Shown one piece after another: positions 1 to 64,000 of a DNA stretch of 64,000 nucleotides. Under the pieces are notes generated by a model. It worked only from the letters and a program-made list of their open reading frames with translations, searched no databases and had not been told where the DNA came from. This stretch comes from a virus. Both the position numbers and the translations under genes were made by a program. Where the stretch lies: the IMG/VR virus record IMGVR_UViG_3300048854_000232, positions 32,618 through 96,617 of that record, one strand, 5' to 3'. How positions within the stretch are numbered: the first letter of the stretch is position 1; each line of letters starts with the position of its first letter.

Positions 1-426
1 GTGAAGATCCCGCACAACAACGATCGGTCCTACGAACATCTCACCATTAACTACGAGTCGGGTAAGAACGAGGAGCCGGCCAAACCAACGCCCTCTCCCT
101 CGAAACCGAAGCTTACTGTGGCGCCGGCGGATAGCGTACCTCAGCAAAGTACGCTGGCGGGCTCTGACTCGATCACCTGCGGGCTGTACAACATGCCCAA
201 GCGGCAACCGACCCCGGCGATGCCGGAGTTCACCGATGCCGAAGCCAAAGACCCGGAAAAGATCAACGACAAGCTGGGCGATTACATCATCGCCTTGCGT
301 AACTATCTGCGGGAACGGTCCAAGGAAGACGACGAGGCCTACCAGGAATACCGCAAGTCGTGCAAGGATCAGAACAACGCTGACAAAGTCCCTTCCGGGG
401 TTCCCCCGGCCGTTTCCTTCCCTTAA
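1..426 (+). CDS. Hypothetical Pro-rich protein, probably 5'-truncated by the window edge (weak spanin-like appearance)
   Basis: Open frame from base 1 to TAA at 424-426; Pro-rich linker, two Cys and a C-terminal helical segment. Confidence 0.6.
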   Translation: MKIPHNNDRSYEHLTINYESGKNEEPAKPTPSPSKPKLTVAPADSVPQQSTLAGSDSITCGLYNMPKRQPTPAMPEFTDAEAKDPEKINDKLGDYIIALRNYLRERSKEDDEAYQEYRKSCKDQNNADKVPSGVPPAVSFP

Positions 427-456
427 CGTAATTCCGTACCGGCCACCGTTATGTAA

Positions 457-1986
457 GTGACTGAATCAGGAAGTTACGAGAATCCCATGGCCGCAGAAAC
501 CAAAGGCAAGCCGCTGCACGCGGTACTCTATACCGACGGCGGTTGCCGCTCGAACGACAAAGCCATCGCCGCTTCGCGCGGCGTGGGTGGCTGGGGTATC
601 CACGGGTACCTGTATTACGACGAGCCAGCGAAAGTCGGTTCCGGGTGCAAGAGCGCGCGGCCGACCAACAAGGGCTATATCGCTGGGGAATCGGGTAAGA
701 CCGACATCACCCTGGTCTCCTACGTGGATGGCTTCGGTGCGCTGCTACCGGATTCGACCAACAACATCGCCGAGCTGGTGGCGGCGATTCGTGCCTTGGA
801 GGTGTGCGTCCAGCAGGGGGTGAACAAACTCCTGTTCGTCATGGACAGCGAGTATGTCCTGCACGGGATCACCAAAGGCTGGGCCGTGGCCTGGGAAGCG
901 GCTAACTGGAGGAAGCCGGATGGTTCCTTCCGGGCGAACGCTGACTACTGGAAGACGCTTCTGGGGTTGCTGCGTGCGTTGCAGGCGGACAACTGCGTGA
1001 TCGAGTATCAGTGGGTCAAGGGGCATGATCCCAAACGTCGCTACCTCGGCAACGAGCTGGCCGATGCCCACGCCACCCGTGCTGTGATCGCTGGTTTCAA
1101 TGGCCACGCGGAGGAGACCCTGAAGGTGTCCGATGCCAAGGGTTACTGGAACACCAAGTCCGATCGCTCGCGGCTGTTCTCTCATCCGAACTGGTACTTC
1201 GCCACCCAAGGGGGTGCGGACTCACGCACGGCCGATGGTCGGTACATCTACTATCTGGGCGACCCGCGTGAAGACGGTGACCTGTTCGGCAAGAAGATCC
1301 CCAACGCGACCTTCTCGATCCTGTACCTGAAGGATCCCGAGCCCGTACTGGAAGTGGTGCGTGGTGCGGTGGAGAAGCTGGGCATGCACCAGTACCAGGG
1401 ACTGATCTTCGGTCATCTGGATAAGATCTTCCTACCGGCCACCTACACCGAGCTCTTGGAGTACGGTCATTCGCTGTTGATCTTGGATCGGAAGAAGCAG
1501 CGCTTGCAGCTGTCCGACAAGACGGTCATTGCCGAAGAGAAGTCGCCGGCACGCCTTTCCTACAACGCGATCGAAGCGCTGCAGTCGCTGGAAGTCATTC
1601 TGCAGGAATACCTCTCAGCCAGCGATGGCAGTCGGGTACGACATACGGATTTGACTGACTTACTTTATGAGAGTGAAGCGGGCAAAAAGAAGCCTACGAT
1701 GAAGCTCAAGGCCGACATTACCTCGACGCTACGGTCGATGGAAGTCTCGGCCAATCATGCATCCGACGACAGGGGTACGGATGTCACGAAGCTCATCTTA
1801 ACGCTCGGGCAGGACACGCCCGACCGCAACACTCTCGCGGCACTCGCGGATACCGGCGTCAAAGTCACGCTACTTACGTGGCCTGAATCGACGCACGCCA
1901 TCCGTTTCGCCACGGTGATCGAATCCGACGGCAACGTTGGCATTTGGTCGGGCATTTACGCCAACCTTCACATGTTGGTACGCTAA
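457..1986 (+). CDS. rnhA: Ribonuclease HI with long C-terminal extension (phiKZ gp155-like)
   Basis: RNase HI acidic motifs YTDGGC, NNIAELVA, VMDSEY, WVKGH and GNELADAHA; lies near uvsX as in phiKZ-like phages. Confidence 0.92.
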   Translation: MTESGSYENPMAAETKGKPLHAVLYTDGGCRSNDKAIAASRGVGGWGIHGYLYYDEPAKVGSGCKSARPTNKGYIAGESGKTDITLVSYVDGFGALLPDSTNNIAELVAAIRALEVCVQQGVNKLLFVMDSEYVLHGITKGWAVAWEAANWRKPDGSFRANADYWKTLLGLLRALQADNCVIEYQWVKGHDPKRRYLGNELADAHATRAVIAGFNGHAEETLKVSDAKGYWNTKSDRSRLFSHPNWYFATQGGADSRTADGRYIYYLGDPREDGDLFGKKIPNATFSILYLKDPEPVLEVVRGAVEKLGMHQYQGLIFGHLDKIFLPATYTELLEYGHSLLILDRKKQRLQLSDKTVIAEEKSPARLSYNAIEALQSLEVILQEYLSASDGSRVRHTDLTDLLYESEAGKKKPTMKLKADITSTLRSMEVSANHASDDRGTDVTKLILTLGQDTPDRNTLAALADTGVKVTLLTWPESTHAIRFATVIESDGNVGIWSGIYANLHMLVR

Positions 1987-2004
1987 ACCCCCTGAGGCAC
2001 ATCC

Positions 2005-2451
2005 ATGTACACCCATGCGAGTCAACACAGCGACCAACGACGGGCTCCCGGTCCGATCCTGCGTCGCCTGTTGTCCTGGGTGATTTCCTGGTCGCGTCAT
2101 GGCAAGCGGGTCTTCTTCATCACGAGCCTATACTCACACATCGTCCGTATCGATTCACTGCGCGCAGAAGCGATCAGTAAGTTGAACGAGATCATGGGTC
2201 TGGCTCGTCGTGAGACTGCACTCCACTTGCCCATGGCCTATCACGAGGTCGTCTGGCACAACACCGGCATCGATAAGGTGCTGAGCGAGGAGTTGCTCAA
2301 TAAGGATATCAGCGAAGAGCAAGCCTTGGAGCTATCCAAGCGCGTAGTCAAGCTGACACCCCGCTGGATCAAGTACGGGCGGGAAAACGACATGGTCAAC
2401 GATGTTTTCGACCTGATCCGTAACGGAAGTCTTCTGGCCGCTGCGGCTTGA
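2005..2451 (+). CDS. Hypothetical protein
   Basis: 148 aa ORF following rnh, ends before a bidirectional terminator. Confidence 0.75.
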   Translation: MYTHASQHSDQRRAPGPILRRLLSWVISWSRHGKRVFFITSLYSHIVRIDSLRAEAISKLNEIMGLARRETALHLPMAYHEVVWHNTGIDKVLSEELLNKDISEEQALELSKRVVKLTPRWIKYGRENDMVNDVFDLIRNGSLLAAAA

Positions 2452-2479
2452 ACGACGGTGAATGCATGAAGCAAGCATA

Positions 2480-2508
2480 AGAGCCCCTCCCAATCCGGGA
2501 GGGGCTCT
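2480..2508. terminator. Bidirectional intrinsic terminator
   Basis: AGAGCCCCTCCC-aatcc-GGGAGGGGCTCT between convergent genes. Confidence 0.8.
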
Positions 2509-2525
2509 ATGTATGCCGTCGAGGC

Positions 2526-3359
2526 TTACTTGCCCTGCTGGGCCAGGGCGTCGTTGAGGCGCTTGATGGTGGCATTCAAGGCGTGAGCGAACTCGCCCGT
2601 GCGGTAACGGACCAGGCCATAGAACTCGATCTCACGGGCCACAGCGAAGGCGGTGTTGGAAATCGAAGTGATCACGGCGCTGGAGAGCTGGTAGGTTTCC
2701 GGCTCCTCGGCAATGCGCTTCATGAGCAGGTCGAGCAGATCGGAGACCTTGGCCACCTGCTGCTGGATCAGGGCATCGTCGTCCTTCAGGAAGATCGCCT
2801 GGATCTTGTCCGAGGTAACCATGACTTCCGTCCAGTCGGCGTTGCGCTTCAGAGCCTTGCCGTAGGTGACCAAACCATCGTCCGACTTCTCATCGAAGCA
2901 GCCGATCAGTTCCTTCATGCGGGCTTCGTAGGGACGCTTCTTGTAGCCTTCGATTTCCAGCGAGGGACGCAGGCTGTTCAGCGAGGAGGGATCGGAGACC
3001 TTGCCGGCGAGCCAGCGGGTGAACGGATCGAGCACTTCGACACGGAAGGTGCTGGCGAACTCGGCGGACTTCAGCAGGACCTGGGCATAGCGTGCGAAGT
3101 CGGTCTTCAGACCCGGCGGCACGACCACTTCCACATCGCGCAGGTCGACGTAGGAGACCGGCTGGATACGACGGGCGAACGCAGCCAAGGCCGGACGGGA
3201 GAAGAGCGCACGGACCGGCTCAGCCAGGTTCTTCACGAAGAAGGCTTTGGCGTCGTTGAGGTATTTGGGCAGACGCGAGAGCGCCTGGGCAGAGGATGCG
3301 GATCCACCAGCAGCTTCCTGGGAGATCACATCGTTCTGTTCTTGCAGTTGGTCCAACAT
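2526..3359 (-). CDS. Hypothetical protein (277 aa, possibly virion-associated)
   Basis: ATG at 3359 with GGAG upstream; strong phage codon bias. The ORF-track extension to 3467 is unlikely. Confidence 0.75.
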   Translation of the reverse strand: MLDQLQEQNDVISQEAAGGSASSAQALSRLPKYLNDAKAFFVKNLAEPVRALFSRPALAAFARRIQPVSYVDLRDVEVVVPPGLKTDFARYAQVLLKSAEFASTFRVEVLDPFTRWLAGKVSDPSSLNSLRPSLEIEGYKKRPYEARMKELIGCFDEKSDDGLVTYGKALKRNADWTEVMVTSDKIQAIFLKDDDALIQQQVAKVSDLLDLLMKRIAEEPETYQLSSAVITSISNTAFAVAREIEFYGLVRYRTGEFAHALNATIKRLNDALAQQGK

Positions 3360-3498
3360 AGTGCTAGCTCCCGTGGATAGCGCGAATAGGGGGTGAGGGG
3401 TCTCATAGTGATAACGATTAGTTGCTGTGGATTTTAACAGCGCGGCGCGATGTTGTGTCCTGGGCAATCGTGCTCAGTAATCACCAAGGAGTTCGTCC

Positions 3499-4425
3499 GT
3501 GACCGATCAGCCGCTCACCCCTGTCGCCACCTTCAGCACCCCGGGCCGTCTGGCCGTGATGGAAGCGCATCTGCAGCTTCTGCTCACCACCGTCAAGAAT
3601 GCCGTCGCCAACCTCGTCGGTACCGTCGAAGGCATCCACCCGCTGGCCATCATCCAGGCCCAGATCGATGTCTTCCAGGGCCATCTCAACGATGTGGCCG
3701 CCAACGTCACCACCTCGGTCGATCACCAGATCGAAGAGAAGATCGCCGCCGCCACGGCCACCAACGGCCAGAGCCTCATCGACAAGGCCACGTCCAAGCT
3801 CGATGACCTGACCCAGGACATCGCCAAGGGCGAGACCGCCATCACCGGTGCTGTCCAGACCGGCCTGGACACCGTCCAGCACGCCTCCGATACGCTGACC
3901 AACACCCTGGGTACGATCACCTCGACCGTCGCCCAGACCACGGTTGCCGCGGGCACCGCACTGAACGCCGGCGAATCGGCTGTCAAGTCCGCCGAGACCG
4001 CAGCAGCCGAAGGCCTGACGACCATCGCTTCCACGACGGCGGCTGTCGTCGAGACCACGCAGGCTGCCGCTGCTTCGGCCGCCGATGTCAGCAGTGCCCA
4101 TGAAGCCCTCGACATCGTCACCGCCGGCTTCATGCAGACCGGTGCTCCGGTGGCAACCGAGACGACCACGACGACCCAGGTCGCTACGGAAAGCTACGAC
4201 GACGCGCCCCATGCCGCCAGCGAAGGTGATGCCGCCACGGACGACATCGTCTCCGGCCTGCCCGGCGATGCCGGTGCCACGGTGCACACCACCGAGACCG
4301 ACGTGAACGGCAACCAGTCGATTGATACCGATGCCGGCGCGCCGGCCGAAGTCGCCGAGGCGAACACGGCAGCTCCGGGTGAAGTCGCGACCGACGTGAA
4401 AGAAGACGACAAGCCGGCGGTCTAA
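3499..4425 (+). CDS. Ala/Thr-rich acidic low-complexity protein
   Basis: AAGGAG before GTG at 3499; very strong codon bias; followed by a terminator. Confidence 0.85.
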   Translation: MTDQPLTPVATFSTPGRLAVMEAHLQLLLTTVKNAVANLVGTVEGIHPLAIIQAQIDVFQGHLNDVAANVTTSVDHQIEEKIAAATATNGQSLIDKATSKLDDLTQDIAKGETAITGAVQTGLDTVQHASDTLTNTLGTITSTVAQTTVAAGTALNAGESAVKSAETAAAEGLTTIASTTAAVVETTQAAAASAADVSSAHEALDIVTAGFMQTGAPVATETTTTTQVATESYDDAPHAASEGDAATDDIVSGLPGDAGATVHTTETDVNGNQSIDTDAGAPAEVAEANTAAPGEVATDVKEDDKPAV

Positions 4426-4449
4426 GACCCCAGCACCTGTGCCTGAGTC

Positions 4450-4469
4450 AGAGGACCTTCGGGTCCTCT
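4450..4469 (+). terminator. Intrinsic terminator with UUCG loop
   Basis: AGAGGACC-TTCG-GGTCCTCT followed by ggctttatgcc. Confidence 0.8.
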
Positions 4470-4562
4470 GGCTTTATGCCGTTACTCTTTTTAAGTGAAA
4501 ATAAACACAGGGCAAATATGGTTTGTGAAATCCACCCCCATCACTTATAAGAGGCAAGGAAG

Positions 4563-5510
4563 ATGTTCGAACCGAAAACCTTCTGGGACCAGCGCTCGGC
4601 GCTGAACGAATCGTTGATCATGCACCTGCTGGACATCGTCGGTGCGGCTGATCCGGACATGCACAACCAGATCTCGGCACGCTGGATGGGTCAGCAATCG
4701 CAGCTGAAGAACTTCGAAGTGCGCCGTATCCTCGGTGCGCCGGGTGTGATCGATGGCACCACGGTCGCCGACGAGGACTGGATCAACGAGCTGCTCCAGC
4801 AGAACCTCGGTAAGGAGTACTTCTCCGGCGTTGACACCTTCGAAGCCCCAGCCGATGCGATCGGTCAGGACAGCGAAGCCTACGTCTCGTGGCTGGCCAA
4901 CCTGCCGGACTTCCACCAGAACCTCAGCGCCGATATCGCGCCGGGCTTCTACCGCGAGCAGGCCGGTGACTCGGTCGGTGTGCTGCTGGTCTTCGTGGCC
5001 AATGACATGCTCTACGCCATCGCGGCGGCAGCCTACCTCAACATCCAGCAGATCTCGCTCAAGCATCTGCCGGAAGTGTTCAGCTGGCGGAACGGTTACT
5101 TCCGCAGCGAGTTCTTCGACTACCGCAACGATCTGACCCGTGATGAGGTCGTCTACGCCCTGGGCCGCGCGCTCTACAGCGAAGGCTTCAACACCACGCT
5201 GGTCCACGGTCTCACGACCGAGGCCATGGTGAAGGCCGAACGCCAGCTGCTCGAACTGGACGTACCCACGGTCAAGCCGACGATCAAGGAAGCGGCGCTC
5301 GTGGTCGTTGAGCAGAAGCCCGAAGAACTCGACGGGACCAAGGCAGCCAACGACGATGTCGGTGAAGTCGATCTGCCCTGGGAAGCCGGTGAAGATGTCA
5401 CGCCAGCCGAAACGACCACGACGGCCCGGGGCATGAACGTGCCCTATGTCCACATCGACGATCCGGTCTTTACCGAGGTCACGAACGATAACCCGGAGCA
5501 GCCTGCTTAA
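4563..5510 (+). CDS. Hypothetical protein with acidic C-terminal tail
   Basis: 315 aa, AAGGAAG RBS, typical codon usage. Confidence 0.85.
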   Translation: MFEPKTFWDQRSALNESLIMHLLDIVGAADPDMHNQISARWMGQQSQLKNFEVRRILGAPGVIDGTTVADEDWINELLQQNLGKEYFSGVDTFEAPADAIGQDSEAYVSWLANLPDFHQNLSADIAPGFYREQAGDSVGVLLVFVANDMLYAIAAAAYLNIQQISLKHLPEVFSWRNGYFRSEFFDYRNDLTRDEVVYALGRALYSEGFNTTLVHGLTTEAMVKAERQLLELDVPTVKPTIKEAALVVVEQKPEELDGTKAANDDVGEVDLPWEAGEDVTPAETTTTARGMNVPYVHIDDPVFTEVTNDNPEQPA

Positions 5511-5542
5511 GGCTGCTCCACCAGACAACAAGAAGGGCTATC

Positions 5543-7060
5543 ATGCTCAGCGAGTTTTTCCAACCGGCGCCGCGTGTGCGCCCCTTCCTCAATTGCGGCT
5601 GCCTGTTCGATATTCCCACCGGTCGCTACCTGAAGGGTAAGCACGGCGAGTACATCCTGAACGGCGGTCTGTCGTATATCACCGGTATCGGTGGCCGCGG
5701 CAACATGTTCAAGTCGGTCATCGCCAACTTCATGATCCTGCGCCCTATGGACCGGCTCCAGCGCACCATGGGGCAGTTCCACGACACCGAGACCTCACTC
5801 ACGGCCAACCGTGTCTACCAGCTGGCCCAGCACATGCCCAACATCGGCGGCGTGGACCTGGAGTCCGAAGGACGCCTGTTGGTCTCGGACAACACCTCGA
5901 TGTCCGGCAACGAGTGGTTCGACAAGACCCGCGACATGGGTCTGGCCAAGGCCAAGGACTACAAGAAGTACACGATGACCACGCCGTTCATCGATGAGAA
6001 GACCGGCAAGTTCATCGAAACGTTGATCCCGACCTTCTCGCTGTGCGATTCGTTCTCGATGATGGTCACCGACTCCGTCGAGAAGATCTACGACGAGAAC
6101 CAGATCGGCGACTCCGGCGCCAACACCGACTCCATGCGTTTGTCCGCCGCCAAGTCGCAGATGCTCATGCAGCTGCCCTCGGTCACGGGCAAGGCCAACA
6201 TCTACATGGTGTTGACCGCGCACGTGGGTGATGACATCCCGCTCGACCCGAAGGCGCCGCCGGCCCGCAAGCTGACCTTCCTGAAGGGTAAGGCCAAGTT
6301 CAAGCACGTGCCCGAGAAGTTCACGTTCCTGACCAACAACCTGTGGTACGCCACTGCGTCGGCCCCGCTGATCAACGACGGCACCAAGGCGCCGGAGTTC
6401 CCGCGTAACACCGACGATAACCTGAAGGGTGATACCGATCTCATGATCATCACCTTGCAGAACCTGCGTGCGAAGAACGGACCGACGGGCATGCCCTTCC
6501 AGGTCATCGTCTCCCAGCGCGAAGGTGTCCAGGTTGGTCTGACCGAGTTCTTCTATATCCGTTCGTTCGATCGTTACGGGTTGGAAGGCAACGTGCAGAA
6601 CTACCAGCTGGCTCTGGTGCCGGACGTCAACCTGTCCCGCACCACCGTTCGTGGCAAGATCGAAACCAACGTCAAGCTTCAGCGTGCGTTGGAGATCATG
6701 TCCGAGATGTGCCAGATGGACCAGATCGGCTTCCAGGCCGAGGGCATGACCGAAGAAGCCAGCCGCAAGCTCATCTGCACGCCCAAGCAGCTGTACGATG
6801 ATCTGAAGGCCAAGGGCTACGACTGGGACCGTCTGCTCGATACCCGCGGTTACTGGGTGTTCGAAGAAGACGCGGGCGGCGAGAAGCCGTTTCTGTCCAC
6901 GCTGGATCTGCTGCGCATGCGCGTGGACGAATACCGGCCGTGGTGGTACGACGGCGACGACTCGGCAACGGTCGTTAAGAAGGGCCTGGCCAAGGCCATC
7001 AAGAAAGCAGGCACGGCCGAAGAAGAAGCCCTGCTGAAAGAACTCACCACCACCAAGTGA
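5543..7060 (+). CDS. uvsX: UvsX/RecA-like recombinase (phiKZ gp152-like)
   Basis: Walker A variant GRGNMFKS, FHDTE motif, Walker B region LCDSFS; ~500 aa and synteny with RNase H and the RNAP fragment. Confidence 0.85.
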   Translation: MLSEFFQPAPRVRPFLNCGCLFDIPTGRYLKGKHGEYILNGGLSYITGIGGRGNMFKSVIANFMILRPMDRLQRTMGQFHDTETSLTANRVYQLAQHMPNIGGVDLESEGRLLVSDNTSMSGNEWFDKTRDMGLAKAKDYKKYTMTTPFIDEKTGKFIETLIPTFSLCDSFSMMVTDSVEKIYDENQIGDSGANTDSMRLSAAKSQMLMQLPSVTGKANIYMVLTAHVGDDIPLDPKAPPARKLTFLKGKAKFKHVPEKFTFLTNNLWYATASAPLINDGTKAPEFPRNTDDNLKGDTDLMIITLQNLRAKNGPTGMPFQVIVSQREGVQVGLTEFFYIRSFDRYGLEGNVQNYQLALVPDVNLSRTTVRGKIETNVKLQRALEIMSEMCQMDQIGFQAEGMTEEASRKLICTPKQLYDDLKAKGYDWDRLLDTRGYWVFEEDAGGEKPFLSTLDLLRMRVDEYRPWWYDGDDSATVVKKGLAKAIKKAGTAEEEALLKELTTTK

Positions 7061-7067
7061 GAACCGC

Positions 7068-7460
7068 ATGATCCGGTACAAGGCATTGGAAGGTGTCCCT
7101 TTGTGCCAGCGTCACGTGGACCCGGTGAAGGTCCGCTACGCCATCCCTCGGAACAGTGAAGGACGTGTAGTGGACCTATCCGTGGCTAATCGTGTGGATG
7201 TGTACGCCTTGGAAACGCCAAGCTGGTGTCTACGAGGCAGTACCTGGCCGTCCCCTGGCCAGCGCTTAATCCTTCCCGTGTCCGATCAGGACTGGGATCA
7301 GCATGGACTGGTGCAGTACCACGGAGCGTTCGCGCTCATGCGGGACTTTGCCACCGCTGAACAGATCAAGGCGCAGGTCGAAGGGCGGATGACTCGATTA
7401 GTGCGCGGCTCCTGGTCCGTGTTCCACGGCGCAGGCGGTATACGTTTGAACCCCCTGTAG
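7068..7460 (+). CDS. Hypothetical protein
   Basis: 130 aa ORF directly after uvsX. Confidence 0.65.
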   Translation: MIRYKALEGVPLCQRHVDPVKVRYAIPRNSEGRVVDLSVANRVDVYALETPSWCLRGSTWPSPGQRLILPVSDQDWDQHGLVQYHGAFALMRDFATAEQIKAQVEGRMTRLVRGSWSVFHGAGGIRLNPL

Positions 7461-7504
7461 TGCCCTCATTGTGAGGGTACTACCCTTACCACGAGTGTGC
7501 CATC

Positions 7505-7825
7505 ATGAACAACCAGTGTATTCCGCGCGGGGTCGTCTCCCTGGCGATCTACAGCGCACTGGCCTCGCACGATCCCCAGGCCGCCCAGGCTTGGAACGAG
7601 CAGTACCAGGAACCTCAAGACCAGACCATCACCGGCCAGATCCAGTCCGCCAACCGTTTCTGGCGCTGCCTGTTGGGCCAGCTGCCGATCTCCACCGTTT
7701 CGGTCCGCGACTACCTCATCGACCAGATCGAGCTCCAAGACTGGCTACGCCTGTTCGCCACCCAAGTGCTCCCGGTGGCTCTGGCCTTCTCCGTCCCCCG
7801 TTCTGCTGCGTTATGCGCCGCATGA
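7505..7825 (+). CDS. Hypothetical protein
   Basis: 106 aa, phage codon bias, followed by hairpin CGTACCGAC-tcg-GTCGGTACG and T-rich run. Confidence 0.7.
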   Translation: MNNQCIPRGVVSLAIYSALASHDPQAAQAWNEQYQEPQDQTITGQIQSANRFWRCLLGQLPISTVSVRDYLIDQIELQDWLRLFATQVLPVALAFSVPRSAALCAA

Positions 7826-7915
7826 GCTTGATACGATGCCCGCGTACCGACTCGGTCGGTACGTCGGCTCGTTTTTGTGCGTTTTCATATGTAGACAAAC
7901 CGCACAGGACCTCCC

Positions 7916-8590
7916 ATGATCGGCAACCGTAAAGCGGCCGAGGCCGAAGCGTTGAAGTGGATCGGCATGTTGTTGCCGGGCAGCTCCAACGTGGACATTT
8001 ACAAGCAGCGCTTTGCTGCGATGTCGGATGAGGCCTTCGAGGCCTACATCCAGCAACTGGATTCGGACGAAGAGATCCTAAGTCTCATCGCCCCCAATCT
8101 GGACGACCTGAACCTGACGATCGAGAACAACCTGGCCGTGGCTGAGAAGCTGGGTCACACGTTCTTTGAGCGCTGCTGGTTGACCGATCCCAAAACCGGT
8201 GTGGAATACCTGACTCCGATCAAGTACCTCATCGTGGATCTGTCCCTACGCCGTCAGCAGCAGTTGCTACAGAAGAAGATCTCCATCCCGGACAACAACC
8301 GGCACGTGGATGAACTGACCGGTCAGCCCACCGGCGACAGTCAGGGCTCCAAGCTGTCCTTCCCCGAGACCCAGGTGCTCTATGCCCAGGGCTTGGACCG
8401 TGCGCTGGAGGAACTCCTGAAGTTCCGCGGCGGTGACACCAAGGCCTTCCAGGCGATGAACCGTTCGATCATTGACACCGGTGGCGTCAGCCTCGATGCG
8501 ATCAAGCGTGTGCGTACCAAGGTCAAGTCCACCGAAACCCTCAGCACGTTCTTGAGCTCTATGCATCTTTCGAATAATGTCGCCGATTAA
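7916..8590 (+). CDS. rpoB: Virion RNA polymerase beta subunit, C-terminal fragment (phiKZ gp149-like)
   Basis: GSKLSFPETQVLYAQGLDRALEELLKFRGGD resembles the RpoB C-terminal GQRFGEMEVWALEAYG..LQEMLTVKSDD block; 224 aa matches the split beta C-fragment. Confidence 0.85.
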   Translation: MIGNRKAAEAEALKWIGMLLPGSSNVDIYKQRFAAMSDEAFEAYIQQLDSDEEILSLIAPNLDDLNLTIENNLAVAEKLGHTFFERCWLTDPKTGVEYLTPIKYLIVDLSLRRQQQLLQKKISIPDNNRHVDELTGQPTGDSQGSKLSFPETQVLYAQGLDRALEELLKFRGGDTKAFQAMNRSIIDTGGVSLDAIKRVRTKVKSTETLSTFLSSMHLSNNVAD

Positions 8591-8608
8591 TCGGCCCCAA
8601 GGTAACTC

Positions 8609-9127
8609 ATGACAACCCCCACTCTGCCGGTGTTCTTGATGGACTACGTGTACGACGTGGTCCAGGAAGCCTGCCTGCGCAACATCCTGCACCCGCTGAA
8701 CGGCGAGATCATTCCGGAAGTCCTGGAATTCGTGATCGCCTCGGCCCGGGTGAACCGCTACGAGCTGGTTCGCACACCCGAACAGCTGCACCGGCTCTGG
8801 GATGACATCCGTGCTAAGCAGGAAGTGGTCGATTTCATCCTGAACCTGACGATCGACGTGCGCCTGCGGTTGGATTCGGGTCCGCTGCCCTGGGATGAGC
8901 TCGTCACCCGGCTCCTGACGAGCTACACGCAATTCCGAGGCACGCATTCGGGGATTGATGAGGTGCTGGTCGAACGGCTTCCCTCGCTCGTCAAGGGCGG
9001 TGTCAGACAACCCGCCTCGATCGCCTCGATCAACGACCTGTACACCGACAATCCGTGGTTCGTCATGATGGTGCTGATGCATCATGCAGGCGTCGCGCGG
9101 CGGGTGGCTACGCAAGCCAACAAGTAA
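8609..9127 (+). CDS. Hypothetical protein
   Basis: 172 aa, AAGG RBS, ends at a terminator. Confidence 0.8.
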   Translation: MTTPTLPVFLMDYVYDVVQEACLRNILHPLNGEIIPEVLEFVIASARVNRYELVRTPEQLHRLWDDIRAKQEVVDFILNLTIDVRLRLDSGPLPWDELVTRLLTSYTQFRGTHSGIDEVLVERLPSLVKGGVRQPASIASINDLYTDNPWFVMMVLMHHAGVARRVATQANK

Positions 9128-9129
9128 AC

Positions 9130-9175
9130 GGCATAAAGCCCCTCCCACCCGTAAAGGTGGGAGGGGCTTTATGCC
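9130..9175. terminator. Bidirectional terminator, perfect 20-bp inverted repeat
   Basis: GGCATAAAGCCCCTCCCACC-cgtaaa-GGTGGGAGGGGCTTTATGCC between convergent genes. Confidence 0.9.
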
Positions 9176-9880
9176 TTATAGCCGTATGATCGAGTACAGT
9201 TCGGCCGGAACGAGCTCCAAGGAGATCATTTCCGAGAACAGCACGCCAATCACCGAGAAGGGTGAGATAAATGGCATGCCTTCGACCTGGACTTCTGACG
9301 GATCGGGAATGCGGTCACGGAACAAGGCCGGGGCCGTCACGACCAACCGGGGAATCGGGGTGCTCTGGAAGGCCAGTGCGTGGAATTCCATCCATTCCCG
9401 GAAGTCGTAGAGGACCAGACCGGTGTAGGTGGACTTACACAGGGCCGGGGTCAGCTCCTGTAGCGGGATGCTGACGATCTTGGCCTTTGCTTCCACGCCA
9501 ATGCGCGCCATGATCGTGGTCAGGAGCACTTCTTGCTCCTCCACGTCCAGATCGTAAGGCGCAATGTTGATGTGCACCTCCACGTCCTCGACATGGGGGG
9601 TGTCCCGGGCCTCCGCTTCGAGCTTTCGGACCCAGGTATCCACGAACACGTTCATGGGCGTCAGGCGGGAGCCCTTCAAGGTCTCCACGTCGCGGGCTTG
9701 ATAGGCTTCGTCGGTCTGGGCTTTGGTCAAACCCGTGAGTGTTTCGAAGTCATCGATCTGGCGACGGTAGTAGGCCTCGCTTTTGACCAGGGTCACCGCT
9801 GCGGCTGGGTCCAGCTTGGCAATCGAGGGCAGGCGGGTGTCCAACAGGGCGTCCAACTGGACAAGAAGGGTGTGTTTCAT
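9176..9880 (-). CDS. Hypothetical protein
   Basis: 234 aa; begins with LLVQLDALLDTRL; typical codon usage. Confidence 0.8.
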   Translation of the reverse strand: MKHTLLVQLDALLDTRLPSIAKLDPAAAVTLVKSEAYYRRQIDDFETLTGLTKAQTDEAYQARDVETLKGSRLTPMNVFVDTWVRKLEAEARDTPHVEDVEVHINIAPYDLDVEEQEVLLTTIMARIGVEAKAKIVSIPLQELTPALCKSTYTGLVLYDFREWMEFHALAFQSTPIPRLVVTAPALFRDRIPDPSEVQVEGMPFISPFSVIGVLFSEMISLELVPAELYSIIRL

Positions 9881-9946
9881 AGAGAACCCGTAAGGTTTTA
9901 CGTGCCTGCGTGTAAGTTTTCCTAGCGCAGGGCGATATTATGCCAA

Positions 9947-10393
9947 TTACGCAGACGGTCCTTCCATCTTGGCCATGAACTCGTCAAAGCCGATCTCTGC
10001 GATACCCACGTCCGTCTCACCCGGGGCCAGCGTGAGCTCGCCGTAGTTGTGATTGTCCAGGGTGGGGATGGTGCCCACGCGGTCCGAGCCCGGCAGTGCC
10101 TGGAAAGGCGAGTTGCCACCGAGCTGTTTGCCCAGCGAGGCGATGATGAGGGCAGCGGCACGGTCAGCCTGACCCGAACGCTCCTTGGCACCGATCTTCT
10201 TGTTGCCCAGGGCACTGCGGTCCATGTCACCCATGGCCATCAGGAGCAAGGCGCGGTCTTTGTTGTCGGTGGGGATGCCCCCTTGGGTCATCTGATCGAC
10301 CATCTCTTTGCGTTTGGCCTGGGTAAACGCAAGGACGCTGTCATCGCTAAGGAGTGCATCCGAAGCGAGGGTTTGCGGTACATTTTCGCTCAC
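9947..10393 (-). CDS. Hypothetical protein
   Basis: 148 aa, GTG start with GGAGG RBS. Confidence 0.8.
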   Translation of the reverse strand: MSENVPQTLASDALLSDDSVLAFTQAKRKEMVDQMTQGGIPTDNKDRALLLMAMGDMDRSALGNKKIGAKERSGQADRAAALIIASLGKQLGGNSPFQALPGSDRVGTIPTLDNHNYGELTLAPGETDVGIAEIGFDEFMAKMEGPSA

Positions 10394-10483
10394 GACGAGC
10401 CTCCAACGAAAAAAAAGTCATTCACATATCATAGCAAGGTAGACTCAACCGGGTCTTCTTACATTGTTAAGGAGTAAGCCCTC

Positions 10484-11008
10484 GTGTTCGTTAAACGTTG
10501 GCTGCATCAGCGTCAATTTGCAGCAGACTCCCGTCGGCTGCAGACCCAAGGACGGTGGGGTGACAATGAAGACACCCTGGAGTTCTTCACAGACCACTTG
10601 GCCCGTGTGAGCTTCCCCAAAATTCCACTGGAGGTGATGGAAACCCTCGCAGTGACCACCTTTGAGCCGAATGTGGATCGGCTCATCCACAAGCTGGAAC
10701 AAGCCACGCATTACATCGACACGCGTGCCACCTTTCCAGTGGACAAGTCTGAGATCCAACTGCGGATCTACAGCCTGGAGCAGTTTCTCTCCACCGTGCA
10801 TCAACGTCCTTTAAGTCCCAGTGAAGTGACGAGCAAACTCTTGGTCGATGTTCGGGAGTTCATCCACGCACTGCGACTTCTCCATTCACAAGAAGACCCC
10901 ACCGAAGGGTATTACCGCCGCCGTACGCAAATGTACGTGGCCGATTTAAGGCAGGTGCTTGCACAGCTGTGTCAACTGGCTGGCCTGCGCCTATCCTCGC
11001 CGACGTAA
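10484..11008 (+). CDS. Hypothetical protein
   Basis: 174 aa, TAAGGAG RBS before GTG. Confidence 0.75.
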   Translation: MFVKRWLHQRQFAADSRRLQTQGRWGDNEDTLEFFTDHLARVSFPKIPLEVMETLAVTTFEPNVDRLIHKLEQATHYIDTRATFPVDKSEIQLRIYSLEQFLSTVHQRPLSPSEVTSKLLVDVREFIHALRLLHSQEDPTEGYYRRRTQMYVADLRQVLAQLCQLAGLRLSSPT

Positions 11009-11100
11009 GGGCTCTAATAAAAGCACATGCCCTACGTATCCCAACACACGCAACATAGGAGGTGCGACTTCTCACCCGCCCGGTGCGAATAGCAACAATC

Positions 11101-11595
11101 ATGCCCTCAGACGACATCACGAAAATGTTGGAGAGTCAGGACAAAGAAGTGGGCAATGCCCGCGGCATCCTGGCTCGGCTGTTTCGAAAGATCCTTGCAG
11201 ATCTCTCAGTGACTTACTATCACTGGGACATGCTCATGGAAAAGTACTTGGATAACCCGCGCAATCGGGTACCCAGTAATACCAAGGAGCGAAGTAGTGC
11301 TCGCGGTAATCTGAACAAAGAGCTTCGCCGCGAATCGATGACCTGGAAAGTCTTCGATAAGGCGTTGCGCTTTCTGGGGCCAGTGCGTGCCGAGTTCTCG
11401 GTGAAGCTGACCTGGCAGAACAAACGCACGAGCGTACACAGTGTCGAGGTGCTGTTGGGGGAGGAGTCCGATCAGGACGAGGCCGATACGCCGCAATACG
11501 ACACCTTGGTGCAACCCACTCCGCAGGAGACGGCCAGTAGTATCAACCAACTGGCCGCGGAGATCCGGGCAGACCACCTGTCCACCAAGGACTAA
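11101..11595 (+). CDS. Hypothetical basic helical protein with acidic tail
   Basis: ATG at 11101 in the frame of ORF 11062-11595; exact start uncertain. Confidence 0.75.
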   Translation: MPSDDITKMLESQDKEVGNARGILARLFRKILADLSVTYYHWDMLMEKYLDNPRNRVPSNTKERSSARGNLNKELRRESMTWKVFDKALRFLGPVRAEFSVKLTWQNKRTSVHSVEVLLGEESDQDEADTPQYDTLVQPTPQETASSINQLAAEIRADHLSTKD

Positions 11596-11668
11596 CGTTA
11601 TATCTCAAGGAGAGCGGTTCCGGCTAGGACCGCTCTCTTTCCTTTTCTGTTTCTCGGGGAAACTACTT

Positions 11669-12250
11669 ATGGCCATGGTCGACGAACCCAATCCGATTGA
11701 GGATGGGCTCACCCATATTCGCATTTCCATTCGCGCCAAGACCAAGCTCGGGCGCTTACTCCATAACCGCGCTCACACGCCGTATAAGGCGATCACCGCC
11801 TACGGTCAGCGGCAGGCCTTTGAAAGCCTGGAAGGCAACTGGCTGTGCTCGCGCAGCGGGGTCTACGCCGAGAAACTGGCCAAGCTCTACGGCCCGGCCT
11901 CCGAACGTGCAGGGATTTGGACCGAGCGTCGTGCGCGTCCAGGGGAAGTCTTCCGGCACGAGATCTGCATTGGCCTGCGCAGCAAGATCGAACAGACTCC
12001 GGTGCTCTTCAATCTCCTGCGCGACTCGGAACTGCCGTTCGTTCGCTATGACCTGACCGACGGGGACTACCCCACGATCATCGTCCATACCGAGCAGAGC
12101 TGGTTCATGCGCGAGCTGGAGATCATCCGGACCGACATCAAGAAACGACCGGCCCTGGCAGAACCCGAACCGCGGGTCCTCAAAGCCGATCAGCCCGTGC
12201 GTGCATCCGATCGCCTCGGGGTTCACGCCGCCACCCTTTACAACGATTAA
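11669..12250 (+). CDS. NADAR-like protein, diverged paralog of 13043-13891
   Basis: ATG at 11669; aligns by eye along its length with the N-terminal domain of 13043-13891. Confidence 0.7.
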   Translation: MAMVDEPNPIEDGLTHIRISIRAKTKLGRLLHNRAHTPYKAITAYGQRQAFESLEGNWLCSRSGVYAEKLAKLYGPASERAGIWTERRARPGEVFRHEICIGLRSKIEQTPVLFNLLRDSELPFVRYDLTDGDYPTIIVHTEQSWFMRELEIIRTDIKKRPALAEPEPRVLKADQPVRASDRLGVHAATLYND

Positions 12251-12266
12251 GACGAGGGCTCTCCAG

Positions 12267-13031
12267 ATGCCTTTCCACGGTTCCGTGAAACACCCTGACG
12301 GGCGCATGATTCCGCTGCCCAACGACAAGAGTCTGCTGCCACCTCATCCGGATCTCGCTGCCTGCTATGCCGGCATGCCTACCACGGACGAGGCCATGAC
12401 CTCACAAGCGTTCAAAGATATTCTCGATCACTTGGGGAAGTCCGCTAGTCTCACTGTGGGGGACGACAAGCTCGTCCTGACCGCATCGAAGTCGAGACAG
12501 CCGCCGATCGTGGTGGATTCCTGTCCACCAGAGCTCTTTAACGAGGACGGATCGCCGCGTGTCGTCGATTACATGAACATGCTGAAGGGTCCGGCACCCG
12601 TCATATCTGGCCAGCCGTCGCCTACCATGCTAGCTCTTGATGTCCAGCTCAATGACATCATTCGGGAGGGCGTCGACAACGGCCTGCAGATGTTGAAGTG
12701 GGATGAGAAGGAATTCCAGCTGACTGATCCCGTGAACCTCAACGAGGCCCAGCAGAAGATCTTCGACCGGTTCTCCCACAATGTCGGGCGTCCGCACATC
12801 GACATGGAAGCCCCACTGGATCCGGAGTGGCGGGAAAAGTACCGGCTCATGATGCGTCCGGGGAAGACCGAGGCGGGCTTCAAGATCACCGATCAATTCG
12901 GTGGCGGGGTGATTCCGCGGGTATGGCCGGATGAAAGTTACGACGTGCCCTCTCCCAAGGGCATGCCCAAGGTCGCCATCTACAAGAAGCGCCGCCCGAA
13001 CAAGCGGCGTAACCAGAACAAGCACCGTTAA
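12267..13031 (+). CDS. Hypothetical Pro-rich protein with basic C-terminus (KKRRPNKRRNQNKHR)
   Basis: ATG at 12267 with GAGG RBS. Confidence 0.75.
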   Translation: MPFHGSVKHPDGRMIPLPNDKSLLPPHPDLAACYAGMPTTDEAMTSQAFKDILDHLGKSASLTVGDDKLVLTASKSRQPPIVVDSCPPELFNEDGSPRVVDYMNMLKGPAPVISGQPSPTMLALDVQLNDIIREGVDNGLQMLKWDEKEFQLTDPVNLNEAQQKIFDRFSHNVGRPHIDMEAPLDPEWREKYRLMMRPGKTEAGFKITDQFGGGVIPRVWPDESYDVPSPKGMPKVAIYKKRRPNKRRNQNKHR

Positions 13032-13042
13032 CGGAGAGCCAC

Positions 13043-13891
13043 GTGACCGAGAAGAAACCCCCGGGTCAAGAGTTCGACCCTGCGGAAGACGGGGTCACCC
13101 ACATCAACTGTTACTCTGCCGGCAAGACGGAACTGGGCAAGCTGTTATCGAACTTCGCCCATGTACCGTTCACCCACCCTGAGCATGGTCATTTCGCGTC
13201 CATGGAGGGGTATTGGTATTGGTGCGGATCTGGTCGTAGTCACGATCACCTGCGTCGGTTGTACGGGATGTCGGCCAAGTCTGCCGGTGTCAAGTGTGAT
13301 CCGGTGCCGATTCCGGAAGAAGAGTTCCACGACATGATCCGCGAGGGCATGCGTTGTAAGATCGCTCAGAACCCACGATTGATGAATCTCTTCCGGCTGT
13401 CCAAGCTGCCCTTTGTTCACTACTTCGTCTATGGCGGAAAGGTGGTGCACAAAGACAAACACGATTGGCAGATGGAATGGCTCGAGCAGATCCGTCGAGA
13501 GTATCAACCGGACTACGTGGCTGAGCAGTTGGCCATGAACACTCAGTCGTTGGCGGAACGTAAAGAAGAAGCCAGGATTCTGGCCTCCTCGTTGCCGACG
13601 GATGAGCCGCGCCCTGGCGATGCCGGTGAACCGGTGCTGTGGATACGGTATCGCTTCCAGGCTAACTGGGATGATCCGCATCCCGACCGCGTACCGTCGC
13701 CTGGTCCCTGGTGGATCGTGCGCCAGGATCCGGACGAAGACTTCTCAGTAATCGATGCGTTCTTACCGCAAGGCGAGGACCTGCTTTCGTATTGGCCGGA
13801 AGCAGAAGAGATCGAGATCCAGGAGACGGTGGCCGAGTTACTGTACAGCGACGAACGTCCCCAGCCTTCCTGGTTCAAACCCAACGTTTAA
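13043..13891 (+). CDS. NADAR-like domain fused to a small Trp/Pro-rich C-terminal domain
   Basis: LSNFAH...FASMEGYWY and KIAQNPRL...LEQIR resemble NADAR (YbiA) motifs; GGAG RBS before GTG. Confidence 0.65.
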   Translation: MTEKKPPGQEFDPAEDGVTHINCYSAGKTELGKLLSNFAHVPFTHPEHGHFASMEGYWYWCGSGRSHDHLRRLYGMSAKSAGVKCDPVPIPEEEFHDMIREGMRCKIAQNPRLMNLFRLSKLPFVHYFVYGGKVVHKDKHDWQMEWLEQIRREYQPDYVAEQLAMNTQSLAERKEEARILASSLPTDEPRPGDAGEPVLWIRYRFQANWDDPHPDRVPSPGPWWIVRQDPDEDFSVIDAFLPQGEDLLSYWPEAEEIEIQETVAELLYSDERPQPSWFKPNV

Positions 13892-13918
13892 CGAACACAG
13901 CCTTTGGATGGGTGAACT

Positions 13919-14653
13919 ATGACTACGCTGCGACCCTCAAGATTAACGGTGCGGATCATCAAGCGCACTCTAGGTGATCACTTTCTGGATTTCATGAACG
14001 CTAACAATCCGAAGGGCTTTTTGTCGGAGGAAGATCGTGAAATCGATGAGACAACCATTTCTGGGATTCTCATTATTACCGCTGTAGATCCAGAAGCGTC
14101 GTTGGAGACCTTGAAGGATCGAGCCCGGAAGATTTACGAGCTGTCCAAGAAAGAGGGAAAGCGACGCATCCCCATAACCCACAGCTACAACCACGTGGCC
14201 GAGGCATTTGGGTACCGGGGATGGGATCTGCTTAAGCTCGCAGCGTCGGAGGGTGCAGCGCCCAATCTTCGTCACAACAAACGATCGTTGGCGGAAGACA
14301 TCCATAGCGCCGAAGCCCGCATTTACTCATTGATCGGCATACCGGAAGGCGGTGAGTTGCCGGAAGGGTTCAGGGTACGCGGGTTCAGTGAAGACCAGGA
14401 CGCGGTGTACAAAGACTTTCGCCAAGTGGTCGATCAACTCGTGGCCGAGGGTTCCCCCATCGGGCAAGCGGAAGAAGCTTGGATCCTACACCAGCACAGC
14501 CACAGCCCTGCTCGGCGGGTGAGGTGGGTCAGTTATAAGGGCGTAGGTGTTTACGCCTCGATCAATCTCCTGGAAAGTTTGCGACTGCGCACGAAAAAGC
14601 TCAGGTGGCGCCTGAAAGCAAGATCGCACCTAAAGCCTACCCACCACGAGTAG
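13919..14653 (+). CDS. Hypothetical protein, atypical lower-GC codon usage
   Basis: 244 aa ORF; many A/T-ending codons compared with core genes. Confidence 0.7.
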   Translation: MTTLRPSRLTVRIIKRTLGDHFLDFMNANNPKGFLSEEDREIDETTISGILIITAVDPEASLETLKDRARKIYELSKKEGKRRIPITHSYNHVAEAFGYRGWDLLKLAASEGAAPNLRHNKRSLAEDIHSAEARIYSLIGIPEGGELPEGFRVRGFSEDQDAVYKDFRQVVDQLVAEGSPIGQAEEAWILHQHSHSPARRVRWVSYKGVGVYASINLLESLRLRTKKLRWRLKARSHLKPTHHE

Positions 14654-14742
14654 GTATAAGCGTAACCATTGTGTGACGTATCCCTCCGCCCTTGGCGGAC
14701 ACGTTAAGCCTTTACCTATGTCCGCCATTCGAGAAGAAGAAA

Positions 14743-15036
14743 ATGAACGCTGAAGCGAAAGAACCCAACGACCCGGTGGCCGAGGAACTGACCTTGGAAC
14801 CGCGTGAACCGGGCAAGACCACCGAAGAGGCCTTCGAGAAGAGTCTCGAGGCCTCGGCCGATACCGAGATCGTCAAGATGGCCTCCAGCCCGGGTAAGAC
14901 CGTGTTGTCGGATCAGCAGCTGCTGGGGATCCTGAAGATGGGTCCGTCCAATCCGGCCACCCGCAAGATCATCCGCGATATCAAGAAATCCATCAAGGAA
15001 ACACGTAAGGCTTCGCGGCCTTCCTGGAGGCGTTAA
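14743..15036 (+). CDS. Small protein ending in RKASRPSWRR
   Basis: ATG at 14743 in frame of ORF 14692-15036; TAATG overlap with the next gene. Confidence 0.75.
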   Translation: MNAEAKEPNDPVAEELTLEPREPGKTTEEAFEKSLEASADTEIVKMASSPGKTVLSDQQLLGILKMGPSNPATRKIIRDIKKSIKETRKASRPSWRR

Positions 15037-15989
15037 TGCATCCACTTCTCACGATCGAGGATAGGCTCCTGTGGGTCACGCTCACAGGACGGGAGTTGCT
15101 GGAAAACTACGGGGCGCATCTGGCCACCTACCGCACCGCGCGGTGTATGTTCGAGGTGGTGCTGGAAGCCTCCTACATGACCCGGCAGTTGGAGCTGGTT
15201 CGCGAGGGCACGATCGAGCAGGCTGAGCTTCAGATCCAAAGAAAAGAAGCGCAAGCGGAGTTCGAGGCGGCGTTGGACAACTATCGCCTTCGTCGCCGTT
15301 ACTACGTCATGTCGGCGATTCGTGAACGTAGGCAGGAATTTCGCAACCAGTGGTACCGGGATTTCTTTCCCCGGTCGCATGTGATTCGGGAAATGAAAGA
15401 ACTCCGCGATCACGCTCGGCGCATGTTCACGGGGCTGGAATCCAAACCCAAACGACGGGTCGTGCGGCCTCGTCCCCGGCAGGTGGGTGCGGCCCAAGCG
15501 CTCGCCCTGCAACGCCTGAAAGAGTATCGTTGGAGTAACGGTGAGGATAGCCTCTCAGGCTTTCCGCCCTATAACGGCGGGGTCCATCAGTCCACGCTTC
15601 CGCCGGCGCTTTCGGACGAGCTCGAGGAGCTGTTCCTCACGGCGGCCAAGGAACCGGATCGGACACTCAGCATGCATGTGAGTGTCTGGGAAGGCGTCAG
15701 TGAGATCCTCCCGCTGGCCATGCGCTACCACGCGTGGATCAACGATACCCTACCTCTGATCCCCCCGACTATCCTGTTGGTGGTGCAAGACCCGGCCTAC
15801 ACCGAGGTCCATGATCTGGATCGCCGGATCATCGAGCGCTTCTTCGCCGAGGAGCCTAAGGACACCCGGCGGGAGATCGGTTTCATCGCGCAAGAGGTAA
15901 GGAGCGTCGCCCCGGAGTTTGTGGACCATTGTCATTACGGCTACCCCCATCTCGGCATCAGGCGTGGCAACTCGCACAAAGCCGGTTAA
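15036..15989 (+). CDS. Hypothetical protein with C-terminal IGFIAQEV..PEFV motif (peptidase S74-like fragment)
   Basis: 317 aa, coupled to the upstream stop (TAATG), GGAGG RBS. Confidence 0.7.
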   Translation: MHPLLTIEDRLLWVTLTGRELLENYGAHLATYRTARCMFEVVLEASYMTRQLELVREGTIEQAELQIQRKEAQAEFEAALDNYRLRRRYYVMSAIRERRQEFRNQWYRDFFPRSHVIREMKELRDHARRMFTGLESKPKRRVVRPRPRQVGAAQALALQRLKEYRWSNGEDSLSGFPPYNGGVHQSTLPPALSDELEELFLTAAKEPDRTLSMHVSVWEGVSEILPLAMRYHAWINDTLPLIPPTILLVVQDPAYTEVHDLDRRIIERFFAEEPKDTRREIGFIAQEVRSVAPEFVDHCHYGYPHLGIRRGNSHKAG

Positions 15990-16004
15990 CCCAAGGAGAC
16001 ATTG

Positions 16005-16181
16005 ATGTCGCGCGTTGTTCGTTCACTTATTGGCCTGGCCCTGTCGACAGGTCTGACAGGTTTTCTGGCAGATCTGGGACGGAAGCACACTTACCCCGGT
16101 CAGCCCGAGGAACCTCGGTCTCAACCCAACCTTCGCGCTAAGCGCAAACGCAAAGCCGAACGTCCGGCGTGGAGAAAGTGA
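16005..16181 (+). CDS. 58-aa protein ending in RKAERPAWRK (not in the ORF track)
   Basis: AAGGAG at 15993-15998, ATG at 16005, TGA at 16179-16181 overlapping the next ATG; hydrophobic N-terminus MSRVVRSLIGLALSTGLTGFLA. Confidence 0.75.
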   Translation: MSRVVRSLIGLALSTGLTGFLADLGRKHTYPGQPEEPRSQPNLRAKRKRKAERPAWRK

Positions 16182-16513
16182 TGACGCTGGACGAATACGA
16201 GCGATTGCTGGAGCAGTTGGCCAAAGCGCTCGACGACCATCCGGGCAAGAGTCTGTGCATGCGGACCGATGCCTTTGCTCCGGGTGACCTGGCTGCCGCG
16301 AAAGCGATGACCAAGTCACGGGTGGGCGATCGCATCCAGTTCAACGACGAGGTCCTGATCACCGGCTTCGGCACCCGCGGTCTGGATCTGGAGAAGGTCG
16401 TCAAGGAGCTCAACGAGAAGCACATGAAGATGCCGCAGTTCTCGGCTGGGCCGGGAGATAACCGCGGTGACAAGCGTGAGCGGAAAGCTGCACGCCCTGC
16501 CTGGAGACAGTGA
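16181..16513 (+). CDS. Small protein ending in RKAARPAWRQ
   Basis: TGATG coupling at both ends; strong codon bias. Confidence 0.8.
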   Translation: MTLDEYERLLEQLAKALDDHPGKSLCMRTDAFAPGDLAAAKAMTKSRVGDRIQFNDEVLITGFGTRGLDLEKVVKELNEKHMKMPQFSAGPGDNRGDKRERKAARPAWRQ

Positions 16514-16722
16514 TGGGTGTCAAAGTCGAAATCAAAGATCCCTGGCACGTCACCCCGGAACAACGCGAGCTCATGCGGCAGCGCATGCTGAGTCGTGGAA
16601 TGCCGATGCGCCATGTCATGCGGTTGACGGACTATCAACTGTATAACCGGGCCGGTGGTCGCCACTACCCGTCCGAGCGGGACCAGCGCAAAGCCGCTCG
16701 CCCTGCCTGGCGGCGGATCTAA
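16513..16722 (+). CDS. Small basic protein ending in RKAARPAWRRI
   Basis: ATG overlaps the upstream TGA; GGAG RBS inside the upstream W-R codons. Confidence 0.75.
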   Translation: MGVKVEIKDPWHVTPEQRELMRQRMLSRGMPMRHVMRLTDYQLYNRAGGRHYPSERDQRKAARPAWRRI

Positions 16723-16731
16723 AGGAATCGC

Positions 16732-16992
16732 ATGAAGCAGAAAGTGATTTATCCGGTGGGTGCATCGCGTCCTGCAGAACTCCCGCCCGAGCCCACCTTC
16801 GGCATTGGTGTGCGACCTCCCTACGTCTGTGAGATACCCTATCCCCAACAACTGCCGCTGGATCTGTCTGAGCAAGACACTCGCGGCTTCGTAAACGCGG
16901 TCCGTGAGTTGGCGTTCCAGATGTATATGAACGAGTATGGAGATAGGCATGAAGTGTCCCATCGACGCCGAGGAAGCAGCTTTCCTCCGTGA
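16732..16992 (+). CDS. Hypothetical protein
   Basis: AAGGA RBS, 86 aa. Confidence 0.6.
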   Translation: MKQKVIYPVGASRPAELPPEPTFGIGVRPPYVCEIPYPQQLPLDLSEQDTRGFVNAVRELAFQMYMNEYGDRHEVSHRRRGSSFPP

Positions 16993-17079
16993 CGGTGTCC
17001 GGACGGTATTCGCATGGCAGCATGAATTCACACGCAGCCCCATCGCATCTCGCGGTGGGGGCGATTGTGGATACATGGT

Positions 17080-17316
17080 ATGCGTTACTCCCGGAGTCAC
17101 CGTCGACACCATCACGAACGCCTGAGGGCCAAGCGCCTGAAGGAGAGTTTTCGCTGGAGCATGAGTCCGACCATGGCATTGAAAAATGCCCAGTGGCGGG
17201 TTCACACAGCGTGTCTGTGCAGCTGTTCGATGTGCGGGAACCCCCGCCGTCATTACGGTAATGCCAAACAGGCCAAATCCTTTCAGGAATTGAAAACCCC
17301 GATCGAGTTTGAATAA
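17080..17316 (+). CDS. Small His/Arg-rich, Cys-cluster (putative Zn-binding) protein
   Basis: HRRHHHERLRAKR and HTACLCSCSMCGNPRRHYG; followed by a terminator. Confidence 0.7.
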   Translation: MRYSRSHRRHHHERLRAKRLKESFRWSMSPTMALKNAQWRVHTACLCSCSMCGNPRRHYGNAKQAKSFQELKTPIEFE

Positions 17317-17320
17317 CGTA

Positions 17321-17348
17321 AGAGTCCCCTCCCACAAGGAGGGGCTCT
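17321..17348 (+). terminator. Intrinsic terminator
   Basis: AGAGtCCCCTCC-cacaa-GGAGGGGCTCT followed by T run. Confidence 0.7.
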
Positions 17349-17376
17349 TTTGCCCCCTTAGCCAAGGAAACTCTAC

Positions 17377-17826
17377 ATGACCGATAGTAAGTACCCCGCT
17401 CGTTCCCTGGAAACGCTCCTCGACTACGACACGCCTTTCCGGGCAACTATGCGAATCTTCGAAGGGACTCGAGGCGATCAGGTCATCCTGGTCGTAGGGC
17501 GCTACACATTCCTCGAACACATCGAGTACCTCATGGGGTCCTCCAACGACATCGAGTGGGCCGAGGCTCGCTTTAACCTCCTCCCCGCGCCGTGGTTCCC
17601 GGCCGTGATCGAGAGCACGGTGGCCGAAGCGGTGGAAGCCTTGACGCTGAAGTTGTCCAAACTCACCGACGTCGAGTTCAACTCGTTGCCGTCGTTGTTC
17701 AGTATCTGCAAGCGCCTGGCCGAAGAGGACAAGGTGCCCAGCTACGACGAGGTGGGCGAGGATGAAGCACCGACGATGGCTGACTGGCTGAAGCAATACG
17801 CCGAATACGCCAACTACGACCTCTGA
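17377..17826 (+). CDS. Hypothetical acidic protein
   Basis: 149 aa, AAGGAAA RBS. Confidence 0.8.
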   Translation: MTDSKYPARSLETLLDYDTPFRATMRIFEGTRGDQVILVVGRYTFLEHIEYLMGSSNDIEWAEARFNLLPAPWFPAVIESTVAEAVEALTLKLSKLTDVEFNSLPSLFSICKRLAEEDKVPSYDEVGEDEAPTMADWLKQYAEYANYDL

Positions 17827-17831
17827 GTGTG

Positions 17832-17849
17832 GGGAGCCTTCGGGCTCCC
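17832..17849 (+). terminator. Intrinsic terminator with UUCG loop and long U-tract
   Basis: GGGAGCC-TTCG-GGCTCCC then actc and a run of 9 T. Confidence 0.85.
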
Positions 17850-17919
17850 TACTCTTTTTTTTTGGCTGGTCTGGACCCAACCGTATGAGGCAATCAACTT
17901 TTCTTAGAGGTCCTGGCTT

Positions 17920-19308
17920 ATGCCCACCGTAACCAGCATCACCAACCAGGCAACCAGTGCCGCACAGAGTGCTGCGACCAACACGATCAACAGCGCCCTT
18001 AGTAAGGTGTCCGCTGCGGGTAGCTTTGGCGCCTTGGGTGGCCTAAGCGGCTTTGGTAGCCTGAGCTCCCTGCTGAGCCAAACGGCTTCATCCACGGCGC
18101 TGGGCAAGCTCTCCTCCCCGGTCTTCGGTGGTGGTCCGTCCGATGCCGTGGCAGTGGTCGATGTCTATGGCATCTCCAACGGTAACGTCATCAACAACAC
18201 GGTCGATAAACTTTCGGGCTTTGACACCGGCTCGCTCGGTAACTTCCGTCAAAGCGGTGGCCTGCTGGGCAGTTTGTCCAGCCTGGGCAAGAGCGCCCTG
18301 GGCGGGCTCTCCTCGCTGGGTAGTGTGCTGGGTAACTCCCTGGGTGGGATCACCTCCGGCGTCTCCCTGACGGGCATGGCAGGCGGTCTGAACAGTGGTC
18401 TGGGTCTGGGCGCGTTGACTAGCGGCTTGCTTTCGGGCAATGGCGCCTCCAGCGTACTGCTGAACCTGGTCCCGTTGGCCACCAGCGTGGCGACCGGCAA
18501 TACCAACCTCTCCTCGATCTCCTCCCGCGTGTTGGGTTCGCTGGGTGGTCAAGGATCGGTGCTGGGATACTCCAGCGGTTTGCAGACTTCCCTCCTGGGC
18601 GGTATCGCGACTGCCGTGGGTGGCCAGTTCGGTATTCCTTCTTCCGTGTTCAGTATGGGCATCGCGCTCATCGGTGGACAGCGCACGACGTTCTATTCGG
18701 ACAACATCTCCGATGCCTCCGCCGTCGCAGGGTTGGCTAACAATATCTCCGGCGTGCCGGACACGGTGCAGATCATCGACGTGGGCGCTGAGTCCTCCAC
18801 GATGTCTACGGCAATCACGCAGATGATCACCTTGGGCCTGCCCACCGGTGTGAACGCATTGGTCACCGCAGCCAGCGATCCGATCGTAGCGAAGAACGCG
18901 CTGACGGCGAATATCCAGACCGCGGTCAATGCCTCGGACATGGCGACCATTGCGTTGCTGATCTCGAACCTGGGTGTGGGTACGATTCGTGCTCAGATGC
19001 CGGACTTCGCCGCCAAGCTCCTGGCCAGCTACAAGATCGCGAGCGGTAAGACGGTCAATGACTACAGCGCCTTGGCCACGGAACTGGTGGGCGTCCTCAA
19101 CACCGTGCAGGTCAACTGGGACTCGGCGACACGTAATGGGGAGATCGTCACCAACCTCTCTGCGTTCACCGGGATCAGTGCGGATGCGACCAAGATCCTC
19201 ACGACCATTCCGACGTACGCGTTGGCGGTGGCCTTGGCTCCGACCTACCGATCGGTGGATCTGTGGTCGACGGTAAAGAGCGAGTACCCGCTCATGGTAT
19301 CGATGTAA
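17920..19308 (+). CDS. Putative virion structural protein with Gly/Ser/Leu-rich N-terminal half
   Basis: 462 aa, GAGG RBS; converges on the tail genes. Confidence 0.7.
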   Translation: MPTVTSITNQATSAAQSAATNTINSALSKVSAAGSFGALGGLSGFGSLSSLLSQTASSTALGKLSSPVFGGGPSDAVAVVDVYGISNGNVINNTVDKLSGFDTGSLGNFRQSGGLLGSLSSLGKSALGGLSSLGSVLGNSLGGITSGVSLTGMAGGLNSGLGLGALTSGLLSGNGASSVLLNLVPLATSVATGNTNLSSISSRVLGSLGGQGSVLGYSSGLQTSLLGGIATAVGGQFGIPSSVFSMGIALIGGQRTTFYSDNISDASAVAGLANNISGVPDTVQIIDVGAESSTMSTAITQMITLGLPTGVNALVTAASDPIVAKNALTANIQTAVNASDMATIALLISNLGVGTIRAQMPDFAAKLLASYKIASGKTVNDYSALATELVGVLNTVQVNWDSATRNGEIVTNLSAFTGISADATKILTTIPTYALAVALAPTYRSVDLWSTVKSEYPLMVSM

Positions 19309-19316
19309 CGGCATAC

Positions 19317-19349
19317 GCCCTCCTCTCCCTTCAACGGGGAGAGGAGGGC
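19317..19349. terminator. Bidirectional terminator
   Basis: GCCCTCCTCTCCC-ttcaacg-GGGAGAGGAGGGC between convergent genes. Confidence 0.85.
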
Positions 19350-19359
19350 GGTTATGCGT

Positions 19360-21444
19360 TTACTGTGGACGATCGGTGCCCTTCGACAGGGCAGTCAGCA
19401 GGCGACCCGGCATGGTGCCGAGGAACCAGTTGGCCGCATGCGAGGGGCTGACCCAGGAATCGAAGTCAGCCTTGTTCTTGGCCGCATTCAAACTCAAGCG
19501 ACGCCAGGCGTAGGTCTGGTCGGTGAACGACAGGCTACCCAGCACAGCCAGGTAATCGTTGAACACGCTATCGTCGTCGTATGTACCCGGAGCCAGCGCG
19601 GCAGCCGTCTTGGTAAAGCCCGTGGCTGCGCCAATGCCGTTGACGACCTTGTCCCAGGCGCTGAACGTCGCGGTCAGCGGCATGTACATGATCGAGGACA
19701 TGTCCACTACCGAGAAGCTGATGTCGATGCCCAGGGCTTCGCCATCCTGGGTCCAACCCAGGTTACCCGTACCGCGCGTGATCGAGATGTTATCGATCAT
19801 ACCCAGACGGATCTGCGAGCGACCCTTGCAATACATCTCGCACAGGAACGGCGAGGTGTACGAGCGCTTACCCGTTGCCAGCGGCAGAGCGCCGGCCAAG
19901 AGCATGCACAGCGGGATCATCAGGTTCTGGAAGCGCGACAGCTTGTTGCCGTACGGGCTACGCAGCTCGATGGTGAAATCCGCACGGGGCAGCGACGCGG
20001 TGGAGTTCTCCCACTGCTTGGGGATGTCCACGAACGCCGAACCCGCGAAGGCCGCGACGCCAGAGATGTGCAGTGCATCCAACCCGCCCAGTGCCAAGTC
20101 CTTAGCAGCGCCCAGGACGCCCTGGATGGTCGAGCCGATGATACCGTCATCGATGTTACCACCGGCCAACGAGAAGCTCGTAGAGCGGCCCGTGGAGGAC
20201 ATGCCGTTGAGTTTCTGGGCAATGTCCGACTCACGCGTGGAACTGGTGAACGATTCGCCCACGGTGCCCTGGTAGTCGACGCGGAAGGTGATGTAGTTCG
20301 AACCGTCGTGACGGCCTTCATCGACTTTGCTGAAGAAAGTCTTGATCCAGTTGAACACGCCGCCGCTGCTTACGGCCGACTCATCCGCATCACCGGTCTT
20401 GCTGCCGGACGAACCCGTGTCGCCCCCGGTGCTACCGGCACCGCCGGCGGCAGGCGTGGCCGCGTTGTTGGTGGTCTGGTTGGATGTCGAAGTGGTCGCC
20501 GGGGAGGCTTGCACTGCGTCGATTCCTTCGTAGGCGGCGAGGTAAGCGTTGGTGTCTGCCGGGCGGGTGGACGACAACGTCAGGCTCTCCAGCTGGAAGG
20601 CCTGCAACTGCGTGCGCAGCTCTTCGGCGGAGTTCGCCGATTTGAGCTTACCGATCAGAGACTGGTTGTAGCGATCGGCCAAGCCCTGGGCACGTGAGGC
20701 CATGGCGTAGATATCGATACCACCGCCTTCGCGATACAGCGTGGGGATCAGCTGATGGAAGAGCGCGGCTTCCTGCGTGCTGCTGCCGATGGTTGGATCG
20801 TAGATCTGCTTCTGCTCATTGTTCAAGATGCGCGGAATCAGACCCATGTTCACTGCCAGGCCGTTGGCCATGGTGTTGACCGCATCCCAATAGGCATGCA
20901 TGGCCGGTTTCATGTAGTAGTACTTGGTCGGCTTGTAGTTGTCGAAGAACGCGATGACTTTGCTCGCGTAGACAAATGGCATCATGGGCATGGCCACGAC
21001 GGTACCAACCGCTTGTCCCAGTTTGTAGAACGCACCCTTCGCACGACCGGTGCGGGCCAAGGCTGAGGCATCGGGGTCGTAGAAGTTGCCGAAGAAGTTG
21101 GTGAGCGAGTTGTACTGCGGCACACCGAAACTCATCGTGACGTACTGGCCGTTGTCGTCGAGGGCTTCGCTGTAATACCGGCCCATACCGCGGCTGCCTT
21201 CAGTATTACGCTGCTCGCCTGAGCCGCGCCAACGGTTGTTGGATCCGGCACCGCCCATCTTGATATCCGCAAAGCGCGTGAACTGCGGGGGCGGATTGAT
21301 GGCGAAGTTGCCACCGATGGTGGTGTCGGTGAATTTGTAGGCCGCCGAGGTCAACGTGCTGCGCAGGGCGAACTCTTCGTCGTAAGCGCTGGCAGGCAGC
21401 ATGAACGACTGCTTCATCCAGTTGAGATCTTTTACGCGTGACAT
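19360..21444 (-). CDS. Putative tail/baseplate structural protein (phiKZ gp182-like position)
   Basis: ATG at 21444 (MSRVKDLNW), 694 aa, immediately downstream of the large lytic tail protein. Confidence 0.7.
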   Translation of the reverse strand: MSRVKDLNWMKQSFMLPASAYDEEFALRSTLTSAAYKFTDTTIGGNFAINPPPQFTRFADIKMGGAGSNNRWRGSGEQRNTEGSRGMGRYYSEALDDNGQYVTMSFGVPQYNSLTNFFGNFYDPDASALARTGRAKGAFYKLGQAVGTVVAMPMMPFVYASKVIAFFDNYKPTKYYYMKPAMHAYWDAVNTMANGLAVNMGLIPRILNNEQKQIYDPTIGSSTQEAALFHQLIPTLYREGGGIDIYAMASRAQGLADRYNQSLIGKLKSANSAEELRTQLQAFQLESLTLSSTRPADTNAYLAAYEGIDAVQASPATTSTSNQTTNNAATPAAGGAGSTGGDTGSSGSKTGDADESAVSSGGVFNWIKTFFSKVDEGRHDGSNYITFRVDYQGTVGESFTSSTRESDIAQKLNGMSSTGRSTSFSLAGGNIDDGIIGSTIQGVLGAAKDLALGGLDALHISGVAAFAGSAFVDIPKQWENSTASLPRADFTIELRSPYGNKLSRFQNLMIPLCMLLAGALPLATGKRSYTSPFLCEMYCKGRSQIRLGMIDNISITRGTGNLGWTQDGEALGIDISFSVVDMSSIMYMPLTATFSAWDKVVNGIGAATGFTKTAAALAPGTYDDDSVFNDYLAVLGSLSFTDQTYAWRRLSLNAAKNKADFDSWVSPSHAANWFLGTMPGRLLTALSKGTDRPQ

Positions 21445-21516
21445 GGCGACATTTTGACCTTGGAGAGATAGTGCACGAAACAGGTGGGGAGGGGTTAGCC
21501 TCCCCACCACCTTGTG

Positions 21517-24500
21517 TTACGTTTGCGCGATACCACGTTTGACCGAGATGGGCGCCTGCGCCGCCTTTTCGACGAGCGGACGATTGCCTCGGGTCGGAGC
21601 GGGAATCGAAGCTGCCGCGACATCTGCACCGGACGAATCCGACGATGCCGTGTTGCCGTGAATCCCGCCGAGCAACGCAACCTGCTGCTGGGAGGCGTCG
21701 ACCAACTGACCGAGCAACTTCACCTGCTGACTCATGAGGTCAGAAATGGTGTTGAGCTGGGCGTTGTTATCGGCGCTGACCTGCTTGCTGCGTGCATCGG
21801 CTGCGGCACCTTGCTGGGCGACGGTCTGGCGTTGCGCCGCGACGTAGTCGTCCTGGTTGGAACTGGCCTTGACCACCGACGTGGTGGGGGCCGACAGGGC
21901 AAGCCCGGAGGACTTGTTCATATCCGGCGCCGGGTTGGAGGCGTAGGTGGCCGAGGTTGTTGCCTGATCGGACGCACCCTTCGCCGCCACACTGCCGGCA
22001 CCTGGACCTGTGGGCAGATCACTGAGTGGGTCACCGGTCTTAGCCGAAGCCGGGGCAGGCGTTGCACCTGCGCCACCGGTGGCTGCCGGAGCAGCCTTCT
22101 TCGCAGCAGCGAGTTCAGCCGAGGACATGCCTGCGTCAAACTTCGCATTGCCACGCACCTTCTTATCCAGCACCGCCATGAGCTCATCGCGCGTACGCGG
22201 CGAACCGTTGGAGCTGTAGAAGATGCTGCCGTTGTTACCTGCAGCGGCCGGGTTGATCTGGGCCGCAATCGCGTTACCGCCTGCGGTCAGCATCTGCACC
22301 GCACCACCTGCGCCCAAGAAGTGAGCAGCGTACAGTTCCGTGTCGGTCGGGTCTCGACCAATGCGGCGCTTCAGGTAGTCGCGGTTCTGCTTCAGGAACT
22401 CCGCACCCATCAGGGCGTTAGCACGTGGATCAAACGGAGAGGTGTTCGGATCGATCCCGTACTTCTGTCCGTACTTGGCCAGCATGCCCTGCCAGGTTTC
22501 GTTGGTGAATTGGAACAGTCCCTTGGCCGAACCCTTCGGCGGCTTCGCTGTCGGATTGAACCCGGATTCGATACTGGCAAAGGTCGCCATCATCCCCGGA
22601 TCCACGCCGGCCATCTTGGCCGCTGCCACGATCGTGGCCTTCATCGAGTCCCATCCTTTACTGCCCTGTGCCGGCAGGGGGATGTTGTTGATGTCGCCAC
22701 CGGTACCGTTACCCGGCTGCGGGATGATCTTACCAATCGGGCTACCATCGGAAGCCGTCCCGGAGACATCGTTCGCATCCGCGACAAGGTTCGTCGAGGC
22801 CTTGACCTGGTTCGGGCTGACCCGGAACGCGGCGGCGGAACTGGCGGCACCACCGGCAGACGCGGACGCACCGCCGGCCGAGGCCGAAGCCATGGGCTTG
22901 CCGTTCGCACCGTTGATCTTACCGTTGGCCGCATCCAACTTGGCCGTCTGCTCGTTGTAGGTCTGCTGCTTGATCGCGGTCTTCAGCGCAAGCAGGTTAG
23001 CCTCCACCGCCTTACTATCCGCATTCAGCGGCTGATCATCGAACGGCGAGACCGTCGCGGTCCAGACCGACACGGCAACGTCCTTGACCTTACCCGTCGT
23101 GGCGATGACCGCATTGGCCACATCCAGGAGCTGAGCACCGGTCAGGTAGTTTTCCGCATCACCCGGATCGACGTTCTTGTTCGCCTTCTTGACCGCCGAG
23201 GCAAACTGCAGCATGACCGGGACAAAGCGTTCGGAGAACCACTCGATCCAGCTGGCCCGCATCTTCGGATCCGAGGGCGAGATCCCGAAGGACCCTGCGT
23301 ACTTGGTGAAGAGCTCATCCGGCTTGTCGTCGAACGTGGCCAGTCCATTGGTGTCATAGGTCAGGGTCGGCAGCAGGTCGGCTTCCATACCGTACAGGGC
23401 TTTGACGCGATCGACCTGGAGGTTAACCAAGCCGTAGGTCTTCAGTCGAATGACCAGCAAGGAGGACAAGGTCGAGGACAGCATGACTGCCTTCGGACCG
23501 GCCGTACCCTTCGCCGTCAACCCACTGGCCGTCGAGGCCGCAGCCAAGGCTGCCGCTACGTGGCGAGACTTATCCGCTTCACCCAGGTTCACTTCCCCAG
23601 CCGCCTGACCCAGATCGGTCTTGGCCATGCCCGGGAGCTTCTTCGCACCTGCCACCGCCAGTGCACCGGCGGTCGCCGGCGTGATGCCGTCCTTACCCTT
23701 GGACTTGTCATCCTTCTTCGCTTCCGCGTCGAGGATGCCCTTGACTTCCTTGAAGGCATCGTTGACTGTGTCAGCCGTAGCCGTCAGCGGGTCGTCACCA
23801 AAGGGCGAGTCCATCAGGCCGTAGATGCTCGCATCCACCGCTTGCGCGGCAGCAATCATCTTCTGCTTGGTGGCTGCATCCAGCTTATCGTCCAGGTCCG
23901 CCAGATCGACCTTACCGGCCATGTTCTGCTTGGCCGCCATCCAGGTGATGAACACCGGCTTGAAGCGCTGGTTGAACCAACGCAGCAGGGCAATGTGGTT
24001 CTGCCCATCGCCTTCGTCCGAGTGCCCCCAATGGAACGGGTTGTACCAGGACGCATCGATGCCGAAGATCTTCGGCAGCTCCGCCGGGTCGAAGCCCTTC
24101 ATGTCGATCGAGCCGCCCGTGGGACCCACACTGACGTGATCCTTGAGCATGTCTTCCAGCTCGAGGACTTTCTTCATCGGCCACACGTTCTGGTTGATGT
24201 CGACACCGTACTGGGCCATACGCACTTTACGCAGTGGCTGGGACTTCTTGAGGTTGTAGTACTGGACACCCTTGTAGATACCGTAGCCTACCGCCGCAAC
24301 GGCTGCTGCCCCCAAGACCACCGGCGCAGAGATCACGCTACCGATAGCACCGGCCGCGGTGGCAATACCGCTACCCACCGCACCGGCAGCCGAGGCTACA
24401 CCACCGGCTGCCGTGGCGATACCGCCGCCGACTGCACTGAGCGCACCACCCATCTCGCCGACACCCAAGAGCGCTGCACCGCCGCGGACCAAACCACCAC

Positions 24501-27500
24501 CCGCACGCAGGATACCGCCGCCGGCTCGCGCCAGACCGCTAGCCCCGCGACCCACCAGAGCGCCGGCACGGCTGTTGGCCAGACGACCCACCAACTTACC
24601 GACGCGACTGCCACCCAGCTTGTTCCAGCCCTTGCCAAGCAGACGCCCCAACTTCGAACGGCTGAGCTTGCGTCCCGCGTTCTTCATCCAGGCCTTGGCG
24701 TTACGACCGAACGTACCACGGGCTGCGCGCTTGCCACCGGTTTCGATGTCAATGCTGTTGCCGTCTTCGTCTTTCTCTTCGTCGTCATCGTGCTTGCCGA
24801 ACTTGTTCTTCAGCCACGACCACAGACCACCCGAGGACGCTGCCGCTGCCGGCGTGGCGCCTGCGGGGTTACCCTTAGCACCCTTCTTGCGCTGCTGGTC
24901 CTGCCACGAGCCCGAGCGGATGTGCTCGGCCGCTGGGAGGCGTGCATCCAAGACCTGGAAGATCTTCTCCAGCAACGTGGTGGACTTGGTCGAATAGACC
25001 TCGAACACCTTTGGGTTGAAGATACCGCCCAGACGCTTGAAGATCCCCGTCACCGCATCCATGCCAAAGCCCAACACGGCACCGGTGGCACGCATCGAAC
25101 CGCGAAGCAGGCTACCGGCCAGGCCGATGGTCCCACCGACCGCGCCGAAGAGCTTACCAAGGATGGACTTGAACGGCTTACCGCGAACATCGCAGATACC
25201 CTTCTTAAGGTCCTCCATCGTCAGACGGATCACCTCATCCTTACCCTTGGTCAGTTCGACCACTTCACCGCGGATGTCTTTGGGACGGCGGATCTGTTTA
25301 CGGGAGCGACGGTCGTAGTAAGCACCCGCTTCCATCAGCGTGGCATAAAGCTTGGGCTCGTTCATCTCACCGACGACATAGACGTCGCGGGCCCGCTGGG
25401 CGTAGTCACGCAGTGCGCCGAGGCCCTTGCCAACCAGGCCCAAGGCCTTGAAGGGAAGCGAGACCATCGTGCCGTAGTAACTGCCGAACATCTTCAGGCC
25501 CTTCCAGGCCGAACCTAGCGCAAGCTTGACCAGATGGCCACCGCGCTTGTAGTAGACACCCTTCTCGTAGTCGGTCTGCGACAGGACCACGTTACCGTCC
25601 GCATCGACGACCGGACCCTTGATGTCACCGATCTTGCGAATCACCTTACCGGTGGCTTGGTCCTTGTAGGCCCCGTTCTTCATGCCCTTGGCATAGAGCG
25701 CGGGTTCGGACTCACCCTTGACCATGATGTCCGAGACGAAGTTGGTCAGCCCACGAGCCACCCCACCTGCCAGACGAGCACCACCGCCAATGACCGAACC
25801 GATGGCGCCGTAGGTCCCCTTGAAGTACGCACCGAGTCCTTTCAGACCCATGCGACCGGCACCCATGACGCCACCAGCGAGCTTACCACCCCAACGACCG
25901 AAGAGGCCAAAGCGGGTGAGCTTACCGGCATCGCCCGTCAGGCCTTCACCACCCGCCCCGGAGGCGGCAATGGCAATCAGCTGGTGCAAGGCTTCGAGCT
26001 GTTCCTTACTCTCCTCGGTCCGATGGGCATCGCCTTCGGCCACGAGCTTGAGCAGTTCCGAATACGCCCCACCACCGCCTTCGGCCGAGTACTTCGGCTC
26101 GGTCGGGGCAAAGCCACCCATGAGCTTGGAAGCCCCACCGGCGCCGGAGACCATCCGATCGTGATCGGCAATGACCTTCGCTGCTTCGGTAGCCGAGAGC
26201 ACGACCTTGCCGGCCTTGTCGACGACGCCTTCAGCAATCTGACTTAAGCTGGTAATCGCCTCACCCGTCTTGGCCGAAATGAACTCGCCCTTGTTGGAGA
26301 GGATCGCCCGTGCCTTGCCCAACGGACCCGCAGCTTTCGCCAGGAGGTCTTCACCGAACGAACGACTCGAGGTCGCGGCAGTGCTAGCGGCGTTCTTGAC
26401 AGTCTTGCCCAGGCCCGCCCAGTTGAAGCCACCCGGACGCATAGCGGGACCCGGACCCGAAGGACCTGCACCGCCCGGACTCGGTCCTGCGCTACCCGAA
26501 GGCATCGACGGATCGTGGCCAGCCATGATCTCCAACACCTTGTCGAAGTTCACGTGGTCGTTGGAGCCGTTACGGGTGATCAAGCCCAGCTCATCCAGGA
26601 GCTCGCGGTTACCGGTCTGCATGTAGGCCCGGATGATCTGCGTCGGGTCACCGACGTAGGACTGCATCGAGCGGAACGCATCGGAGGTGCGCTGGGTCTT
26701 CACCCAGTCGGTCTTGCCTCCCACCATGAAGTGGTTCTGGAAGTGCTTGCCCAGTTCTTTCTTGTGGGTATCGCTCAACTGGCTAACGTCGTCGCCGTGA
26801 ATGAACCGGTCCGGGTCGAACGCTTTACCTTGGGCGGTATCCGAGAGCAGCTGCTTCTGGAGCGCTTTACGCGTGCCGTCGGAAAGCTTGCCCTGAGGAT
26901 CGATCTGGGACATCACCTGCTTCAACCCGTAATGGGTCATGTCCAGGCTGGACTTGCTGAACAGGCGGTTCTTGGCATCGTTGGCCGCCGCCGACTTACT
27001 GGTGAACTCACCCTTGTCCATGTTGAACACGGTGGGCTTGATCGACGCATCACCAGTGCGCAGGATCTGCAGCTCGTTGTGAATCCGCGACAGGAAGCCA
27101 GGGATCACTTCGGTCAGACTGCGACGGGCCTGGTTATTGAACCCCACGGCCTCATCGGCGTTGTTGATCGGCGCCTCACCCACCTTGGTGTCTTGCGACA
27201 TGCGTGGGGTGACGTTCTTGAAGAAGCGCACGAACGAGCCGAGCTTGCCGTAATCACCACGGTCCGAGCGGGCCCACTTGTTGGCTTGCTCAGGCAAGGT
27301 GTCGAGCAGGTAAGCCAACCGCGCACCGAAGCTTTGCGCACCCGGCACCTTCTCAACCTTACCACGCGCCCAGCGTCCCGCCTTTCGACCCAGATGCGAG
27401 GCAGCGAAGTCACCAGCGAGATGGCCAGCCAGTTGGTGGCCACTCATGCCCATGTCGCCCATCATGCTGCCCATGTCCATGGCAGACTCCGCGCCCATCG

Positions 27501-28440
27501 CGCCCATGTGCACACCGGAGAGGGCGGCTTTCAGGGAGGTCTTGAGATTGGCCTGGAGCTTGGAGCCGAACTTACCCACGTAATCGACGATCGCCTGCTG
27601 GGAGCGGCCGTAGAGCTTGTCACGCAGGGTGCTGCCGTACTGCTCGGACTGCTTGACCTTGACCGCATCAGGCAGTGCCGTGTTCTTGACGATCGCATCC
27701 AACTGCGCGGCCATCTTGACCGACATGTCCGCACCTTGATTACGGATATCCCGCAAGGTGAAGAACGAGCGCATCTGGAACTCCAGCGACTTCTGCTGGT
27801 AGCGGGCGTTGACCTGGTCCTGGTAGGCGACCAGGCGATCGATACCGTGCCGCATAGCGGAAAAATGGAAAGCGGACTTACGTTCGCGCTTGTCCACGAT
27901 GTCCTGACGGATCATCTCGGCCGATTGGTTGGTGGCATGTTGCCGCGCACTCTCTTCCATCTGGACGCGGAAGATGCCGGCGAGCTCGGCACTGATTTGT
28001 CCTGCGTCGATCTCTCCCTGGGTCGGTGCACGATAGCCAGGCTTGTTCTTAGCGAACGCTTCCAGGCGCTTGATCGTGGAGTCCGGCAGGAAAGAACGGA
28101 CCTTCGGCGTGACCTTCTCCACCGCTTTTCGGGCGACAGGAAGCAGGGGCCGGAGATCTTGGGCGGCGCTATTGTATAGCTCCCGTACGCCCTGTACGGC
28201 GGAATCGGCGGCATTGATTGCCGTTCCGTATCCCTTCGGCATGGCGTCGGAAATCGCACGTTTGATGAAGCTCTTGCTCGTGACTTGTGCACGCGCGCCC
28301 TCGGCAAAACCGACGGCAATCTTCTCGATGGGCTTGCGGTCTTTCTTCTGGGCTTTACCCTCACCGGGCAGCTGGTACTCGTCGAAATTCAAATCGTCGA
28401 GATCCATCTTCCCCAGAGGGGTGATCTTTTTACTAGCCAT
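21517..28440 (-). CDS. Large tail-associated protein with C-terminal lytic transglycosylase (SLT) domain (phiKZ gp181-like)
   Basis: 2307 aa; SLT motifs ASIESGFNP, AKGLFQF and LYAAHFLG at ~22290-22640; hydrophobic Gly/Ala segment; divergent from the RNAP beta' gene. Confidence 0.9.
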   Translation of the reverse strand: MASKKITPLGKMDLDDLNFDEYQLPGEGKAQKKDRKPIEKIAVGFAEGARAQVTSKSFIKRAISDAMPKGYGTAINAADSAVQGVRELYNSAAQDLRPLLPVARKAVEKVTPKVRSFLPDSTIKRLEAFAKNKPGYRAPTQGEIDAGQISAELAGIFRVQMEESARQHATNQSAEMIRQDIVDKRERKSAFHFSAMRHGIDRLVAYQDQVNARYQQKSLEFQMRSFFTLRDIRNQGADMSVKMAAQLDAIVKNTALPDAVKVKQSEQYGSTLRDKLYGRSQQAIVDYVGKFGSKLQANLKTSLKAALSGVHMGAMGAESAMDMGSMMGDMGMSGHQLAGHLAGDFAASHLGRKAGRWARGKVEKVPGAQSFGARLAYLLDTLPEQANKWARSDRGDYGKLGSFVRFFKNVTPRMSQDTKVGEAPINNADEAVGFNNQARRSLTEVIPGFLSRIHNELQILRTGDASIKPTVFNMDKGEFTSKSAAANDAKNRLFSKSSLDMTHYGLKQVMSQIDPQGKLSDGTRKALQKQLLSDTAQGKAFDPDRFIHGDDVSQLSDTHKKELGKHFQNHFMVGGKTDWVKTQRTSDAFRSMQSYVGDPTQIIRAYMQTGNRELLDELGLITRNGSNDHVNFDKVLEIMAGHDPSMPSGSAGPSPGGAGPSGPGPAMRPGGFNWAGLGKTVKNAASTAATSSRSFGEDLLAKAAGPLGKARAILSNKGEFISAKTGEAITSLSQIAEGVVDKAGKVVLSATEAAKVIADHDRMVSGAGGASKLMGGFAPTEPKYSAEGGGGAYSELLKLVAEGDAHRTEESKEQLEALHQLIAIAASGAGGEGLTGDAGKLTRFGLFGRWGGKLAGGVMGAGRMGLKGLGAYFKGTYGAIGSVIGGGARLAGGVARGLTNFVSDIMVKGESEPALYAKGMKNGAYKDQATGKVIRKIGDIKGPVVDADGNVVLSQTDYEKGVYYKRGGHLVKLALGSAWKGLKMFGSYYGTMVSLPFKALGLVGKGLGALRDYAQRARDVYVVGEMNEPKLYATLMEAGAYYDRRSRKQIRRPKDIRGEVVELTKGKDEVIRLTMEDLKKGICDVRGKPFKSILGKLFGAVGGTIGLAGSLLRGSMRATGAVLGFGMDAVTGIFKRLGGIFNPKVFEVYSTKSTTLLEKIFQVLDARLPAAEHIRSGSWQDQQRKKGAKGNPAGATPAAAASSGGLWSWLKNKFGKHDDDEEKDEDGNSIDIETGGKRAARGTFGRNAKAWMKNAGRKLSRSKLGRLLGKGWNKLGGSRVGKLVGRLANSRAGALVGRGASGLARAGGGILRAGGGLVRGGAALLGVGEMGGALSAVGGGIATAAGGVASAAGAVGSGIATAAGAIGSVISAPVVLGAAAVAAVGYGIYKGVQYYNLKKSQPLRKVRMAQYGVDINQNVWPMKKVLELEDMLKDHVSVGPTGGSIDMKGFDPAELPKIFGIDASWYNPFHWGHSDEGDGQNHIALLRWFNQRFKPVFITWMAAKQNMAGKVDLADLDDKLDAATKQKMIAAAQAVDASIYGLMDSPFGDDPLTATADTVNDAFKEVKGILDAEAKKDDKSKGKDGITPATAGALAVAGAKKLPGMAKTDLGQAAGEVNLGEADKSRHVAAALAAASTASGLTAKGTAGPKAVMLSSTLSSLLVIRLKTYGLVNLQVDRVKALYGMEADLLPTLTYDTNGLATFDDKPDELFTKYAGSFGISPSDPKMRASWIEWFSERFVPVMLQFASAVKKANKNVDPGDAENYLTGAQLLDVANAVIATTGKVKDVAVSVWTATVSPFDDQPLNADSKAVEANLLALKTAIKQQTYNEQTAKLDAANGKINGANGKPMASASAGGASASAGGAASSAAAFRVSPNQVKASTNLVADANDVSGTASDGSPIGKIIPQPGNGTGGDINNIPLPAQGSKGWDSMKATIVAAAKMAGVDPGMMATFASIESGFNPTAKPPKGSAKGLFQFTNETWQGMLAKYGQKYGIDPNTSPFDPRANALMGAEFLKQNRDYLKRRIGRDPTDTELYAAHFLGAGGAVQMLTAGGNAIAAQINPAAAGNNGSIFYSSNGSPRTRDELMAVLDKKVRGNAKFDAGMSSAELAAAKKAAPAATGGAGATPAPASAKTGDPLSDLPTGPGAGSVAAKGASDQATTSATYASNPAPDMNKSSGLALSAPTTSVVKASSNQDDYVAAQRQTVAQQGAAADARSKQVSADNNAQLNTISDLMSQQVKLLGQLVDASQQQVALLGGIHGNTASSDSSGADVAAASIPAPTRGNRPLVEKAAQAPISVKRGIAQT

Positions 28441-28507
28441 AAAAGTCTCCAGGCCCTAGACGTATATGTAGCTTCGGTTCATAAGTTAAGGAGTGAGGAC
28501 CCTCCTC

Positions 28508-29963
28508 ATGAATACTGCCATGCTTCCCTTCAACGTCGAGATCATGAACATCGACCGTAATAAGGTTGCTCACCTGAAGCCGGTGACCAGCCTGGACTAT
28601 TACGAGAACGTCGGTGGCGACCTCCACGGGGACGGTTTGTTCTCGGTCGAGATCTTCGGCCGGGTCGGTGAGGAAAGCCGCGACAAGCGCTTCTCCTACA
28701 TCGATCTCAAGACCCAGATTTTCCACCCGGTCATCTACCAAGCGCTGTGCAAGCTGAAGGGTCTCTACCAAGGCATCCTGGCAGGCACGGCTTTCGCGAC
28801 CTGGGACCCGATCACCAAGGACTTCAAAGCCGCCGACGAATTGGTCGGAGAGACCGGCTATGCGTTCTTCATCTCTCACTGGAAAGAGATCGCCTTTGCT
28901 GGCAACAAGTCCGGCATCCGTGACGCTCGCATCCAGCTGGTCGAGAAGTACCGTGACCGTGCGTTGTGCGACAAGATCCTGGTCATGCCTGCGGGCTTGC
29001 GGGATATCGAAGTCGGCGACGACGGCCGGACGGTCGTGGGTGATATCAACACCTTCTACCGCAAGATCATCTCGATCAGCAAAACCATCACCACCACCGA
29101 ACACGGTGCGCAGTCCCGTACGCTGAACCTGCCGCGGCATTTGCTCCAGCAGACCTTCAACGAGATCTACGGCACGATCGAGACCATGCTCACGGGCAAG
29201 TACGGCTTCCTGCAGTCCAAGTGGGGTAGCCGGCGTATCTTCAACGGTACGCGAAACGTGATCACGGCGATGGATACCTCCACCGAAGTGCTGGGTGGCC
29301 GCAATGCCCCCAAGTATACAGACACGATCCTGGGCTTGTACCAGGCGATCAAGTCCCTCGGCGCGGTGTCGGTGCATCTGCTCAAGACCGGTTACCTGGC
29401 TCAGATCTTTGCCCCGGGCAACGGTTACGCCAATCTGGTGGACCCGACGACCTACAAGGGCGTGCAGGTCAAGCTTGCTTCGGATACCTTTGACCGTTAC
29501 ACGACGGTGGAAGGGCTGGAGAAAGTCATCTCCAGTTACGGCGAGACCACGCTGCGCGCAAAACCGGTAATGGCCGATGGCTATTACCTGGCGCTTATCT
29601 ATGCCGGTCCGGACCGCACCTTCAAGGTCTTCTCCTCGATCGATGAGTTGCCCGAAGGGTTCGATCGCAAATTCGTCCGTCCCATCAACCTGGTCGAACT
29701 GATCTACCTCTCCGGTTACCGGAAGTGGAATGATTACGTAGGCTTCGTCACCCGCTACCCGGTCACCGGTACGGGCAGCTGCTACCCCTCCACCTTGTAC
29801 GTCAAGACCACGATCGTGGGCGAGATGCGCAGGGAATTGGATGAGGAGTGGCGGGTCTCGGACGAAGATGCGGTCGCGCTGGAATTCCCCACCTACGAGA
29901 CGCTGGCCTATCTGGATTCCCAGGTGGTCTCCAGTGCACGTCTTAAAGGTTTGGGTGCTGACT
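28508..29963 (+). CDS. rpoC: Virion RNA polymerase beta' subunit (phiKZ gp180-like), exon 1
   Basis: RpoC-like GLFSVEIFG, ILVMPAGLRD, GRRIFNGTRNVIT and RYP motifs; ends ...ARLKGLGAD-T. Alternative GTG start at 28493. Confidence 0.9.
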
Positions 29964-30361
29964 TAACGCTTCACTAGGTCCTTGTGGGGGTAACCCTACT
30001 CGAAAAACTCTTCTAATTGCTGGAAACTCTCGTTTGAACATGGCGCGCGACAACGTAATCCGAAAGGGTCAGCGTGAGCGCATGAGAAGCCGTCATGTAG
30101 AGACAATCAGCAGCCAAGTCCCTAACGCTCGAACGTGTCGTCCTCCACGGGAAAGTTACGGGAAAGGTTCAACGACTAGGCGAAAGCCGTAGGGTCAAGT
30201 GACCCGAAATGGAGAGCATCCGTGAGCTGCTGGATAGCGCTGCGGATGAAGATATAGTCTGGCCATGCAGGGTGACCTGCAGCTGTTTGTGTTGCCTGCC
30301 CCTCCCTCCCCTCGGGCAGCACGAGCGCGCCGGTTCTAACGAAACCGGTGGAACACACGCG
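29964..30361 (+). ncRNA. Group I self-splicing intron (IA-type, 398 nt, no ORF) in the RNAP beta' DFDGD codons
   Basis: P AATTGCTGGAAA 30015-30026, Q AATCAGCAG 30105-30113, R GTTCAACGACTA 30167-30178, S AAGATATAGTC 30249-30259; exon GACU pairs with intron GGUC (U-G at splice site); terminal G30361; splicing restores GAC TTC GAC GGC GAT. Confidence 0.93.
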
Positions 30362-30528
30362 TCGACGGCGATACGAGTTCTTGGAACGCGATCGTCGGTG
30401 ATGAATCCTTACGAGAAGTCAAAGAGTTCCTGGACTCCAAGGCCGCTTACGTTGACCCGCGCGGTGGCTTACATGCCTCCGCTGATGTGGCAACGGTGGC
30501 CCTGGTCCTGCAGAACATGACCGGCTAA
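30362..30528 (+). CDS. rpoC: Virion RNA polymerase beta' subunit, exon 2 (not in the ORF track)
   Basis: After splicing reads (D)FDGDTSSWNAIVGDESLREVKEFLDSKAAYVDPRGGLHASADVATVALVLQNMTG-stop; spliced product ~540 aa. Confidence 0.9.
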
Positions 30529-30548
30529 CCGCACCACGAGGTTGACCC

Positions 30549-33500
30549 ATGATGATCCTTTACCCCCAGTACTACCGACAGCACGGCATTCGTCGTGCCG
30601 TGCAGTTGGTGGCCCCGACCTTGAGTCGGATGGAAACGCTGGACCTGCCCCAGGGCAGCATCCTGCACTTTGTCGCCCAAGACGAGTCGCAGTACGGCAT
30701 GCCCCAGGACGACTACCTCCTTCGCCATGTTTCGCGGATGATGTACGTCGACCATGTCAAGGAGCTGGGCGATAACAAAGGCAACCCGCGTCCGACGCGG
30801 CAGCCGCCCAACCAGATGATCCGGGACTACCAGCGGAAGTACCGCCGTACGCGTGCGCTGACCAACATCGATGCCCTGCTGCGCGATCCGCGCACGCTGG
30901 TGATCGAGAACTATGCGCTGCTGCCGCATCTCTTCCGTTACACGACCAGCTACTTCCGCAACTACTACAAGTGGTGGAACATCCAAGCCGCCATGTGGGC
31001 GCGGGTGGGCGAGCTGGACGTGAAGGCCGATCGTCAGCAGTACCTGGAATGCTACCTACCTACCATCCTTCCGTCGTTGGGCCAACTCCGCAAGGGCGAG
31101 GCCTACACCAACCGGTCGACCATTGCCGCGTTCGCACAGAACGAGTCGATGTTCATCCTGGAAGTGTGGAAGTGGCTGGGTGAGCACCGTGAGACCTCCG
31201 TGCTGGCCAAGGCGGGTCCTCGCAACCTGTCGAAGATGAACCTCATCTGGACCCAGTCCGATAAGTGGTTCATCATGAACCTGGGTCTGCTGGACCAGTG
31301 GCGTCGTCCCTCGGAGACCGAGCTCAAAGCCGGTGCTGATCCCAAGCACGGGATTGTCGATCCGCAGATGATGCAGAAGCGCTTCTTGCGTGCTCTGATG
31401 TTCCTCTTCGAATCGGGTACGGTCGCCGGTGGTGAAGCGAAGGCTGTGGCGGAGGCGACGATCGTTGCCCCGACCGCCGATGGCACGACCAAGGAGCCCA
31501 CGGGCGAGGTCAAGGCGGTCGACGTGCCGCTGAAGATCGCGATGCCGCATCCGGACGATCCGAACAAGACCAAGCTGATCACGATCAAGCCGGGCCTGAA
31601 CATCGATAACTTCCCGGACCATCCGGTGGAAGAGACCGCGGACAACATGCGGTTGATCGATGAGGCCATCACCAAGGACCTGGACGCCCTGGCTCATCTG
31701 CACCTGGATCAGGTCGAAGATGAGCTGACCGGTGAAGACGGTGAGCCGCCGGTGGACGTGCCCCAGGCGATGATCAACTATGTCGCTGAGCAGCGTACCC
31801 TGGAATCGGCCATCATGGCCAAGGCGGATGCCCTGGTCGATGACGGTCTGCTCTCGGGTGCGGAGTATCGCCGGTTGATGGCGGTCTCCTCGGCGTATAA
31901 GAAGATCCCCGATCCGTACGGCTCCGGTCAGACCCTGGAAGTCCAGGCGCAGATCGATGTGCAGAACCTGGTGATCTCCGATGCCCCGTCGATTCCCGAT
32001 AGCGTCAGCATCGTGGACAAGTCGATGCTGAAGACCAGCTTGGCACACTTTGACACCAAGTACGTCAACGAGGTCATGCCCAAGGACATCACCAACATGG
32101 TGCTGGGTATCCAGCACGGTGGCGTGGGTGTTACCGGTTACCAGATCGAACACATCGAAGACGCACTCAACAGTTACACCTCGCACACGGTCAACCTGGT
32201 GCCGGTCACGGGCAAGCCCTCGACCATCCGCTTCCGGTTGCCCAAGGTCGAGGACGACGGCACGTTCCGTGCCGGTGGCGTGCGCTACCGTCTGCGTAAG
32301 CAGCGCGGTGACATGCCCATTCGTAAGCTCTCCCCCGAGAAAGTGGCCCTGACCAGTTACTACGCGAAGATCTTCGTTTCCCGTAGCGATAAGCAGGTGC
32401 ACAACTACCCGGGTTGGCTGACCAACCAGATCGCTGCACGCGGTATGGATCCGACCAACGAGGACGTGGACCACCTGATGGTCTCGGACGTGTTCAAGCG
32501 GGAATACCGCACGCCACGTCTGTACTCGATCCTGGCCGCACGCTTCCGCTCCTTTGAGCTGCCCAAGTACGACATGCAGTTCTTCCTGGACTACGCCGCT
32601 CGTTATAAGCAGTTCGGCGAAGAGCGGGTCAAGGCAGCTGAGAAGTCGGGCATGACGGTGATCGGTCGTTCGGGCGGTTACAGTCGGTCGGGTGGTAAGG
32701 ATGCCTACAGCCTAATCCTGGTCGACCAGAACGATGTGCTTTACCAGACCAACTTCGACAACGACGAAGAGATCGCGGTGCGTGGGACCATGGAATCGCT
32801 GCTCGAGTTGGATCGCCGCAAGGCACCAGCTGAAGTGGCGGTACTGAAGGTCTTCAATAAGCTCGTCCCGGTCGGCATGTTCTTGGCCTACCAGATGGGT
32901 CTGTCGCGCCTGTTCGAAGTACTCGGTGTGAATCCCCGTCGCGTGCCCTCGGGTGAACGTGTCAACCTCTCCGATGACGAGTACGTCCTGAAGTTCCAGG
33001 ACGAGCAGTTGGTGTTCCCCAAGGAACATCGTCTGGCCGCTCTGATCCTGGCCGGTATCGGCACCTACGAGAACGCCACTAGCAACTACCCGGTACATCT
33101 GTTCGATCGCAAAGACATCTACCTCAACGTGCTGGATCAGGCGGGGGTGGGTGCCAGGTACTTGCGTGAAATGGATCTGATGGTCGAGATGTTTGTCGAT
33201 CCCATCACCCGCGAACTGCTGGAAGACATGCACGAGCCGCTGGACTTCATTGGTCTGGTCATCCGGGCCTGTGAGCTGCTGCAGACCGATTGGTCGCCCG
33301 ATGAAACCGACATGGCCTTCATGCGCATCAAGGGCTACGAGCGTATGGCCGGTGCGGTGTATTCCGAATTGGTGAACGCGGTCCGTGGTCATCGTGCCCG
33401 CAGCTCCTCGAACGCCTCGATCGAACTGTCGCCCTACGCCGTGTGGACTGCCGTTGCGCAGGACTCCTCGGTCAAGCTGGTCGAAGACTCCAACCCGGTG

Positions 33501-33782
33501 CACAACCTCAAAGAACGTGAAGAGCTCACCTACTCCGGTACCGGTGGTCGCTCGGCACGCTCGATGGTCAGCGCCACGCGTGTGTATCACCCCAACGACA
33601 TGGGCGTCATCTCGGAGGCCACCAAGGACTCCGCTGACGTGGCGATCACCACGTTCACCACGGCCGATCCGAACCTGAAGAACCTGCGCGGTGTCACCGG
33701 CCGGTACGAGAAGGGGAACCTGGGTCCGGCCTCGTTGCTGTCTACCTCGGCGCTCCTGGCCCCGGCAGCGACCCGTGATGAT
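30549..33782 (+). CDS. rpoB: Virion RNA polymerase beta subunit (phiKZ gp178-like), exon 1
   Basis: 1078 codons; RpoB-like GTGGRSARSM and YHPNDMGVISEAT; ends TRDD. Confidence 0.9.
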
Positions 33783-34150
33783 TAAAGAGTTAGAAGCAAC
33801 CGCTTTTAACTCTACGGTCCGCTTACATGGAAACGTGTAAGTGAACTCTCCTTAATTGCTGGGACCTCCTTAGAGCCTCACTACCACTGCGAGTCGAAAG
33901 ACAAAGCGACGGTTTGAAAAGTGTGAGGATTGGACAATCAGCAGCGAAGCCCTGTTAATCGGGGAACGTTCATCGACTAAGGCTTTATCAGCCGGTACCC
34001 GTCAAGCGATGGGGAAATGGGAGACACCCTTTAAGCACTCTGATCTAGACAGAAATTGCCAAGGGTGAAGATATAGTCAGCTCTGCATGGAAACATGCAG
34101 CTGCTCCGCAAGGAGCGGGGTAGGGTTTGCGGCCCTGCCTGAACATAAGG
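33783..34150 (+). ncRNA. Group I self-splicing intron (IA-type, 368 nt, no ORF) in RNAP beta
   Basis: P AATTGCTGGGA 33854-33864, Q AATCAGCAG 33936-33944, R GTTCATCGACTA 33968-33979, S AAGATATAGTC 34068-34078; 5' exon ends in U, intron ends in G; splicing gives in-frame DD|PKRVNFISIQ. Confidence 0.92.
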
Positions 34151-35278
34151 CCAAAACGTGTCAACTTCATCTCCATCCAGCAGTCGGCTGGTACCTTCGC
34201 TAAGGGCTACGTGCCCTCGCCGCTGCGTACCGGTTACGAGCAGATCCTGGCCCACCGTACCGATGACCTCTACGCCTACACGGCCAAGAAGCCCGGTAAG
34301 ATCACCCGCCTCACGGCGCAAGCGATCACGGTGACCCACGAGGACGGTTCGGTCAAGACGATCGAGCTGGGTCGTCGCTTTGGTGTGGCGGCAGGTACGA
34401 TTCTCCCCCATGCGGTGGAGACCCGACTCAAAGTCGGTGATGAGGTGAAGCTGGGTGATATCGTTGCCTACAACCGTAACTACTTCCAGATTGACCCGCT
34501 GAACCCCAAGCAGGTCGTGTGGAAGGCTGGTGTCTTGGTCAAGACTGCGATCATGGAATCGACCGATACATTGGAAGACTCCTCCGCTATCTCGGAAGAG
34601 GTGGCGGGCCTCATGGAAACGCAGATCACCAAGATCCGCGATGTCCAGGTGGCGTTCGATCAGTCCGTACGCAATCTGCTGCCGGTGGGAACCCCGGTGG
34701 AAGTCGAGAGTATTTTATGTACAATCGAAGATGCGGTCACGGCGCAGAGCAATCTGCTGGATAGCGACTCGCTGGATACCTTGCGATTGATCTCGGCCAA
34801 TACCCCTCGGGCGAAAGTCAAGGGCGTGATCGAGAAGATCGAGGTGTTCTACAACGGAGACATCGACGAGCTGTCGCCTTCGTTGCAGGAATTGGCACAA
34901 GCTTCCGACCGTGAACGTAAACGCACTGCCCGTGAACTGGGCAAGACCTACACCCCAGGCCGCGTGGATGACTCGCTGCGTGTGGATGGCAACCCGCTGC
35001 CGCCGGATAACCTGGTGGTGCGGATGTACATCACCAGCGATATGTCCGCTGGCGTGGGTGACAAGGGCGTGTTCGGCAACCAGCTGAAGACGATCCATGG
35101 TCGAGTGATGTCGGGCAAGAACGAGACCGAGTCTGGTCAGCCCATCGGTGCGATCTTCGGTTACCAGAGTATCTCCGACCGTATTGTGTATTCGCCGGAA
35201 ATCATCGGTACCACCAATACGCTTCTCAAGATCATTTCCAAACGCATGGTCGCCGCTTACTACGGGAAACTGAAATGA
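34151..35278 (+). CDS. rpoB: Virion RNA polymerase beta subunit, exon 2
   Basis: Contains EDSSAIS and VGDKGVFGNQLKT (RpoB GDK motif); spliced beta is 1453 aa. Confidence 0.9.
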   Translation, partial: PKRVNFISIQQSAGTFAKGYVPSPLRTGYEQILAHRTDDLYAYTAKKPGKITRLTAQAITVTHEDGSVKTIELGRRFGVAAGTILPHAVETRLKVGDEVKLGDIVAYNRNYFQIDPLNPKQVVWKAGVLVKTAIMESTDTLEDSSAISEEVAGLMETQITKIRDVQVAFDQSVRNLLPVGTPVEVESILCTIEDAVTAQSNLLDSDSLDTLRLISANTPRAKVKGVIEKIEVFYNGDIDELSPSLQELAQASDRERKRTARELGKTYTPGRVDDSLRVDGNPLPPDNLVVRMYITSDMSAGVGDKGVFGNQLKTIHGRVMSGKNETESGQPIGAIFGYQSISDRIVYSPEIIGTTNTLLKIISKRMVAAYYGKLK

Positions 35279-35487
35279 AAGACAAAAAAGCCGAGCAGTC
35301 CGCGCTCGAAGCCAACCTCCCGGTGATTGTCAATGCCGTGGAACTGGTGTCGCAGGTCGTGGCGCAGGTGGCCGGTAACGCCATCTCCAACATGATCGAC
35401 GGCAAGATCGTCACCCCGACGGTCCTCCAGGGAACCGTGGCGGCGCGCCTGCAATCCATCCTCAACTCGCAGACGGGAGCACGCTGA
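35275..35487 (+). CDS. Small hypothetical protein
   Basis: 70 aa; overlaps the upstream stop (ATGA) and the downstream start (TGATG). Confidence 0.7.
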   Translation: MKDKKAEQSALEANLPVIVNAVELVSQVVAQVAGNAISNMIDGKIVTPTVLQGTVAARLQSILNSQTGAR

Positions 35488-36950
35488 TGCTTACCAAAAG
35501 TTCGCTGATCGCCAGCTTCCCGCTGGCCCAGCAGCTGGCCATGAACGGTGCCCAGTTGGCTCCGGTGGGTGACAGCCCGCTGGCCGCGCTGGTCTCGGCC
35601 AGCCTGGTGGACGCGCAGACCGTGGGCGATGCCCCGGCCGGTACGTTCGAAGAGCAGCCCGAACTGGGCGAGCTCATGCTCCAGTCCTCGGCCAACGCCG
35701 ACATGGCGGGCGTGTGTCAGCACGACGCGATCATGGCCAACACGGTGGCCGCGGTCAGCAAGGCCGTGGAGAAGAACCTCGACCTGGCTCGCAACGTCGT
35801 CGGGCCGCTGATCAAGAAGGTGGTCGAAGACACCCAGGCCTACATGGACAGCACCGCGCAGTCCTCGCTGGCCCCGATGTCGATCTCCCCGTTCTACTAC
35901 CAGAGCCTGTGGGACAACCCGACCACGGTCGACTTCGTCCGCAAGTTCGAGAATGCCCCGGTGACCCCGGTCGCTCTCTCGGGTCTGACCCTGCCCGCGC
36001 CGACCTCGGCGCTGGAAGCAATGCTCACCGGTGCTGGCAGCTATGATGCCGACATCAAGGCATTCGTCGACGCGGTCGGTGAAGAGTACCTTCAGGGCGT
36101 CTGGCGCTCGGTGTTCGGTGGTGGCGTCAGCCAGCTGTCCGATTACCTGCGCTGGAGCCAGGACAAGATCGATGCGACCCTGGCGACGTTCCTCTTCGCC
36201 CGTCGTCTCTTCGACGATGTCCCCGAAGGCCTCAACATGGACCTGTCCGCGTACAAGGCGTACATGGGTGCCGTGGTGGGTTTCGCTGGCCGTCTGTGCT
36301 GCGCGATCTACAAGAAGCGTGAAGCCGACGTCGGTATCAAGGCGCTGGTCAATGCGATGCCGGTCGGTGGCCAGGGTTCGATCCAGGTCAACGGCGATGT
36401 CTACCAGTCCTTCCTCGAAGCCGGTGGTTCGCCGGAAGTCCTCTTCGGCGCCGCCGTGAGCGACGGTCAGCGTAACTTCGCGACCCTGCTGGAAGCCAAG
36501 GACCGCTACGTGCGGGAATGGCAGCGTACCTACGCCCTGCTGCAGAGCAAGGCGGCTTCGGTGCGTCTGGACAGCATGATCAGCGGCCTGCGTGGCGCCC
36601 TGGTCTGCCTGCTGAAGGATGAGTCGCTGGGCTTCGAGCTCTCGGCTGATATCTACCAGCAGCGGATCAAGGAGCGTCTGGCCAAGATCAAGCCCAAGGA
36701 CATCGAGGACATCTGGCACGTCGCCCGCAAGGCCGTCTGCCGCGTGTTCTACCCGCAGACCGACGTCGAGCGCGTGCTCAACGCCGTGGACGCCTCGGCT
36801 CTGGCACACCCGGAGCTGGACATCCGTGAAGCGGGTCTGCTGGCCACGATCGACTTCGTGGCAGCCTGGGTGGCCGATCTGATGACGGTCACGCTGCTCT
36901 CGGACATGGGCCGTCCGCCGGAACGTACGGCTAAGTTCTTCGGAGCCTAA
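35487..36950 (+). CDS. Conserved phiKZ-like protein (gp177-like position), possibly head morphogenesis
   Basis: 487 aa, strong codon bias, lies between RNAP beta and the head protease. Confidence 0.7.
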   Translation: MLTKSSLIASFPLAQQLAMNGAQLAPVGDSPLAALVSASLVDAQTVGDAPAGTFEEQPELGELMLQSSANADMAGVCQHDAIMANTVAAVSKAVEKNLDLARNVVGPLIKKVVEDTQAYMDSTAQSSLAPMSISPFYYQSLWDNPTTVDFVRKFENAPVTPVALSGLTLPAPTSALEAMLTGAGSYDADIKAFVDAVGEEYLQGVWRSVFGGGVSQLSDYLRWSQDKIDATLATFLFARRLFDDVPEGLNMDLSAYKAYMGAVVGFAGRLCCAIYKKREADVGIKALVNAMPVGGQGSIQVNGDVYQSFLEAGGSPEVLFGAAVSDGQRNFATLLEAKDRYVREWQRTYALLQSKAASVRLDSMISGLRGALVCLLKDESLGFELSADIYQQRIKERLAKIKPKDIEDIWHVARKAVCRVFYPQTDVERVLNAVDASALAHPELDIREAGLLATIDFVAAWVADLMTVTLLSDMGRPPERTAKFFGA

Positions 36951-36953
36951 GCC

Positions 36954-37679
36954 ATGGACTGGAAGCGCTACCAGCGTGATGCCTCCAAGGTGCATGCGGT
37001 ATTGGTAGAGCAACCGGACAATTCGGTAATGACCACTCGGGGCGTGAAGATATACGTCCCCGAGCGGTTCTCTGAAAAGCAGTTGGCTGTGATTGGTGCG
37101 GAGACGTATATCGTCGGCATCTTTGCGATCGTGGTGGATGACTTGTATTACGGGGTCTCCACCGCGAACGCGATGATGCGCATCAAGCCCAGCCTGATCA
37201 GTACGGTCAAGTTCGATGACTCCACCTACCTTGAGTTTTCCTTCGAGGCAGGCAGTACGGTCATCGCTACCACCGAGTTGATCAAGACCGATACCCTGGT
37301 CTACCGGATCTTCGATGAGATGATTGCCAAGGGCCACGTACCCTGGTACCTGTCTTACGACGACCTGGCCAAGCTGTTCGAGACCGCCGAATACCATGCC
37401 GGCATGCGTCTGACCCGTTCCCACGCTATCTTGGAAATGATTGCTGCCGCCGTGGCACGCGATCCGCAGGACCGTACCAAGTACTACCGCCATTCGGTGG
37501 TGAACCAAGCCGACGAGCGTTCACGCCCGCCGGTGGTGATCCCCTTGCGCAGTATTACCTACGGTGCCACCAACACCACCTCGAAGCTCCTAGGGTCCTA
37601 CTGGGACCAGGGCTTGACCAGTGCGTTGGTGAACCCGTCCACCAAGGTTGAGAATATCGAAGATCTGCTGCGGCGTTAA
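36954..37679 (+). CDS. Conserved phiKZ-like protein (gp176-like position)
   Basis: 241 aa directly upstream of the head protease. Confidence 0.7.
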   Translation: MDWKRYQRDASKVHAVLVEQPDNSVMTTRGVKIYVPERFSEKQLAVIGAETYIVGIFAIVVDDLYYGVSTANAMMRIKPSLISTVKFDDSTYLEFSFEAGSTVIATTELIKTDTLVYRIFDEMIAKGHVPWYLSYDDLAKLFETAEYHAGMRLTRSHAILEMIAAAVARDPQDRTKYYRHSVVNQADERSRPPVVIPLRSITYGATNTTSKLLGSYWDQGLTSALVNPSTKVENIEDLLRR

Positions 37680-37725
37680 GCCGCGGCAGGCCTTTTACCT
37701 GCCGCGTCGTTTAGGAGTTTGTGTT

Positions 37726-38502
37726 ATGATTGGCACGCAAAGTGCAAGCTACGGCTGTACGGCGCTGAAAGGGACCAACAAGGCCGGCGTCGTCAAGCCG
37801 GACGCGTCGGGCTATTACACGCTGGTGGTCGGTGCCCTGGACTTCTTCAATTCCGGTGGTGCGTATTACCCCCTCGGCCCCGCCAAGGCCATGTTCGATG
37901 AAGCGCACAGTTTCCAGCGGCGCATTCGCAATGGTTGCCTGTTCGGCGAGATGGGTCATCCCCGTCCCGGCCAGATGAACATGCAGCAGTTCATGGCACG
38001 CGTCATGGACATCGACGAGAAGAACGTGTGCTGCCACTTCCGTCGCGTTTACCTGGACTATGACCGGATCACCGATGCCAAGGGCCGTAAGGTCGTGGCA
38101 ATCATGGCCGAAGTCAAGCCGGCAGGTCCGATGGGCCCTGCGCTGCAGTCCGCGCTCGACAACCCGGATGAGAACGTCTGCTTCTCGATCCGCTCCATTA
38201 CCAATGACAAGATGATGGGCGGTGTCCTCAACAAGGCCATCAAGACCATCGTCACGTTCGACAAGGTGACCGAGCCGGGGATCTCCATCGCCACGCGTTG
38301 GAATGCTCCGGGCCTGGAAAGCTTCATCTTGGAAGACCACCTGATCGTGCCGGCGCATCTGCATGCCGTGGCACGGCGTCAGCGGGAGACCCAGCAGCTG
38401 GGCCTGGAGTCGGGCAGCGTCCTCTCTGCGGAGAGCGTGTTGCAGGACCTGGGCTGGATCGAATCAATCCGCACAGCAGCCCCGCCGTCCAACCGCTGGT
38501 AA
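37726..38502 (+). CDS. Prohead maturation protease (phiKZ gp175-like)
   Basis: AGGAG RBS; catalytic-type motifs LFGEMGHP, FSIRS and TFDKVTEPG; C-terminal GLE repeats fit S/A/G-x-E autocleavage. Confidence 0.88.
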   Translation: MIGTQSASYGCTALKGTNKAGVVKPDASGYYTLVVGALDFFNSGGAYYPLGPAKAMFDEAHSFQRRIRNGCLFGEMGHPRPGQMNMQQFMARVMDIDEKNVCCHFRRVYLDYDRITDAKGRKVVAIMAEVKPAGPMGPALQSALDNPDENVCFSIRSITNDKMMGGVLNKAIKTIVTFDKVTEPGISIATRWNAPGLESFILEDHLIVPAHLHAVARRQRETQQLGLESGSVLSAESVLQDLGWIESIRTAAPPSNRW

Positions 38503-38653
38503 AAAAATACCGTCGGCCATGTTCCTATGGACAGGGGGCGCGGCACAAGTCACAACGTTCGGAAAGGACGTACTCAGACAGCCTTAGCTCGACGCTTTCG
38601 CCGGAACGGCAACAGCTTGTACTGCAACTTGTCTCGCGCACTCGCGCACCCCT

Positions 38654-38682
38654 AAAGCCTCCGCCCAAAAGGCGGAGGCTTT
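38654..38682 (+). terminator. Intrinsic terminator
   Basis: AAAGCCTCCGCC-caaaa-GGCGGAGGCTTT followed by ttttatgcc. Confidence 0.8.
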
Positions 38683-38750
38683 TTTTATGCCTTGGTCGCA
38701 CCGTCATTTTATGCATCCCTTTAACTTGGCTTGATCATCGAGGCATCCAC

Positions 38751-39512
38751 ATGACAGCGGTACGTACCTCCGAAGACGATCTGCGGGCTTACTTCGCCCT
38801 GCTACCCAAAGAAGTCGCCTCGGAACTCACCCCGGTGCGTGCATCGAAGATGGCTTTCCCGTACCTGTACCACATCAGCAAAGACACCAAGATCGAACGC
38901 TTCGCCCCGACCGTGACCAAGCGCAGTCTGGATGGCGAGGATCGCTCGGTGCCCCGGATCTGCACCGCGCCCTCGTTGGCTGGCTGTATCCTGGGTTACG
39001 CTTCGGACCTGCATGACTTCATGAACCGTCCCACCTGCATGAGCGGTGATGGGGAGCGGAAGGTGAAGTTTGCCGGTGGCTGGGCGATCTACGGCATCCC
39101 GTTCGAGTTTGCCCTGGTACCCTCCAAGAAGCTCCTGCCGGATGTGGCCAAGACCCAGGAACATTGGCTGGTCAACTACTCCCCGGAGCGGGTGACCTAC
39201 GAAGCCGAACTGCTGGGTAAGTTCTACTACGAAAGCGTGATGCATCTGGCGGGTAAGGGTGAACCGGCCACCGTGATCGAGATGGTGGTGGAAGTCTTAA
39301 CCGAGACCCCGATCGTCTTTGATCGGAAGACCACGTTGACCAAGGGCTACTGGAAACTCACCGTGGCGGGCATGCATCAGTCCGAACGTTGGGACAAGAT
39401 TCCCGTGGTCAAACGCGAGCCCATGGAGGAGAAGTCCTACACCGCCTCCAAGCAGCTCATTGCCAGCTTCCTGAGCTTCGAGCAGTACGCCCCACCCTCG
39501 GCAGCCTGGTAA
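38751..39512 (+). CDS. Hypothetical protein (gp174-like position), candidate ADP-ribosyltransferase-like fold
   Basis: ATG at 38751; YLYHIS, PRICTAPS, GWAIY and TQEHWL motifs; the fold call is inference. Confidence 0.65.
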   Translation: MTAVRTSEDDLRAYFALLPKEVASELTPVRASKMAFPYLYHISKDTKIERFAPTVTKRSLDGEDRSVPRICTAPSLAGCILGYASDLHDFMNRPTCMSGDGERKVKFAGGWAIYGIPFEFALVPSKKLLPDVAKTQEHWLVNYSPERVTYEAELLGKFYYESVMHLAGKGEPATVIEMVVEVLTETPIVFDRKTTLTKGYWKLTVAGMHQSERWDKIPVVKREPMEEKSYTASKQLIASFLSFEQYAPPSAAW

Positions 39513-39521
39513 CGTCAAAAC

Positions 39522-39543
39522 GCCCCTCCCGTTTGGGAGGGGC
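39522..39543 (+). terminator. Intrinsic terminator
   Basis: GCCCCTCCC-gttt-GGGAGGGGC followed by tttatgccgg. Confidence 0.8.
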
Positions 39544-39603
39544 TTTATGCCGGTGCTTTTTTATCGAGGACCCACCTGCTATGACCTACAGGGGTATTTT
39601 TCG

Positions 39604-40959
39604 ATGGACACATTTGATCACCTTTACACGCAGTACATGGCGCTCTCCAAGGCGAACCCTGTGCTGGGGGCGGGCTTGGCGTTGTATGTCGCCGGTGCCG
39701 TGACCTTTTTCTTTCGCAGCACCCCGGCCAAGATTGGCCGGTTCCTCTACCGGCAGGCCACGACCACACTGACCTTGACCAACGCCGGGCAGGGTCTGGC
39801 CTCGGAGAACTTCGATGCGTTCTCCAAATGGTTCCTCCAACGCGATGGGGCCAGTTACATTCGCAACTTCCAGCTGGACGGCTCCTGGCATAAAGGCGGG
39901 GCTGTGTTGGGCGCAGGCAATGGCGCGGTCAATTTCTTCTGGTGGCGTAAGCGACTGTTTTGGATGACGCGTAAGCGCCTGGAGCAGAATCAGGGCAGCT
40001 ACCAGATCAACTACGAGGTGACGGTCACGATGCTGGGCCGGTCCTCGGCGATCATCCGGGACATGGTGGCCGACTTCCGCTATAAGCCCAGTGCTGAGGA
40101 GCTCTCGGTCTACGGTTTTGATGATGGCTGGGAACGGCGGGCTCGTGTGGGCTTGCGTAAGCTCAAGACCGTGATGGCCAGCACAGCACTCAAAGGTCAG
40201 TTGATGGAAGACATCGAGTTCTTCCGGGATAACGCCAGCTGGTATCTAGACCGGGGGCTGGCCCACAAGAAGACCTTCGTGCTCTACGGACCGCCGGGTA
40301 CGGGCAAGACCAGCTTGATCAAGGCCTTCGCGTCGTTCTATGGATTCAACGTCTGCATCATCAACCTGGGCCATGTGTCTGATCGTCAGTTGGAAAAGGC
40401 GATTGCGACGATGCCGGAGAATTCGATCCTGGTCTTTGAAGACTTCGATTCGACCTCGGCGACCAAGGTACGCCGCGCGGCCAAACCAAAAGTCGCTGAC
40501 GCACCGGCGCTACCGGTTGAACCGTTGGGCATGCTCTCCTCTACCGCGGCGCTCAGGGCCGCCACACCCGGACGCCTCGACGCGCCCGCCGCCGGTGGGG
40601 AGGAGACTTTCTTCTCCATGCTGACGCTCTCGGGTCTGCTGAACACCCTGGACGGACTGATCGGGCTGGACGGAAAGCTGGTCTTCATGACCACCAACCA
40701 TCTGGACAACATCGATTCGGCTGTGATCCGTGCGGGTCGAGTGGATCACATCTACGAGGTGGCTGAGCTTCACCAGCCTGAGATCGAAGATTACATCCGG
40801 CTGATGTTCCCGGAAACGCCAGTACCGGAAGGTCTGGCGTTTGAGAAGATCCTGGGCTGTAACTTGCAGGCCCTGTATTTCAAGCATCACCGGAGTGTGG
40901 ATGCGTTTATCGATGCGATCCCCAAGTGCCGGGAACTGCACCTGGTCGCTAGTAATTGA
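39604..40959 (+). CDS. BCS1-like AAA+ ATPase with N-terminal membrane anchor
   Basis: TM segment VLGAGLALYVAGAVTFFF; Walker A GPPGTGKT; Walker B ILVFED; LSGLLNTLDG and MTTNH...IRAGRVD. Confidence 0.85.
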   Translation: MDTFDHLYTQYMALSKANPVLGAGLALYVAGAVTFFFRSTPAKIGRFLYRQATTTLTLTNAGQGLASENFDAFSKWFLQRDGASYIRNFQLDGSWHKGGAVLGAGNGAVNFFWWRKRLFWMTRKRLEQNQGSYQINYEVTVTMLGRSSAIIRDMVADFRYKPSAEELSVYGFDDGWERRARVGLRKLKTVMASTALKGQLMEDIEFFRDNASWYLDRGLAHKKTFVLYGPPGTGKTSLIKAFASFYGFNVCIINLGHVSDRQLEKAIATMPENSILVFEDFDSTSATKVRRAAKPKVADAPALPVEPLGMLSSTAALRAATPGRLDAPAAGGEETFFSMLTLSGLLNTLDGLIGLDGKLVFMTTNHLDNIDSAVIRAGRVDHIYEVAELHQPEIEDYIRLMFPETPVPEGLAFEKILGCNLQALYFKHHRSVDAFIDAIPKCRELHLVASN

Positions 40960-41022
40960 ACCATTTTCAAATCCTTACTATAGATGGGTACAACCTAACC
41001 CATCCACAGGAGATGTGAAACG

Positions 41023-41475
41023 ATGAGCAAAATCACCCGTTCGGCCAGCACCGATCTGATTCACGAGTTCTGCCAGCAGTTGGCCCGCTACCACCTTCCG
41101 GTGGAGGTCATCAACCAACCGAGCTTTGCGCTTCGCACGCTGCACGATACACTCGCCAAAGGACACGGGCCGCTGACTGTAGCGGAACGCGGGCAGGTCC
41201 AGGTCATCAAGCACTACTACGAGGCTCTGCTCTCGAAGAAGCCGACGGGTAGCCCGCAGGATCTTCGTCCCCGTGCCACCACCTGCATGCTCGAATGTGC
41301 AGCAGCGCTGCAGGTCCTGGGTGAGGATCCGACCGGCAACGTATCCAAGGCCATCAAGGGCGCCAAGCGTCGCGTGGCGGACAGCGAGCGGCGTTTCAAG
41401 GGGAAGGCCGACGTGCCGCGTGGATACCACAACACCTGGGCGACACCCGGTGCATCGCCGGAGCTTCCCGCATGA
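41023..41475 (+). CDS. Hypothetical protein
   Basis: 150 aa, AGGAG RBS. Confidence 0.8.
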   Translation: MSKITRSASTDLIHEFCQQLARYHLPVEVINQPSFALRTLHDTLAKGHGPLTVAERGQVQVIKHYYEALLSKKPTGSPQDLRPRATTCMLECAAALQVLGEDPTGNVSKAIKGAKRRVADSERRFKGKADVPRGYHNTWATPGASPELPA

Positions 41476-41891
41476 GCGGTTGGGCCGGTGATGGCGGCGG
41501 TCTGACCTCTCTGAAGTCCAAGGACTACCTGAAGCCCGACTGGGCTCAGGCGAACGATCCGCTCAACTGGCAGCATTACATCGCGCCGGCGGTGCGGGAG
41601 GTCTGGAAAGACTTTGGCCTGTCCTTACAGCGCATGCTGGCCAAAAACGCCCAGCTCCTGGCGAACCGGGCGCGGCTGGAACTGACCTCGGACATGGAGG
41701 GCTTCCAGTTCACTGAGAGTGATCGGGAGTCAGCCCTCACACCCGAGTGGGATCTGGTGGGTCGGGTCCACGACTGGCGGAACTACATCGCCAAGGAAAC
41801 CCAGGCGAACTGGGAACGGATCCCTTTGCTGGGTCGCATCCTGCTGGTCCAGATGGCGGACCGCATGGCCGAAGGCGAGCATTGGGATTAG
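41472..41891 (+). CDS. Hypothetical protein with two internally duplicated Trp-rich modules
   Basis: PDW..ANDPLNWQHYIA..VREVWKDF versus PEW..VGRVHDWRNYIA..TQANWERI. Confidence 0.8.
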   Translation: MSGWAGDGGGLTSLKSKDYLKPDWAQANDPLNWQHYIAPAVREVWKDFGLSLQRMLAKNAQLLANRARLELTSDMEGFQFTESDRESALTPEWDLVGRVHDWRNYIAKETQANWERIPLLGRILLVQMADRMAEGEHWD

Positions 41892-41913
41892 ATCTAAATC
41901 GATTTCAAACGCA

Positions 41914-41919
41914 TATTAC
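41914..41919 (+). promoter_or_regulatory. Possible phiKZ-type early promoter -10 (TATTAC)
   Basis: TATTAC in an AT-rich intergenic segment ahead of a strongly codon-biased gene; a hexamer alone is weak evidence. Confidence 0.35.
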
Positions 41920-42056
41920 CCTCTTGTCATGAGAGCTAACGCTCCTGTGACTGCGCAGTTCACAGTGGAAAAGTCCAGTGAATTCTTACACTCCACGGTG
42001 TAGGGTATGCTGGCAGACACCTTTATCGATCATTCATGAACCAGGAAACAATCGCA

Positions 42057-42530
42057 ATGGCAACGACCCAGACCAACGAGCTGAAGCTCAACGACTCGAT
42101 CCTCAAGCTCGCCGCTGAGATCAAGAAGGACATCACCATCGGCGACGGCGGCGCGATCGTCCTGGACAAGGGCTTCTACGAGAAGCACCTTCCCGAGAAC
42201 CTGTCCATGACCCAGGTCAAGGACGTGCAGACCCACAACTCGAACATCATCGCCGCAGCCACCCTCGCCCTGGGCGAAGTCGGCCTGCCGCACCTGAAGA
42301 AGCACAAGGACCTCGACACGATCTCGCTCGCCTTCGGCGTCGGCAAGGACAAGGTCCAGGCCCAGCTCAAGCGTGAAGTGCAGGTTCCGGACGGCCTGGG
42401 CAAGGGCGGCATGCGCACCAAGCATGGCGTGATCAGCGCCAACTACAAGGTCCACGCCTCCGGCAACGTCGGCGACTTCAAGAAGGTCCGCGAGCACATC
42501 GCCGCGGAAGGCTCGAAGATCTGGGGCTAA
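42057..42530 (+). CDS. Hypothetical protein, probably highly expressed
   Basis: AGGAAA RBS, extreme codon bias, followed by long hairpin GAAGGGAGCACG...CGTGCTCCCTTC and a T tract. Confidence 0.85.
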   Translation: MATTQTNELKLNDSILKLAAEIKKDITIGDGGAIVLDKGFYEKHLPENLSMTQVKDVQTHNSNIIAAATLALGEVGLPHLKKHKDLDTISLAFGVGKDKVQAQLKREVQVPDGLGKGGMRTKHGVISANYKVHASGNVGDFKKVREHIAAEGSKIWG

Positions 42531-42628
42531 GCCCTGCCCGGCGGGTTTGAAGGGAGCACGAGGTCTTCATAGACCCGTGCTCCCTTCGAATCACGCACTT
42601 TTTTTATGTAACCGAAGGAACCTACCCG

Positions 42629-42820
42629 ATGGCACTGCCACCGATCCACTGTCTGGTCTGCGGTAAGGCGGGTCAGTACGGTGACGTAGGACTGCGTGGT
42701 TGGCGGATGGCTGCTAACCGAATGGGCGGCTATACCTGTAGTCCAGTCTGCGATGATGTGATCACCGCTTACGACAAGGCTCAGAAAGACGCGAAGAAGA
42801 GTGCCTCCAAGAAGGACTGA
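42629..42820 (+). CDS. Small Zn-finger-like protein
   Basis: CLVC ... CSPVC; AAGGA RBS. Confidence 0.7.
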   Translation: MALPPIHCLVCGKAGQYGDVGLRGWRMAANRMGGYTCSPVCDDVITAYDKAQKDAKKSASKKD

Positions 42821-42823
42821 TCG

Positions 42824-43195
42824 ATGCGAATCCTTACGTTGTCTCAGTTCCGGCAAATGCCTGAAGGGACACTGTTTCACAAGTACCAACCCTGCGCGAT
42901 GGATAACGACGGTCTTGGTATCTTCCACGGCGCCTGCGGTGAAGACGACTTCATCGCCGAGTACCCGATGGACCATCACAGCGAAGGCGAGAGCCGCGGC
43001 GTCGTCGTGCAGGATCTGGACCCGACCATCACCCCCATGGGGGAGTCCGTTCCGGTGGCTTTTGGCGGGCACATCATCCGCGACGCTTACCATAACCCGA
43101 ATCAGTTGTTTGCGGTATGGGAGCCCAGCGATATCGAGATCTTCATCGCCTACCTCCGCCAGCTCCAGGCGCAGGCAGTCGTACCCACTGCTTAA
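42824..43195 (+). CDS. Hypothetical protein
   Basis: 123 aa, AAGGA RBS. Confidence 0.75.
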   Translation: MRILTLSQFRQMPEGTLFHKYQPCAMDNDGLGIFHGACGEDDFIAEYPMDHHSEGESRGVVVQDLDPTITPMGESVPVAFGGHIIRDAYHNPNQLFAVWEPSDIEIFIAYLRQLQAQAVVPTA

Positions 43196-43206
43196 AGGAG
43201 ACTACC

Positions 43207-43572
43207 TTGGATCTGTTCACAGCACAAATGTCGAAGCGCAGTGAAGCCTGGCGCCACGATATCGTCTTCGTGGACACCACGGTCAAGTCCGGCGTCAAGA
43301 TGTTCGCTCCGACCTGGGCGATGGTGCTCGGGTTGAAAGGTGGCGAGTACTCAGAAGAAGAGTACACCGTCATGTACAAGCAGCTGATGCGGGAAAGCTT
43401 CCAGAAGGACCGGGTCAAGTGGCTCACCTTCCTGAAAGAGAAAGACCGGCTGGCCATTGCGTGCTACTGCGCCAAGGGCGAGTTCTGTCACCGCTACCTG
43501 CTGAAGGACATCTTCCAGGCGATCTGCGAGAAAGAAGGTATCCCCTTCGAATATTACGGCGAACTGGAATAA
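43207..43572 (+). CDS. DUF488-like protein
   Basis: AAGGAG before TTG at 43207; FAPTW motif and LAIACYC....CHR motif. Confidence 0.6.
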   Translation: MDLFTAQMSKRSEAWRHDIVFVDTTVKSGVKMFAPTWAMVLGLKGGEYSEEEYTVMYKQLMRESFQKDRVKWLTFLKEKDRLAIACYCAKGEFCHRYLLKDIFQAICEKEGIPFEYYGELE

Positions 43573-43591
43573 CCTCAAGCAGGAAGAGATC

Positions 43592-43987
43592 ATGCACGTA
43601 CGACTGCGCACCAAGCACACCCAAGCCGTTCAGTTCGTCGGTTGGTTCCAGGACGATGAGCGCTGCTGCATCCCGAGGTTTAAGCACGGGATCATCGAGT
43701 CGGTTTCGACCGACTACCCGAACTGGCTGAGACCGGCCACGCGGGCCCTGTTCGAACAGCCTTACGAAACCGACGGCCTGGGCAACAAGCGCCTGCTCAC
43801 CCCGTCTCCGTTCGAAGTCTGGCGAATCATTAACCACAAGGATCCGGAACTCTGGGTCGGTGGTACCGGCGAGCTCTTGAAGCTGAAGGAAGGCGACTGG
43901 CTGGTCTATAGCCATCCCAACTCGCTTCGTAGCTTCGATAACGGCCAGTTCACGGCCCTGTTCGTCGCCGCACCTGAAATCGAATAA
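43592..43987 (+). CDS. Hypothetical phage protein
   Basis: 131 aa; AVQF and EGDWLV pattern seen in small phage proteins. Confidence 0.75.
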   Translation: MHVRLRTKHTQAVQFVGWFQDDERCCIPRFKHGIIESVSTDYPNWLRPATRALFEQPYETDGLGNKRLLTPSPFEVWRIINHKDPELWVGGTGELLKLKEGDWLVYSHPNSLRSFDNGQFTALFVAAPEIE

Positions 43988-44041
43988 CAACAAGATCGAC
44001 CCAAACACACAAACGCAACCGCAATGCCCGGAGAACGTGTT

Positions 44042-44512
44042 ATGTCTGAACCCAAAGCCTGCGCCGCCTCGCGCATGTTCCGCGTCAACAACATCGAGTC
44101 CTTCGTCGAGGGGCTCAACCAGGTCGAAGGTCTGAATGTTCAGATCGTGGAAACGACCGAGAACCCGAACGATCCGAAAGTGTACCTGTACTCCGACGAC
44201 GGCTTCTGGCCCACGGAGATCTTCGATGGCCCCATCGAGGTCCGTGAAGAACTGGAAGCGGCCTTTGCCGGTCCGCCCGAGCCGGGCGAAGCCATCGAAG
44301 GGGTGCGGGCGTTCGACGTGGTCGACTACGTGTCGGGCCATCTGAAAGAAGGCGAGATCGCCATCTTCGAGCAAGTGAGCTTCCAGGGCATCGATTCCCT
44401 GGCTGCGATTTCTCAGGCGGTGAACCCCGCCGGGAAACGGATCTCCTACTCGCTGGACGACTTCGCCGACCGCGCCGTCGAAGAGCTCGGCGGAAATCGT
44501 GATAACCTTTAA
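44042..44512 (+). CDS. Hypothetical acidic phage protein
   Basis: ATG at 44042 with GGAG RBS. Confidence 0.8.
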   Translation: MSEPKACAASRMFRVNNIESFVEGLNQVEGLNVQIVETTENPNDPKVYLYSDDGFWPTEIFDGPIEVREELEAAFAGPPEPGEAIEGVRAFDVVDYVSGHLKEGEIAIFEQVSFQGIDSLAAISQAVNPAGKRISYSLDDFADRAVEELGGNRDNL

Positions 44513-44532
44513 GTGAAGTTGTAGGTGCGAGC

Positions 44533-45183
44533 ATGACGCTGATCGTGACACATAACGGCTACCTGGCCGTGGACTCCATTCGGTACGGCATCACACGGAA
44601 CGATGCCAATGGCGCTACCAAGCGTCGCCGGGTGCTGAGCAACAATGTCAACAAGTTGGTGATCCCAACCAACGAAGTACTGTTTCAGAATCAGCGCGTG
44701 CTCGCGATCGCTCGGTGCGGGACCTTGGGCCTGACCTCTCAGGTTGCCGAGGACATCCTCAACCAAGGGGATTTGGCGTTCTTGCATGCCAACCGCGTCG
44801 ATCGCTCCATCTATAAACCTCACTGGACCGGTAAGGTCGTGGTGTTGACCGACGTAAGTGCCTGGGAAGTCCGAGCGCGAGCGCAAGATCGGATGGACAT
44901 TCGCATCACCGATCTAAAAGACCAGCCCTATGCAACCGGCACGGGGTGCCAGATCGCCATCTACTTGATGAAGTGGATGAGCGTCAAACCCATCGACGCG
45001 TTGAATGCCTCGATGTTGGATCGCAGCGAAGAAGGCAATCGGGTCCGTTACGTCAATCGTAAAAAAGACGGCAGCCTGACCCAACCGCGGATCTACAAAC
45101 AGGATCCGGATCGCACCAAATTAAAAATGGCCCAGCATCTGCTGGAGCAAGTCCACGATAGCCGGTTTGTGAGAGGATCATGA
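44533..45183 (+). CDS. Proteasome-beta/HslV-like Ntn-hydrolase candidate
   Basis: N-terminal (M)TLIV....YLAVDS, downstream NK, AxxG and YATGTG..A motif. Confidence 0.55.
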   Translation: MTLIVTHNGYLAVDSIRYGITRNDANGATKRRRVLSNNVNKLVIPTNEVLFQNQRVLAIARCGTLGLTSQVAEDILNQGDLAFLHANRVDRSIYKPHWTGKVVVLTDVSAWEVRARAQDRMDIRITDLKDQPYATGTGCQIAIYLMKWMSVKPIDALNASMLDRSEEGNRVRYVNRKKDGSLTQPRIYKQDPDRTKLKMAQHLLEQVHDSRFVRGS

Positions 45184-45806
45184 ACGAGGAAGCACTTAAA
45201 GACGCGGAGCGCGAACTGGGCACGGACCTGCTCTACCGGATCAATACCTTGATTGGATCTGGCATGCTGTTCGGTGACATCATCGATCGCTTGGCCTCCG
45301 TGAAGGAAATTACCACGCACGATCTGGGCGTTGCCCGGTCCTGGTGGGCCAGACAGCTCCCCACAGGCCCTATGCGGCTCTTAGCGCGGCGTTTACCGCT
45401 GCTGCTTAGCTCGGACTTCATTCGCTTCGCGCGGGCCAAGACGAGCGTCCTGGAGGCCAACGAGAGGTTCCGACCGTACATCCGGATGTTTGCCGGAAAC
45501 ATCCTGCCCCCGATCACCGGGCCTGAACTGGACGACCTGCGCGCAATCGTCAACAGCACCGGCTACACCACGCCTGTCCTGACCAACCCGTGGGCCTGCC
45601 TGGTTTTCTACGCGCTGCATTACCATGGCCAACACAAGACGGTACCGGAGTCGCTCGATCACGCCTGTCAGCGGTTTCAGTTCTGGCTGGCTCGGGAAGT
45701 GGGTTCGCTGAAGCTGTCGTACGAGCCGCATTACAAAACGTTCTTTGTCCAGTACATCCGCTGGCTGGAGCATCACAACCCTCTCGACCAAAGGAAACGG
45801 AACTAA
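45180..45806 (+). CDS. Hypothetical protein
   Basis: 208 aa, coupled by ATGA overlap. Confidence 0.7.
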   Translation: MNEEALKDAERELGTDLLYRINTLIGSGMLFGDIIDRLASVKEITTHDLGVARSWWARQLPTGPMRLLARRLPLLLSSDFIRFARAKTSVLEANERFRPYIRMFAGNILPPITGPELDDLRAIVNSTGYTTPVLTNPWACLVFYALHYHGQHKTVPESLDHACQRFQFWLAREVGSLKLSYEPHYKTFFVQYIRWLEHHNPLDQRKRN

Positions 45807-46651
45807 TGCCCTTTAACGCAATCAGCCGGCGCTCCCACAAAGCCAGCGCTGAGCTGGTGAAGCAGTACTCGGAGATCCTTCACCAGGCCCGCGCTCATCC
45901 GTACTTCACGTACGTCGAGTTGGAGTCCATGCGTAAGGTGCCCAAAGACCGTCGTCCACTGTTCAAGCTGCTGAAGGATGTGCCGGCCAAGGAAGCAGGG
46001 CTGAAGGTCTATGCCCGTCAGAACGTGGACTCCGACTTCCTGGACCTCCTCACCTTCGAGCACTTGAGCGATATCCTCCACGGCTTGGATCTGCATCCGG
46101 GCTATCAGTACTCCATGATCAACGCCAACCTGACGGGCGGCAATGAGAACTTCTGTTACCCCGAAGGTGAGGGCTGGCTCTTCCGTCCGTTCTACCATGT
46201 GCCCAAGGACGCCGAACACGGTGGTCCGGTGCTGGTCAGCGATAACCACCTGACCATTCGACTGTACCGACTCACGCCGGAAGGGGAGCAGGACGGTGCG
46301 GTGGACGGTAAGCCGATTCGTCGGATGTCCTACGCTGCGCACATGGGCCGCCCCCATCGCCACCCGCGCAAGGTGAGTCTGAGCCTGCTCCAGGCGATGA
46401 TGGCTACCGGCACGATGCAGTACGCGGTGAAACTGCCGCCTCACAACGAGGTGTACGTGGTCTGCGGGGACAGCAAGCGGACCGAGACCCATTGGACGCT
46501 CAGCACACTCCAGGCGACGTTTAACCTGTACTCGTTCAAAGCGCCCAAGGTCGACGTCGGCCAGAGCCTCGACACGGCCATTCAGTCGGGAGCCACAGCA
46601 GACGAGAACGGTGGGATCGTCGAGACCATGTTTAAGTCCATCAACAAGTAA
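45806..46651 (+). CDS. Hypothetical protein
   Basis: TAATG overlap, ATG at 45806, 281 aa. Confidence 0.75.
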   Translation: MPFNAISRRSHKASAELVKQYSEILHQARAHPYFTYVELESMRKVPKDRRPLFKLLKDVPAKEAGLKVYARQNVDSDFLDLLTFEHLSDILHGLDLHPGYQYSMINANLTGGNENFCYPEGEGWLFRPFYHVPKDAEHGGPVLVSDNHLTIRLYRLTPEGEQDGAVDGKPIRRMSYAAHMGRPHRHPRKVSLSLLQAMMATGTMQYAVKLPPHNEVYVVCGDSKRTETHWTLSTLQATFNLYSFKAPKVDVGQSLDTAIQSGATADENGGIVETMFKSINK

Positions 46652-46661
46652 CGGCATAGAG

Positions 46662-46683
46662 AAGAGGAGCTTCGGCTCCTCTT
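46662..46683 (+). terminator. Intrinsic terminator with UUCG loop
   Basis: AAGAGGAGC-TTCG-GCTCCTCTT. Confidence 0.8.
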
Positions 46684-46708
46684 TTGTGCCCTTAGTGAGT
46701 GTGTCTTC

Positions 46709-47410
46709 ATGAAACCTACCCCTGCCGATGTGCGCGCCCACGATACCTTCGTTAAGTTCATGCAGGACATTGCCATCAGTCCCGTAGCGCTAGGTGCGGT
46801 GGATAATCCCCGCTGCATCAAATTGCTCTTGGAGGCATACGAGAATCTGTGGTTGGTCTTGAACGAGAATCTAGTTGATGACACGGGATGGAGTATGTTC
46901 CAGTTCCTGCGCGCCACCTTGTCTCGACACCTGGACACAGAAACCAACAAGCCTGTGGGGTTAACGCTCGATATTTTGTTCACCCTCGTGACGACTCTCC
47001 TTCCTAAGAAGCTGGCAGAGGAGCGTGCATGGACGGAGGATATCATCCTCTCCCTGCAAGAATTTCAAACCACGGCTAAGCTTAAGGAACTCGACTCCTA
47101 CCACCTGGTGGATCGGGAAGAAGCAGCGTTAGAGTGGACCACCTACCGGATGATGCCGACAGAAGATGTCGACGGGGCCAAGTCCTCGCCCATCCTCGAA
47201 GCGTTGATCGGTGGACTGTGGGAGCGTTTCATCGATTCGAACCCGGAGGATCGTCTGTTCATCCGCCATTTCGAAGGGAATGACTATCCGCCCTTTGAAG
47301 TGATGGCCCTCAATGACAAGGGACAATCGCTGCACTTCATCTATCAGCGTGGCAGCATCGGAGCGCTGTACGAAGAAGCGGAAGAGGTGGTCAAGGCACG
47401 AACGGTCTAA
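46709..47410 (+). CDS. Hypothetical protein, lower-GC codon usage
   Basis: 233 aa ORF ending at a bidirectional terminator. Confidence 0.7.
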   Translation: MKPTPADVRAHDTFVKFMQDIAISPVALGAVDNPRCIKLLLEAYENLWLVLNENLVDDTGWSMFQFLRATLSRHLDTETNKPVGLTLDILFTLVTTLLPKKLAEERAWTEDIILSLQEFQTTAKLKELDSYHLVDREEAALEWTTYRMMPTEDVDGAKSSPILEALIGGLWERFIDSNPEDRLFIRHFEGNDYPPFEVMALNDKGQSLHFIYQRGSIGALYEEAEEVVKARTV

Positions 47411-47419
47411 GCGGCAAAA

Positions 47420-47449
47420 AGCCAGGAGCCCTTTGCGGGGCTCCTGGCT
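47420..47449. terminator. Bidirectional terminator
   Basis: AGCCAGGAGCCC-tttgcg-GGGCTCCTGGCT between convergent genes. Confidence 0.8.
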
Positions 47450-47478
47450 CGGGTCTTGCTTTTTTTGCTTCCTCGCGA

Positions 47479-48336
47479 TTAAGCGAGAGCCTGCTGAGCT
47501 TCCGTGGCCAGCGACTCGGCGTAACCCTGGGCACCAGCGGCGACGTCGGCCGAGATGTTGTTCTCGAACGCGGGCTGCAGGTTGGGGTTGAGGCCGGACT
47601 TGAACATGTTGTTCAGGATGCGCTGAGCGAAGGACTTGACGCCGGCACCGACCTGGGTCAGCGCGGTGAACTCGACCGAGTAATCGACCGACTCGCCACC
47701 CTGGGTCATGTCACGACGACCGGTCACTTCGCCGGCGGTCTTGGGCATCATGTTCGTGCACAGCCAGGCCTTGACGATGTACTGCATGGTCGGATCGGGT
47801 TCGAAGAACAGGCAGGTCATGCCCGTGTAGTCGCCCATCAGGTCGCTCGGACGGCCGCCCTGCGAAACCACGGTCGGGAACTTGGTGATCGGATCCATGA
47901 TCAGACCGGTGCCCCAACCGTCGAGGAAGGCATTGATCGGCATGCCGTACTTCTCGGTCCACACGAAGGTGGGCGTCGAGCGAGCACGCGTGGCGTTGCC
48001 GATGTCTTCCTGCATTTCGCCGGCACCGCCGACGGCATTCTCGACGTAGTCGAACGTAACGGTGGACTGCAGACCCTCGATCGACTTCGCGTGGAGCTCG
48101 ACCAACGACTTCAGCGTGGAGATCCACTGCTGCGGGTTGTTGAGATCGTTGAAACCACGCGGCGCCGCGATGAGGATCGCGATCATCTGGCGGCGGACGT
48201 AGGCCGTGTTGGAGACGTAGGACGTGAAGTCCGTCATCGGTCCGTTCTGGCCACCGTACCGCACGTCCACCATCGGAGCCTGGGCGTACTGACCGTAGGC
48301 GGTCGCACCAAGGATGGTATCTTTCAAGCGGGACAT
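47479..48336 (-). CDS. Tail tube protein (phiKZ gp30-like)
   Basis: 285 aa directly downstream of the sheath gene; extreme codon bias. Confidence 0.8.
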   Translation of the reverse strand: MSRLKDTILGATAYGQYAQAPMVDVRYGGQNGPMTDFTSYVSNTAYVRRQMIAILIAAPRGFNDLNNPQQWISTLKSLVELHAKSIEGLQSTVTFDYVENAVGGAGEMQEDIGNATRARSTPTFVWTEKYGMPINAFLDGWGTGLIMDPITKFPTVVSQGGRPSDLMGDYTGMTCLFFEPDPTMQYIVKAWLCTNMMPKTAGEVTGRRDMTQGGESVDYSVEFTALTQVGAGVKSFAQRILNNMFKSGLNPNLQPAFENNISADVAAGAQGYAESLATEAQQALA

Positions 48337-48385
48337 TCTTGTATCTCCTCGGGGAGCAATGAGGGAGCGAACCTACCAGGGCTGC

Positions 48386-50494
48386 TTACGCAGCCTGGTT
48401 GAGGTCACTCTGACGGTGGGCGACGATCGTGTACGTACCGACGGTCTTCATGTTCGGCGCGTACATGTGGATCTTGGAAGCCCAGCTGTAACCACGCTGG
48501 ACATCGCCGGCCGTATAGAACGTCTCGGCCTGGATCGTCACACGACCATCGAAGCGACCCGTGGTGCGATCGTCGATGAGCTTGTTCGAACGCTCGATGA
48601 ACTGGTCGGCGGTGAGGTTGCCGATGCCGGTCAGGTCGCGCCAGGTACGCTGTGCCACCTTCTCGAGCTCGACGGCAACCATCATGTTGACGGCGCTGTT
48701 GAGGACCGAGGAGTCGTCGTCGTACACGGTCTGCACCGCGGGCCAGAAGACCGAACGGCGATCGTAGTTCTGCACCCAGACCAGGCCCGTGGCCCAATCC
48801 TGGTTACGGACCGTAGCCTGCTTGAACACGGCATTGACGCCGCGGAACAGGGTGATCTGGTTGTTGTTGGGGACATCGAAGCCCAGACCCGGTTTCCACA
48901 CGCCGTTGCCAGCGCCCTGCCAGGCAGCGATCTTCGAGGCGAACTCGATGGTCAGCGGCAGCAGGCCGGTGTACTTGCTGTTGAGCAGGTAACCGGAGTG
49001 ACCGATCACAACCGCACGGCAGACCGAGGTGCCGAAGATGGCGGACTCGGGGAAGTTGCGGGCCGCGGTCTTGAGCGACACGGCGATCGAGGACTCGACC
49101 GTCGGGGTGTTCTGCGGCAGCGAGACGTCCTGCGTCGACAGGGCCACCCACATGTCCTTGCGCTTGCCGATGACCGAGATCAGGGCCAGCTTGGTCGGGA
49201 GGGTGAAGCCGGTGTCGTAGATGCAGCTCTGCGGATACTTGGCGTCGTCCAGCAGGTCGGCTTCGCCGTTACCGTAGTTGGCCAGTTCGCTCTTGACGAG
49301 CGCGTCGAAGCTGTCCAGCGTCATGGTACCGTCACCGCCGCCGGAGGCGTACAGGGTCGTGGTATCCGTGAGGAACACGCCGCCGTCTTCGGGACCGGAC
49401 AGCACGAGGCTGTAGTACGGCACGCCGTACACGTCGGTAGCGGTGAACGGGTTGACGAGGAAGAGCTCGTCGGAGTCGGCCGACATGGTCAGGCTGTCGA
49501 ACAGGCCGTACGGCGCTTCCTTCGAACCCACGGCGAGCAGCATGGCTTCGAGGTTGGCCTCGTAGACGTGCATGCGGCCGAACGGACCGTAGGTGTTCGG
49601 GGTGCCCGGGACGTCCAGCGACTCGTAGGCCGACAGAGCGATCTTGGAGATGCCCAGCTCGGTATCGGTCGGCAGGTAGTAGGCGTCGTCCTTGAGCGCG
49701 AACTCGACGTACTCTTCACCCTGGAGGGTTTTGACCGTGACCGGCAGGACCGTGGGGTCCGTGCGCTGGACGATCTGGAAGCGGTACATGAAGGCCTTGA
49801 TCGCGGCAACGATCGCGTCGTTGGCCGGAGCCGCCGAGAGCGTGGTCGGCGCCGTGAAGCGCACACCGATGTTGTTGCCGTAGCCGCCGATGTCGGTGAC
49901 TTCGAACTCGATGATCGGGACGAGCTGCGACTGGGTCGAGCTGCCGGAGACCAGCGTACCGACGCGGCTGACGCACTCACCGAACGCTTCGGTGGGCAGG
50001 CCGGTGTCTTCGTCGACGAGCCAGCTGTTGAGGACCCACTTACCCTTCAGACCCGGAACCGTGGCGCCCGAACCCGTCTTGGGAATCTTGGCACCGTTCG
50101 GGTCGAGGGCATAGGAGCCGTCGGCGTTACGCTGGTACTGCTGGATCGAGTCAGCGACGCTGTCGAACGAAAGCAGGAAACGAGCGCGCGGCGCAGCATC
50201 CGCCGGAATCACGCGCTGAACCATCATGGCGTTGCCCTGACCCTGCAGAGTGTTTGCCAGGACGGACTGGTGGTTGAAGTAAGGCGAACGCGGTTCGAGC
50301 GTCTGGTCGCCATACGTCTGGGTGAACGAATCGCCCGACACCAGCTGCGGCTCCGTCGAACCCTTCTGCGCGAAGAGATAAACGTGGGGCAGATGAGACG
50401 GCAGGCTCTCCGGGTCGATGACCAGGGGACGCCCGCTGACATCCTGGATGCCCTGCAGGTTGGCGAGCGGAGCAGCGTTAGGGAACGTACTCAT
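48386..50494 (-). CDS. Contractile tail sheath protein (phiKZ gp29-like)
   Basis: 702 aa; sheath-like C-terminus (IYDTGFTLPTK, FWPAVQTVYDDDSSVLNS); precedes the tube gene. Confidence 0.85.
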   Translation of the reverse strand: MSTFPNAAPLANLQGIQDVSGRPLVIDPESLPSHLPHVYLFAQKGSTEPQLVSGDSFTQTYGDQTLEPRSPYFNHQSVLANTLQGQGNAMMVQRVIPADAAPRARFLLSFDSVADSIQQYQRNADGSYALDPNGAKIPKTGSGATVPGLKGKWVLNSWLVDEDTGLPTEAFGECVSRVGTLVSGSSTQSQLVPIIEFEVTDIGGYGNNIGVRFTAPTTLSAAPANDAIVAAIKAFMYRFQIVQRTDPTVLPVTVKTLQGEEYVEFALKDDAYYLPTDTELGISKIALSAYESLDVPGTPNTYGPFGRMHVYEANLEAMLLAVGSKEAPYGLFDSLTMSADSDELFLVNPFTATDVYGVPYYSLVLSGPEDGGVFLTDTTTLYASGGGDGTMTLDSFDALVKSELANYGNGEADLLDDAKYPQSCIYDTGFTLPTKLALISVIGKRKDMWVALSTQDVSLPQNTPTVESSIAVSLKTAARNFPESAIFGTSVCRAVVIGHSGYLLNSKYTGLLPLTIEFASKIAAWQGAGNGVWKPGLGFDVPNNNQITLFRGVNAVFKQATVRNQDWATGLVWVQNYDRRSVFWPAVQTVYDDDSSVLNSAVNMMVAVELEKVAQRTWRDLTGIGNLTADQFIERSNKLIDDRTTGRFDGRVTIQAETFYTAGDVQRGYSWASKIHMYAPNMKTVGTYTIVAHRQSDLNQAA

Positions 50495-50697
50495 TGTGGA
50501 AGGCTCCTGTGAACGGAAATCCAGTCATCTTTCAACTGGTGAAGAAACGGGGGTTTCTCAGGGGTGTGGTGGCAGTTGAGAGCGACTTATGGTATAGCTT
50601 TTGGTGATGCCACGCATCATAGTATCCACGTCCTAAACCGGGAAATGGACCTATTAGTTTAGCGCGGTGACTTTTTACAACGAAGGAACACAAGGTC

Positions 50698-51633
50698 ATG
50701 TTCAAGTTTCCCTACGAGACGACGCCCTGCGCGGCATACAACCTGGCGGACATCCGCAAGGCCTTGCAACATGCCATGATCGAAGGTCAGCTCTCCCCGG
50801 CCCACACGCTCAAAGGCAACGCCGTTGACGGAGTGTTGGCAGTCCCCCCATACGTTAAGTCGGTCCCGACCTTCGCCCACCCGGTCTCCTTCGACTACCA
50901 CGGCAAAGAGTCGCTGGTCATCGATACACGGGCATTCGTCAGTCAGAAGATGAGCGGTGAAACGCGGGTAACTGACCCGACCTCCTACCAGTTCCTCGTC
51001 CTGCGCGGTGCGCTGACGGCACTGTGGTCCAGCGGTTCGGTCAGTGATCTGGCGCAGCTGGGTGACTTCCCGGTCAAGGTGTTCTCCCGTCTGCTGGCCG
51101 AAGGCATCGTGCGTCGGCTGGGTCTGACCCCTGGTGACCAGATGCGTCTGATGGCGTTGGCGGGCTACTGGCACCTCTGTCAGTACATCGACGGGGCGCA
51201 GATCCACCAGGATACCGGCATCAAGCTGGCGGGCAAGGTCGCCCGTGCTACGGCGATCAGCGTGGAGAAAGTCCTGGAAGTCATGGATCTCCTGGCCGCC
51301 GGTGATAACACCTACCCGGTGATCGGCAGCATCGAGGCGTTCATCGTGGCCGCCAAGGACGTAGTCCAGTCCAGCCGTATGGAGATGCTGAACCTCGGCC
51401 TGATCTACGGTTCGGTCGGTGGCGTTTGGTTTGGTGCCAATGCCCGCGAGATCGTCGCGGTGGCACTCGAGTATCCGCCGGTCTTCCTTGCCATGATGTA
51501 CATGGCGCTGAACGATCGGACCTTCCACGCGGCGATGTTTACCAAACTCGTCGAGCAGTCCAAGCGCGGTGATGTCGGCGACGACTTCGTCAAGCGTGTG
51601 ACCAAACTCCTGGAGCACTCCGCCCATGTATGA
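50698..51633 (+). CDS. Virion structural protein (phiKZ gp28-like position)
   Basis: 311 aa, divergent from the sheath gene; synteny. Confidence 0.65.
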   Translation: MFKFPYETTPCAAYNLADIRKALQHAMIEGQLSPAHTLKGNAVDGVLAVPPYVKSVPTFAHPVSFDYHGKESLVIDTRAFVSQKMSGETRVTDPTSYQFLVLRGALTALWSSGSVSDLAQLGDFPVKVFSRLLAEGIVRRLGLTPGDQMRLMALAGYWHLCQYIDGAQIHQDTGIKLAGKVARATAISVEKVLEVMDLLAAGDNTYPVIGSIEAFIVAAKDVVQSSRMEMLNLGLIYGSVGGVWFGANAREIVAVALEYPPVFLAMMYMALNDRTFHAAMFTKLVEQSKRGDVGDDFVKRVTKLLEHSAHV

Positions 51634-54214
51634 TTTTCTCGTGGATCACGCGCTTAAAAACGTGTGGTGTACTCCGCGACAGGATCTTCAGGCGATTTTG
51701 AAACTGGCCCGCATCTCCTCGCCCTTGGGCGTGACAGGCTCCTCGCCCCTTGCCTGGGGCCAGGTGGCCATGCCGACTCCGAACGACAAGTATCACGTGT
51801 ACCAGATTGGTCAAGTGTTCCCCGCGCTCCTGGGCTTGTTCCCTGAGCAGCGCGTGTGGCACCGCCTGTCGACCGTGATGCATCTTCAGAATCTGGTAGC
51901 GGACGTGTACACGATTGGTGGACTGCACCTGCCCCGGTTTGAAACCTGGGTGCTGGTGGGAACCGATCGTAGTATCATCGTCGCTGTGCGGGATCAGCCC
52001 ACGATCGCCCCTTTGAAGACCGAACCGGTGTACCTGCGTTTGTACTCGAACGCGTATTTCAGCTCGATCCGTCACGAAGCCACCAACGACCAGATCTACT
52101 GCCGCGGTCTGCGGATGGATTCGGTCAACAACGGCCTGCTGTTCCAGAACCAGTACCACCTGTGGCAGGCCAAGCCGGGTCACACTCAGCTCTTCGTCAA
52201 CGGCGTGCTGAAGCAGGACTTCATCCCGCAGCAGCAGGCGATCGGCGACACCTTGGAGTTCGTCTACGACTCCACGGTCAAGAACGTGATCGACTTTCCG
52301 ATTGCCGGGTTGCCGACCTTCGATTCAATCAAGGATGCCAAGCGCAAGTACCTGCTGCATTATGCCGGCTCGGAAGTCGGCGGCGACTCGATCGACTACC
52401 GCGATGACCTGGACGTCTATCTGATCAAGAAAGGCACGGCCAGCAATGGCGCGCCGACCCTGACCGGTCTGTACTACCACAAGAACCAGAACGATGCCTT
52501 GCGTCAGGTCACCCATCGCGACTACGCGGTGACGGTCCCTTACGTCAATGCGTATCTGCCGGGGGCGCCGGGTTGGACCGACGTGCAGCAGCTGCATTTG
52601 CGCCTGATCATTCGCAAGGCTGGTTACTTGCGGCCGCTGGTCAATGAAGCCCACCGGATCCGTGAGCTGTACAAGCTGGGCGAATACGACTTGGCCATGG
52701 CCCTGACGGGTGTGGAGTCGAGCGTGCCCGTGTGGCAGGCGCCGTCGTTGGAGAACTCCTCCTACATCGGCCTGATGGATGGCAGCTTCGGTCAGATCAC
52801 CCGTGACTTGGTCGAACAGGCCTACGGCTACAACGCGATCTCCAAGCTGGTGGGCGATTCCCCGCTGCCGGTGCAGGTGGTCAACGGCCGCCGGCAGATC
52901 TCGGTGCCGTACGGGCTGCAGGCCTACTCCACGATGTACGAGTACGACGCGGACGGCTACCTGCTGGGTTACTACCAGCACACGCTCGGCGCCGAGTACA
53001 CGCCCATCAACGCAGCGGCCACACTGATCGAAGGTGTGGTCGGCATTGGCAGCTTCAAGCTGGGGACGGTCTTCGGTCAGAACAACGTGCCGATCGATCC
53101 GACCAACAACTACCGCTACTACATCGCCCCGATCAACCATGGGGTGCTGGACAATACCGCCTGGCAGGATGTCACCGGGGATGCGACCAAGTACCAGCTG
53201 GTCAATGGTGTTGTCGTATGGATGGTCGACCAAAGCGTTTGGGCCACCGCTGTCAAAAGCGACCTGACCTTCTTGGCCTATGACCTGACCTTGGATCCGT
53301 CCGACAACGTCTTGCAGTTCAGCATCGATGCGGAAGCGACCTACCCGGCCGGTTCGGCCCAGGGCGTGATGTACATCCCCTTCGATCGTCTGGACCTGTG
53401 GTTGAATGGCAAGTCGCTCATCGAGAACGTGGACTTCTACGTGGCCTGGCCCAAAGTGGTCATCGTCAACAAGAAGTACCTGGTCGATGGCCTGACCCAG
53501 CAGATCACGATCCGCGGGACGGGGTTCTGCAACGCGGACATGACGCGCACGCCTCAGGTGGACGCGGGCTTTGTCAAGTACGGCATGCTTTCGCGCAACA
53601 ACCGCTACGATGTCCGTGACGATAAGGTCACCCGCATTGTCGTGGACGGCGCGGTGTACGAAGCCTCGGACCTGGTCTTTGGCGAAGATGGCGTGAGCAT
53701 CGGCGTGTCCGATGTGGCCAACGGCGTGCCTTACCTGATCGAGTACCCGGTCGTGCCTTTGCGTGGAGTGACCAACACGGACACCTACACGCTGCGGGCT
53801 GCGGCGCTGGTGATCGACAAGTCCATCTCCGACTACCTGACCCTGAAGCTGCCTGAGCCGGTCGAAACCCTGCCGGACCAGATCCAGGACAAGTACCCGG
53901 TCTACAGTCCGTTCTGCTCGAAAATCATGTACGACATGATCAACGGGGTGCTGGACATCGCGCCGTTCCGTACGGCCTATTACAGCGACAAGCAAGTACT
54001 GGATTACTTGAAGGACTACACCTACCTGCTGGATTACGATCCGTGCCGGCGTGGGGTGGACCTTGACCACATTGCGATCCATCCGCACAACCTCAATGTG
54101 GAAACCCAATTGGATGGGTACCAGTACAACTTCCTGAACCGGACGATCAAGGTCTATCTGGACAACCAGGTCGACATCACTCGTTTCGTCTCCATCAAAC
54201 CGGACTGGCTCTAA
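51626..54214 (+). CDS. Virion structural protein (phiKZ gp27-like, probably baseplate)
   Basis: 862 aa, starts MYDFLVDHALKNVWC; synteny in the terminase-sheath block. Confidence 0.7.
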   Translation: MYDFLVDHALKNVWCTPRQDLQAILKLARISSPLGVTGSSPLAWGQVAMPTPNDKYHVYQIGQVFPALLGLFPEQRVWHRLSTVMHLQNLVADVYTIGGLHLPRFETWVLVGTDRSIIVAVRDQPTIAPLKTEPVYLRLYSNAYFSSIRHEATNDQIYCRGLRMDSVNNGLLFQNQYHLWQAKPGHTQLFVNGVLKQDFIPQQQAIGDTLEFVYDSTVKNVIDFPIAGLPTFDSIKDAKRKYLLHYAGSEVGGDSIDYRDDLDVYLIKKGTASNGAPTLTGLYYHKNQNDALRQVTHRDYAVTVPYVNAYLPGAPGWTDVQQLHLRLIIRKAGYLRPLVNEAHRIRELYKLGEYDLAMALTGVESSVPVWQAPSLENSSYIGLMDGSFGQITRDLVEQAYGYNAISKLVGDSPLPVQVVNGRRQISVPYGLQAYSTMYEYDADGYLLGYYQHTLGAEYTPINAAATLIEGVVGIGSFKLGTVFGQNNVPIDPTNNYRYYIAPINHGVLDNTAWQDVTGDATKYQLVNGVVVWMVDQSVWATAVKSDLTFLAYDLTLDPSDNVLQFSIDAEATYPAGSAQGVMYIPFDRLDLWLNGKSLIENVDFYVAWPKVVIVNKKYLVDGLTQQITIRGTGFCNADMTRTPQVDAGFVKYGMLSRNNRYDVRDDKVTRIVVDGAVYEASDLVFGEDGVSIGVSDVANGVPYLIEYPVVPLRGVTNTDTYTLRAAALVIDKSISDYLTLKLPEPVETLPDQIQDKYPVYSPFCSKIMYDMINGVLDIAPFRTAYYSDKQVLDYLKDYTYLLDYDPCRRGVDLDHIAIHPHNLNVETQLDGYQYNFLNRTIKVYLDNQVDITRFVSIKPDWL

Positions 54215-54242
54215 GCCGTCCGGCCTCTTCCTAAGGTGTTTC

Positions 54243-54638
54243 ATGGATCGCATTCAGTACGTCCTCAATGGGTTGAGCGAGGAAGCCACCGAGCTGGGCC
54301 AAGCCTCGTGCAAGGCCCTGCGCTTTGGGCTGCTCGACGTCGATCCCAAGACCGGCCAGACCAACCTGCAGCATGTCGTCAACGAGTACAACGACGTCAA
54401 GGCGATGCTGAAGCTCCTGGAAGAGGAGTTGTCGCATCTGGGTATTCCGCTGGAGGGGCTCGATGCTCCTTCAGCGATCCAGGCGAAGATTACCAAGTTC
54501 CTGAAGTGGGGTGCCCGTTCGATGGCCAATGGCACCCTCCAGGACGATTTGCAGGACCGCACGATCATCCATGCGGCCCAGGCGCCGGCGTTCCCCGTGC
54601 CTGCCTCCCCCTCCGAAGGAAATCAGGACAATGGCTGA
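54243..54638 (+). CDS. mazG: MazG-like nucleotide pyrophosphohydrolase
   Basis: LSEEATELGQASCKALRFG and NEYNDV match the MazG EExxE...ExxD metal-binding pattern. Confidence 0.7.
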   Translation: MDRIQYVLNGLSEEATELGQASCKALRFGLLDVDPKTGQTNLQHVVNEYNDVKAMLKLLEEELSHLGIPLEGLDAPSAIQAKITKFLKWGARSMANGTLQDDLQDRTIIHAAQAPAFPVPASPSEGNQDNG

Positions 54639-56349
54639 TCCCATCACGCCACCGGTTCTTATTGTCGACAAGAATCGTGGCTACCGCGAATGGCTCGCTT
54701 CCGAGATCTATACCGGATCCGGCACGGGTCGTTACGTACCCAACGTGGACGACTCCGTCCGTGACTGGACCCAAGGCGTGCTCCGGGTTATCTCGGTCGA
54801 CTACTCGACCGGGCTGTCGGTGACCAAGCTGTGGACACCGCCCAATGACCCCAGCGCTATCTCCGATGCCGACATCCTTCTGGGTGCAGGTCCGGGTTAC
54901 CAGTCCGAGTCCTATCGCGCATACATCGACCAGAGCGTGCTTCCGCACACCCTGGCCCTGGACAAGCGTGTTCACATCTACGGCTCCACGGCCTCGTACA
55001 TCAAGCTCTTCCGCGGCACCGATATCTCCGTCACCGGTGAAGTCGTCTCGCAGATGTACGACAGCGGTGGCACGTTCCTGGGCGAGAACATCCCGCTCGA
55101 GCTCGTCGCCGTACCGGCCTTCCAGGGTCGCTCCCTCATCACCAACGGGACCTCCGTCGCCGAACTGGCCATGGACGTGACCAACATGGCGATCAAGACG
55201 CCCAAGGTCGGCTACACCACCAAGAGCTTCAGCGACGGTGACGTAGTGACTGCCGTGGTCTACGACGACGCCGGTGGCGTGGTCTCGATTGCCAAGTTCC
55301 TCGTCAAGAACACCGCCTTCATCCGCACCACGGACGCCTCGACCAAGTACATCAAGTCGATCAGCGTGGAAACCCCGTTCCTGTCGCAGTCCGATCCGAA
55401 GACGATCCAGTACCCGATCAACATGCCGGTGTCGGCGCTGAACCTCATCGGCGTGGTCACCTACTCCGACGGCTCGCAGCTGCGCATGCCGGTGGATGGG
55501 ACCAAGTTCTCGATGTATGGTTTGCAGGACTTCATCGCCACGATCGAAGGCCAGACCATGGATGTGGTCCTCTCCTACGCATTGTCGCCGGGTGAGGTCA
55601 ACTACATCACCGAGTCCAGCCCGAGCAAGCATATCGGTGAAGCCTACAAGGTCACCACGATCAAGGCCGATGGCGCGTACAGCATCAAGCTGTTCGTCTC
55701 GCCGGTGTGGATCGATGCGCTCAACGGCTACTCGCTGGATTACTTCCTGTACAACCTCGACCGCGAGGATGTCTACCCGGTCACCAACCTGGTGCAGATG
55801 GGTTCGGACAGCCGGGCGTTCAACCCGACCCAGTACGGTACGGTGCAGAAGATCAGCGTGGGCATCAACCTCAACGAGGTCGATCCGTCCTTCGCCAACT
55901 ACCGTCACGTGCAGGAGTTCGACATCACCTTGCTCAAGCAGGGTACCGACAAGACCGGCGACAACTGGACCGTGGGTTACACCTCGGGTCAGAACCCGCC
56001 GTACGGCGTCGGTGTCAAGGCCATGGCGAAGTTCATCAACGTCGGCAACTGGCAGTTGGATCTGTCGTGCGGTCTTACGACTGTCGCCGACTGGCTCAAC
56101 AAGGTCTTCTATCCCACGCAGCCCCTGTTCGATCCGGGCAGCGAAGCGAAGGCACCGGCTCCGAACTTCTTCGCGCTGGTCTACGGCAACACCCGCCTCG
56201 AGGTTCCGATCTCGCAGTGGAACTCCACCATCGTCATGGGCGAGACCTTCGTCGATGGCAAGGTGCTCAACGTCGAGTTCTTCCTCCGGAACGCCTCGAC
56301 CGATCTGCAGCTGGGCGTCAGCGGCATGATCGTGCACTTCCCCGCCTAA
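54631..56349 (+). CDS. Virion structural protein (phiKZ gp26-like, probably baseplate)
   Basis: ATG at 54631 with AGGA RBS, 572 aa, upstream of terminase. Confidence 0.7.
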   Translation: MADPITPPVLIVDKNRGYREWLASEIYTGSGTGRYVPNVDDSVRDWTQGVLRVISVDYSTGLSVTKLWTPPNDPSAISDADILLGAGPGYQSESYRAYIDQSVLPHTLALDKRVHIYGSTASYIKLFRGTDISVTGEVVSQMYDSGGTFLGENIPLELVAVPAFQGRSLITNGTSVAELAMDVTNMAIKTPKVGYTTKSFSDGDVVTAVVYDDAGGVVSIAKFLVKNTAFIRTTDASTKYIKSISVETPFLSQSDPKTIQYPINMPVSALNLIGVVTYSDGSQLRMPVDGTKFSMYGLQDFIATIEGQTMDVVLSYALSPGEVNYITESSPSKHIGEAYKVTTIKADGAYSIKLFVSPVWIDALNGYSLDYFLYNLDREDVYPVTNLVQMGSDSRAFNPTQYGTVQKISVGINLNEVDPSFANYRHVQEFDITLLKQGTDKTGDNWTVGYTSGQNPPYGVGVKAMAKFINVGNWQLDLSCGLTTVADWLNKVFYPTQPLFDPGSEAKAPAPNFFALVYGNTRLEVPISQWNSTIVMGETFVDGKVLNVEFFLRNASTDLQLGVSGMIVHFPA

Positions 56350-56374
56350 CCACAGCAAGTCACAGACGCAGCGT

Positions 56375-56396
56375 CGGAGGACCTTCGGGTCCTCCG
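56375..56396 (+). terminator. Hairpin terminator with UUCG loop
   Basis: CGGAGGACC-TTCG-GGTCCTCCG; core identical to the 4450 hairpin. Confidence 0.6.
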
Positions 56397-56422
56397 GCCT
56401 GTCGTCCCTAGGCCAACCCGCT

Positions 56423-58642
56423 ATGATACTCTTCCAGACAGATTGGCTGCGTTACCCCACAGCCCGACCGGATTTGGACACGCCGAACAAGACGTTCCTC
56501 CGTCAGGCGCTGGTCTACAAATCCATGGGGATTAAGAATCACGCGTTCCTGCTGGCATTGATTCAGCCGGAACTCAAAGGTGTCGACCCGCACAGTCCTA
56601 ACCTGACCGAACATCAGAAGATCATGATCGGTCTGGAGTGCAAGTACAACCCCTGGTACTTCTTCCGTGAAGTCGTCCGGGTACCACCGCATGAAGCGCG
56701 CCTGCGCGCGAACCGCGGCAACATCGGGTTGTTCTGGGCGTTCTTGAACAATATCGATGCGGCCCTGATCCAGCCTCGACAGACGGGTAAGTCGGTCTCC
56801 ACCGACTGCTTGATGGTCTGGCTGCTGTTCATCGGTGCGATCAAGCTGGACGTGTTCCTCCTGACCAAGGACGATACGCTGCGCCAGTTCAACGTTGAGC
56901 GTCTGAAGGCGATTCGCGATCTGCTCCCGCCCTACCTCTTCACCCTGGCCTCGGACGATGCGAACAACCAGAAAGAGCTGACCTGCAACGCTCTGGAGAA
57001 CACCTACCGCACCGGCGTGTCGCAGAACTCCGAGAACTCGGCGAACAATCTGGGTCGTGGTCTGACCACCCCGGTCCTGCATTGCGATGAGGGCCCGTTC
57101 ATTAGCTTTATCGGCACCACCCTCCCCGCTGCCCTGGCAGCCGGTACCGCCGCCCGCGACATGGCCAAGGAACACGGTCAGCCGCACGGCAATATGTTCA
57201 CGACCACCGCCGGTAAGAAGGACGATCGCGACGGTCGCTTCATGTACGACATGATCCATCAAGCCGCCACGTGGGACGAACGGGCGTTCTTTGATACGGC
57301 GGACCGTAAGCGTCTGTTGGAAGTGGTCAAGCTCAACTGCTCGGGCCGAAAGATCATGGTGAACATTACCATGTCGCACAAGCAGCTGGGTTACAGCGAC
57401 GAATGGCTGTACGAGAAGATCACCGAAGCTGCCGCTTCGGGTGAAGCGGCCGAACGCGACTTCTTGAATAAGTGGACCTCCGGTACACAGCGCTCACCGC
57501 TTTCGGTGAAGCTCAACGAAGAGATCCACCGCAGCGAGCAGGAAGTGTTGCACTCGGAGATCTCTCGCGACGGTTACATCTTGCGCTGGTACGTCGAAGA
57601 GCCGGCTATCGCCGAACACATGGCGGCTGGGCACTTTGTCATCGGGTTGGACATGTCCGACGCGGTGGGACGCGATGCCATCGCACTGACCATGATCGAC
57701 ATCCGTGACGGTGGTATTGTCGCGGCCGGCACGTACAACGAAACCAACCTGATCCGCTTTGGTAACTACCTGACCAGCTTGCTGATCAAGTACCCGACCA
57801 CAACCCTGGTGGTGGAGCGGAAGTCCTCGGCAGCCACGCTGATCGATTCGCTGCTGATTGCCCTGCCCAAGGCTGGGATCGATCCGTTCCGTCGGATCTT
57901 CAACCGCATTGTCGATGAGCACTCGGAACGGCCGGACGACTACCGCGAGATCTGCCGTCACCACGACACGCGCTCGGAAGCCTTCTACGACACCCGTAAG
58001 AAGACACTCGGCTTCAACACCGATGCCCAGTCGCGTAACCTGCTCTACTCCTCGGTCCTGCAGAACGCAGCCAAGAAGTCGGGCTATATCGTCCGTGACA
58101 AGGTGCTCTCCTCGGAGCTCCGTGGTCTGGTGGAGAAACGGGGTCGTATCGATCACAACGAATCCGGTCACGACGACATGGTTATCGCCTGGCTCATGTG
58201 CCACTGGTTCCTGGCCCATGGCCGTAACCTGCAGCACTACGGCATTCCGGTCCAGGAAGTCATGGCGGACGCCACTGAGACAGGGCGTGAGATGAGTGAG
58301 GAAGAGATCGAAGATCGGATCGCTCAGCAGGCCATCATGGCTGAGATCGATGAGGTCTTGGATCTTCTGAAAGAGTCCACGGATGAGCTGACCATCATGC
58401 GCTACGAGCATCGCCTCCGGGTGTTGAACTCCCGCGTGAAGGAAGGTGAGACCATGGAAGCCAGCAGCTTGGATGCCATGATCCAGGGAGCCGCCGAGGA
58501 ACGCGCCAAGCGTTTGCGGATCCGTTCCCAGCAGCAACGTTCCGGTGGACACCGCCTGGACGGACGACCCGATTTCCAAAACCGGGGCAACCGTTCGATC
58601 AACCTGGCCCGTACCGGCCTGGGGCTGTTCTCCCGCCAGTAA
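56423..58642 (+). CDS. terL: Terminase large subunit (phiKZ gp25-like)
   Basis: Walker A QPRQTGKS, Walker B LHCDEG, nuclease motifs GLDMSD and HDDMVIAWL. Confidence 0.92.
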   Translation: MILFQTDWLRYPTARPDLDTPNKTFLRQALVYKSMGIKNHAFLLALIQPELKGVDPHSPNLTEHQKIMIGLECKYNPWYFFREVVRVPPHEARLRANRGNIGLFWAFLNNIDAALIQPRQTGKSVSTDCLMVWLLFIGAIKLDVFLLTKDDTLRQFNVERLKAIRDLLPPYLFTLASDDANNQKELTCNALENTYRTGVSQNSENSANNLGRGLTTPVLHCDEGPFISFIGTTLPAALAAGTAARDMAKEHGQPHGNMFTTTAGKKDDRDGRFMYDMIHQAATWDERAFFDTADRKRLLEVVKLNCSGRKIMVNITMSHKQLGYSDEWLYEKITEAAASGEAAERDFLNKWTSGTQRSPLSVKLNEEIHRSEQEVLHSEISRDGYILRWYVEEPAIAEHMAAGHFVIGLDMSDAVGRDAIALTMIDIRDGGIVAAGTYNETNLIRFGNYLTSLLIKYPTTTLVVERKSSAATLIDSLLIALPKAGIDPFRRIFNRIVDEHSERPDDYREICRHHDTRSEAFYDTRKKTLGFNTDAQSRNLLYSSVLQNAAKKSGYIVRDKVLSSELRGLVEKRGRIDHNESGHDDMVIAWLMCHWFLAHGRNLQHYGIPVQEVMADATETGREMSEEEIEDRIAQQAIMAEIDEVLDLLKESTDELTIMRYEHRLRVLNSRVKEGETMEASSLDAMIQGAAEERAKRLRIRSQQQRSGGHRLDGRPDFQNRGNRSINLARTGLGLFSRQ

Positions 58643-58704
58643 GTTCTTGCGTCATTGGTATGACCTTATCGGTTTAACGCACATCAAACAGGGGTAATGC
58701 GGTA

Positions 58705-59376
58705 ATGAGCAGTGAGTATGTGGGCAAGGTACCTGCCCTCCGGGTGGATGTCGAATGGGGCCAACACAGTCAAGCGCTGGGTTGTCGATGGTCATTTCGC
58801 GACAGTGAGGAAGATACGTTCTTACTGAACTTCGGTATTCCCTGGCTCATTACCCTGGAACTGGCGATCTCGTTCCTGCCAGGCCGGTTCGTGCATTGGT
58901 GCCTCCGGGGCAACGGCGCGGCCGTGTACTACGGGGCCGAGCTCAACCACTACCAGGCCCAGCTGCAATGGGGCAAGTTCTTGGACGTCCCGGGTAAGGC
59001 CGGTGGGTTCGAGTGGCGGCGGGTTTGGGAGGACCTCCTGGGCAAGAGCACCAAAGTGGAAACCCTGCTCAGCAAACAGATGGTGGGCGGTAGCCTACCC
59101 TCGACCGAGAAAGTCCCCTACCAGCATTTCTTCTACCAGGTCTGGAAGTACCGGCGGGTCAGTAGCTGGAATGTGTGGTGGCGCCCAAGCTACCGGGAGA
59201 CCTACTACGTGGTGGCCCCGATCAGCAGTGCCTTGCGCGATGCCGAAGGGCGGTGGGTCCCGACCCAGGATCTTGCCGCGGAATACTTCTACTACGTACG
59301 CTGCGAAGAGGACGCGGTGGAAGAGTACGCCATGGCCCTGTACGAGCGGCTGGGTTTCGACCCTGAGTTCCTGTAA
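58705..59376 (+). CDS. Hypothetical Trp-rich protein
   Basis: 223 aa ORF ending at a bidirectional terminator. Confidence 0.7.
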   Translation: MSSEYVGKVPALRVDVEWGQHSQALGCRWSFRDSEEDTFLLNFGIPWLITLELAISFLPGRFVHWCLRGNGAAVYYGAELNHYQAQLQWGKFLDVPGKAGGFEWRRVWEDLLGKSTKVETLLSKQMVGGSLPSTEKVPYQHFFYQVWKYRRVSSWNVWWRPSYRETYYVVAPISSALRDAEGRWVPTQDLAAEYFYYVRCEEDAVEEYAMALYERLGFDPEFL

Positions 59377-59389
59377 CGGCAAAAAAGCA

Positions 59390-59417
59390 TAGGAGAGGGC
59401 CTCACGGCCCTCTCCTA
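59390..59417. terminator. Bidirectional terminator
   Basis: TAGGAGAGGGCC-tcac-GGCCCTCTCCTA, flanked by gcatag and ttatgccg. Confidence 0.85.
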
Positions 59418-59418
59418 T

Positions 59419-59763
59419 TTATGCCGCTAGGCGCCCTTCACGAAGGGCAACGAGCACTCGACCGACTGCGTGCAGTACAGCCTGTTTCAACACGACATCC
59501 AGTGTGCCTCCACCGATGTCCCAGTGACTGAGCTTGCGCCCGTCCTTAAGATGGGTGGTTACCAGCATCCGCCAATGGCAAGTGTTGGGCACGAACCAGT
59601 CCAGCGTAGGCCAGCGCTTGATCGCGATGGGGTAATGCTGAATGGTCACGTAGGCAATATCAGGATGGTGTTGAGAGAGTCCGATCCTGCTGTAACTGGC
59701 CGTTTCGCCGACCAGCACCTTACGGATCGTCAAACGTTGCAGCCAGTCAGGAAGCATGATCAC
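59419..59763 (-). CDS. Hypothetical protein
   Basis: 114 aa; GTGA overlap with the upstream gene. Confidence 0.65.
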   Translation of the reverse strand: MIMLPDWLQRLTIRKVLVGETASYSRIGLSQHHPDIAYVTIQHYPIAIKRWPTLDWFVPNTCHWRMLVTTHLKDGRKLSHWDIGGGTLDVVLKQAVLHAVGRVLVALREGRLAA

Positions 59764-60176
59764 ATCACCTTTGTGTAAGTGGCCTTCCCCAGCACCCGGT
59801 CGCAGTAGGCGTTGATCGCGTACAGATGGGGGTAGCTGGTGGAACGCAGGAAACGACTGCGCAGAAGTGGGAAGGTAACCGGCTGGAAGAACAAGGGACT
59901 AACCTGGTCCTTGTACTCATCCGGCGCCCATCCGCAGACTTCATACACAGTGTCTTTGCTGTCAGGAATCCACCAGCGCTTGAAGGTGGTGTGATAGATA
60001 ATCTCGCGAGAGATGATCCGCACATCGACGCAACCGGCAAAGGTGGACTGGATCTGTTCGGTACGCTCCTCATCGTTACCCTGATAAATCCGGGTACTCG
60101 ACGGACCAAGCACAGCATCCCAGAGGATACCCAGTGCCATGGGCACCTTGGTCAAAAGCAGGAAAAGCTGAGACAC
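59760..60176 (-). CDS. Hypothetical protein
   Basis: GTG start 7 nt after AGGAG. Confidence 0.7.
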   Translation of the reverse strand: MSQLFLLLTKVPMALGILWDAVLGPSSTRIYQGNDEERTEQIQSTFAGCVDVRIISREIIYHTTFKRWWIPDSKDTVYEVCGWAPDEYKDQVSPLFFQPVTFPLLRSRFLRSTSYPHLYAINAYCDRVLGKATYTKVM

Positions 60177-60226
60177 GTCATATCTCCTACGGACGCCATC
60201 CAGTTCGGGTCGGGGATTACTCGAAG

Positions 60227-61462
60227 TTAGCTGGCGTAGTGGTGCATGGCGAGGCTCCGGACCACGAGGTACATTTGCAGACCCGTCCGGACACTAGCAA
60301 TGACGCTAGCGTTTTTGGTCTTGACCGCCTGACCGACGATCTTCTCCGCCAGAGCTTTGCTCTTGAGCAGGGAAGGATCAGACATGCGCGATGCCATGTA
60401 GAGCGCTCGGAGCTTGATCAGTAGCGGGGTGATCCCCGAGCGCTTGCCCAGGATCTCGCGGTCGGTGGCGATGTAGTCGAAGGCGAAGACCAACGTTTCG
60501 TTGACCAGCTCTTCAATCTCATGGTGTCCCGGAGCGCGGTGGTTCAGGTGCATCCATTCCAAGGTTTCATCCAGCAGACGGGGTGGCATGGTCTTCATCG
60601 CATCGGCGATGACGTTGGTCAGTTCCTCACGGATCAGACTGCCCTTGTCGTCTAGCACGGTGTGCATGTAGCGGATGTAGGAGCTGTAGTGGCGGGTCTT
60701 GTCCTTGACCACGGCCGAACCATCGATGTCCATGAAGGACTTGTCGGTGCCGATCCGCACACCCTTGGCGCGCAGCTGGTAGAACACCGTGGTCATCTTC
60801 TTAACGATCTCGCGAAGACGGCCCTGGATGTCCGAGACCATGTAGACGATGGCCTTGTCATCGCCCAACACCTGGTAGGTCCGGTGATGAATCGACTTCG
60901 GTGACATGATCTCTTCGGCACGGTTACGCAAGAGCACGTTCCAACTGCCAGCCGCCTTCAGGGCGTACTTGTAGTTGAGCTCACGGTAAACCGCAAGCAT
61001 GACCTGCTCATCGGCGGGATAGCGGAAGAAGTGGGCCATGAGCGAGCCCAAGAACTTGTACTGCAGGACGAGCATCACATCCACGCAGGCCTCGTGCTTG
61101 GCCTGGGGCGACAGCTTGGGGCTTTGCAGCAGGGCGTAGACCGCCCAGATGCACGAGAGGTTCATGACATCGTTGGCCCGCTTCCATTCCGGGTCCAAGG
61201 ACTTCAGCGAATGGATGCCGTCTTCCAGCGAGAGCTCGTCGATCTGGAGGACATCGGCGAACCAGTTGTCACGGTCGGCCTGGCGGAAACGCATCGGCTT
61301 GACGCCCATGAGGTTGCCACCGAAGAAGGCCAGATGGTCTTCGTTCCGATTCACGAATGCCCGCTCGTACTCGTGAATGCGTTGGACGAGCTTGAGGTCC
61401 ACGACAACGTCTTTGGTGACATCGTCAAAGACCTGTTTGATCGTATCGTAGTGGTCGATCAT
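60227..61462 (-). CDS. Conserved-looking phiKZ-like hypothetical protein
   Basis: 411 aa, typical core-gene codon usage. Confidence 0.8.
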   Translation of the reverse strand: MIDHYDTIKQVFDDVTKDVVVDLKLVQRIHEYERAFVNRNEDHLAFFGGNLMGVKPMRFRQADRDNWFADVLQIDELSLEDGIHSLKSLDPEWKRANDVMNLSCIWAVYALLQSPKLSPQAKHEACVDVMLVLQYKFLGSLMAHFFRYPADEQVMLAVYRELNYKYALKAAGSWNVLLRNRAEEIMSPKSIHHRTYQVLGDDKAIVYMVSDIQGRLREIVKKMTTVFYQLRAKGVRIGTDKSFMDIDGSAVVKDKTRHYSSYIRYMHTVLDDKGSLIREELTNVIADAMKTMPPRLLDETLEWMHLNHRAPGHHEIEELVNETLVFAFDYIATDREILGKRSGITPLLIKLRALYMASRMSDPSLLKSKALAEKIVGQAVKTKNASVIASVRTGLQMYLVVRSLAMHHYAS

Positions 61463-61693
61463 GGGAAATACCCTAGGGAGGCTTCAAGGTTTACACACTA
61501 TTACCGCTAGGCTCTGGGGCTAGGCTACGCCGTCCTGTAGCGCGCTGTGAGCGCGCTAGGGTGGGGAAGGGGACCGATGGCATCAGGGCAAACCCGATGC
61601 GCTTAGAGCGGGCTACAGAAGGTCCGCATTAAACCTCTTTTCAAACCTATAACACCCCGGTGAACCACTACCTCTATCACAAGGAACCGAGCC

Positions 61694-62089
61694 ATGACCA
61701 AGATCCATGCTGAAGCCATCATCGAGTCGCGTGCCGCTGCCGCTGCCATGGTAGCCGGTCCCATGCCCCTGACCACCGCCGAGTACGAAAACCGTCGTCA
61801 CCAGCTTGAAGCGGGTGAGTCGTTCATCACCGATGCCGAGCGCGAAGCGGTGAACGAGCAGTTCGACGGCGAGCGCACGCTGGACGACATGGCGCTCGAG
61901 CTGGAGAACGCCCACCGGTCCTACACCGGCACGATCGTCAACCTCAACCACATCATCGAACGCCAGGCGGATGTCATCGCCCAGCAGAAGGTGATCGTGG
62001 GCGAAGCCAAGCGCGGTCAGATCCGCATGATCGTCTGCTCGGTGGCTTTGATCGGCATTTCCCTGTGGGCTCTGTCCCGCGGCGACTAA
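61694..62089 (+). CDS. Coiled-coil protein with C-terminal transmembrane helix
   Basis: AAGGA RBS; ends MIVCSVALIGISLWALSRGD. Confidence 0.8.
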   Translation: MTKIHAEAIIESRAAAAAMVAGPMPLTTAEYENRRHQLEAGESFITDAEREAVNEQFDGERTLDDMALELENAHRSYTGTIVNLNHIIERQADVIAQQKVIVGEAKRGQIRMIVCSVALIGISLWALSRGD

Positions 62090-62099
62090 GGAGTACCTC

Positions 62100-62222
62100 A
62101 TGATCCGCAGTGCCCTCGCCATCTTTGGCGCGTTGGTCCTGGCCAAGTTGGCCATGGACGGTTACAACACCCATGTCAAGATCCCTCTTCAGCGCGCCGT
62201 CGCCGACGCCCTCGAAGAGTAA
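62100..62222 (+). CDS. 40-aa membrane or secreted peptide (not in the ORF track)
   Basis: TAAGGAG RBS; MIRSALAIFGALVLAKLAMDGYNTHVKIPLQRAVADALEE. Confidence 0.7.
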   Translation: MIRSALAIFGALVLAKLAMDGYNTHVKIPLQRAVADALEE

Positions 62223-62300
62223 CCGCGTGTGTTGGAAGGGCCGGCATCCTTCGGGGTGTCGGCCCTTCTGATTCGGCCTTTTGCTTTACCAAGGATTCCC

Positions 62301-62720
62301 ATGACCCCCTGCCAGTTTATCGCTGATCGCCAGGAAGATCCGGCTTTCTTCCTCACCCCCGACGACAAGCGCGTGTGGTTGGATCGCGTCACTGATCCGG
62401 CCGATGCTCACTTCGTCTTCTGGCTCGGTCCGGCTCGACCCAATCCCGCGGTCGAGGATGGTGTTATCTACCTGCGCCTGGTCGAACACAATACGGACGG
62501 CCCGGACGCCGTGCTGCCGCGTAACCCGTTCTGGGATTACGACTCCATGGGCATGACCCTGGCTGCCTGGTACAAGGGCAAGCTGCGCAAGAACAACCCG
62601 GCGTTTACCATCTCGCACATGGCCGTCTTCCAGGACCATCGCTTCGACGTGCCTTACGAGGCCTGGGAAGCAGCGATGGACCGCAAGGACTTCGACTTCT
62701 ACGTCGCCACCTTCGACTAA
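62301..62720 (+). CDS. Hypothetical protein
   Basis: AAGGA RBS, ATG at 62301. Confidence 0.75.
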   Translation: MTPCQFIADRQEDPAFFLTPDDKRVWLDRVTDPADAHFVFWLGPARPNPAVEDGVIYLRLVEHNTDGPDAVLPRNPFWDYDSMGMTLAAWYKGKLRKNNPAFTISHMAVFQDHRFDVPYEAWEAAMDRKDFDFYVATFD

Positions 62721-62747
62721 CACCCCTCCACTCCACAAGGAATTGTC

Positions 62748-63266
62748 GTGCTTGATCTGACCCATCTAACCATCTCGGACTTCGCCCAGGACATCCTCAA
62801 CCAGATGCCGCTGAAGTTCGTCACGCACAACCCGCACACCGAGGCGGCATACGCCGCGGTTCGCGTGGACTCGGCGGAAGAGGCTGATGTCACGCTGGTG
62901 GTGGACATTCCCCAGGACAACATCCTGGACACCGACGACTTCACGGTCGATCATTACGGCCTGCTCCATGTCGCTTTCATTGATCCAAAGTTGAAGGAGC
63001 GCCTTCCGCGCAATCTCGACTGGGATTACACCGAGCTGGGCTCCACCTTCTCCAGCTACGTGACGGCCCAGTTGTACCTGCGTTCGATGCTGGTGGATCC
63101 GGCGTGGGTGGGCCGAGTGTACCGGAAGGATCGCTCCTGCCAGTACGTACCTGCGGTGACCGACATCTTCGTCATGGGTCAGCAGCTCGACGACACGCCG
63201 CTCTCACCCTGGGAGGCTGTGCTGTGCGGCTACGGCCATGACCACGAAATGGCCCTGACGGACTGA
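62748..63266 (+). CDS. Hypothetical acidic protein
   Basis: AAGGA RBS before GTG, 172 aa. Confidence 0.75.
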   Translation: MLDLTHLTISDFAQDILNQMPLKFVTHNPHTEAAYAAVRVDSAEEADVTLVVDIPQDNILDTDDFTVDHYGLLHVAFIDPKLKERLPRNLDWDYTELGSTFSSYVTAQLYLRSMLVDPAWVGRVYRKDRSCQYVPAVTDIFVMGQQLDDTPLSPWEAVLCGYGHDHEMALTD

Positions 63267-63389
63267 TCCATCCAACTGTGTAATGGTATAGCTGATCAGC
63301 GGCGCCTCTCCATCCTCGGGTGGAGAGGTTGCCTCAGGTCTGTTCTTTTTTGGCTATCCTGTGACTAAGGGACGGAACGGGGGTTCGTC

Positions 63390-63611
63390 ATGCGCACGCT
63401 GTCGTATTGGCTTTTGACATGGTTGTACGTTGCAATGCTTAACTCGGTCGCCTGGGAGATCTTTACCTACGGCGGTCGATTGAAGTGCTGGTGGATCTGG
63501 GTGATCCTGTTTAGCTACTGGGTCTTGACCTGGATCGCCTCAGCCTGTGCGCTGTGGCTCACCTTCGATTGCTTGCGTCCACGACGTTGCTGTCTCCCCT
63601 CAGTCCGGTAA
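63390..63611 (+). CDS. Small membrane protein with two TM segments
   Basis: 73 aa, very hydrophobic and Trp-rich. Confidence 0.55.
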   Translation: MRTLSYWLLTWLYVAMLNSVAWEIFTYGGRLKCWWIWVILFSYWVLTWIASACALWLTFDCLRPRRCCLPSVR

Positions 63612-63685
63612 CCCCGGTCTGAGTGGGGGTTCAATGTTTTTCTTTACTGTCGTTGCATGTATTTTATAGGATCCTGGGGAAGGGT

Positions 63686-63921
63686 CCTCACGTCAGTGAG
63701 GGGGTAGGGGCCTATAAGTAAACTACTTATAGAGGCCAGATAGGTACTGTCGATAGCAGTACCTATAAATCCTTTTATGCTGCAACCTAGAGGGAGCGAC
63801 AGCTCTCCTGGCGCGGACCGACCTACACCCCATGGCAGAGGGAGAGACTCCCCTAGGAGACTCGACCGACTCTACCCATTCGAAAGCTCTTCCTATGAGG
63901 GGAGAAAACAGACGGTCTGTT
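63686..63921. repeat. Cluster of short inverted repeats in a non-coding tract
   Basis: At least five hairpins, e.g. CTATAAGTA-aac-TACTTATAG and ATAGGTACTG-tcgatag-CAGTACCTAT. Confidence 0.7.
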
Positions 63922-63948
63922 AGCCCCGGACACGGACAGGGGTGGGGT

Positions 63949-64000
63949 ATGTGGAAACGTCTGGGCTTGGGCCTGTGTGTGCTGACACTGGCGGTGATTG
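63949..64000 (+). CDS. Start of a signal-peptide-bearing protein, truncated by the window end
   Basis: MWKRLGLGLCVLTLAVI...; GGGGT upstream. Confidence 0.5.
   Translation, partial: MWKRLGLGLCVLTLAVI

What the first reader, a model, noticed from the sequence alone, without database searches (positions are those of the whole stretch)
14743..16722. Four unrelated small proteins share a C-terminal tag RKAxRP[AS]WR[RKQ]
Seen: ORF 14743-15036 ends KETRKASRPSWRR*, 16005-16181 (unannotated) ends KRKRKAERPAWRK*, 16181-16513 ends KRERKAARPAWRQ* and 16513-16722 ends RDQRKAARPAWRRI*. Their N-terminal parts are unrelated. Codons differ (CGT AAG GCT TCG CGG CCT TCC TGG; CGC AAA GCC GAA CGT CCG GCG TGG; CGG AAA GCT GCA CGC CCT GCC TGG; CGC AAA GCC GCT CGC CCT GCC TGG), pointing to selection on the peptide rather than a DNA repeat. 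In the first three, TGG-AG forms the GGAG Shine-Dalgarno of the next gene and the stop overlaps its ATG. That can explain W-R but not RKAxRP, and the fourth keeps WRR without GGAG. Inference: a modular short linear motif, such as a shared docking tag for one host or phage target, a phage-nucleus or membrane sorting signal, a degron, or a nascent-chain element controlling translational coupling. I do not recognise it as described.
Basis: partly seen in the sequence, partly recalled or inferred. Interest (0 to 1): 0.82.

Follow-up and report, generated by a model that had tools for sequence, protein, structure and literature searches.

The report
Shared tail on four phage proteins
Four neighbouring small genes of an uncultured soil jumbo phage encode otherwise unrelated proteins that all end in the same ten-residue basic peptide, which selection has kept at the protein level; it is most likely a common docking handle, but its partner is unknown and the tag was found in no other genome.

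Summary
The motif [RK][KR]AxRPxW occurs exactly four times in the six-frame translation of the whole 294.6 kb phage genome. All four copies lie 10-11 residues before the stop of the four named + strand ORFs. The nine tag codons are near saturation at synonymous sites, and amino-acid changes occur only at the two x positions, so the peptide itself is under selection. The four protein bodies show no detectable similarity.

The genes sit in a roughly 4 kb accessory island that the nearest relative, Xanthomonas phage RTH11, lacks at this position. No homologue and no second tagged protein turned up in the whole genomes of RTH11 and LucasX, GenBank phages, IMG/VR, a JGI metagenome sample or 1.84 billion protein representatives.

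My best reading is a private C-terminal docking handle. Its last codons also serve as the ribosome-binding site of the next gene. The function is untested.

One new lead: the tag core RP[AS]WR matches the conserved core RP[SAT]L[KR] of the SspB tail that docks on the ClpX protease. This phage also encodes its own SspB with a canonical ...HLRVVK tail. However, the tag has Trp where SspB has Leu and lacks the VVK end, so the match is only suggestive.

The scan has noted other shared terminal tags on phage proteins in other genomes, but not this one.

The parts
13919..17826 (+). Lineage-specific accessory island that holds the tagged genes
   Evidence: In Xanthomonas phage RTH11 the NADAR-like gene (matching window 13037-13507) is directly followed by the homologue of window 17920-19308. 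Nothing in RTH11 matches 13919-17826.
14743..15036 (+). ORF1, 97 aa: acidic N-terminal part, basic helix-like stretch, then the tag. Its stop TAA overlaps the ATG of the next gene.
   Evidence: GC3 0.76. No Pfam or PHROG family.
15004..15033 (+). Tag copy 1: RKASRPSWRR
15036..15989 (+). Untagged 317-aa gene between the tagged ones. Its C-terminal part resembles the Peptidase_S74 intramolecular chaperone. It also contains an internal tag-like stretch, KPKRRVVRPRPRQ-VG, at 15453-15497.
   Evidence: Pfam PF13884, 24.3 bits against a cut-off of 22. Atlas neighbours carry Peptidase_S74. The internal stretch was read; it is an untested lead.
16005..16181 (+). ORF2, 58 aa: one N-terminal hydrophobic segment (SLIGLALSTGLTGFLA), a Pro-rich linker and the tag. 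AAGGAG lies upstream of the ATG.
   Evidence: Present as a called protein, P0003.
16149..16178 (+). Tag copy 2: RKAERPAWRK
16181..16513 (+). ORF3, 110 aa: a body with predicted mixed helix and strand, a Gly/Pro-rich linker and the tag
   Evidence: GC3 0.77. In the AlphaFold2 single-sequence model, residues 81-110 have no secondary structure, but the whole model is of low confidence. An identical contig from an RNA library covers 16174-16366.
16481..16510 (+). Tag copy 3: RKAARPAWRQ
16513..16722 (+). ORF4, 69 aa: small basic body, linker, then the tag followed by one extra Ile
   Evidence: GC3 0.71. The only hit in 5.8 billion proteins is itself.
16687..16719 (+). Tag copy 4: RKAARPAWRRI
17326..17344 (+). 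Terminator-like hairpin after the phrog_4499 gene (17065-17316); a possible end of the operon that holds the tagged genes
17829..17852 (+). Strong terminator-like hairpin followed by T8, closing the island after the acidic 149-aa gene

Best explanation
The tag is a short linear peptide motif that works after translation as a common handle. Four different protein bodies are made from one translationally coupled operon in a lineage-specific accessory island. Each body carries, on a flexible basic linker, the same exposed tail RKAxRP[AS]WR. One shared cytoplasmic partner reads that tail. The partner is either an acidic protein pocket or a nucleic acid, and it is not identified.

The copies arose by old local duplication of gene ends within the island, and purifying selection has held them since. 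The last two tag codons (UGG AGR) also serve as the Shine-Dalgarno sequence of the next cistron in three of the four genes. This helps to explain why the tag sits at the very end.

Shown: the peptide-level selection, the unrelated bodies, the terminal position and the confinement to this one genome. Inferred: that the tail binds anything, that all four bind the same thing, and what that thing is.
For: - The motif has four copies and only four in the whole genome, all at C-termini.
- Synonymous sites of the tag codons are near saturation (pS 0.55-0.88), while the seven defining residues never change. Each copy has therefore been kept separately by selection on the amino acids.
- The bodies are unrelated at the sequence level and differ in kind. 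ORF2 has one hydrophobic membrane-type segment and the other three have none.
- In ORF2-4 the tag follows Gly/Pro/charge-rich stretches. In the ORF3 model this region has no secondary structure, though the model is of low confidence.
- ORF4 carries the tag one residue further from the stop. The conserved unit is thus the peptide itself, not its exact distance to the end.
- There is no conserved RNA structure at the junctions. The untagged 317-aa gene is also closely followed by the next gene, so tight gene spacing here does not require the tag.
- The general principle, unrelated phage proteins docking on one partner through a shared C-terminal tail, is established for the T4 clamp and the T7 polymerase (my own knowledge) and for SspB on ClpX (PMC3983244; bioRxiv 10.1101/2022.11.06.515074).
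Against: - No partner is identified and no binding has been shown.
- There are no orthologues, so conservation across genomes cannot be checked.
- All four tags sit at tightly packed gene junctions. A docking role does not predict this; it has to be put down to the history of duplication.
- Because synonymous sites are saturated, the four genes could be very old paralogues whose bodies diverged beyond recognition. In that case the tail could be the family's functional core rather than a modular tag.
- Expression as protein is not shown. There are only two short identical contigs in one soil RNA library, and these could come from DNA.
Confidence: 0.45

Rival explanations
1. [quoted passage not shown] The proteins would then act in one of three ways. 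They could be phage-made adaptors, each body bringing a different target to ClpXP. They could be anti-adaptors that occupy the docking site. Or, for the membrane-anchored ORF2, the protein could be a sink that holds ClpX at the membrane.
For: - E. coli XB is RGGRPALRVVK-COOH and binds the ClpX N-domain (PMC3983244).
- Among 70 SspB homologues retrieved here, 51 end with RP-x-[hydrophobic]-[KR], followed by [VI][VI]K; 39 tails are distinct.
- The tag core RP[AS]WR matches RP[SAT]L[KR] at five consecutive positions. It also lies at a C-terminus after a flexible linker, as in SspB (bioRxiv 10.1101/2022.11.06.515074).
- ORF4's WRRI loosely fits the N-domain binding consensus LKxh (PMC7226468).
- The phage encodes its own SspB homologue (Pfam 98.3 bits) ending PRRAHLRVVK, and it has no ClpX or ClpP of its own. 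It therefore plausibly engages host ClpXP.
- A phage-encoded adaptor-like protein for a Clp protease is known: SPO1 Gp53 with ClpCP (PMC6873191).
Against: - None of the 70 natural tails has Trp at the Leu position, and all full-length ones keep the [VIL][VI]K end, which ORF1-3 lack.
- In a scoring matrix built from the natural tails, the tag core reaches only 5.1 bits. About 0.15% of all five-residue windows of this phage's ORFs do as well, which is roughly 1.5% per protein tail.
- The residues most conserved in the tag (R-K-A upstream) are not conserved in XB tails.
- The phage's own SspB uses the canonical tail, so the host's ClpX is expected to read LRVVK.
Confidence: 0.13
2. The tail is an arginine-rich nucleic-acid-binding arm. 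The basic residues contact phosphates and the single Trp stacks on a base. This would anchor the four bodies on RNA (for example ribosomal RNA or a phage transcript) or on DNA. This is a special case of the docking reading in which the partner is a nucleic acid.
For: - Composition: the last 16 residues of each protein carry a strong net positive charge, with one aromatic residue and one Pro.
- Arginine-rich motifs in which a Trp stacks on RNA are known, for example the lambda N peptide on boxB (my own knowledge).
- The only weak PDB match of the tag profile is a basic extension of a ribosomal protein, at E 9.7, which is not significant.
Against: - Invariant Ala and Pro and the strict order of residues suggest a shaped pocket rather than general charge binding.
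- No cognate RNA hairpin or DNA repeat was seen around the genes.
- The AT-hook core G-R-P is absent; the residue before R-P is S, E or A.
- There is no direct evidence.
Confidence: 0.15
3. The four genes are very old tandem paralogues of one small gene family. The tail is simply the family's conserved functional core, and the bodies have diverged beyond recognition. On this reading it is not a modular tag added to unrelated proteins.
For: - The genes are adjacent, co-directional and in one island.
- The tag and its junction have the same layout in three genes.
- The ORF3 and ORF4 tag DNA copies are the most alike, at 88%.
- Synonymous saturation leaves enough time for the bodies to diverge completely.
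- The 317-aa gene holds a decayed tag-like stretch followed by V-G, where the ORF3/ORF4 junction has M-G. This hints at repeated units.
Against: - The bodies differ in length (58-110 aa), in charge and in kind: one has a membrane segment and three do not.
- No pair of bodies scores above shuffles.
- This reading concerns origin. It does not say what the tail does, and it is compatible with a docking role.
Confidence: 0.15
4. The peptide acts in cis while still inside the ribosome. As the last ten residues of the nascent chain, it would slow termination and so tune re-initiation on the overlapping start codon of the next gene.
For: - Every tag lies directly before a closely spaced or overlapping start.
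- Selection is on the amino acids.
- Nascent peptides that block termination are known, such as TnaC and SpeFL (my own knowledge).
Against: - ORF4 shifts the tag by one residue relative to the stop and is not overlapped by the next start.
- The untagged 317-aa gene is also closely followed by its neighbour, with a 15-base gap and AAGGAG.
- The other overlapping junctions listed in the genome scan carry no such peptide (a crude ORF filter).
- I know of no precedent for peptide-driven termination-reinitiation coupling in bacteria.
Confidence: 0.07
5. The tail is a degron that gives the four proteins a short, timed life through a host or phage AAA+ protease.
For: - It is terminal and exposed.
- The phage deals with ClpXP through its own SspB and encodes a BCS1-like AAA ATPase.
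- Basic C-terminal ClpX signals of the MuA type exist (my own knowledge).
Against: Well-known C-terminal degrons (ssrA-type LAA, and the Tsp and FtsH signals) end in non-polar residues. Three of the four tags end in R, K or Q. No protease link has been shown.
Confidence: 0.08

Closest known systems
SspB XB tail (ClpX N-domain tethering peptide; E. coli RGGRPALRVVK-COOH)
   Same: It is a C-terminal peptide of about ten residues, on a disordered linker behind a separate binding body. The core R-P-small-hydrophobic-basic is shared (PMC3983244). The same phage encodes a true SspB with this tail.
   Different: The tag has Trp where XB has Leu (0 of 70 natural tails have Trp). It has no [VI][VI]K end (ORF4 has only R-I). 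It has a conserved R-K-A upstream that XB tails lack. The match score is only modest. Binding has not been tested.
Shared C-terminal docking tails of phage replication and transcription proteins: T4 gp43, gp33 and gp55 on the gp45 clamp; T7 gp2.5 and gp4 acidic tails on gp5 (my own knowledge)
   Same: Unrelated phage proteins end in one short peptide that a single partner reads.
   Different: Those tails are hydrophobic or acidic, sit on well-known core proteins, and are conserved across phage families. This tag is basic, sits on orphan accessory proteins, and is private to one genome.
Encapsulin cargo-loading peptides (my own knowledge)
   Same: A short C-terminal tag on unrelated cargo proteins that sorts them to one compartment built from a phage-type fold.
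   Different: The sequence is different (Gly/Ser/Leu-rich). There is no evidence here that the tagged proteins are packaged.
Arginine-rich RNA-binding motifs such as the lambda N peptide (my own knowledge)
   Same: A short, highly basic peptide with one functionally important Trp.
   Different: Those motifs are N-terminal and helical. This one is C-terminal and has a central Pro, and no cognate RNA element was seen.
SPO1 Gp53, a phage-encoded adaptor-like protein for ClpCP (PMC6873191)
   Same: A precedent for a small phage host-takeover protein that plugs into a host Clp protease.
   Different: It is a single protein of a Bacillus phage. No shared tag is involved, and it has no sequence relation to these ORFs.

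Membership tests
SspB-type XB tail (ClpX N-domain tether) | Lies at the extreme C-terminus behind a disordered linker | tested here: met
   All four tags end 1-2 residues before the stop. The linkers are Gly/Pro/charge-rich. ORF3 residues 81-110 have no secondary structure in a low-confidence model.
SspB-type XB tail (ClpX N-domain tether) | Core R-P-[SAT]-L-[KR] | tested here: inconclusive
   R, P, the small residue and the basic residue match. Leu is replaced by Trp, which occurs in 0 of 70 natural tails. The matrix score of 5.1 bits is reached by 0.15% of proteome windows.
SspB-type XB tail (ClpX N-domain tether) | Terminal [VIL]-[VI]-K, of which the second hydrophobic residue is the 'h' of the N-domain consensus LKxh (PMC7226468) | tested here: not met
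   ORF1-3 end W-R-[RKQ]. ORF4 ends W-R-R-I, a partial fit.
SspB-type XB tail (ClpX N-domain tether) | Binds the ClpX N-domain and competes with SspB | not testable with these tools
The host is unknown.
AT-hook | Invariant G-R-P core flanked by basic residues | tested here: not met
   The residue before R-P is S, E, A or A.
C-terminal degrons of the ssrA type | Non-polar last residues (such as LAA-COOH) | tested here: not met
   The tags end in R, K, Q or RI. The definition comes from my own knowledge.
One paralogous protein family | Detectable similarity outside the tag | tested here: not met
   BLASTP matches only the tag. Body-against-body z scores lie between -0.6 and 0.3. Structural similarity could not be judged because the model confidence was too low.
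Termination-arrest nascent peptides | Fixed distance of the key residues from the stop codon | tested here: inconclusive
   Trp is at -3 in three copies and at -4 in ORF4. Stalling itself cannot be tested here.
DNA or RNA repeat element | Conservation independent of the codon phase, or a conserved fold | tested here: not met
   Variation is confined to third positions. The four DNA copies are 69-88% alike. The consensus fold is only -3.5 kcal/mol.
Phage-nucleus import signal (Chimalliviridae) | A linear peptide sufficient for import | not testable with these tools
   The import papers I consulted describe factors and interfaces, not a linear signal. The tag is absent from the nearest relatives.

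The most novel reading that the evidence does not exclude
The phage has built its own set of protease adaptors. Four different binding bodies, one of them membrane-anchored, each carry a shortened Trp-containing version of the SspB tail and dock on the host ClpX N-domain. Chosen host proteins (for example defence proteins) would then be handed to ClpXP, or the docking site would be blocked. The phage's own SspB homologue would work alongside them.
Probability: 0.13. Interest if true: 0.75.

Novelty: new variant of a known kind. Interest (0 to 1): 0.45.

Why it matters
Shared terminal tails are one of the few features that can group orphan phage proteins by what they plug into. If this tail has one reader, four proteins of unknown function in a jumbo phage gain a common handle that can be used directly for pull-downs.

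That has been done by design in the laboratory but, to my knowledge, has not been described in nature.

The limits are clear. This is one uncultured soil phage with four small genes, no relatives and no experiment.

Tried and rejected
Homologue searches that found nothing:
- tblastn of ORF3 and of the 317-aa gene against GenBank phages, and megablast of the region.
- ORF4 against 5.8 billion proteins found only itself.
- ORF3, the 317-aa gene and the conserved 462-aa neighbour in IMG/VR.
- The language-model atlas for ORF3.
- PDB sequence searches for ORF1, ORF3, ORF4 and the tag profile gave only insignificant or composition-driven hits.
- Pfam and PHROGs for all four tagged ORFs.

Tag searches elsewhere:
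- A profile of the four tails against 1.84 billion representatives returned only this phage's own ORF2-4.
- A strict DNA pattern in IMG/VR gave 13 hits, all in non-coding-looking frames.
- A peptide pattern in JGI metagenomes gave 599 raw matches, none confirmed.
- A DNA pattern in metagenomes gave 120 sampled hits. About 14% lay near a stop, as chance gives, and none were clustered.
- A loose pattern in four relatives was near control level.
- Whole-genome six-frame searches of RTH11 and LucasX found no tag. A quick look for other shared tails there found only one ordinary-looking paralogue family.

Complex prediction: the phage SspB substrate-binding domain (residues 1-120) with the ORF3 tail gave no answer, with a score of 0.00 and the controls not run. 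This is no evidence either way.

Structure: the AlphaFold2 single-sequence model of ORF3 had mean pLDDT 47.9, too poor for a fold search.

RNA structure at the junctions: none is conserved.

Sequencing runs: the source soil run holds the stretch. A second soil DNA study and a soil RNA library hold only short identical pieces. No variants were seen, so there is no information on conservation and only a weak hint of transcription.

Host identification through the phage SspB in reference genomes found nothing close. Relatives cannot be drawn for a virus record.

Considered and set aside: AT-hook (no G-R-P), non-polar degrons, a recent DNA repeat or gene conversion (synonymous sites are saturated), and an open frame on the opposite strand (16138-17880, which has no coding-type GC3).
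Full report
WHAT IS THERE. The window lies at bases 32618-96617 of a single-contig virus record of 294,599 bases, 59.4% G+C. Its large RNA-polymerase beta-type gene is 51% identical to those of Xanthomonas phages RTH11 and LucasX, and more distantly related to many phiKZ-like jumbo phages. The genome is therefore an uncultured phiKZ-like jumbo phage. The DNA is held in full by one soil metagenome run. I did not verify that it encodes the nuclear-shell protein, so 'Chimalliviridae' remains a reasonable assumption and not a result.

THE OBSERVATION. In the six-frame translation of the window and of the whole genome, [RK][KR]AxRPxW occurs four times, and these are the four named copies. All are on the + strand within 2 kb, and each lies 10-11 residues before a stop. 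Looser versions (RP[AS]W[RK], AxRPxW, RPxW[RK][RKQ]) add only hits in short or non-coding-looking frames. A search for any other shared C-terminal ending among this genome's ORFs found nothing comparable.

SELECTION ON THE PEPTIDE. Take the seven codons whose residue never changes. Second positions never vary. One first position varies, and that change is synonymous (AGR/CGG). Six of seven third positions vary. Pairwise, 55-88% of synonymous sites differ, and non-synonymous differences occur only at the two x positions. ORF3 and ORF4 differ at five synonymous and no non-synonymous sites. As DNA the four copies are only 69-88% alike. The four junctions share no meaningful RNA fold: the consensus energy is -3.5 kcal/mol. 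The copies are therefore old, and each has been kept by selection on the amino acids. A recent repeat, gene conversion or an RNA element can be set aside.

THE BODIES. BLASTP finds only the tag. Smith-Waterman scores of the bodies against 300 shuffles give z between -0.6 and 0.3 for all six pairs. ORF2 consists of one hydrophobic segment, a Pro-rich linker and the tag. By the positive-inside rule its very basic tail should face the cytoplasm (inference). ORF1 has an acidic N-terminal part. ORF3 has a mixed helix/strand body in a low-confidence model whose last 30 residues have no secondary structure. ORF4 is a small basic protein. None matches Pfam, PHROGs or PDB sequences. GC3 is 0.71-0.77 for ORF1, ORF3 and ORF4, typical of real genes in this genome, and 0.53 for the short ORF2. 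ORF2 has a good AAGGAG upstream and was called as a protein in the public collection.

CONTEXT. In RTH11 the NADAR-like gene is directly followed by the homologue of window 17920-19308. Here about 4 kb (13919-17826) lie between them, and nothing in this stretch matches the syntenic RTH11 region. The tagged genes thus sit in a lineage-specific accessory island.

The island's gene order is: a 244-aa gene; ORF1 (tagged); a 317-aa gene with a Peptidase_S74-like C-terminal piece; ORF2, ORF3 and ORF4 (all tagged); an 86-aa ORF; an 83-aa gene of phrog_4499; a terminator-like hairpin; an acidic 149-aa gene; and a strong terminator.

Three tags supply GGAG for the next gene through TGG-AGR, and their stops overlap the next ATG. 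The fourth does not. The untagged 317-aa gene is also followed closely by the next gene, so tight spacing does not require the tag.

IS THE TAG ANYWHERE ELSE? No, as far as these tools can see:
- ORF3, ORF4 and the 317-aa gene have no homologues in GenBank phages, IMG/VR or 5.8 billion proteins.
- A profile of the four tails against 1.84 billion representative proteins returned only this phage's own ORF2, ORF3 and ORF4 at E up to 0.001.
- A strict back-translated pattern gave 13 hits in IMG/VR and 120 sampled hits in metagenomes. These lie near a stop no more often than chance predicts, sit in junk-looking frames, and never occur twice on a contig.
- Of 599 raw peptide-pattern matches in JGI metagenomes, none was confirmed.
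- The whole genomes of RTH11 and LucasX have no copy.
- No close relative of the phage was found in IMG/VR. Two other soil runs hold only identical fragments.

The tag is private to this phage.

WHAT IT MOST LIKELY DOES. Several features are the anatomy of a short linear motif that acts on the finished protein. The peptide is selected at the amino-acid level. It is exposed at the end of a flexible basic linker. It sits on four unrelated bodies, one of them membrane-anchored. Its position relative to the stop can shift by one residue. I take it to be a common docking handle for one cytoplasmic partner, with confidence 0.45. Its position at gene ends is partly explained by its second job as a ribosome-binding site, and by an origin through duplication of gene ends within the island.

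The 317-aa gene contains KPKRRVVRPRPRQ followed by V-G, where the ORF3/ORF4 junction reads RPAWRQ-stop/M-G. This may be a decayed fifth copy left by a gene fusion. It is a lead, not a result.

Its chemistry (net charge about +5, one Trp, one Pro) fits either an acidic protein pocket or a nucleic acid. I cannot tell which.

A CONCRETE LEAD. I recalled that the SspB adaptor docks on the ClpX N-domain through its last residues, then checked this. The E. coli peptide is RGGRPALRVVK-COOH (PMC3983244). SspB is a folded domain followed by a disordered region that ends in this short segment (bioRxiv 10.1101/2022.11.06.515074).

A search of the phage's own genome for the SspB family gave a clear hit outside the window: Pfam 98.3 bits over the full profile, at genome bases 212090-212554. 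The protein ends PRRAHLRVVK. The phage has no ClpX zinc-binding domain and no ClpP. RTH11 and LucasX have weaker SspB-like genes with different tails. SspB homologues in nucleus-forming phages are already known, for example RAY gp039 (bioRxiv 10.1101/2023.02.24.529968).

Seventy SspB homologues retrieved with the phage protein end almost uniformly in [GK]-R-P-[SAT]-L-[KR]-[VI]-[VI]-K. The tag core R-P-[AS]-W-R matches five consecutive positions of this. ORF4's W-R-R-I loosely fits the N-domain consensus LKxh (PMC7226468).

Against this reading:
- Trp never replaces Leu in the natural tails.
- The VVK end is missing from ORF1-3.
- The tag's conserved R-K-A has no counterpart in XB tails.
- In a matrix built from the natural tails, the tag core scores only 5.1 bits, a value reached by 0.15% of all windows in this phage's ORFs.

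I rate the ClpX-tether reading at about 0.13. It is the most novel reading the evidence leaves open, and it can be tested directly with peptides.

OTHER RIVALS.
- Very old paralogy with a conserved family core cannot be excluded, because synonymous sites are saturated (0.15). It concerns origin more than function.
- A cis-acting nascent peptide that tunes termination and re-initiation fits the position at junctions. It is weakened by the one-residue shift in ORF4, by the untagged but closely spaced 317-aa gene, and by the lack of precedent (0.07).
- A degron is possible, but known C-terminal degrons end in non-polar residues (0.08).
- A phage-nucleus import signal has no support. The import papers I consulted describe factors and interfaces rather than a linear signal, and the nearest relatives lack the tag.

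WHAT FAILED. The one complex prediction, the phage SspB domain with the ORF3 tail, gave no answer and counts neither way.

EARLIER NOTES OF THE SCAN. Other windows have yielded shared terminal tags on unrelated phage proteins, with other sequences. They have also yielded notes on phage SspB homologues and proposed ClpX-tail mimics. None concerns this tag. I used these notes only as context.

VERDICT. This is a real, cleanly selected, private C-terminal tag on four orphan proteins of one uncultured soil jumbo phage. It is a new variant of a known kind, namely shared docking tails. Its function is unproven, and there is one testable candidate reader. Interest 0.45.

Noticed in passing
L049:1465-1929 (+), which is genome G000:C1:212090-212554, outside the window: The phage encodes an SspB homologue of 154 aa (Pfam PF04386, 98.3 bits; phrog_8945). 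It ends in the canonical ClpX-docking tail ...PRRAHLRVVK. The genome has no ClpX zinc-binding domain and no ClpP.
   Followed up: yes
L050:1318-1974 (RTH11) and L051:1366-2016 (LucasX): The two nearest relatives have weaker SspB-like genes (54 and 43 bits). Their tails, ...DFRAPRKPKS and ...DFRARRKPSS, differ from the LRVVK type. This hints that this phage's host is not a Xanthomonas.
   Followed up: partly
window 15453-15497 (inside the 317-aa gene 15036-15989): The internal stretch KPKRRVVRPRPRQ followed by V-G resembles the tag plus the ORF3/ORF4 junction (RPAWRQ-stop/M-G). It may be a decayed fifth copy left by a gene fusion.
   Followed up: no
window 15036-15989: The last ~70 residues of the 317-aa protein resemble the Peptidase_S74 intramolecular chaperone of tail fibres and spikes (GFIAQEV...P..V; Pfam 24.3 bits). 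The rest of the protein is orphan.
   Followed up: partly
window 17065-17316: An 83-aa basic ORF with a TTG start matches phrog_4499 (E 4.9e-14, function unknown). It contains C-x-C-x-C-S-M-C-G-N-P-R-R and is followed by a terminator-like hairpin at 17326-17344.
   Followed up: partly
window 13043-13891: The NADAR-like gene carries a C-terminal extension of about 120 aa that its RTH11 homologue lacks. The extension ends ...ERPQPSWFKPNV, a faint echo of RP-x-W. This is probably chance.
   Followed up: no
window 39547-40959 and 44533-45183: The 470-aa gene is a BCS1-like AAA ATPase (Pfam AAA 60 bits, BCS1_N 32 bits). The 216-aa ORF that another first-stage note proposed as HslV-like has no Pfam match at E up to 0.01.
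   Followed up: partly
window 15651-15838 and 16174-16366: Two short contigs from a soil metatranscriptome library are identical to the 317-aa gene and to the start of ORF3. A second soil DNA study also holds identical fragments of the island. This is a weak hint of transcription and shows that the phage recurs in soil.
   Followed up: partly
RTH11 record OQ790161.1, about 304.5-307.2 kb (loci L186-L187): Four neighbouring ORFs of 106-190 aa end in related tails: ...LDGEF[NT]I[EF]FE[LD] and ...DHFD[GE][ST]F[EN][VI]KF[ED]D. This is probably an ordinary paralogue family.
   Followed up: no

Follow-up and report, generated by a model that had tools for sequence, protein, structure and literature searches.

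The closest described counterpart of the intron analysed here interrupts gp180 of phage phiKZ, for which the source cited is reportedly Ceyssens et al. 2014. For the present comparison we relied on the phiKZ sequence itself, read here, and on secondary citations, which list introns in phiKZ gp55 and gp180 and name gp179 as an intron-encoded homing endonuclease (PMC11512511, PMC12676376). In the phiKZ record (NC_004629, about 186.2–187.8 kb), gp180, annotated as an RNA polymerase subunit and as 'structural head protein', stops right after a GAT codon (...LGAD-stop) and is followed by gp179, a 357-aa HNH_3 ORF (E 7e-9) near the 5′ end of an intron of about 1.4 kb; the ribozyme core scores 92.2 bits and is followed by ...ACG|TTC GAC GGG GAC, where an unannotated exon 2 begins. 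A long-read transcriptome study of phiKZ found no evidence, under its conditions, that the predicted introns are spliced (PMC10914365). A further case is the group I intron in the virion RNA polymerase (vRNAP) beta gene gp210 of PhiPA3. It borders the second Asp codon, phiKZ gp178 D1072, and encodes an active HNH nickase with a role in inter-phage competition (Birkholz et al. 2024, PMC11620839).

We analysed a window of 64,000 nt, positions 32,618–96,617 of IMG/VR record IMGVR_UViG_3300048854_000232 (294,599 bp, completeness rating 100%), and all coordinates below are those of the window unless another sequence is named. The source virus is an uncultured phiKZ-like jumbo phage from soil. Its ortholog of gp180 is split at the same DFDGD motif as in phiKZ, with a ribozyme core homologous to that of phiKZ (64% identity, the nearest of all compared) and with the same gp181-like and gp178-like neighbours. 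In contrast to the phiKZ intron, the insertion in the window measures 398 nt and has no ORF, and its predicted splice sites, GAC T|...|TC, lie 1 nt downstream of the phiKZ sites, GAT|...|TTC. An intron at this motif in phiKZ is already known, and the new element is an ORF-less member of the family displaced by one nucleotide. As phiKZ gp180 itself is cut by a homologous intron with gp179, the novelty of the locus is lowered, and the precedent in phiKZ-family RNA polymerase genes is stronger than the preliminary description of this DNA had stated. Current understanding is unchanged by these findings.

From sequence and comparison, we consider it highly probable (about 0.9) that 29964–30361 is a functional self-splicing group I intron of the IA type, without a homing-endonuclease gene, in the gp180 ortholog. 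The gene-level features are as follows.

21517–28440, minus strand: very large gp181-like protein of 2307 aa containing an SLT lytic transglycosylase domain (Pfam SLT, E 1e-9)
28493–29963, plus strand: exon 1 of the gp180 ortholog (vRNAP beta′, N-terminal part), ending GCT GAC T (PHROG 2986, phiKZ gp180)
29964–30361, plus strand: predicted group I intron, 398 nt, IA-like, without an endonuclease ORF (RF00028)
30362–30528, plus strand: exon 2, in which TC finishes a Phe codon and DGDTSSWNAIVG...QNMTG follows, with the stop TAA at 30526–30528 (PHROG 2986)
30549–35278, plus strand: gp178 ortholog (vRNAP beta), interrupted at 33783–34150 by a second group I intron, also ORF-less (PHROG 3148)

Orthology and synteny identify the interrupted gene as the N-terminal part of the virion RNA polymerase beta′ subunit, in agreement with the first reading of the sequence. 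Exon 1 has two candidate starts, GTG 28493 and ATG 28508, and its similarity to phiKZ gp180 begins at the latter; identity is 40% over all 490 residues (E 7e-131), and both proteins end ...LGAD. The PHROG 2986 profile, 539 positions long, matches exon 1 at positions 1–484 (E 3e-183) and exon 2 at positions 486–538 (E 1.8e-10). Exon 2 is 41% identical to the unannotated exon 2 of phiKZ and colinear with uninterrupted orthologs, and it has no in-frame start codon of its own. Upstream, the gp181-like gene is divergent from the polymerase gene, and the same neighbour stands by gp180 in phiKZ, where the record names it the tail-associated endolysin gp181, and in five other phages. PHROGs were required for gene assignment, since Pfam gave no family for exon 1, exon 2 or the gp178-like protein; a PDB sequence search with exon 1 returned no match. 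Megablast of the gene against 50,697 phage records gave zero matches, so relatives were reached via protein-level and distant DNA searches only, with 314 phage records matched. By its orthology to phiKZ gp180, the protein would be packaged in the virion.

The open reading frame at 28493–29977 terminates ...GLGAD-LTLH-stop, just as the preliminary description had read it, and the Mg-binding DFDGD motif is present only once the intron is removed. Deleting 29964–30361 fuses ...GGT GCT GAC T to TC GAC GGC GAT and yields the reading ...GLGADFDGDTSSWNAIVGDESLREVK..., which restores DFDGD and adds the 55-aa exon proposed earlier. The spliced product would comprise 545 aa (...GLGADFDGDTSS..., also written ...LKGLGADFDGDTSSWNAIVGDESLREVK...QNMTG), with 55 residues, the split Phe included, contributed by exon 2. 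The predicted exon junction is ...GCTGACT|TCGACGGC... at the DNA level, the ligated exons would read ...GGTGCTGACT|TCGACGGCGAT..., and the junction peptide would be GLGADFDGDTSSWNAIVGDESLR.

These predicted boundaries are supported by three independent lines that agree with one another: the PHROG profile, the ortholog alignment and the uniqueness of the frame. As exon 1 matches profile positions up to 484 and exon 2 resumes at 486, the split Phe is the sole position of PHROG 2986 missing between them. Aligned with the uninterrupted orthologs of Xanthomonas phage Xoo-sp14, Salmonella phage SA002, Burkholderia phage FLC9 and Pseudomonas phage DT01, which read G(A/G)D(F/Y)DGD at this place, the spliced protein is free of gaps across the junction. 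We also tried other nearby pairs of a 5′ U and a 3′ G, none of which keeps the frame; phase-0 splice sites, or G30359 as the terminal G, break it as well.

The Infernal-type search with group I models that had been proposed for this locus recovered the family at a level far above chance: RF00028 matches 29954–30282 with 90.7 bits (E 6.4e-22, gathering score 50) over model positions 1–253 of 253. The intron has 56% G+C, and by blastn its P7–P9 core is similar to many T4-like phages. This match bears on the least credible of the alternatives we considered, namely that not RNA splicing but, for example, translational bypassing or frameshifting bridges the interruption. Nothing specific speaks for such bridging, the 398 nt match a ribozyme family in full, and no bypassing or frameshift signals are needed to account for them.

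The helices of the predicted intron could each be located, including the P1, P7, P7.1 and P7.2, GNRA-capped P9 and terminal G that had been claimed at the outset.

29960–29980, plus strand: P1, in which exon GACU (29960–29963) and intron UA pair with UAGGUC (29975–29980) (sequence, Rfam alignment, MFE fold)
29984–29999, plus strand: P2 hairpin with a GUAA loop (Rfam alignment, fold; compensatory changes in relatives)
30008–30013, plus strand: P3 5′ strand CUCUUC, pairing with GGAGAG at 30211–30216 (Rfam alignment, fold)
30017–30113, plus strand: P4 (UUGCUGG 30017–30023 with UCAGCAG 30107–30113) around P5 and a P5 extension of about 70 nt
30118–30164, plus strand: P6 with an extension (Rfam alignment, fold, consensus fold)
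30174–30178, plus strand: P7 5′ strand GACUA, R element GUUCAACGACUA (read from sequence)
30179–30188, plus strand: P7.1, GGC-GAAA-GCC (sequence, fold; covaries among homologs)
30192–30205, plus strand: P7.2, GGGUC-AAGU-GACCC (sequence, fold; covaries among homologs)
30217–30248, plus strand: P8, CAUCCG ... CGGAUG with an inner stem (fold, consensus fold)
30255–30259, plus strand: P7 3′ strand UAGUC, S element AAGAUAUAGUC (read from sequence)
30266–30281, plus strand: P9 hairpin UGCAGG-GUGA-CCUGCA with a GUGA (GNRA) loop (Rfam alignment, folds)
30283–30361, plus strand: two P9.1/P9.2-like peripheral hairpins on the 3′ side, then the conserved tail GAACACACGCG with the terminal G30361 as its last nucleotide

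In P1, the wobble U29963-G29977 marks the 5′ splice site, and the helix is extended by U29964-A29976 and A29965-U29975; a P10 pairing with the 3′ exon would amount to one base pair at most. The classical P and Q elements lie within the P4–P5 region (30017–30113), so that all four elements named in the preliminary description, P, Q, R (30174–30178) and S (30255–30259), have their place. The P7.1 and P7.2 hairpins between P7 and the 3′ strand of P3 typify subgroup IA in the Michel and Westhof classification, and the intron in the window would accordingly be called IA-like, by its helix inventory and not by a subgroup-specific model. The T4 introns in td, nrdB and sunY and other phage IA introns likewise combine a core containing P7.1 and P7.2 with an early in-frame stop, and introns of the T4 type, like the one in the window, sit at catalytic residues of an essential enzyme; their host genes differ, being those of nucleotide metabolism.

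A consensus fold of eight homologs contains 81 pairs. Double compensatory changes occur in 49 of these, which are spread over P3, P5, the P5 extension, P6, P7.1, P7.2, P8 and P9. Among the eight homologs, four of the six P3 pairs show double changes, and the strands of P7 are invariant in all. Being nearly invariant, P7 and P4 are uninformative for covariation, and P7 was identified by eye, since RNAalifold has no means of representing the P3/P7 pseudoknot. The minimum free energy of the whole intron is no better than that of shuffled sequences (z −1.4), a measure of low power in G+C-rich sequence; the 3′ domain at 30260–30361 has a fold z-score of −3.0, and its GAACA..CG tail is kept in relatives.

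In the proposed reaction, the guide AGGUC would pair with the exon end GACU, the wobble U29963-G29977 setting the 5′ splice site. The attack after U29963 would come from an external guanosine docked in P7, and the freed end of the 5′ exon would then attack after the terminal G30361. The ligated message, GAC-UUC-GAC-GGC-GAU, would encode a subunit of 545 aa with a complete Mg-binding DFDGD loop. An unspliced message, on the other hand, runs into UAG at 29975–29977, a stop that sits in the guide strand of P1 five codons into the intron, and its product of 494 aa retains only the first of the three aspartates. The earlier proposal that this read-through product would be a dead subunit is therefore sound. 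Because phiKZ-like phages depend on this enzyme at the onset of infection, splicing is presumably a prerequisite for an active virion polymerase and may, as the preliminary description proposed, be essential for infectious virions.

Four public sequencing runs were compared with the window over 28000–36000. The contig from the source sample (depth 15.7) shows no differences from the window. In another soil run, a DNA contig of about 92% identity spans the 5′ splice site, which indicates that a relative also carries the intron. Spliced joints were found in none of the four runs over 28000–36000. In the RNA-library run (X4), a contig of 304 nt covers 30020–30323 at depth 22.5 with no differences; as DNA can occur in such libraries, this is a weak hint of transcription. 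The only other covered part in X4 is 35728–35889; no contig lies on the exons or on the second intron. We rejected a reading of this pattern as accumulation of excised intron, because contigs are not a measure of abundance, the library may contain DNA and a gap in cover is no proof of absence. The contig at 35728–35889 lies inside the ORF 35487–36950 (162 nt, depth 3.6, no differences); 35 nt of it, 35734–35768, recur with three differences in unrelated contigs of two DNA runs.

The lack of a spliced joint in the four runs, like the phiKZ transcriptomics cited above, fits a different account of the locus, in which the intron is a decayed relic that does not splice and the gene is a pseudogene or its parts are made as separate polypeptides that assemble. 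The missing endonuclease ORF points the same way, as its loss precedes intron decay in the homing cycle. We regard this account as unlikely. Every core helix is intact, as are the R and S elements, and the score of 90.7 bits is close to that of phiKZ; both exons are open and conserved up to the junction, and exon 2 could not be started separately from an in-frame codon of its own. Moreover, an essential enzyme is unlikely to withstand an interruption of its Mg-binding loop, and the genome is rated 100% complete. We thus retain a functional intron as the preferred reading.

Besides phiKZ, homologous introns that pass RF00028 were found in two cultured jumbo phages of Xanthomonas, RTH11 (OQ790161) and vB_XciM_LucasX (MW825358), and in the IMG/VR contigs L010, L011, L014, L016 and L017. 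Those of RTH11, LucasX, L010, L011 and L014 are ORF-less, about 400 nt long and at the same motif as in the window. Their host genes are closest to that of the window (56–60% amino acid identity), and the introns share with it the P5 extension and the 3′ tail. They differ from it in forming a tight clade of their own (100/100 support), outside which the window intron falls, and in having phase-0 splice sites with the guide AAGUCC or AUGUCC.

In GenBank, the exons of the gp180 orthologs of RTH11 (L001 7468–7872) and LucasX (L002 7468–7872) are annotated as separate genes, with no intron, and the LucasX paper does not mention one (PMC9009655). The gp178 orthologs of these two phages seem to be split elsewhere, into a 434-aa piece, a gap and the rest, with no Rfam match in the gap. 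For annotation, the consequence is that the gp180-type subunit of the window, RTH11 and LucasX is, or would be, called as a truncated protein devoid of the catalytic aspartates plus an orphan small ORF. Recognition of the intron gives the correct 545-aa subunit for the phage studied here.

Relative to each of the eight other alleles that carry an intron, namely phiKZ, RTH11, LucasX, L010/L011, L014, L016, L017 and a third intron of the same genome, both predicted splice sites of the window are displaced 1 nt downstream: GAC T|intron|TC in the window compared with GAT|intron|TTC in the relatives. This uniformity is what favours another possibility, that the true sites are phase-0 as in the relatives and the shift is a misreading or an assembly error. 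We consider this very unlikely, more so than a decayed relic. With GAC as the Asp codon there is no U at the phase-0 position, and the 3′ exon has only TC before GAC, so that the frame would be shifted. The source-sample contig is identical to the window at depth 15.7. The guide has changed to match, being AGGUCC and not AAGUCC, and pairs with GACU. In the relatives the guide is (A/U)GUCC, the G of which wobbles with the U of GAU, whereas in the window that G pairs with the C of GAC and the G gained by the guide forms a wobble with the first U of the Phe codon.

The Asp codon is GAC in the window and also in all 12 intron-less alleles examined, and for this reason the observed product is the one that a guide GGUC would select in an intron-less message. 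In a maximum-likelihood tree of ten intron cores, the window intron, phiKZ, the third intron of this genome and the RTH11 clade form one polytomy. Its core is 64% identical to that of phiKZ compared with 57% to those of the phages with the nearest host gene, a difference that is not decisive. The shift may have come about by sliding, by re-insertion through reverse splicing or by an independent homing event.

Two more introns of this genome lie in RNA polymerase genes. Within the gp178 ortholog, the intron at 33783–34150 scores 89.8 bits with RF00028, and its removal joins ...ATRDD to PKRVNFISIQ, colinear with four uninterrupted orthologs. It appears to occupy the PhiPA3 gp210 intron site, after ...RDD, in line with the published description (Birkholz et al. 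2024). Like the intron in the gp180 ortholog, that of PhiPA3, also a phiKZ-like phage, belongs to group I and interrupts a virion RNA polymerase gene at conserved active-site aspartates; the subunit gene is a different one, and the PhiPA3 intron carries its nickase whereas those of the window have no nuclease (PMC11620839). The third intron, of 74.7 bits, splits NAD|FDGD of the non-virion (nvRNAP) beta′ paralog and lies outside the window (L009 1511–1931; genome C1 about 118841–119261). PHROG 2987 matches exon 1 of the paralog at profile positions 1–418 and exon 2 at 420–475, and the sites are GAT|...ACG|TTC. Because of this third intron, both beta′ paralogs of one genome, virion and non-virion, have the same motif interrupted, a situation also reported for phiKZ gp55 and gp180. 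In Serratia phage Yaphecito, a group I intron of 58.8 bits (L041 2949–3258) stands after DFDG| (GGT|AGAAG) of the RpoBC gene. Since the Yaphecito site lies 8 nt downstream of the usual one, several insertion positions exist within one motif. The beta′ DFDGD codons are a recurrent intron target in phiKZ-like phages, with at least three insertion positions within nine nucleotides.

Among 36 related loci for which both flanks were found, about 27 are uninterrupted (3-nt gap) and 8 have an insertion exactly at this site, a patchy presence and absence typical of a mobile intron. Together with the covariation, this pattern argues for a genuine, evolving ribozyme, gained and lost at a single homing site. 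The only ORFs overlapping the intron are of 52, 60 and 103 aa, none with a Pfam family, and with no endonuclease ORF the intron would no longer be self-mobile; it was probably inherited vertically or moved in trans. No relative of the HNH nuclease found at L017 was detected in this genome.

All three RNA polymerase sites that hold nuclease-bearing introns in phiKZ or PhiPA3 hold nuclease-free introns in this genome. By analogy with the findings of Birkholz et al., we speculate that occupancy of the site could remove the target of gp179-type nucleases of co-infecting phages, a possible advantage. Taken one step further, a tentative and rather doubtful proposal is that the 1-nt displacement reflects 'intron sliding' or reverse-splicing re-insertion and, separately, that the nuclease-free introns at the three sites act as a standing immunity. 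Introns with an intact nuclease (L017, phiKZ), with a deleted one (L016) and with no ORF (window, RTH11, LucasX) form a series that illustrates the homing cycle and is material for the study of intron-based competition and immunity between jumbo phages in the sense of Birkholz 2024.

Two HNH_3 matches were seen elsewhere in the genome, outside the window, at C1:223525-223683 (minus strand) and C1:187602-187721 (plus strand), in open frames of about 260 aa; both appear to be free-standing nucleases, and neither is within any of the three introns. L016 and L017 are closely related IMG/VR contigs with intron cores 91% identical. In L017, the intron is a 2.3-kb version with a 597-aa HNH_3/I-HmuI-like ORF (4558–6351), and L016 has the same ORF (4558–5184) minus its middle, including the HNH domain, with both ends kept (208 aa, no domain), a snapshot of nuclease decay.

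Follow-up and report, generated by a model that had tools for sequence, protein, structure and literature searches.

The window analysed here, a stretch of 64,000 nucleotides, covers positions 32618-96617 of the 294.6-kb genome of a phiKZ-like (chimallivirus-type) jumbo phage, whose closest sequenced relatives are the Xanthomonas phages RTH11 and LucasX. Two genes on its plus strand are each divided into two exons. The first encodes the N-terminal β' subunit of an RNA polymerase (RNAP), homologous to phiKZ gp180. Exon 1 (28493..29963; PHROG 2986, E 3e-183) is 40% identical to gp180 over all 490 aa and, like it, ends in LGAD; in full, it closes with LKGLGAD and the first base of a Phe codon. 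Exon 2 (30362..30528; PHROG 2986 positions 486-538, E 1.8e-10, together with its translation) reads TC-DGDTSSWNAIVG.., contributes 55 aa and the stop codon, and carries the Mg-binding aspartates. The second gene encodes the β subunit. Its exon 1 (30549..33782; 1078 aa; PHROG 3148 positions 1-1050, E 0), homologous to phiKZ gp178 and PhiPA3 gp211, is 51% identical to the RTH11 β protein and terminates in ATRDD; its exon 2 (34151..35278; PHROG 3148 positions 1051-1422, E 8e-156, and alignment), homologous to PhiPA3 gp209, begins PKRVNFISIQQ and encodes 375 aa and a stop.

Upstream, on the minus strand, the ORF list contains a divergent ORF of 2307 aa (21517..28440), which by position alone corresponds to phiKZ gp181 and PhiPA3 gp213 (giant tail or lysin protein). 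This ORF is a synteny marker for the virion RNAP cluster, in an arrangement common to phiKZ, RTH11, LucasX, Xoo-sp14, HPP-Temi, and PhiPA3, and the locus as a whole is syntenic with phiKZ gp181/gp180/gp179/gp178. On sequence grounds, namely the PHROG matches and synteny, and in agreement with published work (PMC11620839), the interrupted enzyme is the virion RNAP. RTH11 and LucasX have a 434-aa ORF between the β' and β genes that is absent from the window; considered as a possible endonuclease, it gave no Pfam match and was set aside.

The interruptions are ORF-less group I introns, both on the plus strand: intron 1, of 398 nt (29964..30361), in the β' gene, and intron 2, of 368 nt (33783..34150), in the β gene. 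They constitute the sole Rfam matches within the window (RF00028 at 29954-30282, 90.7 bits, E 6e-22, and at 33797-34100, 89.8 bits, E 1e-21); the model was matched at full length, and both scores exceed its curated threshold of 50 bits. A P1/P2 fold further supports intron 1, and a fold z-score of -6.4 supports intron 2. Each intron is preceded by U and terminates in G (30361 and 34150, respectively), and its removal regains the reading frame. Intron 1 is inserted in phase 1 within the Phe codon of GADFDGD (GAC T|TC GAC GGC GAT), and the resulting junction agrees with the uninterrupted Xoo-sp14 protein by tblastn. Intron 2 is inserted in phase 0, directly after a conserved DD (GAT GAT|CCA AAA, giving RDDPKRVNF), in agreement with the uninterrupted β protein of RTH11, which reads ..DRDDPKRVNFIPIQ... 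These scores and junctions confirm the two group I introns that the first-pass annotation of this DNA had placed here. The catalytic DFDGD motif is interrupted by intron 1.

The 5' end of each intron can be folded with its exon. In intron 1, P1 is formed by GACUUA (29960-29965) with UAGGUC (29975-29980), placing a U.G wobble at the splice site, and an in-frame stop lies at 29975-29977. Intron 2 starts with an in-frame TAA; its predicted P1, which is short and provisional, pairs GAUU (33780-33783) with GGUC (33816-33819) around a loop that holds a 12-bp hairpin (33786-33813), and is followed by P2 (33820-33843). A third intron of this genome (intron 3), which is also ORF-less and lies in phase 0 in the NADFDGD motif of the non-virion β' gene, has a P1 of GGAU with GUCC. 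Across 14 ORF-less members of the intron family, covariation supports a conserved P3-P9 core: compensatory changes occur at 30 of the 45 consensus pairs (RNAalifold; in P2, P3, P4, P6, P8, and P9). Extra hairpins between P7 and P3', termed P7.1 and P7.2, are a typical feature of subgroup IA. By inspection, intron 1 has two candidate hairpins of this kind after GACUA (P7), GGCGAAAGCC and GGGTCAAGTGACCC. They are followed by GAAATGGAGAG, in which GGAGAG pairs with P3 (CUCUUC). Both introns are thus group I introns, for which self-splicing is predicted from sequence and conserved structure.

We infer that both introns are in fact spliced. Full β' and β would require it: guanosine would attack after the U of the P1 U.G pair, and the exons would be joined past the terminal G. 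Translation of unspliced RNA would stop where the intron begins or shortly thereafter, and would yield either a β' without the DFDGD aspartates or a β missing its last 375 residues.

Neither insertion site is new. Site 1 is that of the phiKZ gp180/gp179 intron, although intron 1 is in phase 1 and the other introns identified at this site are all in phase 0. Site 2 is that of the PhiPA3 gp210 intron (DD|MKRVGFISIQQ in PhiPA3 versus DD|PKRVNFISIQQ here), and its second D aligns with D1072 of phiKZ gp178. We surveyed 54 related loci, all at most 63% identical in β (the best IMG/VR match in β exon 2 being 63%), and found an insertion at site 1 in 10 and at site 2, or no more than a few codons away from it, in 18. 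At least four loci (L026, L063, L069, and this window) have both sites occupied. Occupancy is patchy, in that the nearest relatives differ among themselves and most relatives are without one or both introns. Members of the family occur at six or more positions in four RNAP genes, as well as in the single-subunit RNAP gene of N4-like phages. Both sites are therefore known or recurrent intron targets, of which introns 1 and 2 provide an ordinary further example.

The absence of endonuclease genes noted in the first pass was upheld, both for the introns and for the window. The longest internal ORFs of introns 1 and 2 (52 and 103 aa) had no Pfam match, and tblastn with eight intron ORFs of relatives as queries found nothing in either intron. 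Profiles for HNH, HNH_3, GIY-YIG, and LAGLIDADG_1/3 had zero matches inside the window, and neither PF01844 (HNH) nor the LAGLIDADG profiles had a match anywhere in the genome. The rest of the genome does encode candidates of other types: one free-standing HNH_3 gene between two ribonucleotide reductase genes, a second after thymidylate synthase, and two GIY-YIG-like ORFs that adjoin another RNAP subunit gene. The endonucleases found inside the introns of relatives are HNH_3/I-HmuI-like.

The first-pass annotation regarded introns 1 and 2 as twins, on the ground that they share sequence blocks beyond the minimal core. All five of the blocks quoted are present; however, they are conserved core, most of them within the Rfam consensus, and they recur in other members of the family. 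Allowing at most one mismatch, TAATTGCTGG is found in 26, GACAATCAGCAGC in 16, GAAATGG in 32, and GAAGATATAGTC in 28 of 32 other members. The cores of introns 1 and 2 are 53.5% identical, which falls at the 30th-35th percentile of family pairs and below the family median of 56%, and as relatives of one another they rank only 23rd and 27th of 33. By blastn, no alignment between them was obtained at E≤1e-3. They also differ in the P5 extension, which is of type A in introns 1 and 3 and of type B in intron 2. In phylogenies built from MAFFT E-INS-i and L-INS-i alignments (approximately 330 columns, with many deep branches poorly supported), a split with 92-98% support places introns 1 and 2 on opposite sides. 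Constraining them to a single clade costs 24-42 lnL, with AU p values of 0.096, 0.145, and 0.003, of which the last comes from the largest data set (35 introns) and the other two do not formally reject the clade.

Each intron has better relatives elsewhere. Intron 2 shares a clade (95/86) with the intron of Pseudomonas phage YH6 and three further site-2 introns; it is 65-73% identical to same-site introns of other phages, reaching 73% (98th percentile) with the site-2 intron of L024. Intron 1 groups with intron 3 (60%) and with the phiKZ gp180/gp179 intron (63%), and its best relatives are only 63-66% identical in the collections searched. The two thus fall in distant clades and share core-level similarity only, an outcome that the first-pass annotation had itself named as contrary to its reading. 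A resemblance between the exon ends (GTGCTGACT versus GTGATGAT), considered as a shared target, was discounted as consisting of Asp codons and 3-4 nt of guide, in registers one base apart. As a pair, introns 1 and 2 are average to distant within a large family, and a special relationship as twins is not supported.

We consider it probable that the two introns arrived separately from an intron pool circulating among these phages, and that they now lack an endonuclease gene. Both would derive from one large, structurally conserved family, but from different sub-lineages, and would have come to their sites independently. The conserved guide core GUC is predicted to pair with the terminal Asp codon of the exon, in keeping with the preference of the family for catalytic-aspartate motifs. 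In relatives, homing would be driven by the HNH_3/I-HmuI-like endonucleases within introns at the same sites. We infer that introns 1 and 2 either lost such a gene or never had one; they may now be immobile passengers, which might still shield their alleles from nucleases of this kind.

That last effect could have been selected. It is possible, at the level of a tentative suggestion, that ORF-less introns are kept as shields, which by splitting the recognition sequence render the RNAP genes immune to the intron endonucleases of co-infecting phages. When the site in phiKZ gp178 has no intron, PhiPA3 gp210 nicks it, at a cost to phiKZ fitness, while the intron-bearing allele is protected (PMC11620839); intron 2 lies at exactly that site, and in relatives, introns with an endonuclease are common at sites 1 and 2 alike. 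Protection, however, would be automatic for any intron at the site, so that selection need not act, and the proposal adds to the separate-arrival explanation rather than excluding it.

A true within-genome pair might instead be formed by introns 1 and 3, which could have spread between paralogous NADFDGD motifs by ectopic homing or reverse splicing and then diverged for a long time. We regard this as doubtful, in spite of several indications in its favour. Their 60% identity falls at the 74th-77th percentile, they share the type A P5 and three blastn HSPs, and in two of the three trees the path from each to the other is the shortest, while in the third they are sisters (76/35); a constrained clade equals the free tree (lnL +0.95, AU p = 0.55). 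The flanks of site 3 (GCGGAT|TTCGAT) equal those of phiKZ site 1 (GCGGAT|TTCGAC), and in phiKZ the introns of both β' genes have a nearly identical 3' domain. On the other hand, support for the grouping is weak (a polytomy in one tree, 76/35 in another), the identity is no higher than the 63% between intron 1 and the phiKZ site-1 intron, and the insertion points are one base apart, in phase 1 and phase 0. A scan for the type A P5 pattern gave at least 93 stretches, and among the matches listed none was nearer to intron 1 or intron 3 than the introns already compared; a blastn search of phage genomes with intron 3 returned short core matches only.

A broader scheme, which we think unlikely as a whole, would have the family, its guide GUC pairing with Asp codons, jump repeatedly between catalytic-aspartate polymerase sites, in both of the multisubunit RNAPs of nucleus-forming jumbo phages and in the N4-like single-subunit RNAP, with swaps of HNH_3 and GIY-YIG endonuclease passengers, with ORF-less copies (among them the three of this genome) kept for immunity against the intron endonucleases of competing phages, and with introns 1 and 3 as an old copy pair of the two β' paralogues.

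The first-pass annotation also raised the possibility that a free-standing endonuclease encoded elsewhere in the genome mobilised the introns in trans. Such genes do exist, in the form of the two HNH_3 proteins and two GIY-YIG-like ORFs described above, but none lies close to the introns, and none is similar to the endonucleases of relatives at these sites. The nearest candidates lie at approximately 148-149 kb, 187 kb, and 223 kb of the genome, all at a distance of over 50 kb from the introns (62.6 and 66.4 kb); their identity to the intron endonucleases of relatives at these sites does not exceed 28%, and their positions suit ordinary free-standing homing at their own neighbour genes. To our knowledge, in the published cases of cooperation between an intron and a free-standing endonuclease, the endonuclease gene adjoins the intron-bearing gene. 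We consider mobilisation in trans very improbable.

The original proposal, that one of introns 1 and 2 arose within this genome as a copy of the other, reverse-spliced at a similar exon end, is largely refuted by the comparisons above, and we consider it very improbable. It does have some basis: the introns share the guide core GGUC, both sites have Asp codons, and the AU test rejects the clade in only one of three cases. In addition, site switching is frequent in the family (13 changes of site label on the tree), and contig L026 contains a true within-genome pair at sites 1 and 2 (100/98-99 support). Transposition of this type is therefore a real mechanism, yet it does not explain introns 1 and 2, and the likeness of their exons is largely that of two Asp codons and the preceding GTG/GCT.

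Least credible is a regulatory checkpoint, in which double splicing would control output of the packaged RNAP. Splicing is needed for both subunits, and the stops at the intron starts block read-through products, but one or both introns are absent in most relatives, the introns are distributed like mobile elements, nothing regulatory was found, and, since intron 3 sits in the non-virion enzyme, the introns are not specific to the packaged one.

For annotation, the value of these results is that both virion RNAP genes and one non-virion β' gene are intron-split in this phage, and that the small exon with the Mg-binding aspartates is easily overlooked, being separately annotated or left unannotated in RTH11, LucasX, and phiKZ. 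In phiKZ-like phages, our survey shows, introns crowd the RNAP genes, up to four of them within 8 kb, and a single ribozyme family fills many of the positions, with and without endonucleases. This provides useful context for the recent finding that such introns are weapons between co-infecting jumbo phages; ORF-less copies at the site attacked by PhiPA3 gp210 are natural candidates for resistant alleles.

Among known systems, the PhiPA3 gp210 intron (gp211/gp209; Birkholz et al. 2024, PMC11620839) shares with intron 2 the gene, the exact insertion point, the intron family, the U before the intron, and the G at its end. It differs in its length of 1352 nt and in encoding the nicking HNH endonuclease gp210, whereas intron 2 has 368 nt and no ORF; further, the two ribozymes belong to different sub-lineages, with 57% core identity (rank 21 of 34). 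Intron 1 has its counterpart in the phiKZ intron between gp180 and gp178, which carries gp179 (HNH_3), occupies the same gene and DFDGD motif, and has one of the ribozymes closest to that of intron 1 (63%). That intron, however, is 1443 nt long, encodes an endonuclease of 357 aa, and lies in phase 0 (GAT|TTC), while intron 1 is ORF-less and inserted one base further (GAC T|TC).

Closer to intron 2 are the site-2 introns of its supported clade, those of Pseudomonas phage HPP-Temi and the IMG/VR contigs L024 and L029/L069, with 65-73% core identity and a blastn match of 79.5% over 174 nt, although the host β proteins are only 33-63% identical. The HPP-Temi intron is, like intron 2, ORF-less (348 nt), whereas those of L024 and L029 have endonuclease ORFs ahead of the ribozyme core. 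The same clade includes the group I intron found in RNAP2 (N4 gp16-like) of Pseudomonas Litunavirus phages, with YH6 as an example; this intron matches intron 2 at 81% over 183 nt, but it resides in an unrelated host gene, at motif A of a single-subunit RNAP (..LDACCSG|IQ..), with a guide altered to GCCC and a GIY-YIG-like ORF after P9. Finally, RTH11 and LucasX have site-1 introns that resemble intron 1 in motif, in being ORF-less, in length (approximately 400 nt), and in their type A P5; these are in phase 0 and form a tight clade of their own (100/100), in which intron 1 is not included with any support, and the β genes of both phages, unlike that of the phage studied here, are intron-free.

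The presence of two group I introns in the window, which covers positions 32618-96617 of a 294.6-kb virus record rated complete by CheckV, was confirmed using Rfam. RF00028 (group I intron) was the sole family matched there, at 29954-30282 (intron 1; 90.7 bits) and 33797-34100 (intron 2; 89.8 bits). Boundaries drawn from the sequence and the translated flanks place intron 1 at 29964-30361 (398 nt) and intron 2 at 33783-34150 (368 nt), and the junctions restore conserved frames. For intron 1, the end of exon 1 (GGT GCT GAC T) and the start of exon 2 (TC GAC GGC GAT) together encode G-A-D-F-D-G-D; for intron 2, CGT GAT GAT joins CCA AAA CGT to give ..TRDD/PKRVNFISIQQ.. (slashes mark insertion points), where the uninterrupted beta subunit of Xanthomonas phage RTH11 reads ..DRDDPKRVNFIPIQH.. 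Breaks in tblastn alignments of uninterrupted reference proteins fall exactly on these junction residues. Each intron is preceded by U and ends in G, and folding of the 5' parts predicted for both a P1, its U.G wobble at the splice site, and then a P2 hairpin. The P1 predicted for intron 2 (GAU/U with GGUC) is short and provisional, with a strong 12-bp hairpin inside its loop. In unspliced RNA a stop codon occurs four codons into intron 1 and as the first codon of intron 2, and virion RNAP production would require splicing of both; nothing was found to suggest that splicing is used as a control point on this enzyme, as the first-pass annotation had proposed. Its observation of the introns is correct and careful; the phenomenon itself is ordinary.

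The assignment of the interrupted genes to virion RNAP also stands. The beta' N-terminal gene (beta'-N; exons at 28493-29963 and 30362-30528) matches PHROG 2986, and its exon 1 is 40% identical to phiKZ gp180 across all 490 residues, both ending in ..LGAD; the beta gene (exons at 30549-33782 and 34151-35278) is matched end to end by PHROG 3148. The gene order, a giant divergent ORF followed by beta'-N and beta, recurs in phiKZ (gp181/gp180/gp178), PhiPA3 (gp213/gp212/gp211-209), RTH11, LucasX, Xoo-sp14 and HPP-Temi. Because gp178 and gp180 of phiKZ are virion proteins, gp178 being a virion RNAP subunit (PMC11620839; phiKZ record), we assign the window genes to the virion enzyme. Among sequenced phages, RTH11 and LucasX are closest (~51% identity in beta). 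In both, a gene of ~434-446 aa with no Pfam match lies between beta'-N and beta (L001:2460-3761 and L002:2538-3878, respectively); the window lacks it, beta there starting 20 nt past the beta'-N stop. The short, DFDGD-carrying exon 2 of beta'-N appears as a hypothetical protein of its own in the annotations of RTH11 (L001:2234-2443) and LucasX (L002:2367-2519), and is without any annotation in phiKZ (L007:3806-3982), so the annotated gp180-type proteins do not include the catalytic aspartates.

A third RF00028 match in the genome, outside the window (118831-119195, 74.7 bits), marks intron 3, an ORF-less group I intron of 421 nt (L006:1511-1931, genome C1 ~118841-119261). Its host is the other beta' N-terminal gene, of non-virion type (PHROG 2987), which it splits at ..LKAPNAD/FDGDALNVL.., that is, in the catalytic motif also split by intron 1, with the register one base apart. 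The non-virion beta' introns of the source phage, phiKZ and LucasX occupy three different positions within 12 nt.

We gathered 35 introns of the family, including the three of the source genome. A beta exon-2 profile located 48 IMG/VR loci, which supplied introns at site 1 (that of intron 1) and site 2 (that of intron 2); RTH11, LucasX, phiKZ (three), HPP-Temi (two), the phiKZ-like vB_PA32_GUMS, PhiPA3 and the N4-like Pseudomonas phage YH6 were also sampled. In RNAalifold on 14 ORF-less members, 30 of 45 consensus pairs have compensatory changes, which identifies the family as a conserved ribozyme. The sequence blocks that had been quoted as likeness between introns 1 and 2 beyond the minimal core are core elements, present family-wide.

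The reading of introns 1 and 2 as twins is not borne out. Over ~330 trimmed columns they are 53.5% identical, against a family median of 56%, which puts the pair at the 30th-35th percentile under two alignment methods; intron 2 ranks 23rd of 33 among relatives of intron 1, and intron 1 ranks 27th of 33 among those of intron 2. Core identity is higher between intron 2 and the site-2 introns of locus L024 (73%) and HPP-Temi (65%), and between intron 1 and the phiKZ site-1 intron (63%) or intron 3 (60%). At E<=1e-3, blastn returned no alignment of intron 1 with intron 2 and three with intron 3. The P5 extension is CAACGT..GAAAG in introns 1 and 3 and the RTH11 group, and CTGCGAG.GAAAG in intron 2, L024, L029, HPP-Temi, YH6 and phiKZ gp55/56. 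A branch with 92-98% bootstrap separates introns 1 and 3 from intron 2 in all three maximum-likelihood trees, one of which unites intron 2 with the YH6 intron and three further site-2 introns in a clade (support 95/86). Forcing introns 1 and 2 into a clade cost 32.5, 24.0 and 41.6 lnL (AU p = 0.096, 0.145 and 0.003, respectively); from these alignments, the evidence against such a clade appears strong though not absolute, consistent in direction and alignment-dependent in formal rejection. It may be introns 1 and 3 that form an old pair within the genome, which the data allow but do not demonstrate.

Movement between sites is common in the family: site labels on the intron tree need 13 changes (minimum 2), and supported sisters lie at different sites (L045_s1 with L070_s2; L068_s1 with L043_s2 or PhiPA3; L026_s1 with L026_s2b). 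The last two come from an IMG/VR contig in which Rfam detects four group I introns within 8 kb at the virion RNAP genes (L026:379-2672, 4604-5061, 7240-7558 and 7571-7982); as sisters with support 100/98-99 and 64% identity, they are a genuine within-genome pair. The family alignment shows a conserved guide core, GUC, predicted to pair with GAU or GAC-U. All other site-1 introns found are inserted in phase 0, but intron 1 in phase 1; the Asp codon at intron 1 is GAC, so the U required for splicing lies one base further on. A change of site helped by the short guide is consistent with the whole family and with L026, but is not the link between introns 1 and 2. In phiKZ, the gp180/gp179 (L007) and gp55/gp56 (L018) introns, of the virion and non-virion beta' genes, are almost identical over the ~85-nt 3' domain (P9 to 3' end) and ~70% identical elsewhere, a pattern suggestive of introns recombining with each other inside a single genome.

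The first-pass annotation had also raised mobilisation by an endonuclease encoded elsewhere. It had reported no HNH, GIY-YIG or LAGLIDADG gene in the window; profiles for HNH, HNH_3, GIY-YIG and LAGLIDADG_1/3 likewise gave no match there, and Pfam matched none of the longest ORFs lying within intron 1 or overlapping it. Outside the window, free-standing candidates do exist: HNH_3 proteins of 257 aa (L019:1030-1803, minus strand, between the ribonucleotide reductase large and small subunit genes) and 190 aa (L020:1276-1848, plus strand, right after thymidylate synthase), and two GIY-YIG-like ORFs of 281 and 139 aa (L022:1084-1929 and 661-1080, minus strand) directly downstream of the RNAP subunit gene PHROG 2962. 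However, the genome's endonuclease-like proteins are at most 28% identical to endonucleases in relatives' RNAP-site introns, and these genes have the look of ordinary free-standing homing endonucleases that sit at loci of their own.

Both sites are known hot spots, patchily filled. Across 54 loci, insertions were found at site 1 in 10 and at site 2 or within a few codons of it in 18 (three of them duplicates); both sites are filled in L026, L063, L069 and the window, and probably in L070. Nearest relatives disagree, L024 having site 2 only, L025 site 1 only and L027 neither. In insertions of 1.1-2.3 kb, the ribozyme core is preceded by HNH_3/I-HmuI-like ORFs. Beta has further insertion points in two loci: one holds an intron within the C-terminal exon (L060:8913-9213), the other 1.4 kb of inserted sequence that bears an HNH_3 ORF, gave no Rfam match and lies a few codons past site 2 (L038:6600-7994). 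Most probably, all three introns reached their sites separately from a circulating pool; the route would have been homing out of a co-infecting relative, driven by an endonuclease, or else an ectopic event. Their ORF-less state could be ancestral or due to endonuclease decay; the clade of intron 2 mixes members with an HNH_3 ORF, a GIY-YIG ORF, a remnant-like ORF and none.

Known systems offer close counterparts. Intron 1 shares its site with the phiKZ gp179 (HNH_3) intron. The PhiPA3 intron bearing gp210 is inserted right after two conserved aspartates of virion RNAP beta, the second aligning with phiKZ gp178 D1072 (Birkholz et al., PMC11620839); the PhiPA3 record reads ..MNDD/..intron../MKRVGFISIQQ, and tblastn places the second D at site 2 on codon 1072 of gp178. 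Intron 2 has exactly this insertion point but belongs to a different ribozyme sub-lineage (57% identity), indicating that site 2 was invaded more than once. A gp210-type target would be interrupted by whatever intron occupies site 2, so protection from such nucleases would be a plausible side benefit. The YH6 intron (L009:2463-3459) belongs to the clade of intron 2, but its host is an unrelated N4 gp16-like single-subunit RNAP2, split in motif A (..LDACCSG/IQIMSAL..), its guide is altered to GCCC and a GIY-YIG-like ORF follows P9; this reading frame (..YAYLLTFADGMYYIGAR..) begins upstream of where YH6_026 is annotated to start. The literature already describes introns in the RNAP genes of jumbo phages and proposes that intron mobility had a part in splitting these genes (PMC7598289, PMC12908238); introns 1 and 2 are a further example of this known phenomenon.

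Follow-up and report, generated by a model that had tools for sequence, protein, structure and literature searches.

The td intron of phage T4 (subgroup IA2) lies in a conserved enzyme site, starts with an in-frame UAA, has a guide sequence that abuts P2, and contains P7.1 and P7.2. In phage PhiPA3, the virion RNA polymerase (vRNAP) beta gene gp211/209 contains a group I intron carrying the HNH endonuclease gp210, which cleaves phiKZ gp178, an intron-less gene, at the corresponding position, and mutations that allow escape fall at D1072 (Birkholz et al., bioRxiv 10.1101/2023.09.30.560319; Science 2024, PMC11620839). PhiKZ D1072 corresponds to E. coli RpoB D675, and in relatives the vRNAP beta gene is essential (Birkholz et al., bioRxiv 10.1101/2023.09.30.560319). 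In most group I introns, an in-frame stop directly past the 5' junction keeps ribosomes out, and translation of the upstream exon can aid the splicing of phage group I introns (Edgell, Chalamcharla, and Belfort, PMC3073962). Nucleus-forming phages uncouple transcription from translation (PMC12908238).

A 64,000-nt stretch (the window) of the 294.6-kb virus record IMGVR_UViG_3300048854_000232 was analyzed. Positions 33783-34150 on the plus strand are a 368-nt group I intron, which scores 89.8 bits with the Rfam model RF00028 (cut-off 50 bits, E 1.2e-21). The alignment spans 33797-34100 and model positions 1-253, which is the full model length. No ORF of at least 20 aa was found wholly within the intron; a 126-aa antisense ORF at 34031-34411 had no Pfam match and was taken as spurious. 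The predicted intron fold has an energy of -141 kcal/mol (z -5.9 versus shuffled copies). Further RF00028 matches were found at 29954-30282 in the window and, as a third, outside the window in the same record. A preliminary description of this DNA, made by reading the sequence, had proposed an ORF-less group I intron at 33783-34150, and its boundaries are all as read: GAT GAT (33777-33782), TAA (33783-85), an end in ...CATAAGG, and CCA AAA CGT from 34151. It had also singled out a strong hairpin near the 5' splice site. With high confidence, the locus is interpreted here as an endonuclease-less IA-type intron in the vRNAP beta gene of an uncultured phiKZ-like, chimallin-encoding jumbo phage, with the hairpin as an extension of P1. 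The features, all on the plus strand, are as follows.

30549..33782, plus: exon 1 of the gp178-like vRNAP beta gene, 1078 codons, ending ...RDD; PHROG 3148 positions 1-1050; aligned to RTH11, LucasX, and phiKZ gp178.
33783..34150, plus: ORF-less group I intron (RF00028); junction fixed by gap-free protein alignments; compensatory changes in 44/60 pairs.
33783..33785, plus: in-frame UAA, intron codon 1; U33783 also pairs with G33816 in P1.
33780..33783, plus: P1 5' strand, exon G-A-U and intron U; 5' splice site after U33782.
33786..33813, plus: P1 apical extension, 12 bp with an AACC loop, 33786-97 with 33802-13.
33816..33819, plus: internal guide sequence GGUC, P1 3' strand; (A/G)GUC 5' of P2 in relatives.
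33822..33841, plus: P2 hairpin, 8 bp, GAAA tetraloop, -8.3 kcal/mol; compensatory changes at 8/8 pairs among relatives.
33847..34078, plus: catalytic core, from the Rfam alignment, RNAalifold pair counts, and coordinate mapping.
33847-52/34019-24, plus: P3, placed by hand from complementarity.
33857-62/33938-43, plus: P4, core helix.
33867-81/33923-34, plus: P5 and P5a, with an apical extension.
33944-53/33961-69, plus: P6, core helix.
33975-79/34074-78, plus: P7, core helix.
33980-94, plus: P7.1, hairpin with compensatory changes.
33998-34013, plus: P7.2, hairpin with compensatory changes.
34026-31/34061-66, plus: P8, placed by hand from complementarity.
34083-34100, plus: P9, peripheral 3' hairpin, GAAA loop.
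34103-16, plus: P9.1, peripheral 3' hairpin, GCAA loop; compensatory changes among relatives.
34119-39, plus: P9.2, peripheral 3' hairpin; compensatory changes among relatives.
34150, plus: terminal G (omega-G), 3' splice site; the sole position giving ...DD/PK... with U at -1 and G at the intron end.
34151..35278, plus: exon 2, 375 codons and stop, beginning PKRVNF; PHROG 3148 positions 1051-1422; tblastn matches to phiKZ gp178, PhiPA3 gp209, and others.

Here and below, a slash within residues or bases marks a splice junction. The exon 1 frame is that of ORF 30549..33785, which closes at the TAA at 33783-85, and the exon 2 frame is that of the ORF ending at 35278. Joining 33782 to 34151 gave a product of 1453 aa with no internal stops. 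Xanthomonas phages RTH11 and LucasX have this gene uninterrupted, and the product aligned to theirs with 55% identity and without gaps at ...RDD/PKRVNF, and the junction was also gap-free against the intron-less metagenomic relatives L007, L008, L011, L029, L032, and L034. The junction is unique to the base, since the flanking bases differ at both splice sites, the 5' site must follow a U, and the intron must end in G.

Gene identity was based on PHROGs, synteny, and homology to phiKZ and PhiPA3. PHROG 3148 is split between the two exons, and the order of genes in the window (a 2307-aa lytic-transglycosylase protein on the opposite strand, a gp180-like gene, the beta gene, a gp177-like gene, a virion structural protein, and a head protease) is syntenic with phiKZ gp181/180/178/177/176/175. 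The spliced product aligns with phiKZ gp178 (1451 aa), with D1078 opposite phiKZ D1072. A Pfam search of either exon gave no match, and a PDB sequence search gave a weak RpoB match for exon 2 only (E 0.005). The interrupted gene is the vRNAP beta gene, an ortholog of phiKZ gp178. The preliminary description had named the same gene, with which PHROG 3148, gene order, and the gp178 alignment agree, and had put its product at 1453 aa, rightly close to the size of gp178. It had also called this intron the second in the gene; it is the second in the vRNAP gene pair, but the first lies in the neighboring gp180-like gene, a different ORF. That first intron occupies 29964-30361, and joining at a 5' site after 29963 and an end at G30361 rebuilds ...GAD-F-DGD.

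The gp180-like genes of RTH11 (L001:398-721) and LucasX (L002:460-798) also contain a group I intron above the Rfam threshold at the place of the first intron of the window. Both are unannotated, and exon 2 is annotated as a separate small "hypothetical protein." In L014 (~8736-9069), a further member of this intron family (guide GGUC, exon GAU/) interrupts the NAD/GFDGD catalytic motif of an RNA polymerase beta-prime gene, one base off the first-intron site of the window.

The beta-gene intron is inserted behind the second residue of a conserved Asp pair (phiKZ D1072), which is the site of the PhiPA3 gp210 intron; the PhiPA3 sequence has the same boundary (...GAT GAT/.../ATG AAA CGC GTC). Same-site introns were found in nine other sequences. 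Five are ORF-less (phage EL, between ORF186 and ORF187; HPP-Temi; and contigs L017, L035, and L036), and four carry an HNH gene (PhiPA3, Serratia phage Haymo, and contigs L006 and L030), in each case as an ORF between the 5' splice site and the guide. The gp210-type trait is absent here: no intron-encoded HNH endonuclease is present, and no match to the L030 endonuclease was found in the genome. Two HNH_3-domain ORFs of ~260 aa lie far off in the genome, at G000:C1:223525-223683 (-) and 187602-187721 (+). L006, L033, and L009/L010 make use of a second site close by, four codons downstream.

Compared with the PhiPA3 gp210 intron, the gene is orthologous, the insertion is identical (...DD/(P/M)KRV), the core is homologous, and an AGUC or GGUC guide lies directly 5' of a GNRA-capped P2. 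The PhiPA3 intron is 1352 nt long with the HNH gene between splice site and guide, whereas a 28-nt hairpin stands there in this endonuclease-free intron, and an in-frame stop is not reached in the PhiPA3 intron until 17 codons in, as against codon 1 here. The closest relative found is L030 (ERZ1066118 contig, 695-2000), an intron at the same site whose first nine bases (UAAAGAGUU) are identical. It shares AACUC...GGUCCGC before P2, and with the ORF taken out its core shows 75% identity; unlike the intron described here, it has a 313-aa HNH_3/NUMOD ORF in the apex of the P1 extension, running through the guide into the P2 loop. The introns of EL (ORF186/ORF187) and HPP-Temi (CDS0210/CDS0212) are likewise ORF-less, with an in-frame UGA start and an extended P1 stem-loop upstream of AGUC or GGUC, but the extension sequence is unrelated, and neither record has an intron annotated there. 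The T4 td intron differs in its host gene, in having its endonuclease gene in the P6 loop (PMC3073962) and not in P1, and in belonging to a phage without a nucleus. Viral contigs were also scanned for the 15-mer GATGATTAAAGAGTT, which gave 120 chance matches, 0 of them followed by intron core motifs.

Several further observations were made on introns in these genes. The L006 contig (IMG/VR 3300036546_000129) has tandem group I introns in one beta gene (992-2499), with an 11-nt mini-exon, CCAAAACGAGT (2109-2119), between them; the first, HNH-bearing, is at the DD/ site, and the second (2120-2499) is without P2. L033 has an intron at the second site only. In L009/L010 (~2170-2500), a second-site intron follows ...PKRV, GU/; an in-frame 3' site preceded by G was not found there, the base before the expected exon 2 being A. 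The intron of Aeromonas phage CF8 lies a few bases from the second site. The EL and CF8 introns have clear core motifs, yet score below the Rfam gathering score. In HPP-Temi, CDS0211 (L025:746-865) is annotated as a "hypothetical protein" inside the intron. Hairpins that pair ACUCC with a GGAG Shine-Dalgarno sequence upstream of the endonuclease start were seen at L030:715-760, L024:4690-4720, L028:1165-1205, and L006:1015-1055; by analogy, these hairpins of HNH-bearing relatives look like the ribosome-binding-site sequestration of I-TevI.

All core helices of the intron are complementary. Among the six ORF-less same-site introns, RNAalifold gave compensatory changes in 44 of the 60 consensus pairs, covering P2, P4, P5/P5a, P6, P7, P7.1, P7.2, P9.1, and P9.2. 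Subgroup IA introns are distinguished by two extra hairpins, P7.1 and P7.2, inserted between P7 and the second (3') strand of P3. Having both, the intron would belong to subgroup IA of the T4 td type, and is tentatively labeled IA2-like. No convincing P10 helix was found, the canonical register giving only C34151-G33816. A P10 drawn by RNAalifold between GGUC and GG/CC at the 3' splice site (columns 52-55 with 448-451) was rejected; its register is non-canonical, and it occurs in about half of the sequences. The intron is predicted to be self-splicing and to join the exons. When the intron was searched with blastn against phages, matches were to the core only, from intron position 59 on, and no homolog of the hairpin sequence was found in named phages. 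The core at 33849-34031 shares ~81% identity with an intron carried by the 73-kb Pseudomonas phages FBPa1, VL1, YH6, LP14, and Pa_WF01, which suggests that intron cores may have been exchanged between unrelated phage groups.

The guide sequence was located by comparing the 5' splice site with the bases just upstream of P2 in 11 related introns (seven same-site and four in other genes). In 10 of 10 introns with exon GAU/, (A/G)GUC directly 5' of P2 pairs with the exon GAU (G-3:C, A-2:U, U-1.G). The splice-site U.G wobble is present in 11/11, here as U33782.G33817, and the +1 pair is U.G in five, U-A in five, and C-G in one. The pairs of P1 in the window are G33780-C33819, A33781-U33818, U33782.G33817, and U33783.G33816, a short helix of three exon pairs and one intron pair; in L022, P1 is lengthened to seven pairs (GGUGAUU with AGUCACC). 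The L017 and L035 introns have only 4-8 nt between the splice site and AGUC, so that (A/G)GUC is the only possible P1 there. Since exon GAU and guide GUC do not vary across the family, no covariation can be seen in the three pairs that P1 makes with the exon; P1 is supported by its position, by the +1 pair, and by the lengthened helices of L022 and Haymo. By comparison of these introns, the guide is GGUC at 33816-19, directly upstream of P2 and downstream of the hairpin. The hairpin and P2 alone have a predicted energy of -25.1 kcal/mol, which becomes -26.9 kcal/mol with P1 (P1 adds -1.8 kcal/mol), and P1 reaches a pair probability of 0.84 when 40 nt of upstream exon are included. If the exon is cut to 12 nt, pairing of exon CCGU (33773-76) with ACGG (33814-17) is predicted to beat P1. 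This mispairing was rejected as a competitor; it is gone once the exon context is 40 nt, and the relatives do not conserve it.

The hairpin at 33787-33812 has 11 pairs and an energy of -13.1 kcal/mol (z -7.3), and 0 of 200 shuffled sequences were as stable, so the hairpin of the preliminary description is indeed a strong one. With A33786-U33813, the stem has 12 pairs, 11 of the 12 being Watson-Crick. Lying between the splice site and the guide, it sits in the apex of P1. In the predicted fold, the hairpin and P1 coexist, stacked across a 2x2 internal loop. The stem base AGUUR:YAACU is common to L030 and L036. In L030, a stem of GAGUUGA with UCAACUC matches the hairpin base, with an A-U to G-C compensatory change at 33792:33807, and the 313-aa HNH_3/NUMOD gene stands where the window has six more pairs and the AACC loop. 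In L036, AGUUA:UAACU is kept with a six-base loop. Judging from this shared stem, the hairpin base is homologous to that of these relatives; the P1 extensions of EL and HPP-Temi are analogous, with unrelated sequence. The most likely interpretation of the hairpin is an ordinary apical extension of P1 and not a switch competing with P1. Because sister introns hold an HNH gene at this place, the hairpin can be seen as the closed form of an endonuclease-gene site, and would be either the closed-up landing site of an HNH gene or the scar of its loss.

It is very unlikely that a decaying relic with impaired splicing, or a pseudogene, is what is seen here, with the hairpin as meaningless debris of an endonuclease-gene deletion. 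The endonuclease gene is absent, and such introns are expected to decay or be lost; P1 is also short, and the P10 search came up empty. Set against this, both exons are intact and conserved in a gene that is essential in relatives, the Rfam score is among the highest across the relatives examined, the core helices retain their complementarity, a stem with a single non-Watson-Crick pair is unlike debris, and the genome completeness estimate is 100%.

The preliminary description had placed the guide within the hairpin, at GUUA (33789-92), pairing with exon UGAU, and had proposed that the hairpin competes with P1 and makes splicing conditional. The hairpin would then sequester the guide, and splicing would occur only once it is melted, for example by a ribosome or at a set time in infection. 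Such a helix can be drawn with four pairs, including two wobbles, and U33782.G33789 would be acceptable as the wobble at the splice site; HPP-Temi has a similar complementarity between the exon and GUUAUUG near the splice site, and translation of the upstream exon affects the splicing of phage group I introns (PMC3073962). The drawn helix is, however, unfavorable by +1.2 kcal/mol relative to unpaired RNA, and its pair probability is 0.000, as the hairpin (~ -15.7 kcal/mol) must be opened for it to form. The same-site introns L017, L035, and EL have no equivalent sequence, and the guide of the family abuts P2, as in T4 td. The hairpin base is conserved in L030 with an HNH gene in its apex, which fits a P1 extension and not a sequestering element. 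L017 and L035 lack the hairpin altogether, and an HNH gene takes its place in L030, PhiPA3, Haymo, and L006. Overlap of hairpin and guide was thus not borne out: the guide lies downstream of the hairpin and is not shared with it, and the two helices stack instead of competing. The sequestration model is regarded as even less probable than a relic.

An in-frame UAA or UGA opens 9 of the 10 same-site introns, the exception being PhiPA3, and the UAA at 33783-85 is the first intron codon, as had been noted, in frame with ORF 30549..33785. As such stops are described as common in the review (PMC3073962), the intron-opening stop is an ordinary feature. A homolog of chimallin, the phage nuclear shell protein, is encoded outside the window at G000:C1:115709-117388 (E 2.6e-40 versus phiKZ gp54), so transcription probably takes place apart from ribosomes, as in nucleus-forming phages (PMC12908238), which further weakens a translation-coupled switch and makes ribosome-gated splicing less likely here. 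The third group I intron of the genome (118831-119195) closely follows the chimallin gene, mirroring phiKZ gp54/gp55/gp56(HNH).

Least probable of all is that the hairpin is P2 and the 33822-41 hairpin P2.1, with the guide elsewhere, for although two hairpins in succession before P3 recall introns with P2 and P2.1, relatives without the hairpin retain a single GNRA-capped P2, and only UAA(A) separates splice site and hairpin, leaving no room for a guide.

In the preferred interpretation, with the hairpin as a P1 extension, pairing of exon G-A-U and intron U with GGUC (33816-19) would present the 5' splice site, with U33782.G33817 marking the cut. The 12-bp hairpin would stack on the short P1 across the 2x2 internal loop and may help by holding together the splice site and the guide, which are 34 nt apart. 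In sister introns, the same apex is a loop of 4-8 nt, another stem, or an HNH homing-endonuclease gene. The opening UAA would act as a stop keeping ribosomes off the ribozyme, and splicing would restore the 1453-aa beta subunit.

No new regulatory mechanism is revealed by the intron or the hairpin. The comparison flags annotation errors: the beta gene of EL and HPP-Temi is recorded as two CDSs with the intron unannotated, and the gp180-like gene of RTH11 and LucasX is split likewise. A broader reading, which we consider possible but doubtful, is that the intron is no neutral passenger but is retained as a standing immunity allele. Because it divides the target of gp210-type intron endonucleases, it would shield the virion RNA polymerase gene from co-infecting nucleus-forming phages; the sister intron in the neighboring DFDGD motif would do likewise, and the P1 hairpin would be a selected, stabilized scar of endonuclease-gene loss. 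A more speculative variant is that mispairing of CCGU (33773-76) with ACGG (33814-17) times splicing in the ribosome-free phage nucleus. The insertion site was already published, and the intron adds an endonuclease-free member to the lineage that PhiPA3 uses against phiKZ. Jumbo phages of soil, sewage, and water have introns time and again at this one codon boundary of the virion RNA polymerase gene, with and without an endonuclease. The series, with a tiny P1 loop at one end, a full HNH gene at the other, and a closed hairpin in between, may provide a natural ladder for the entry and exit of homing-endonuclease genes in group I introns.
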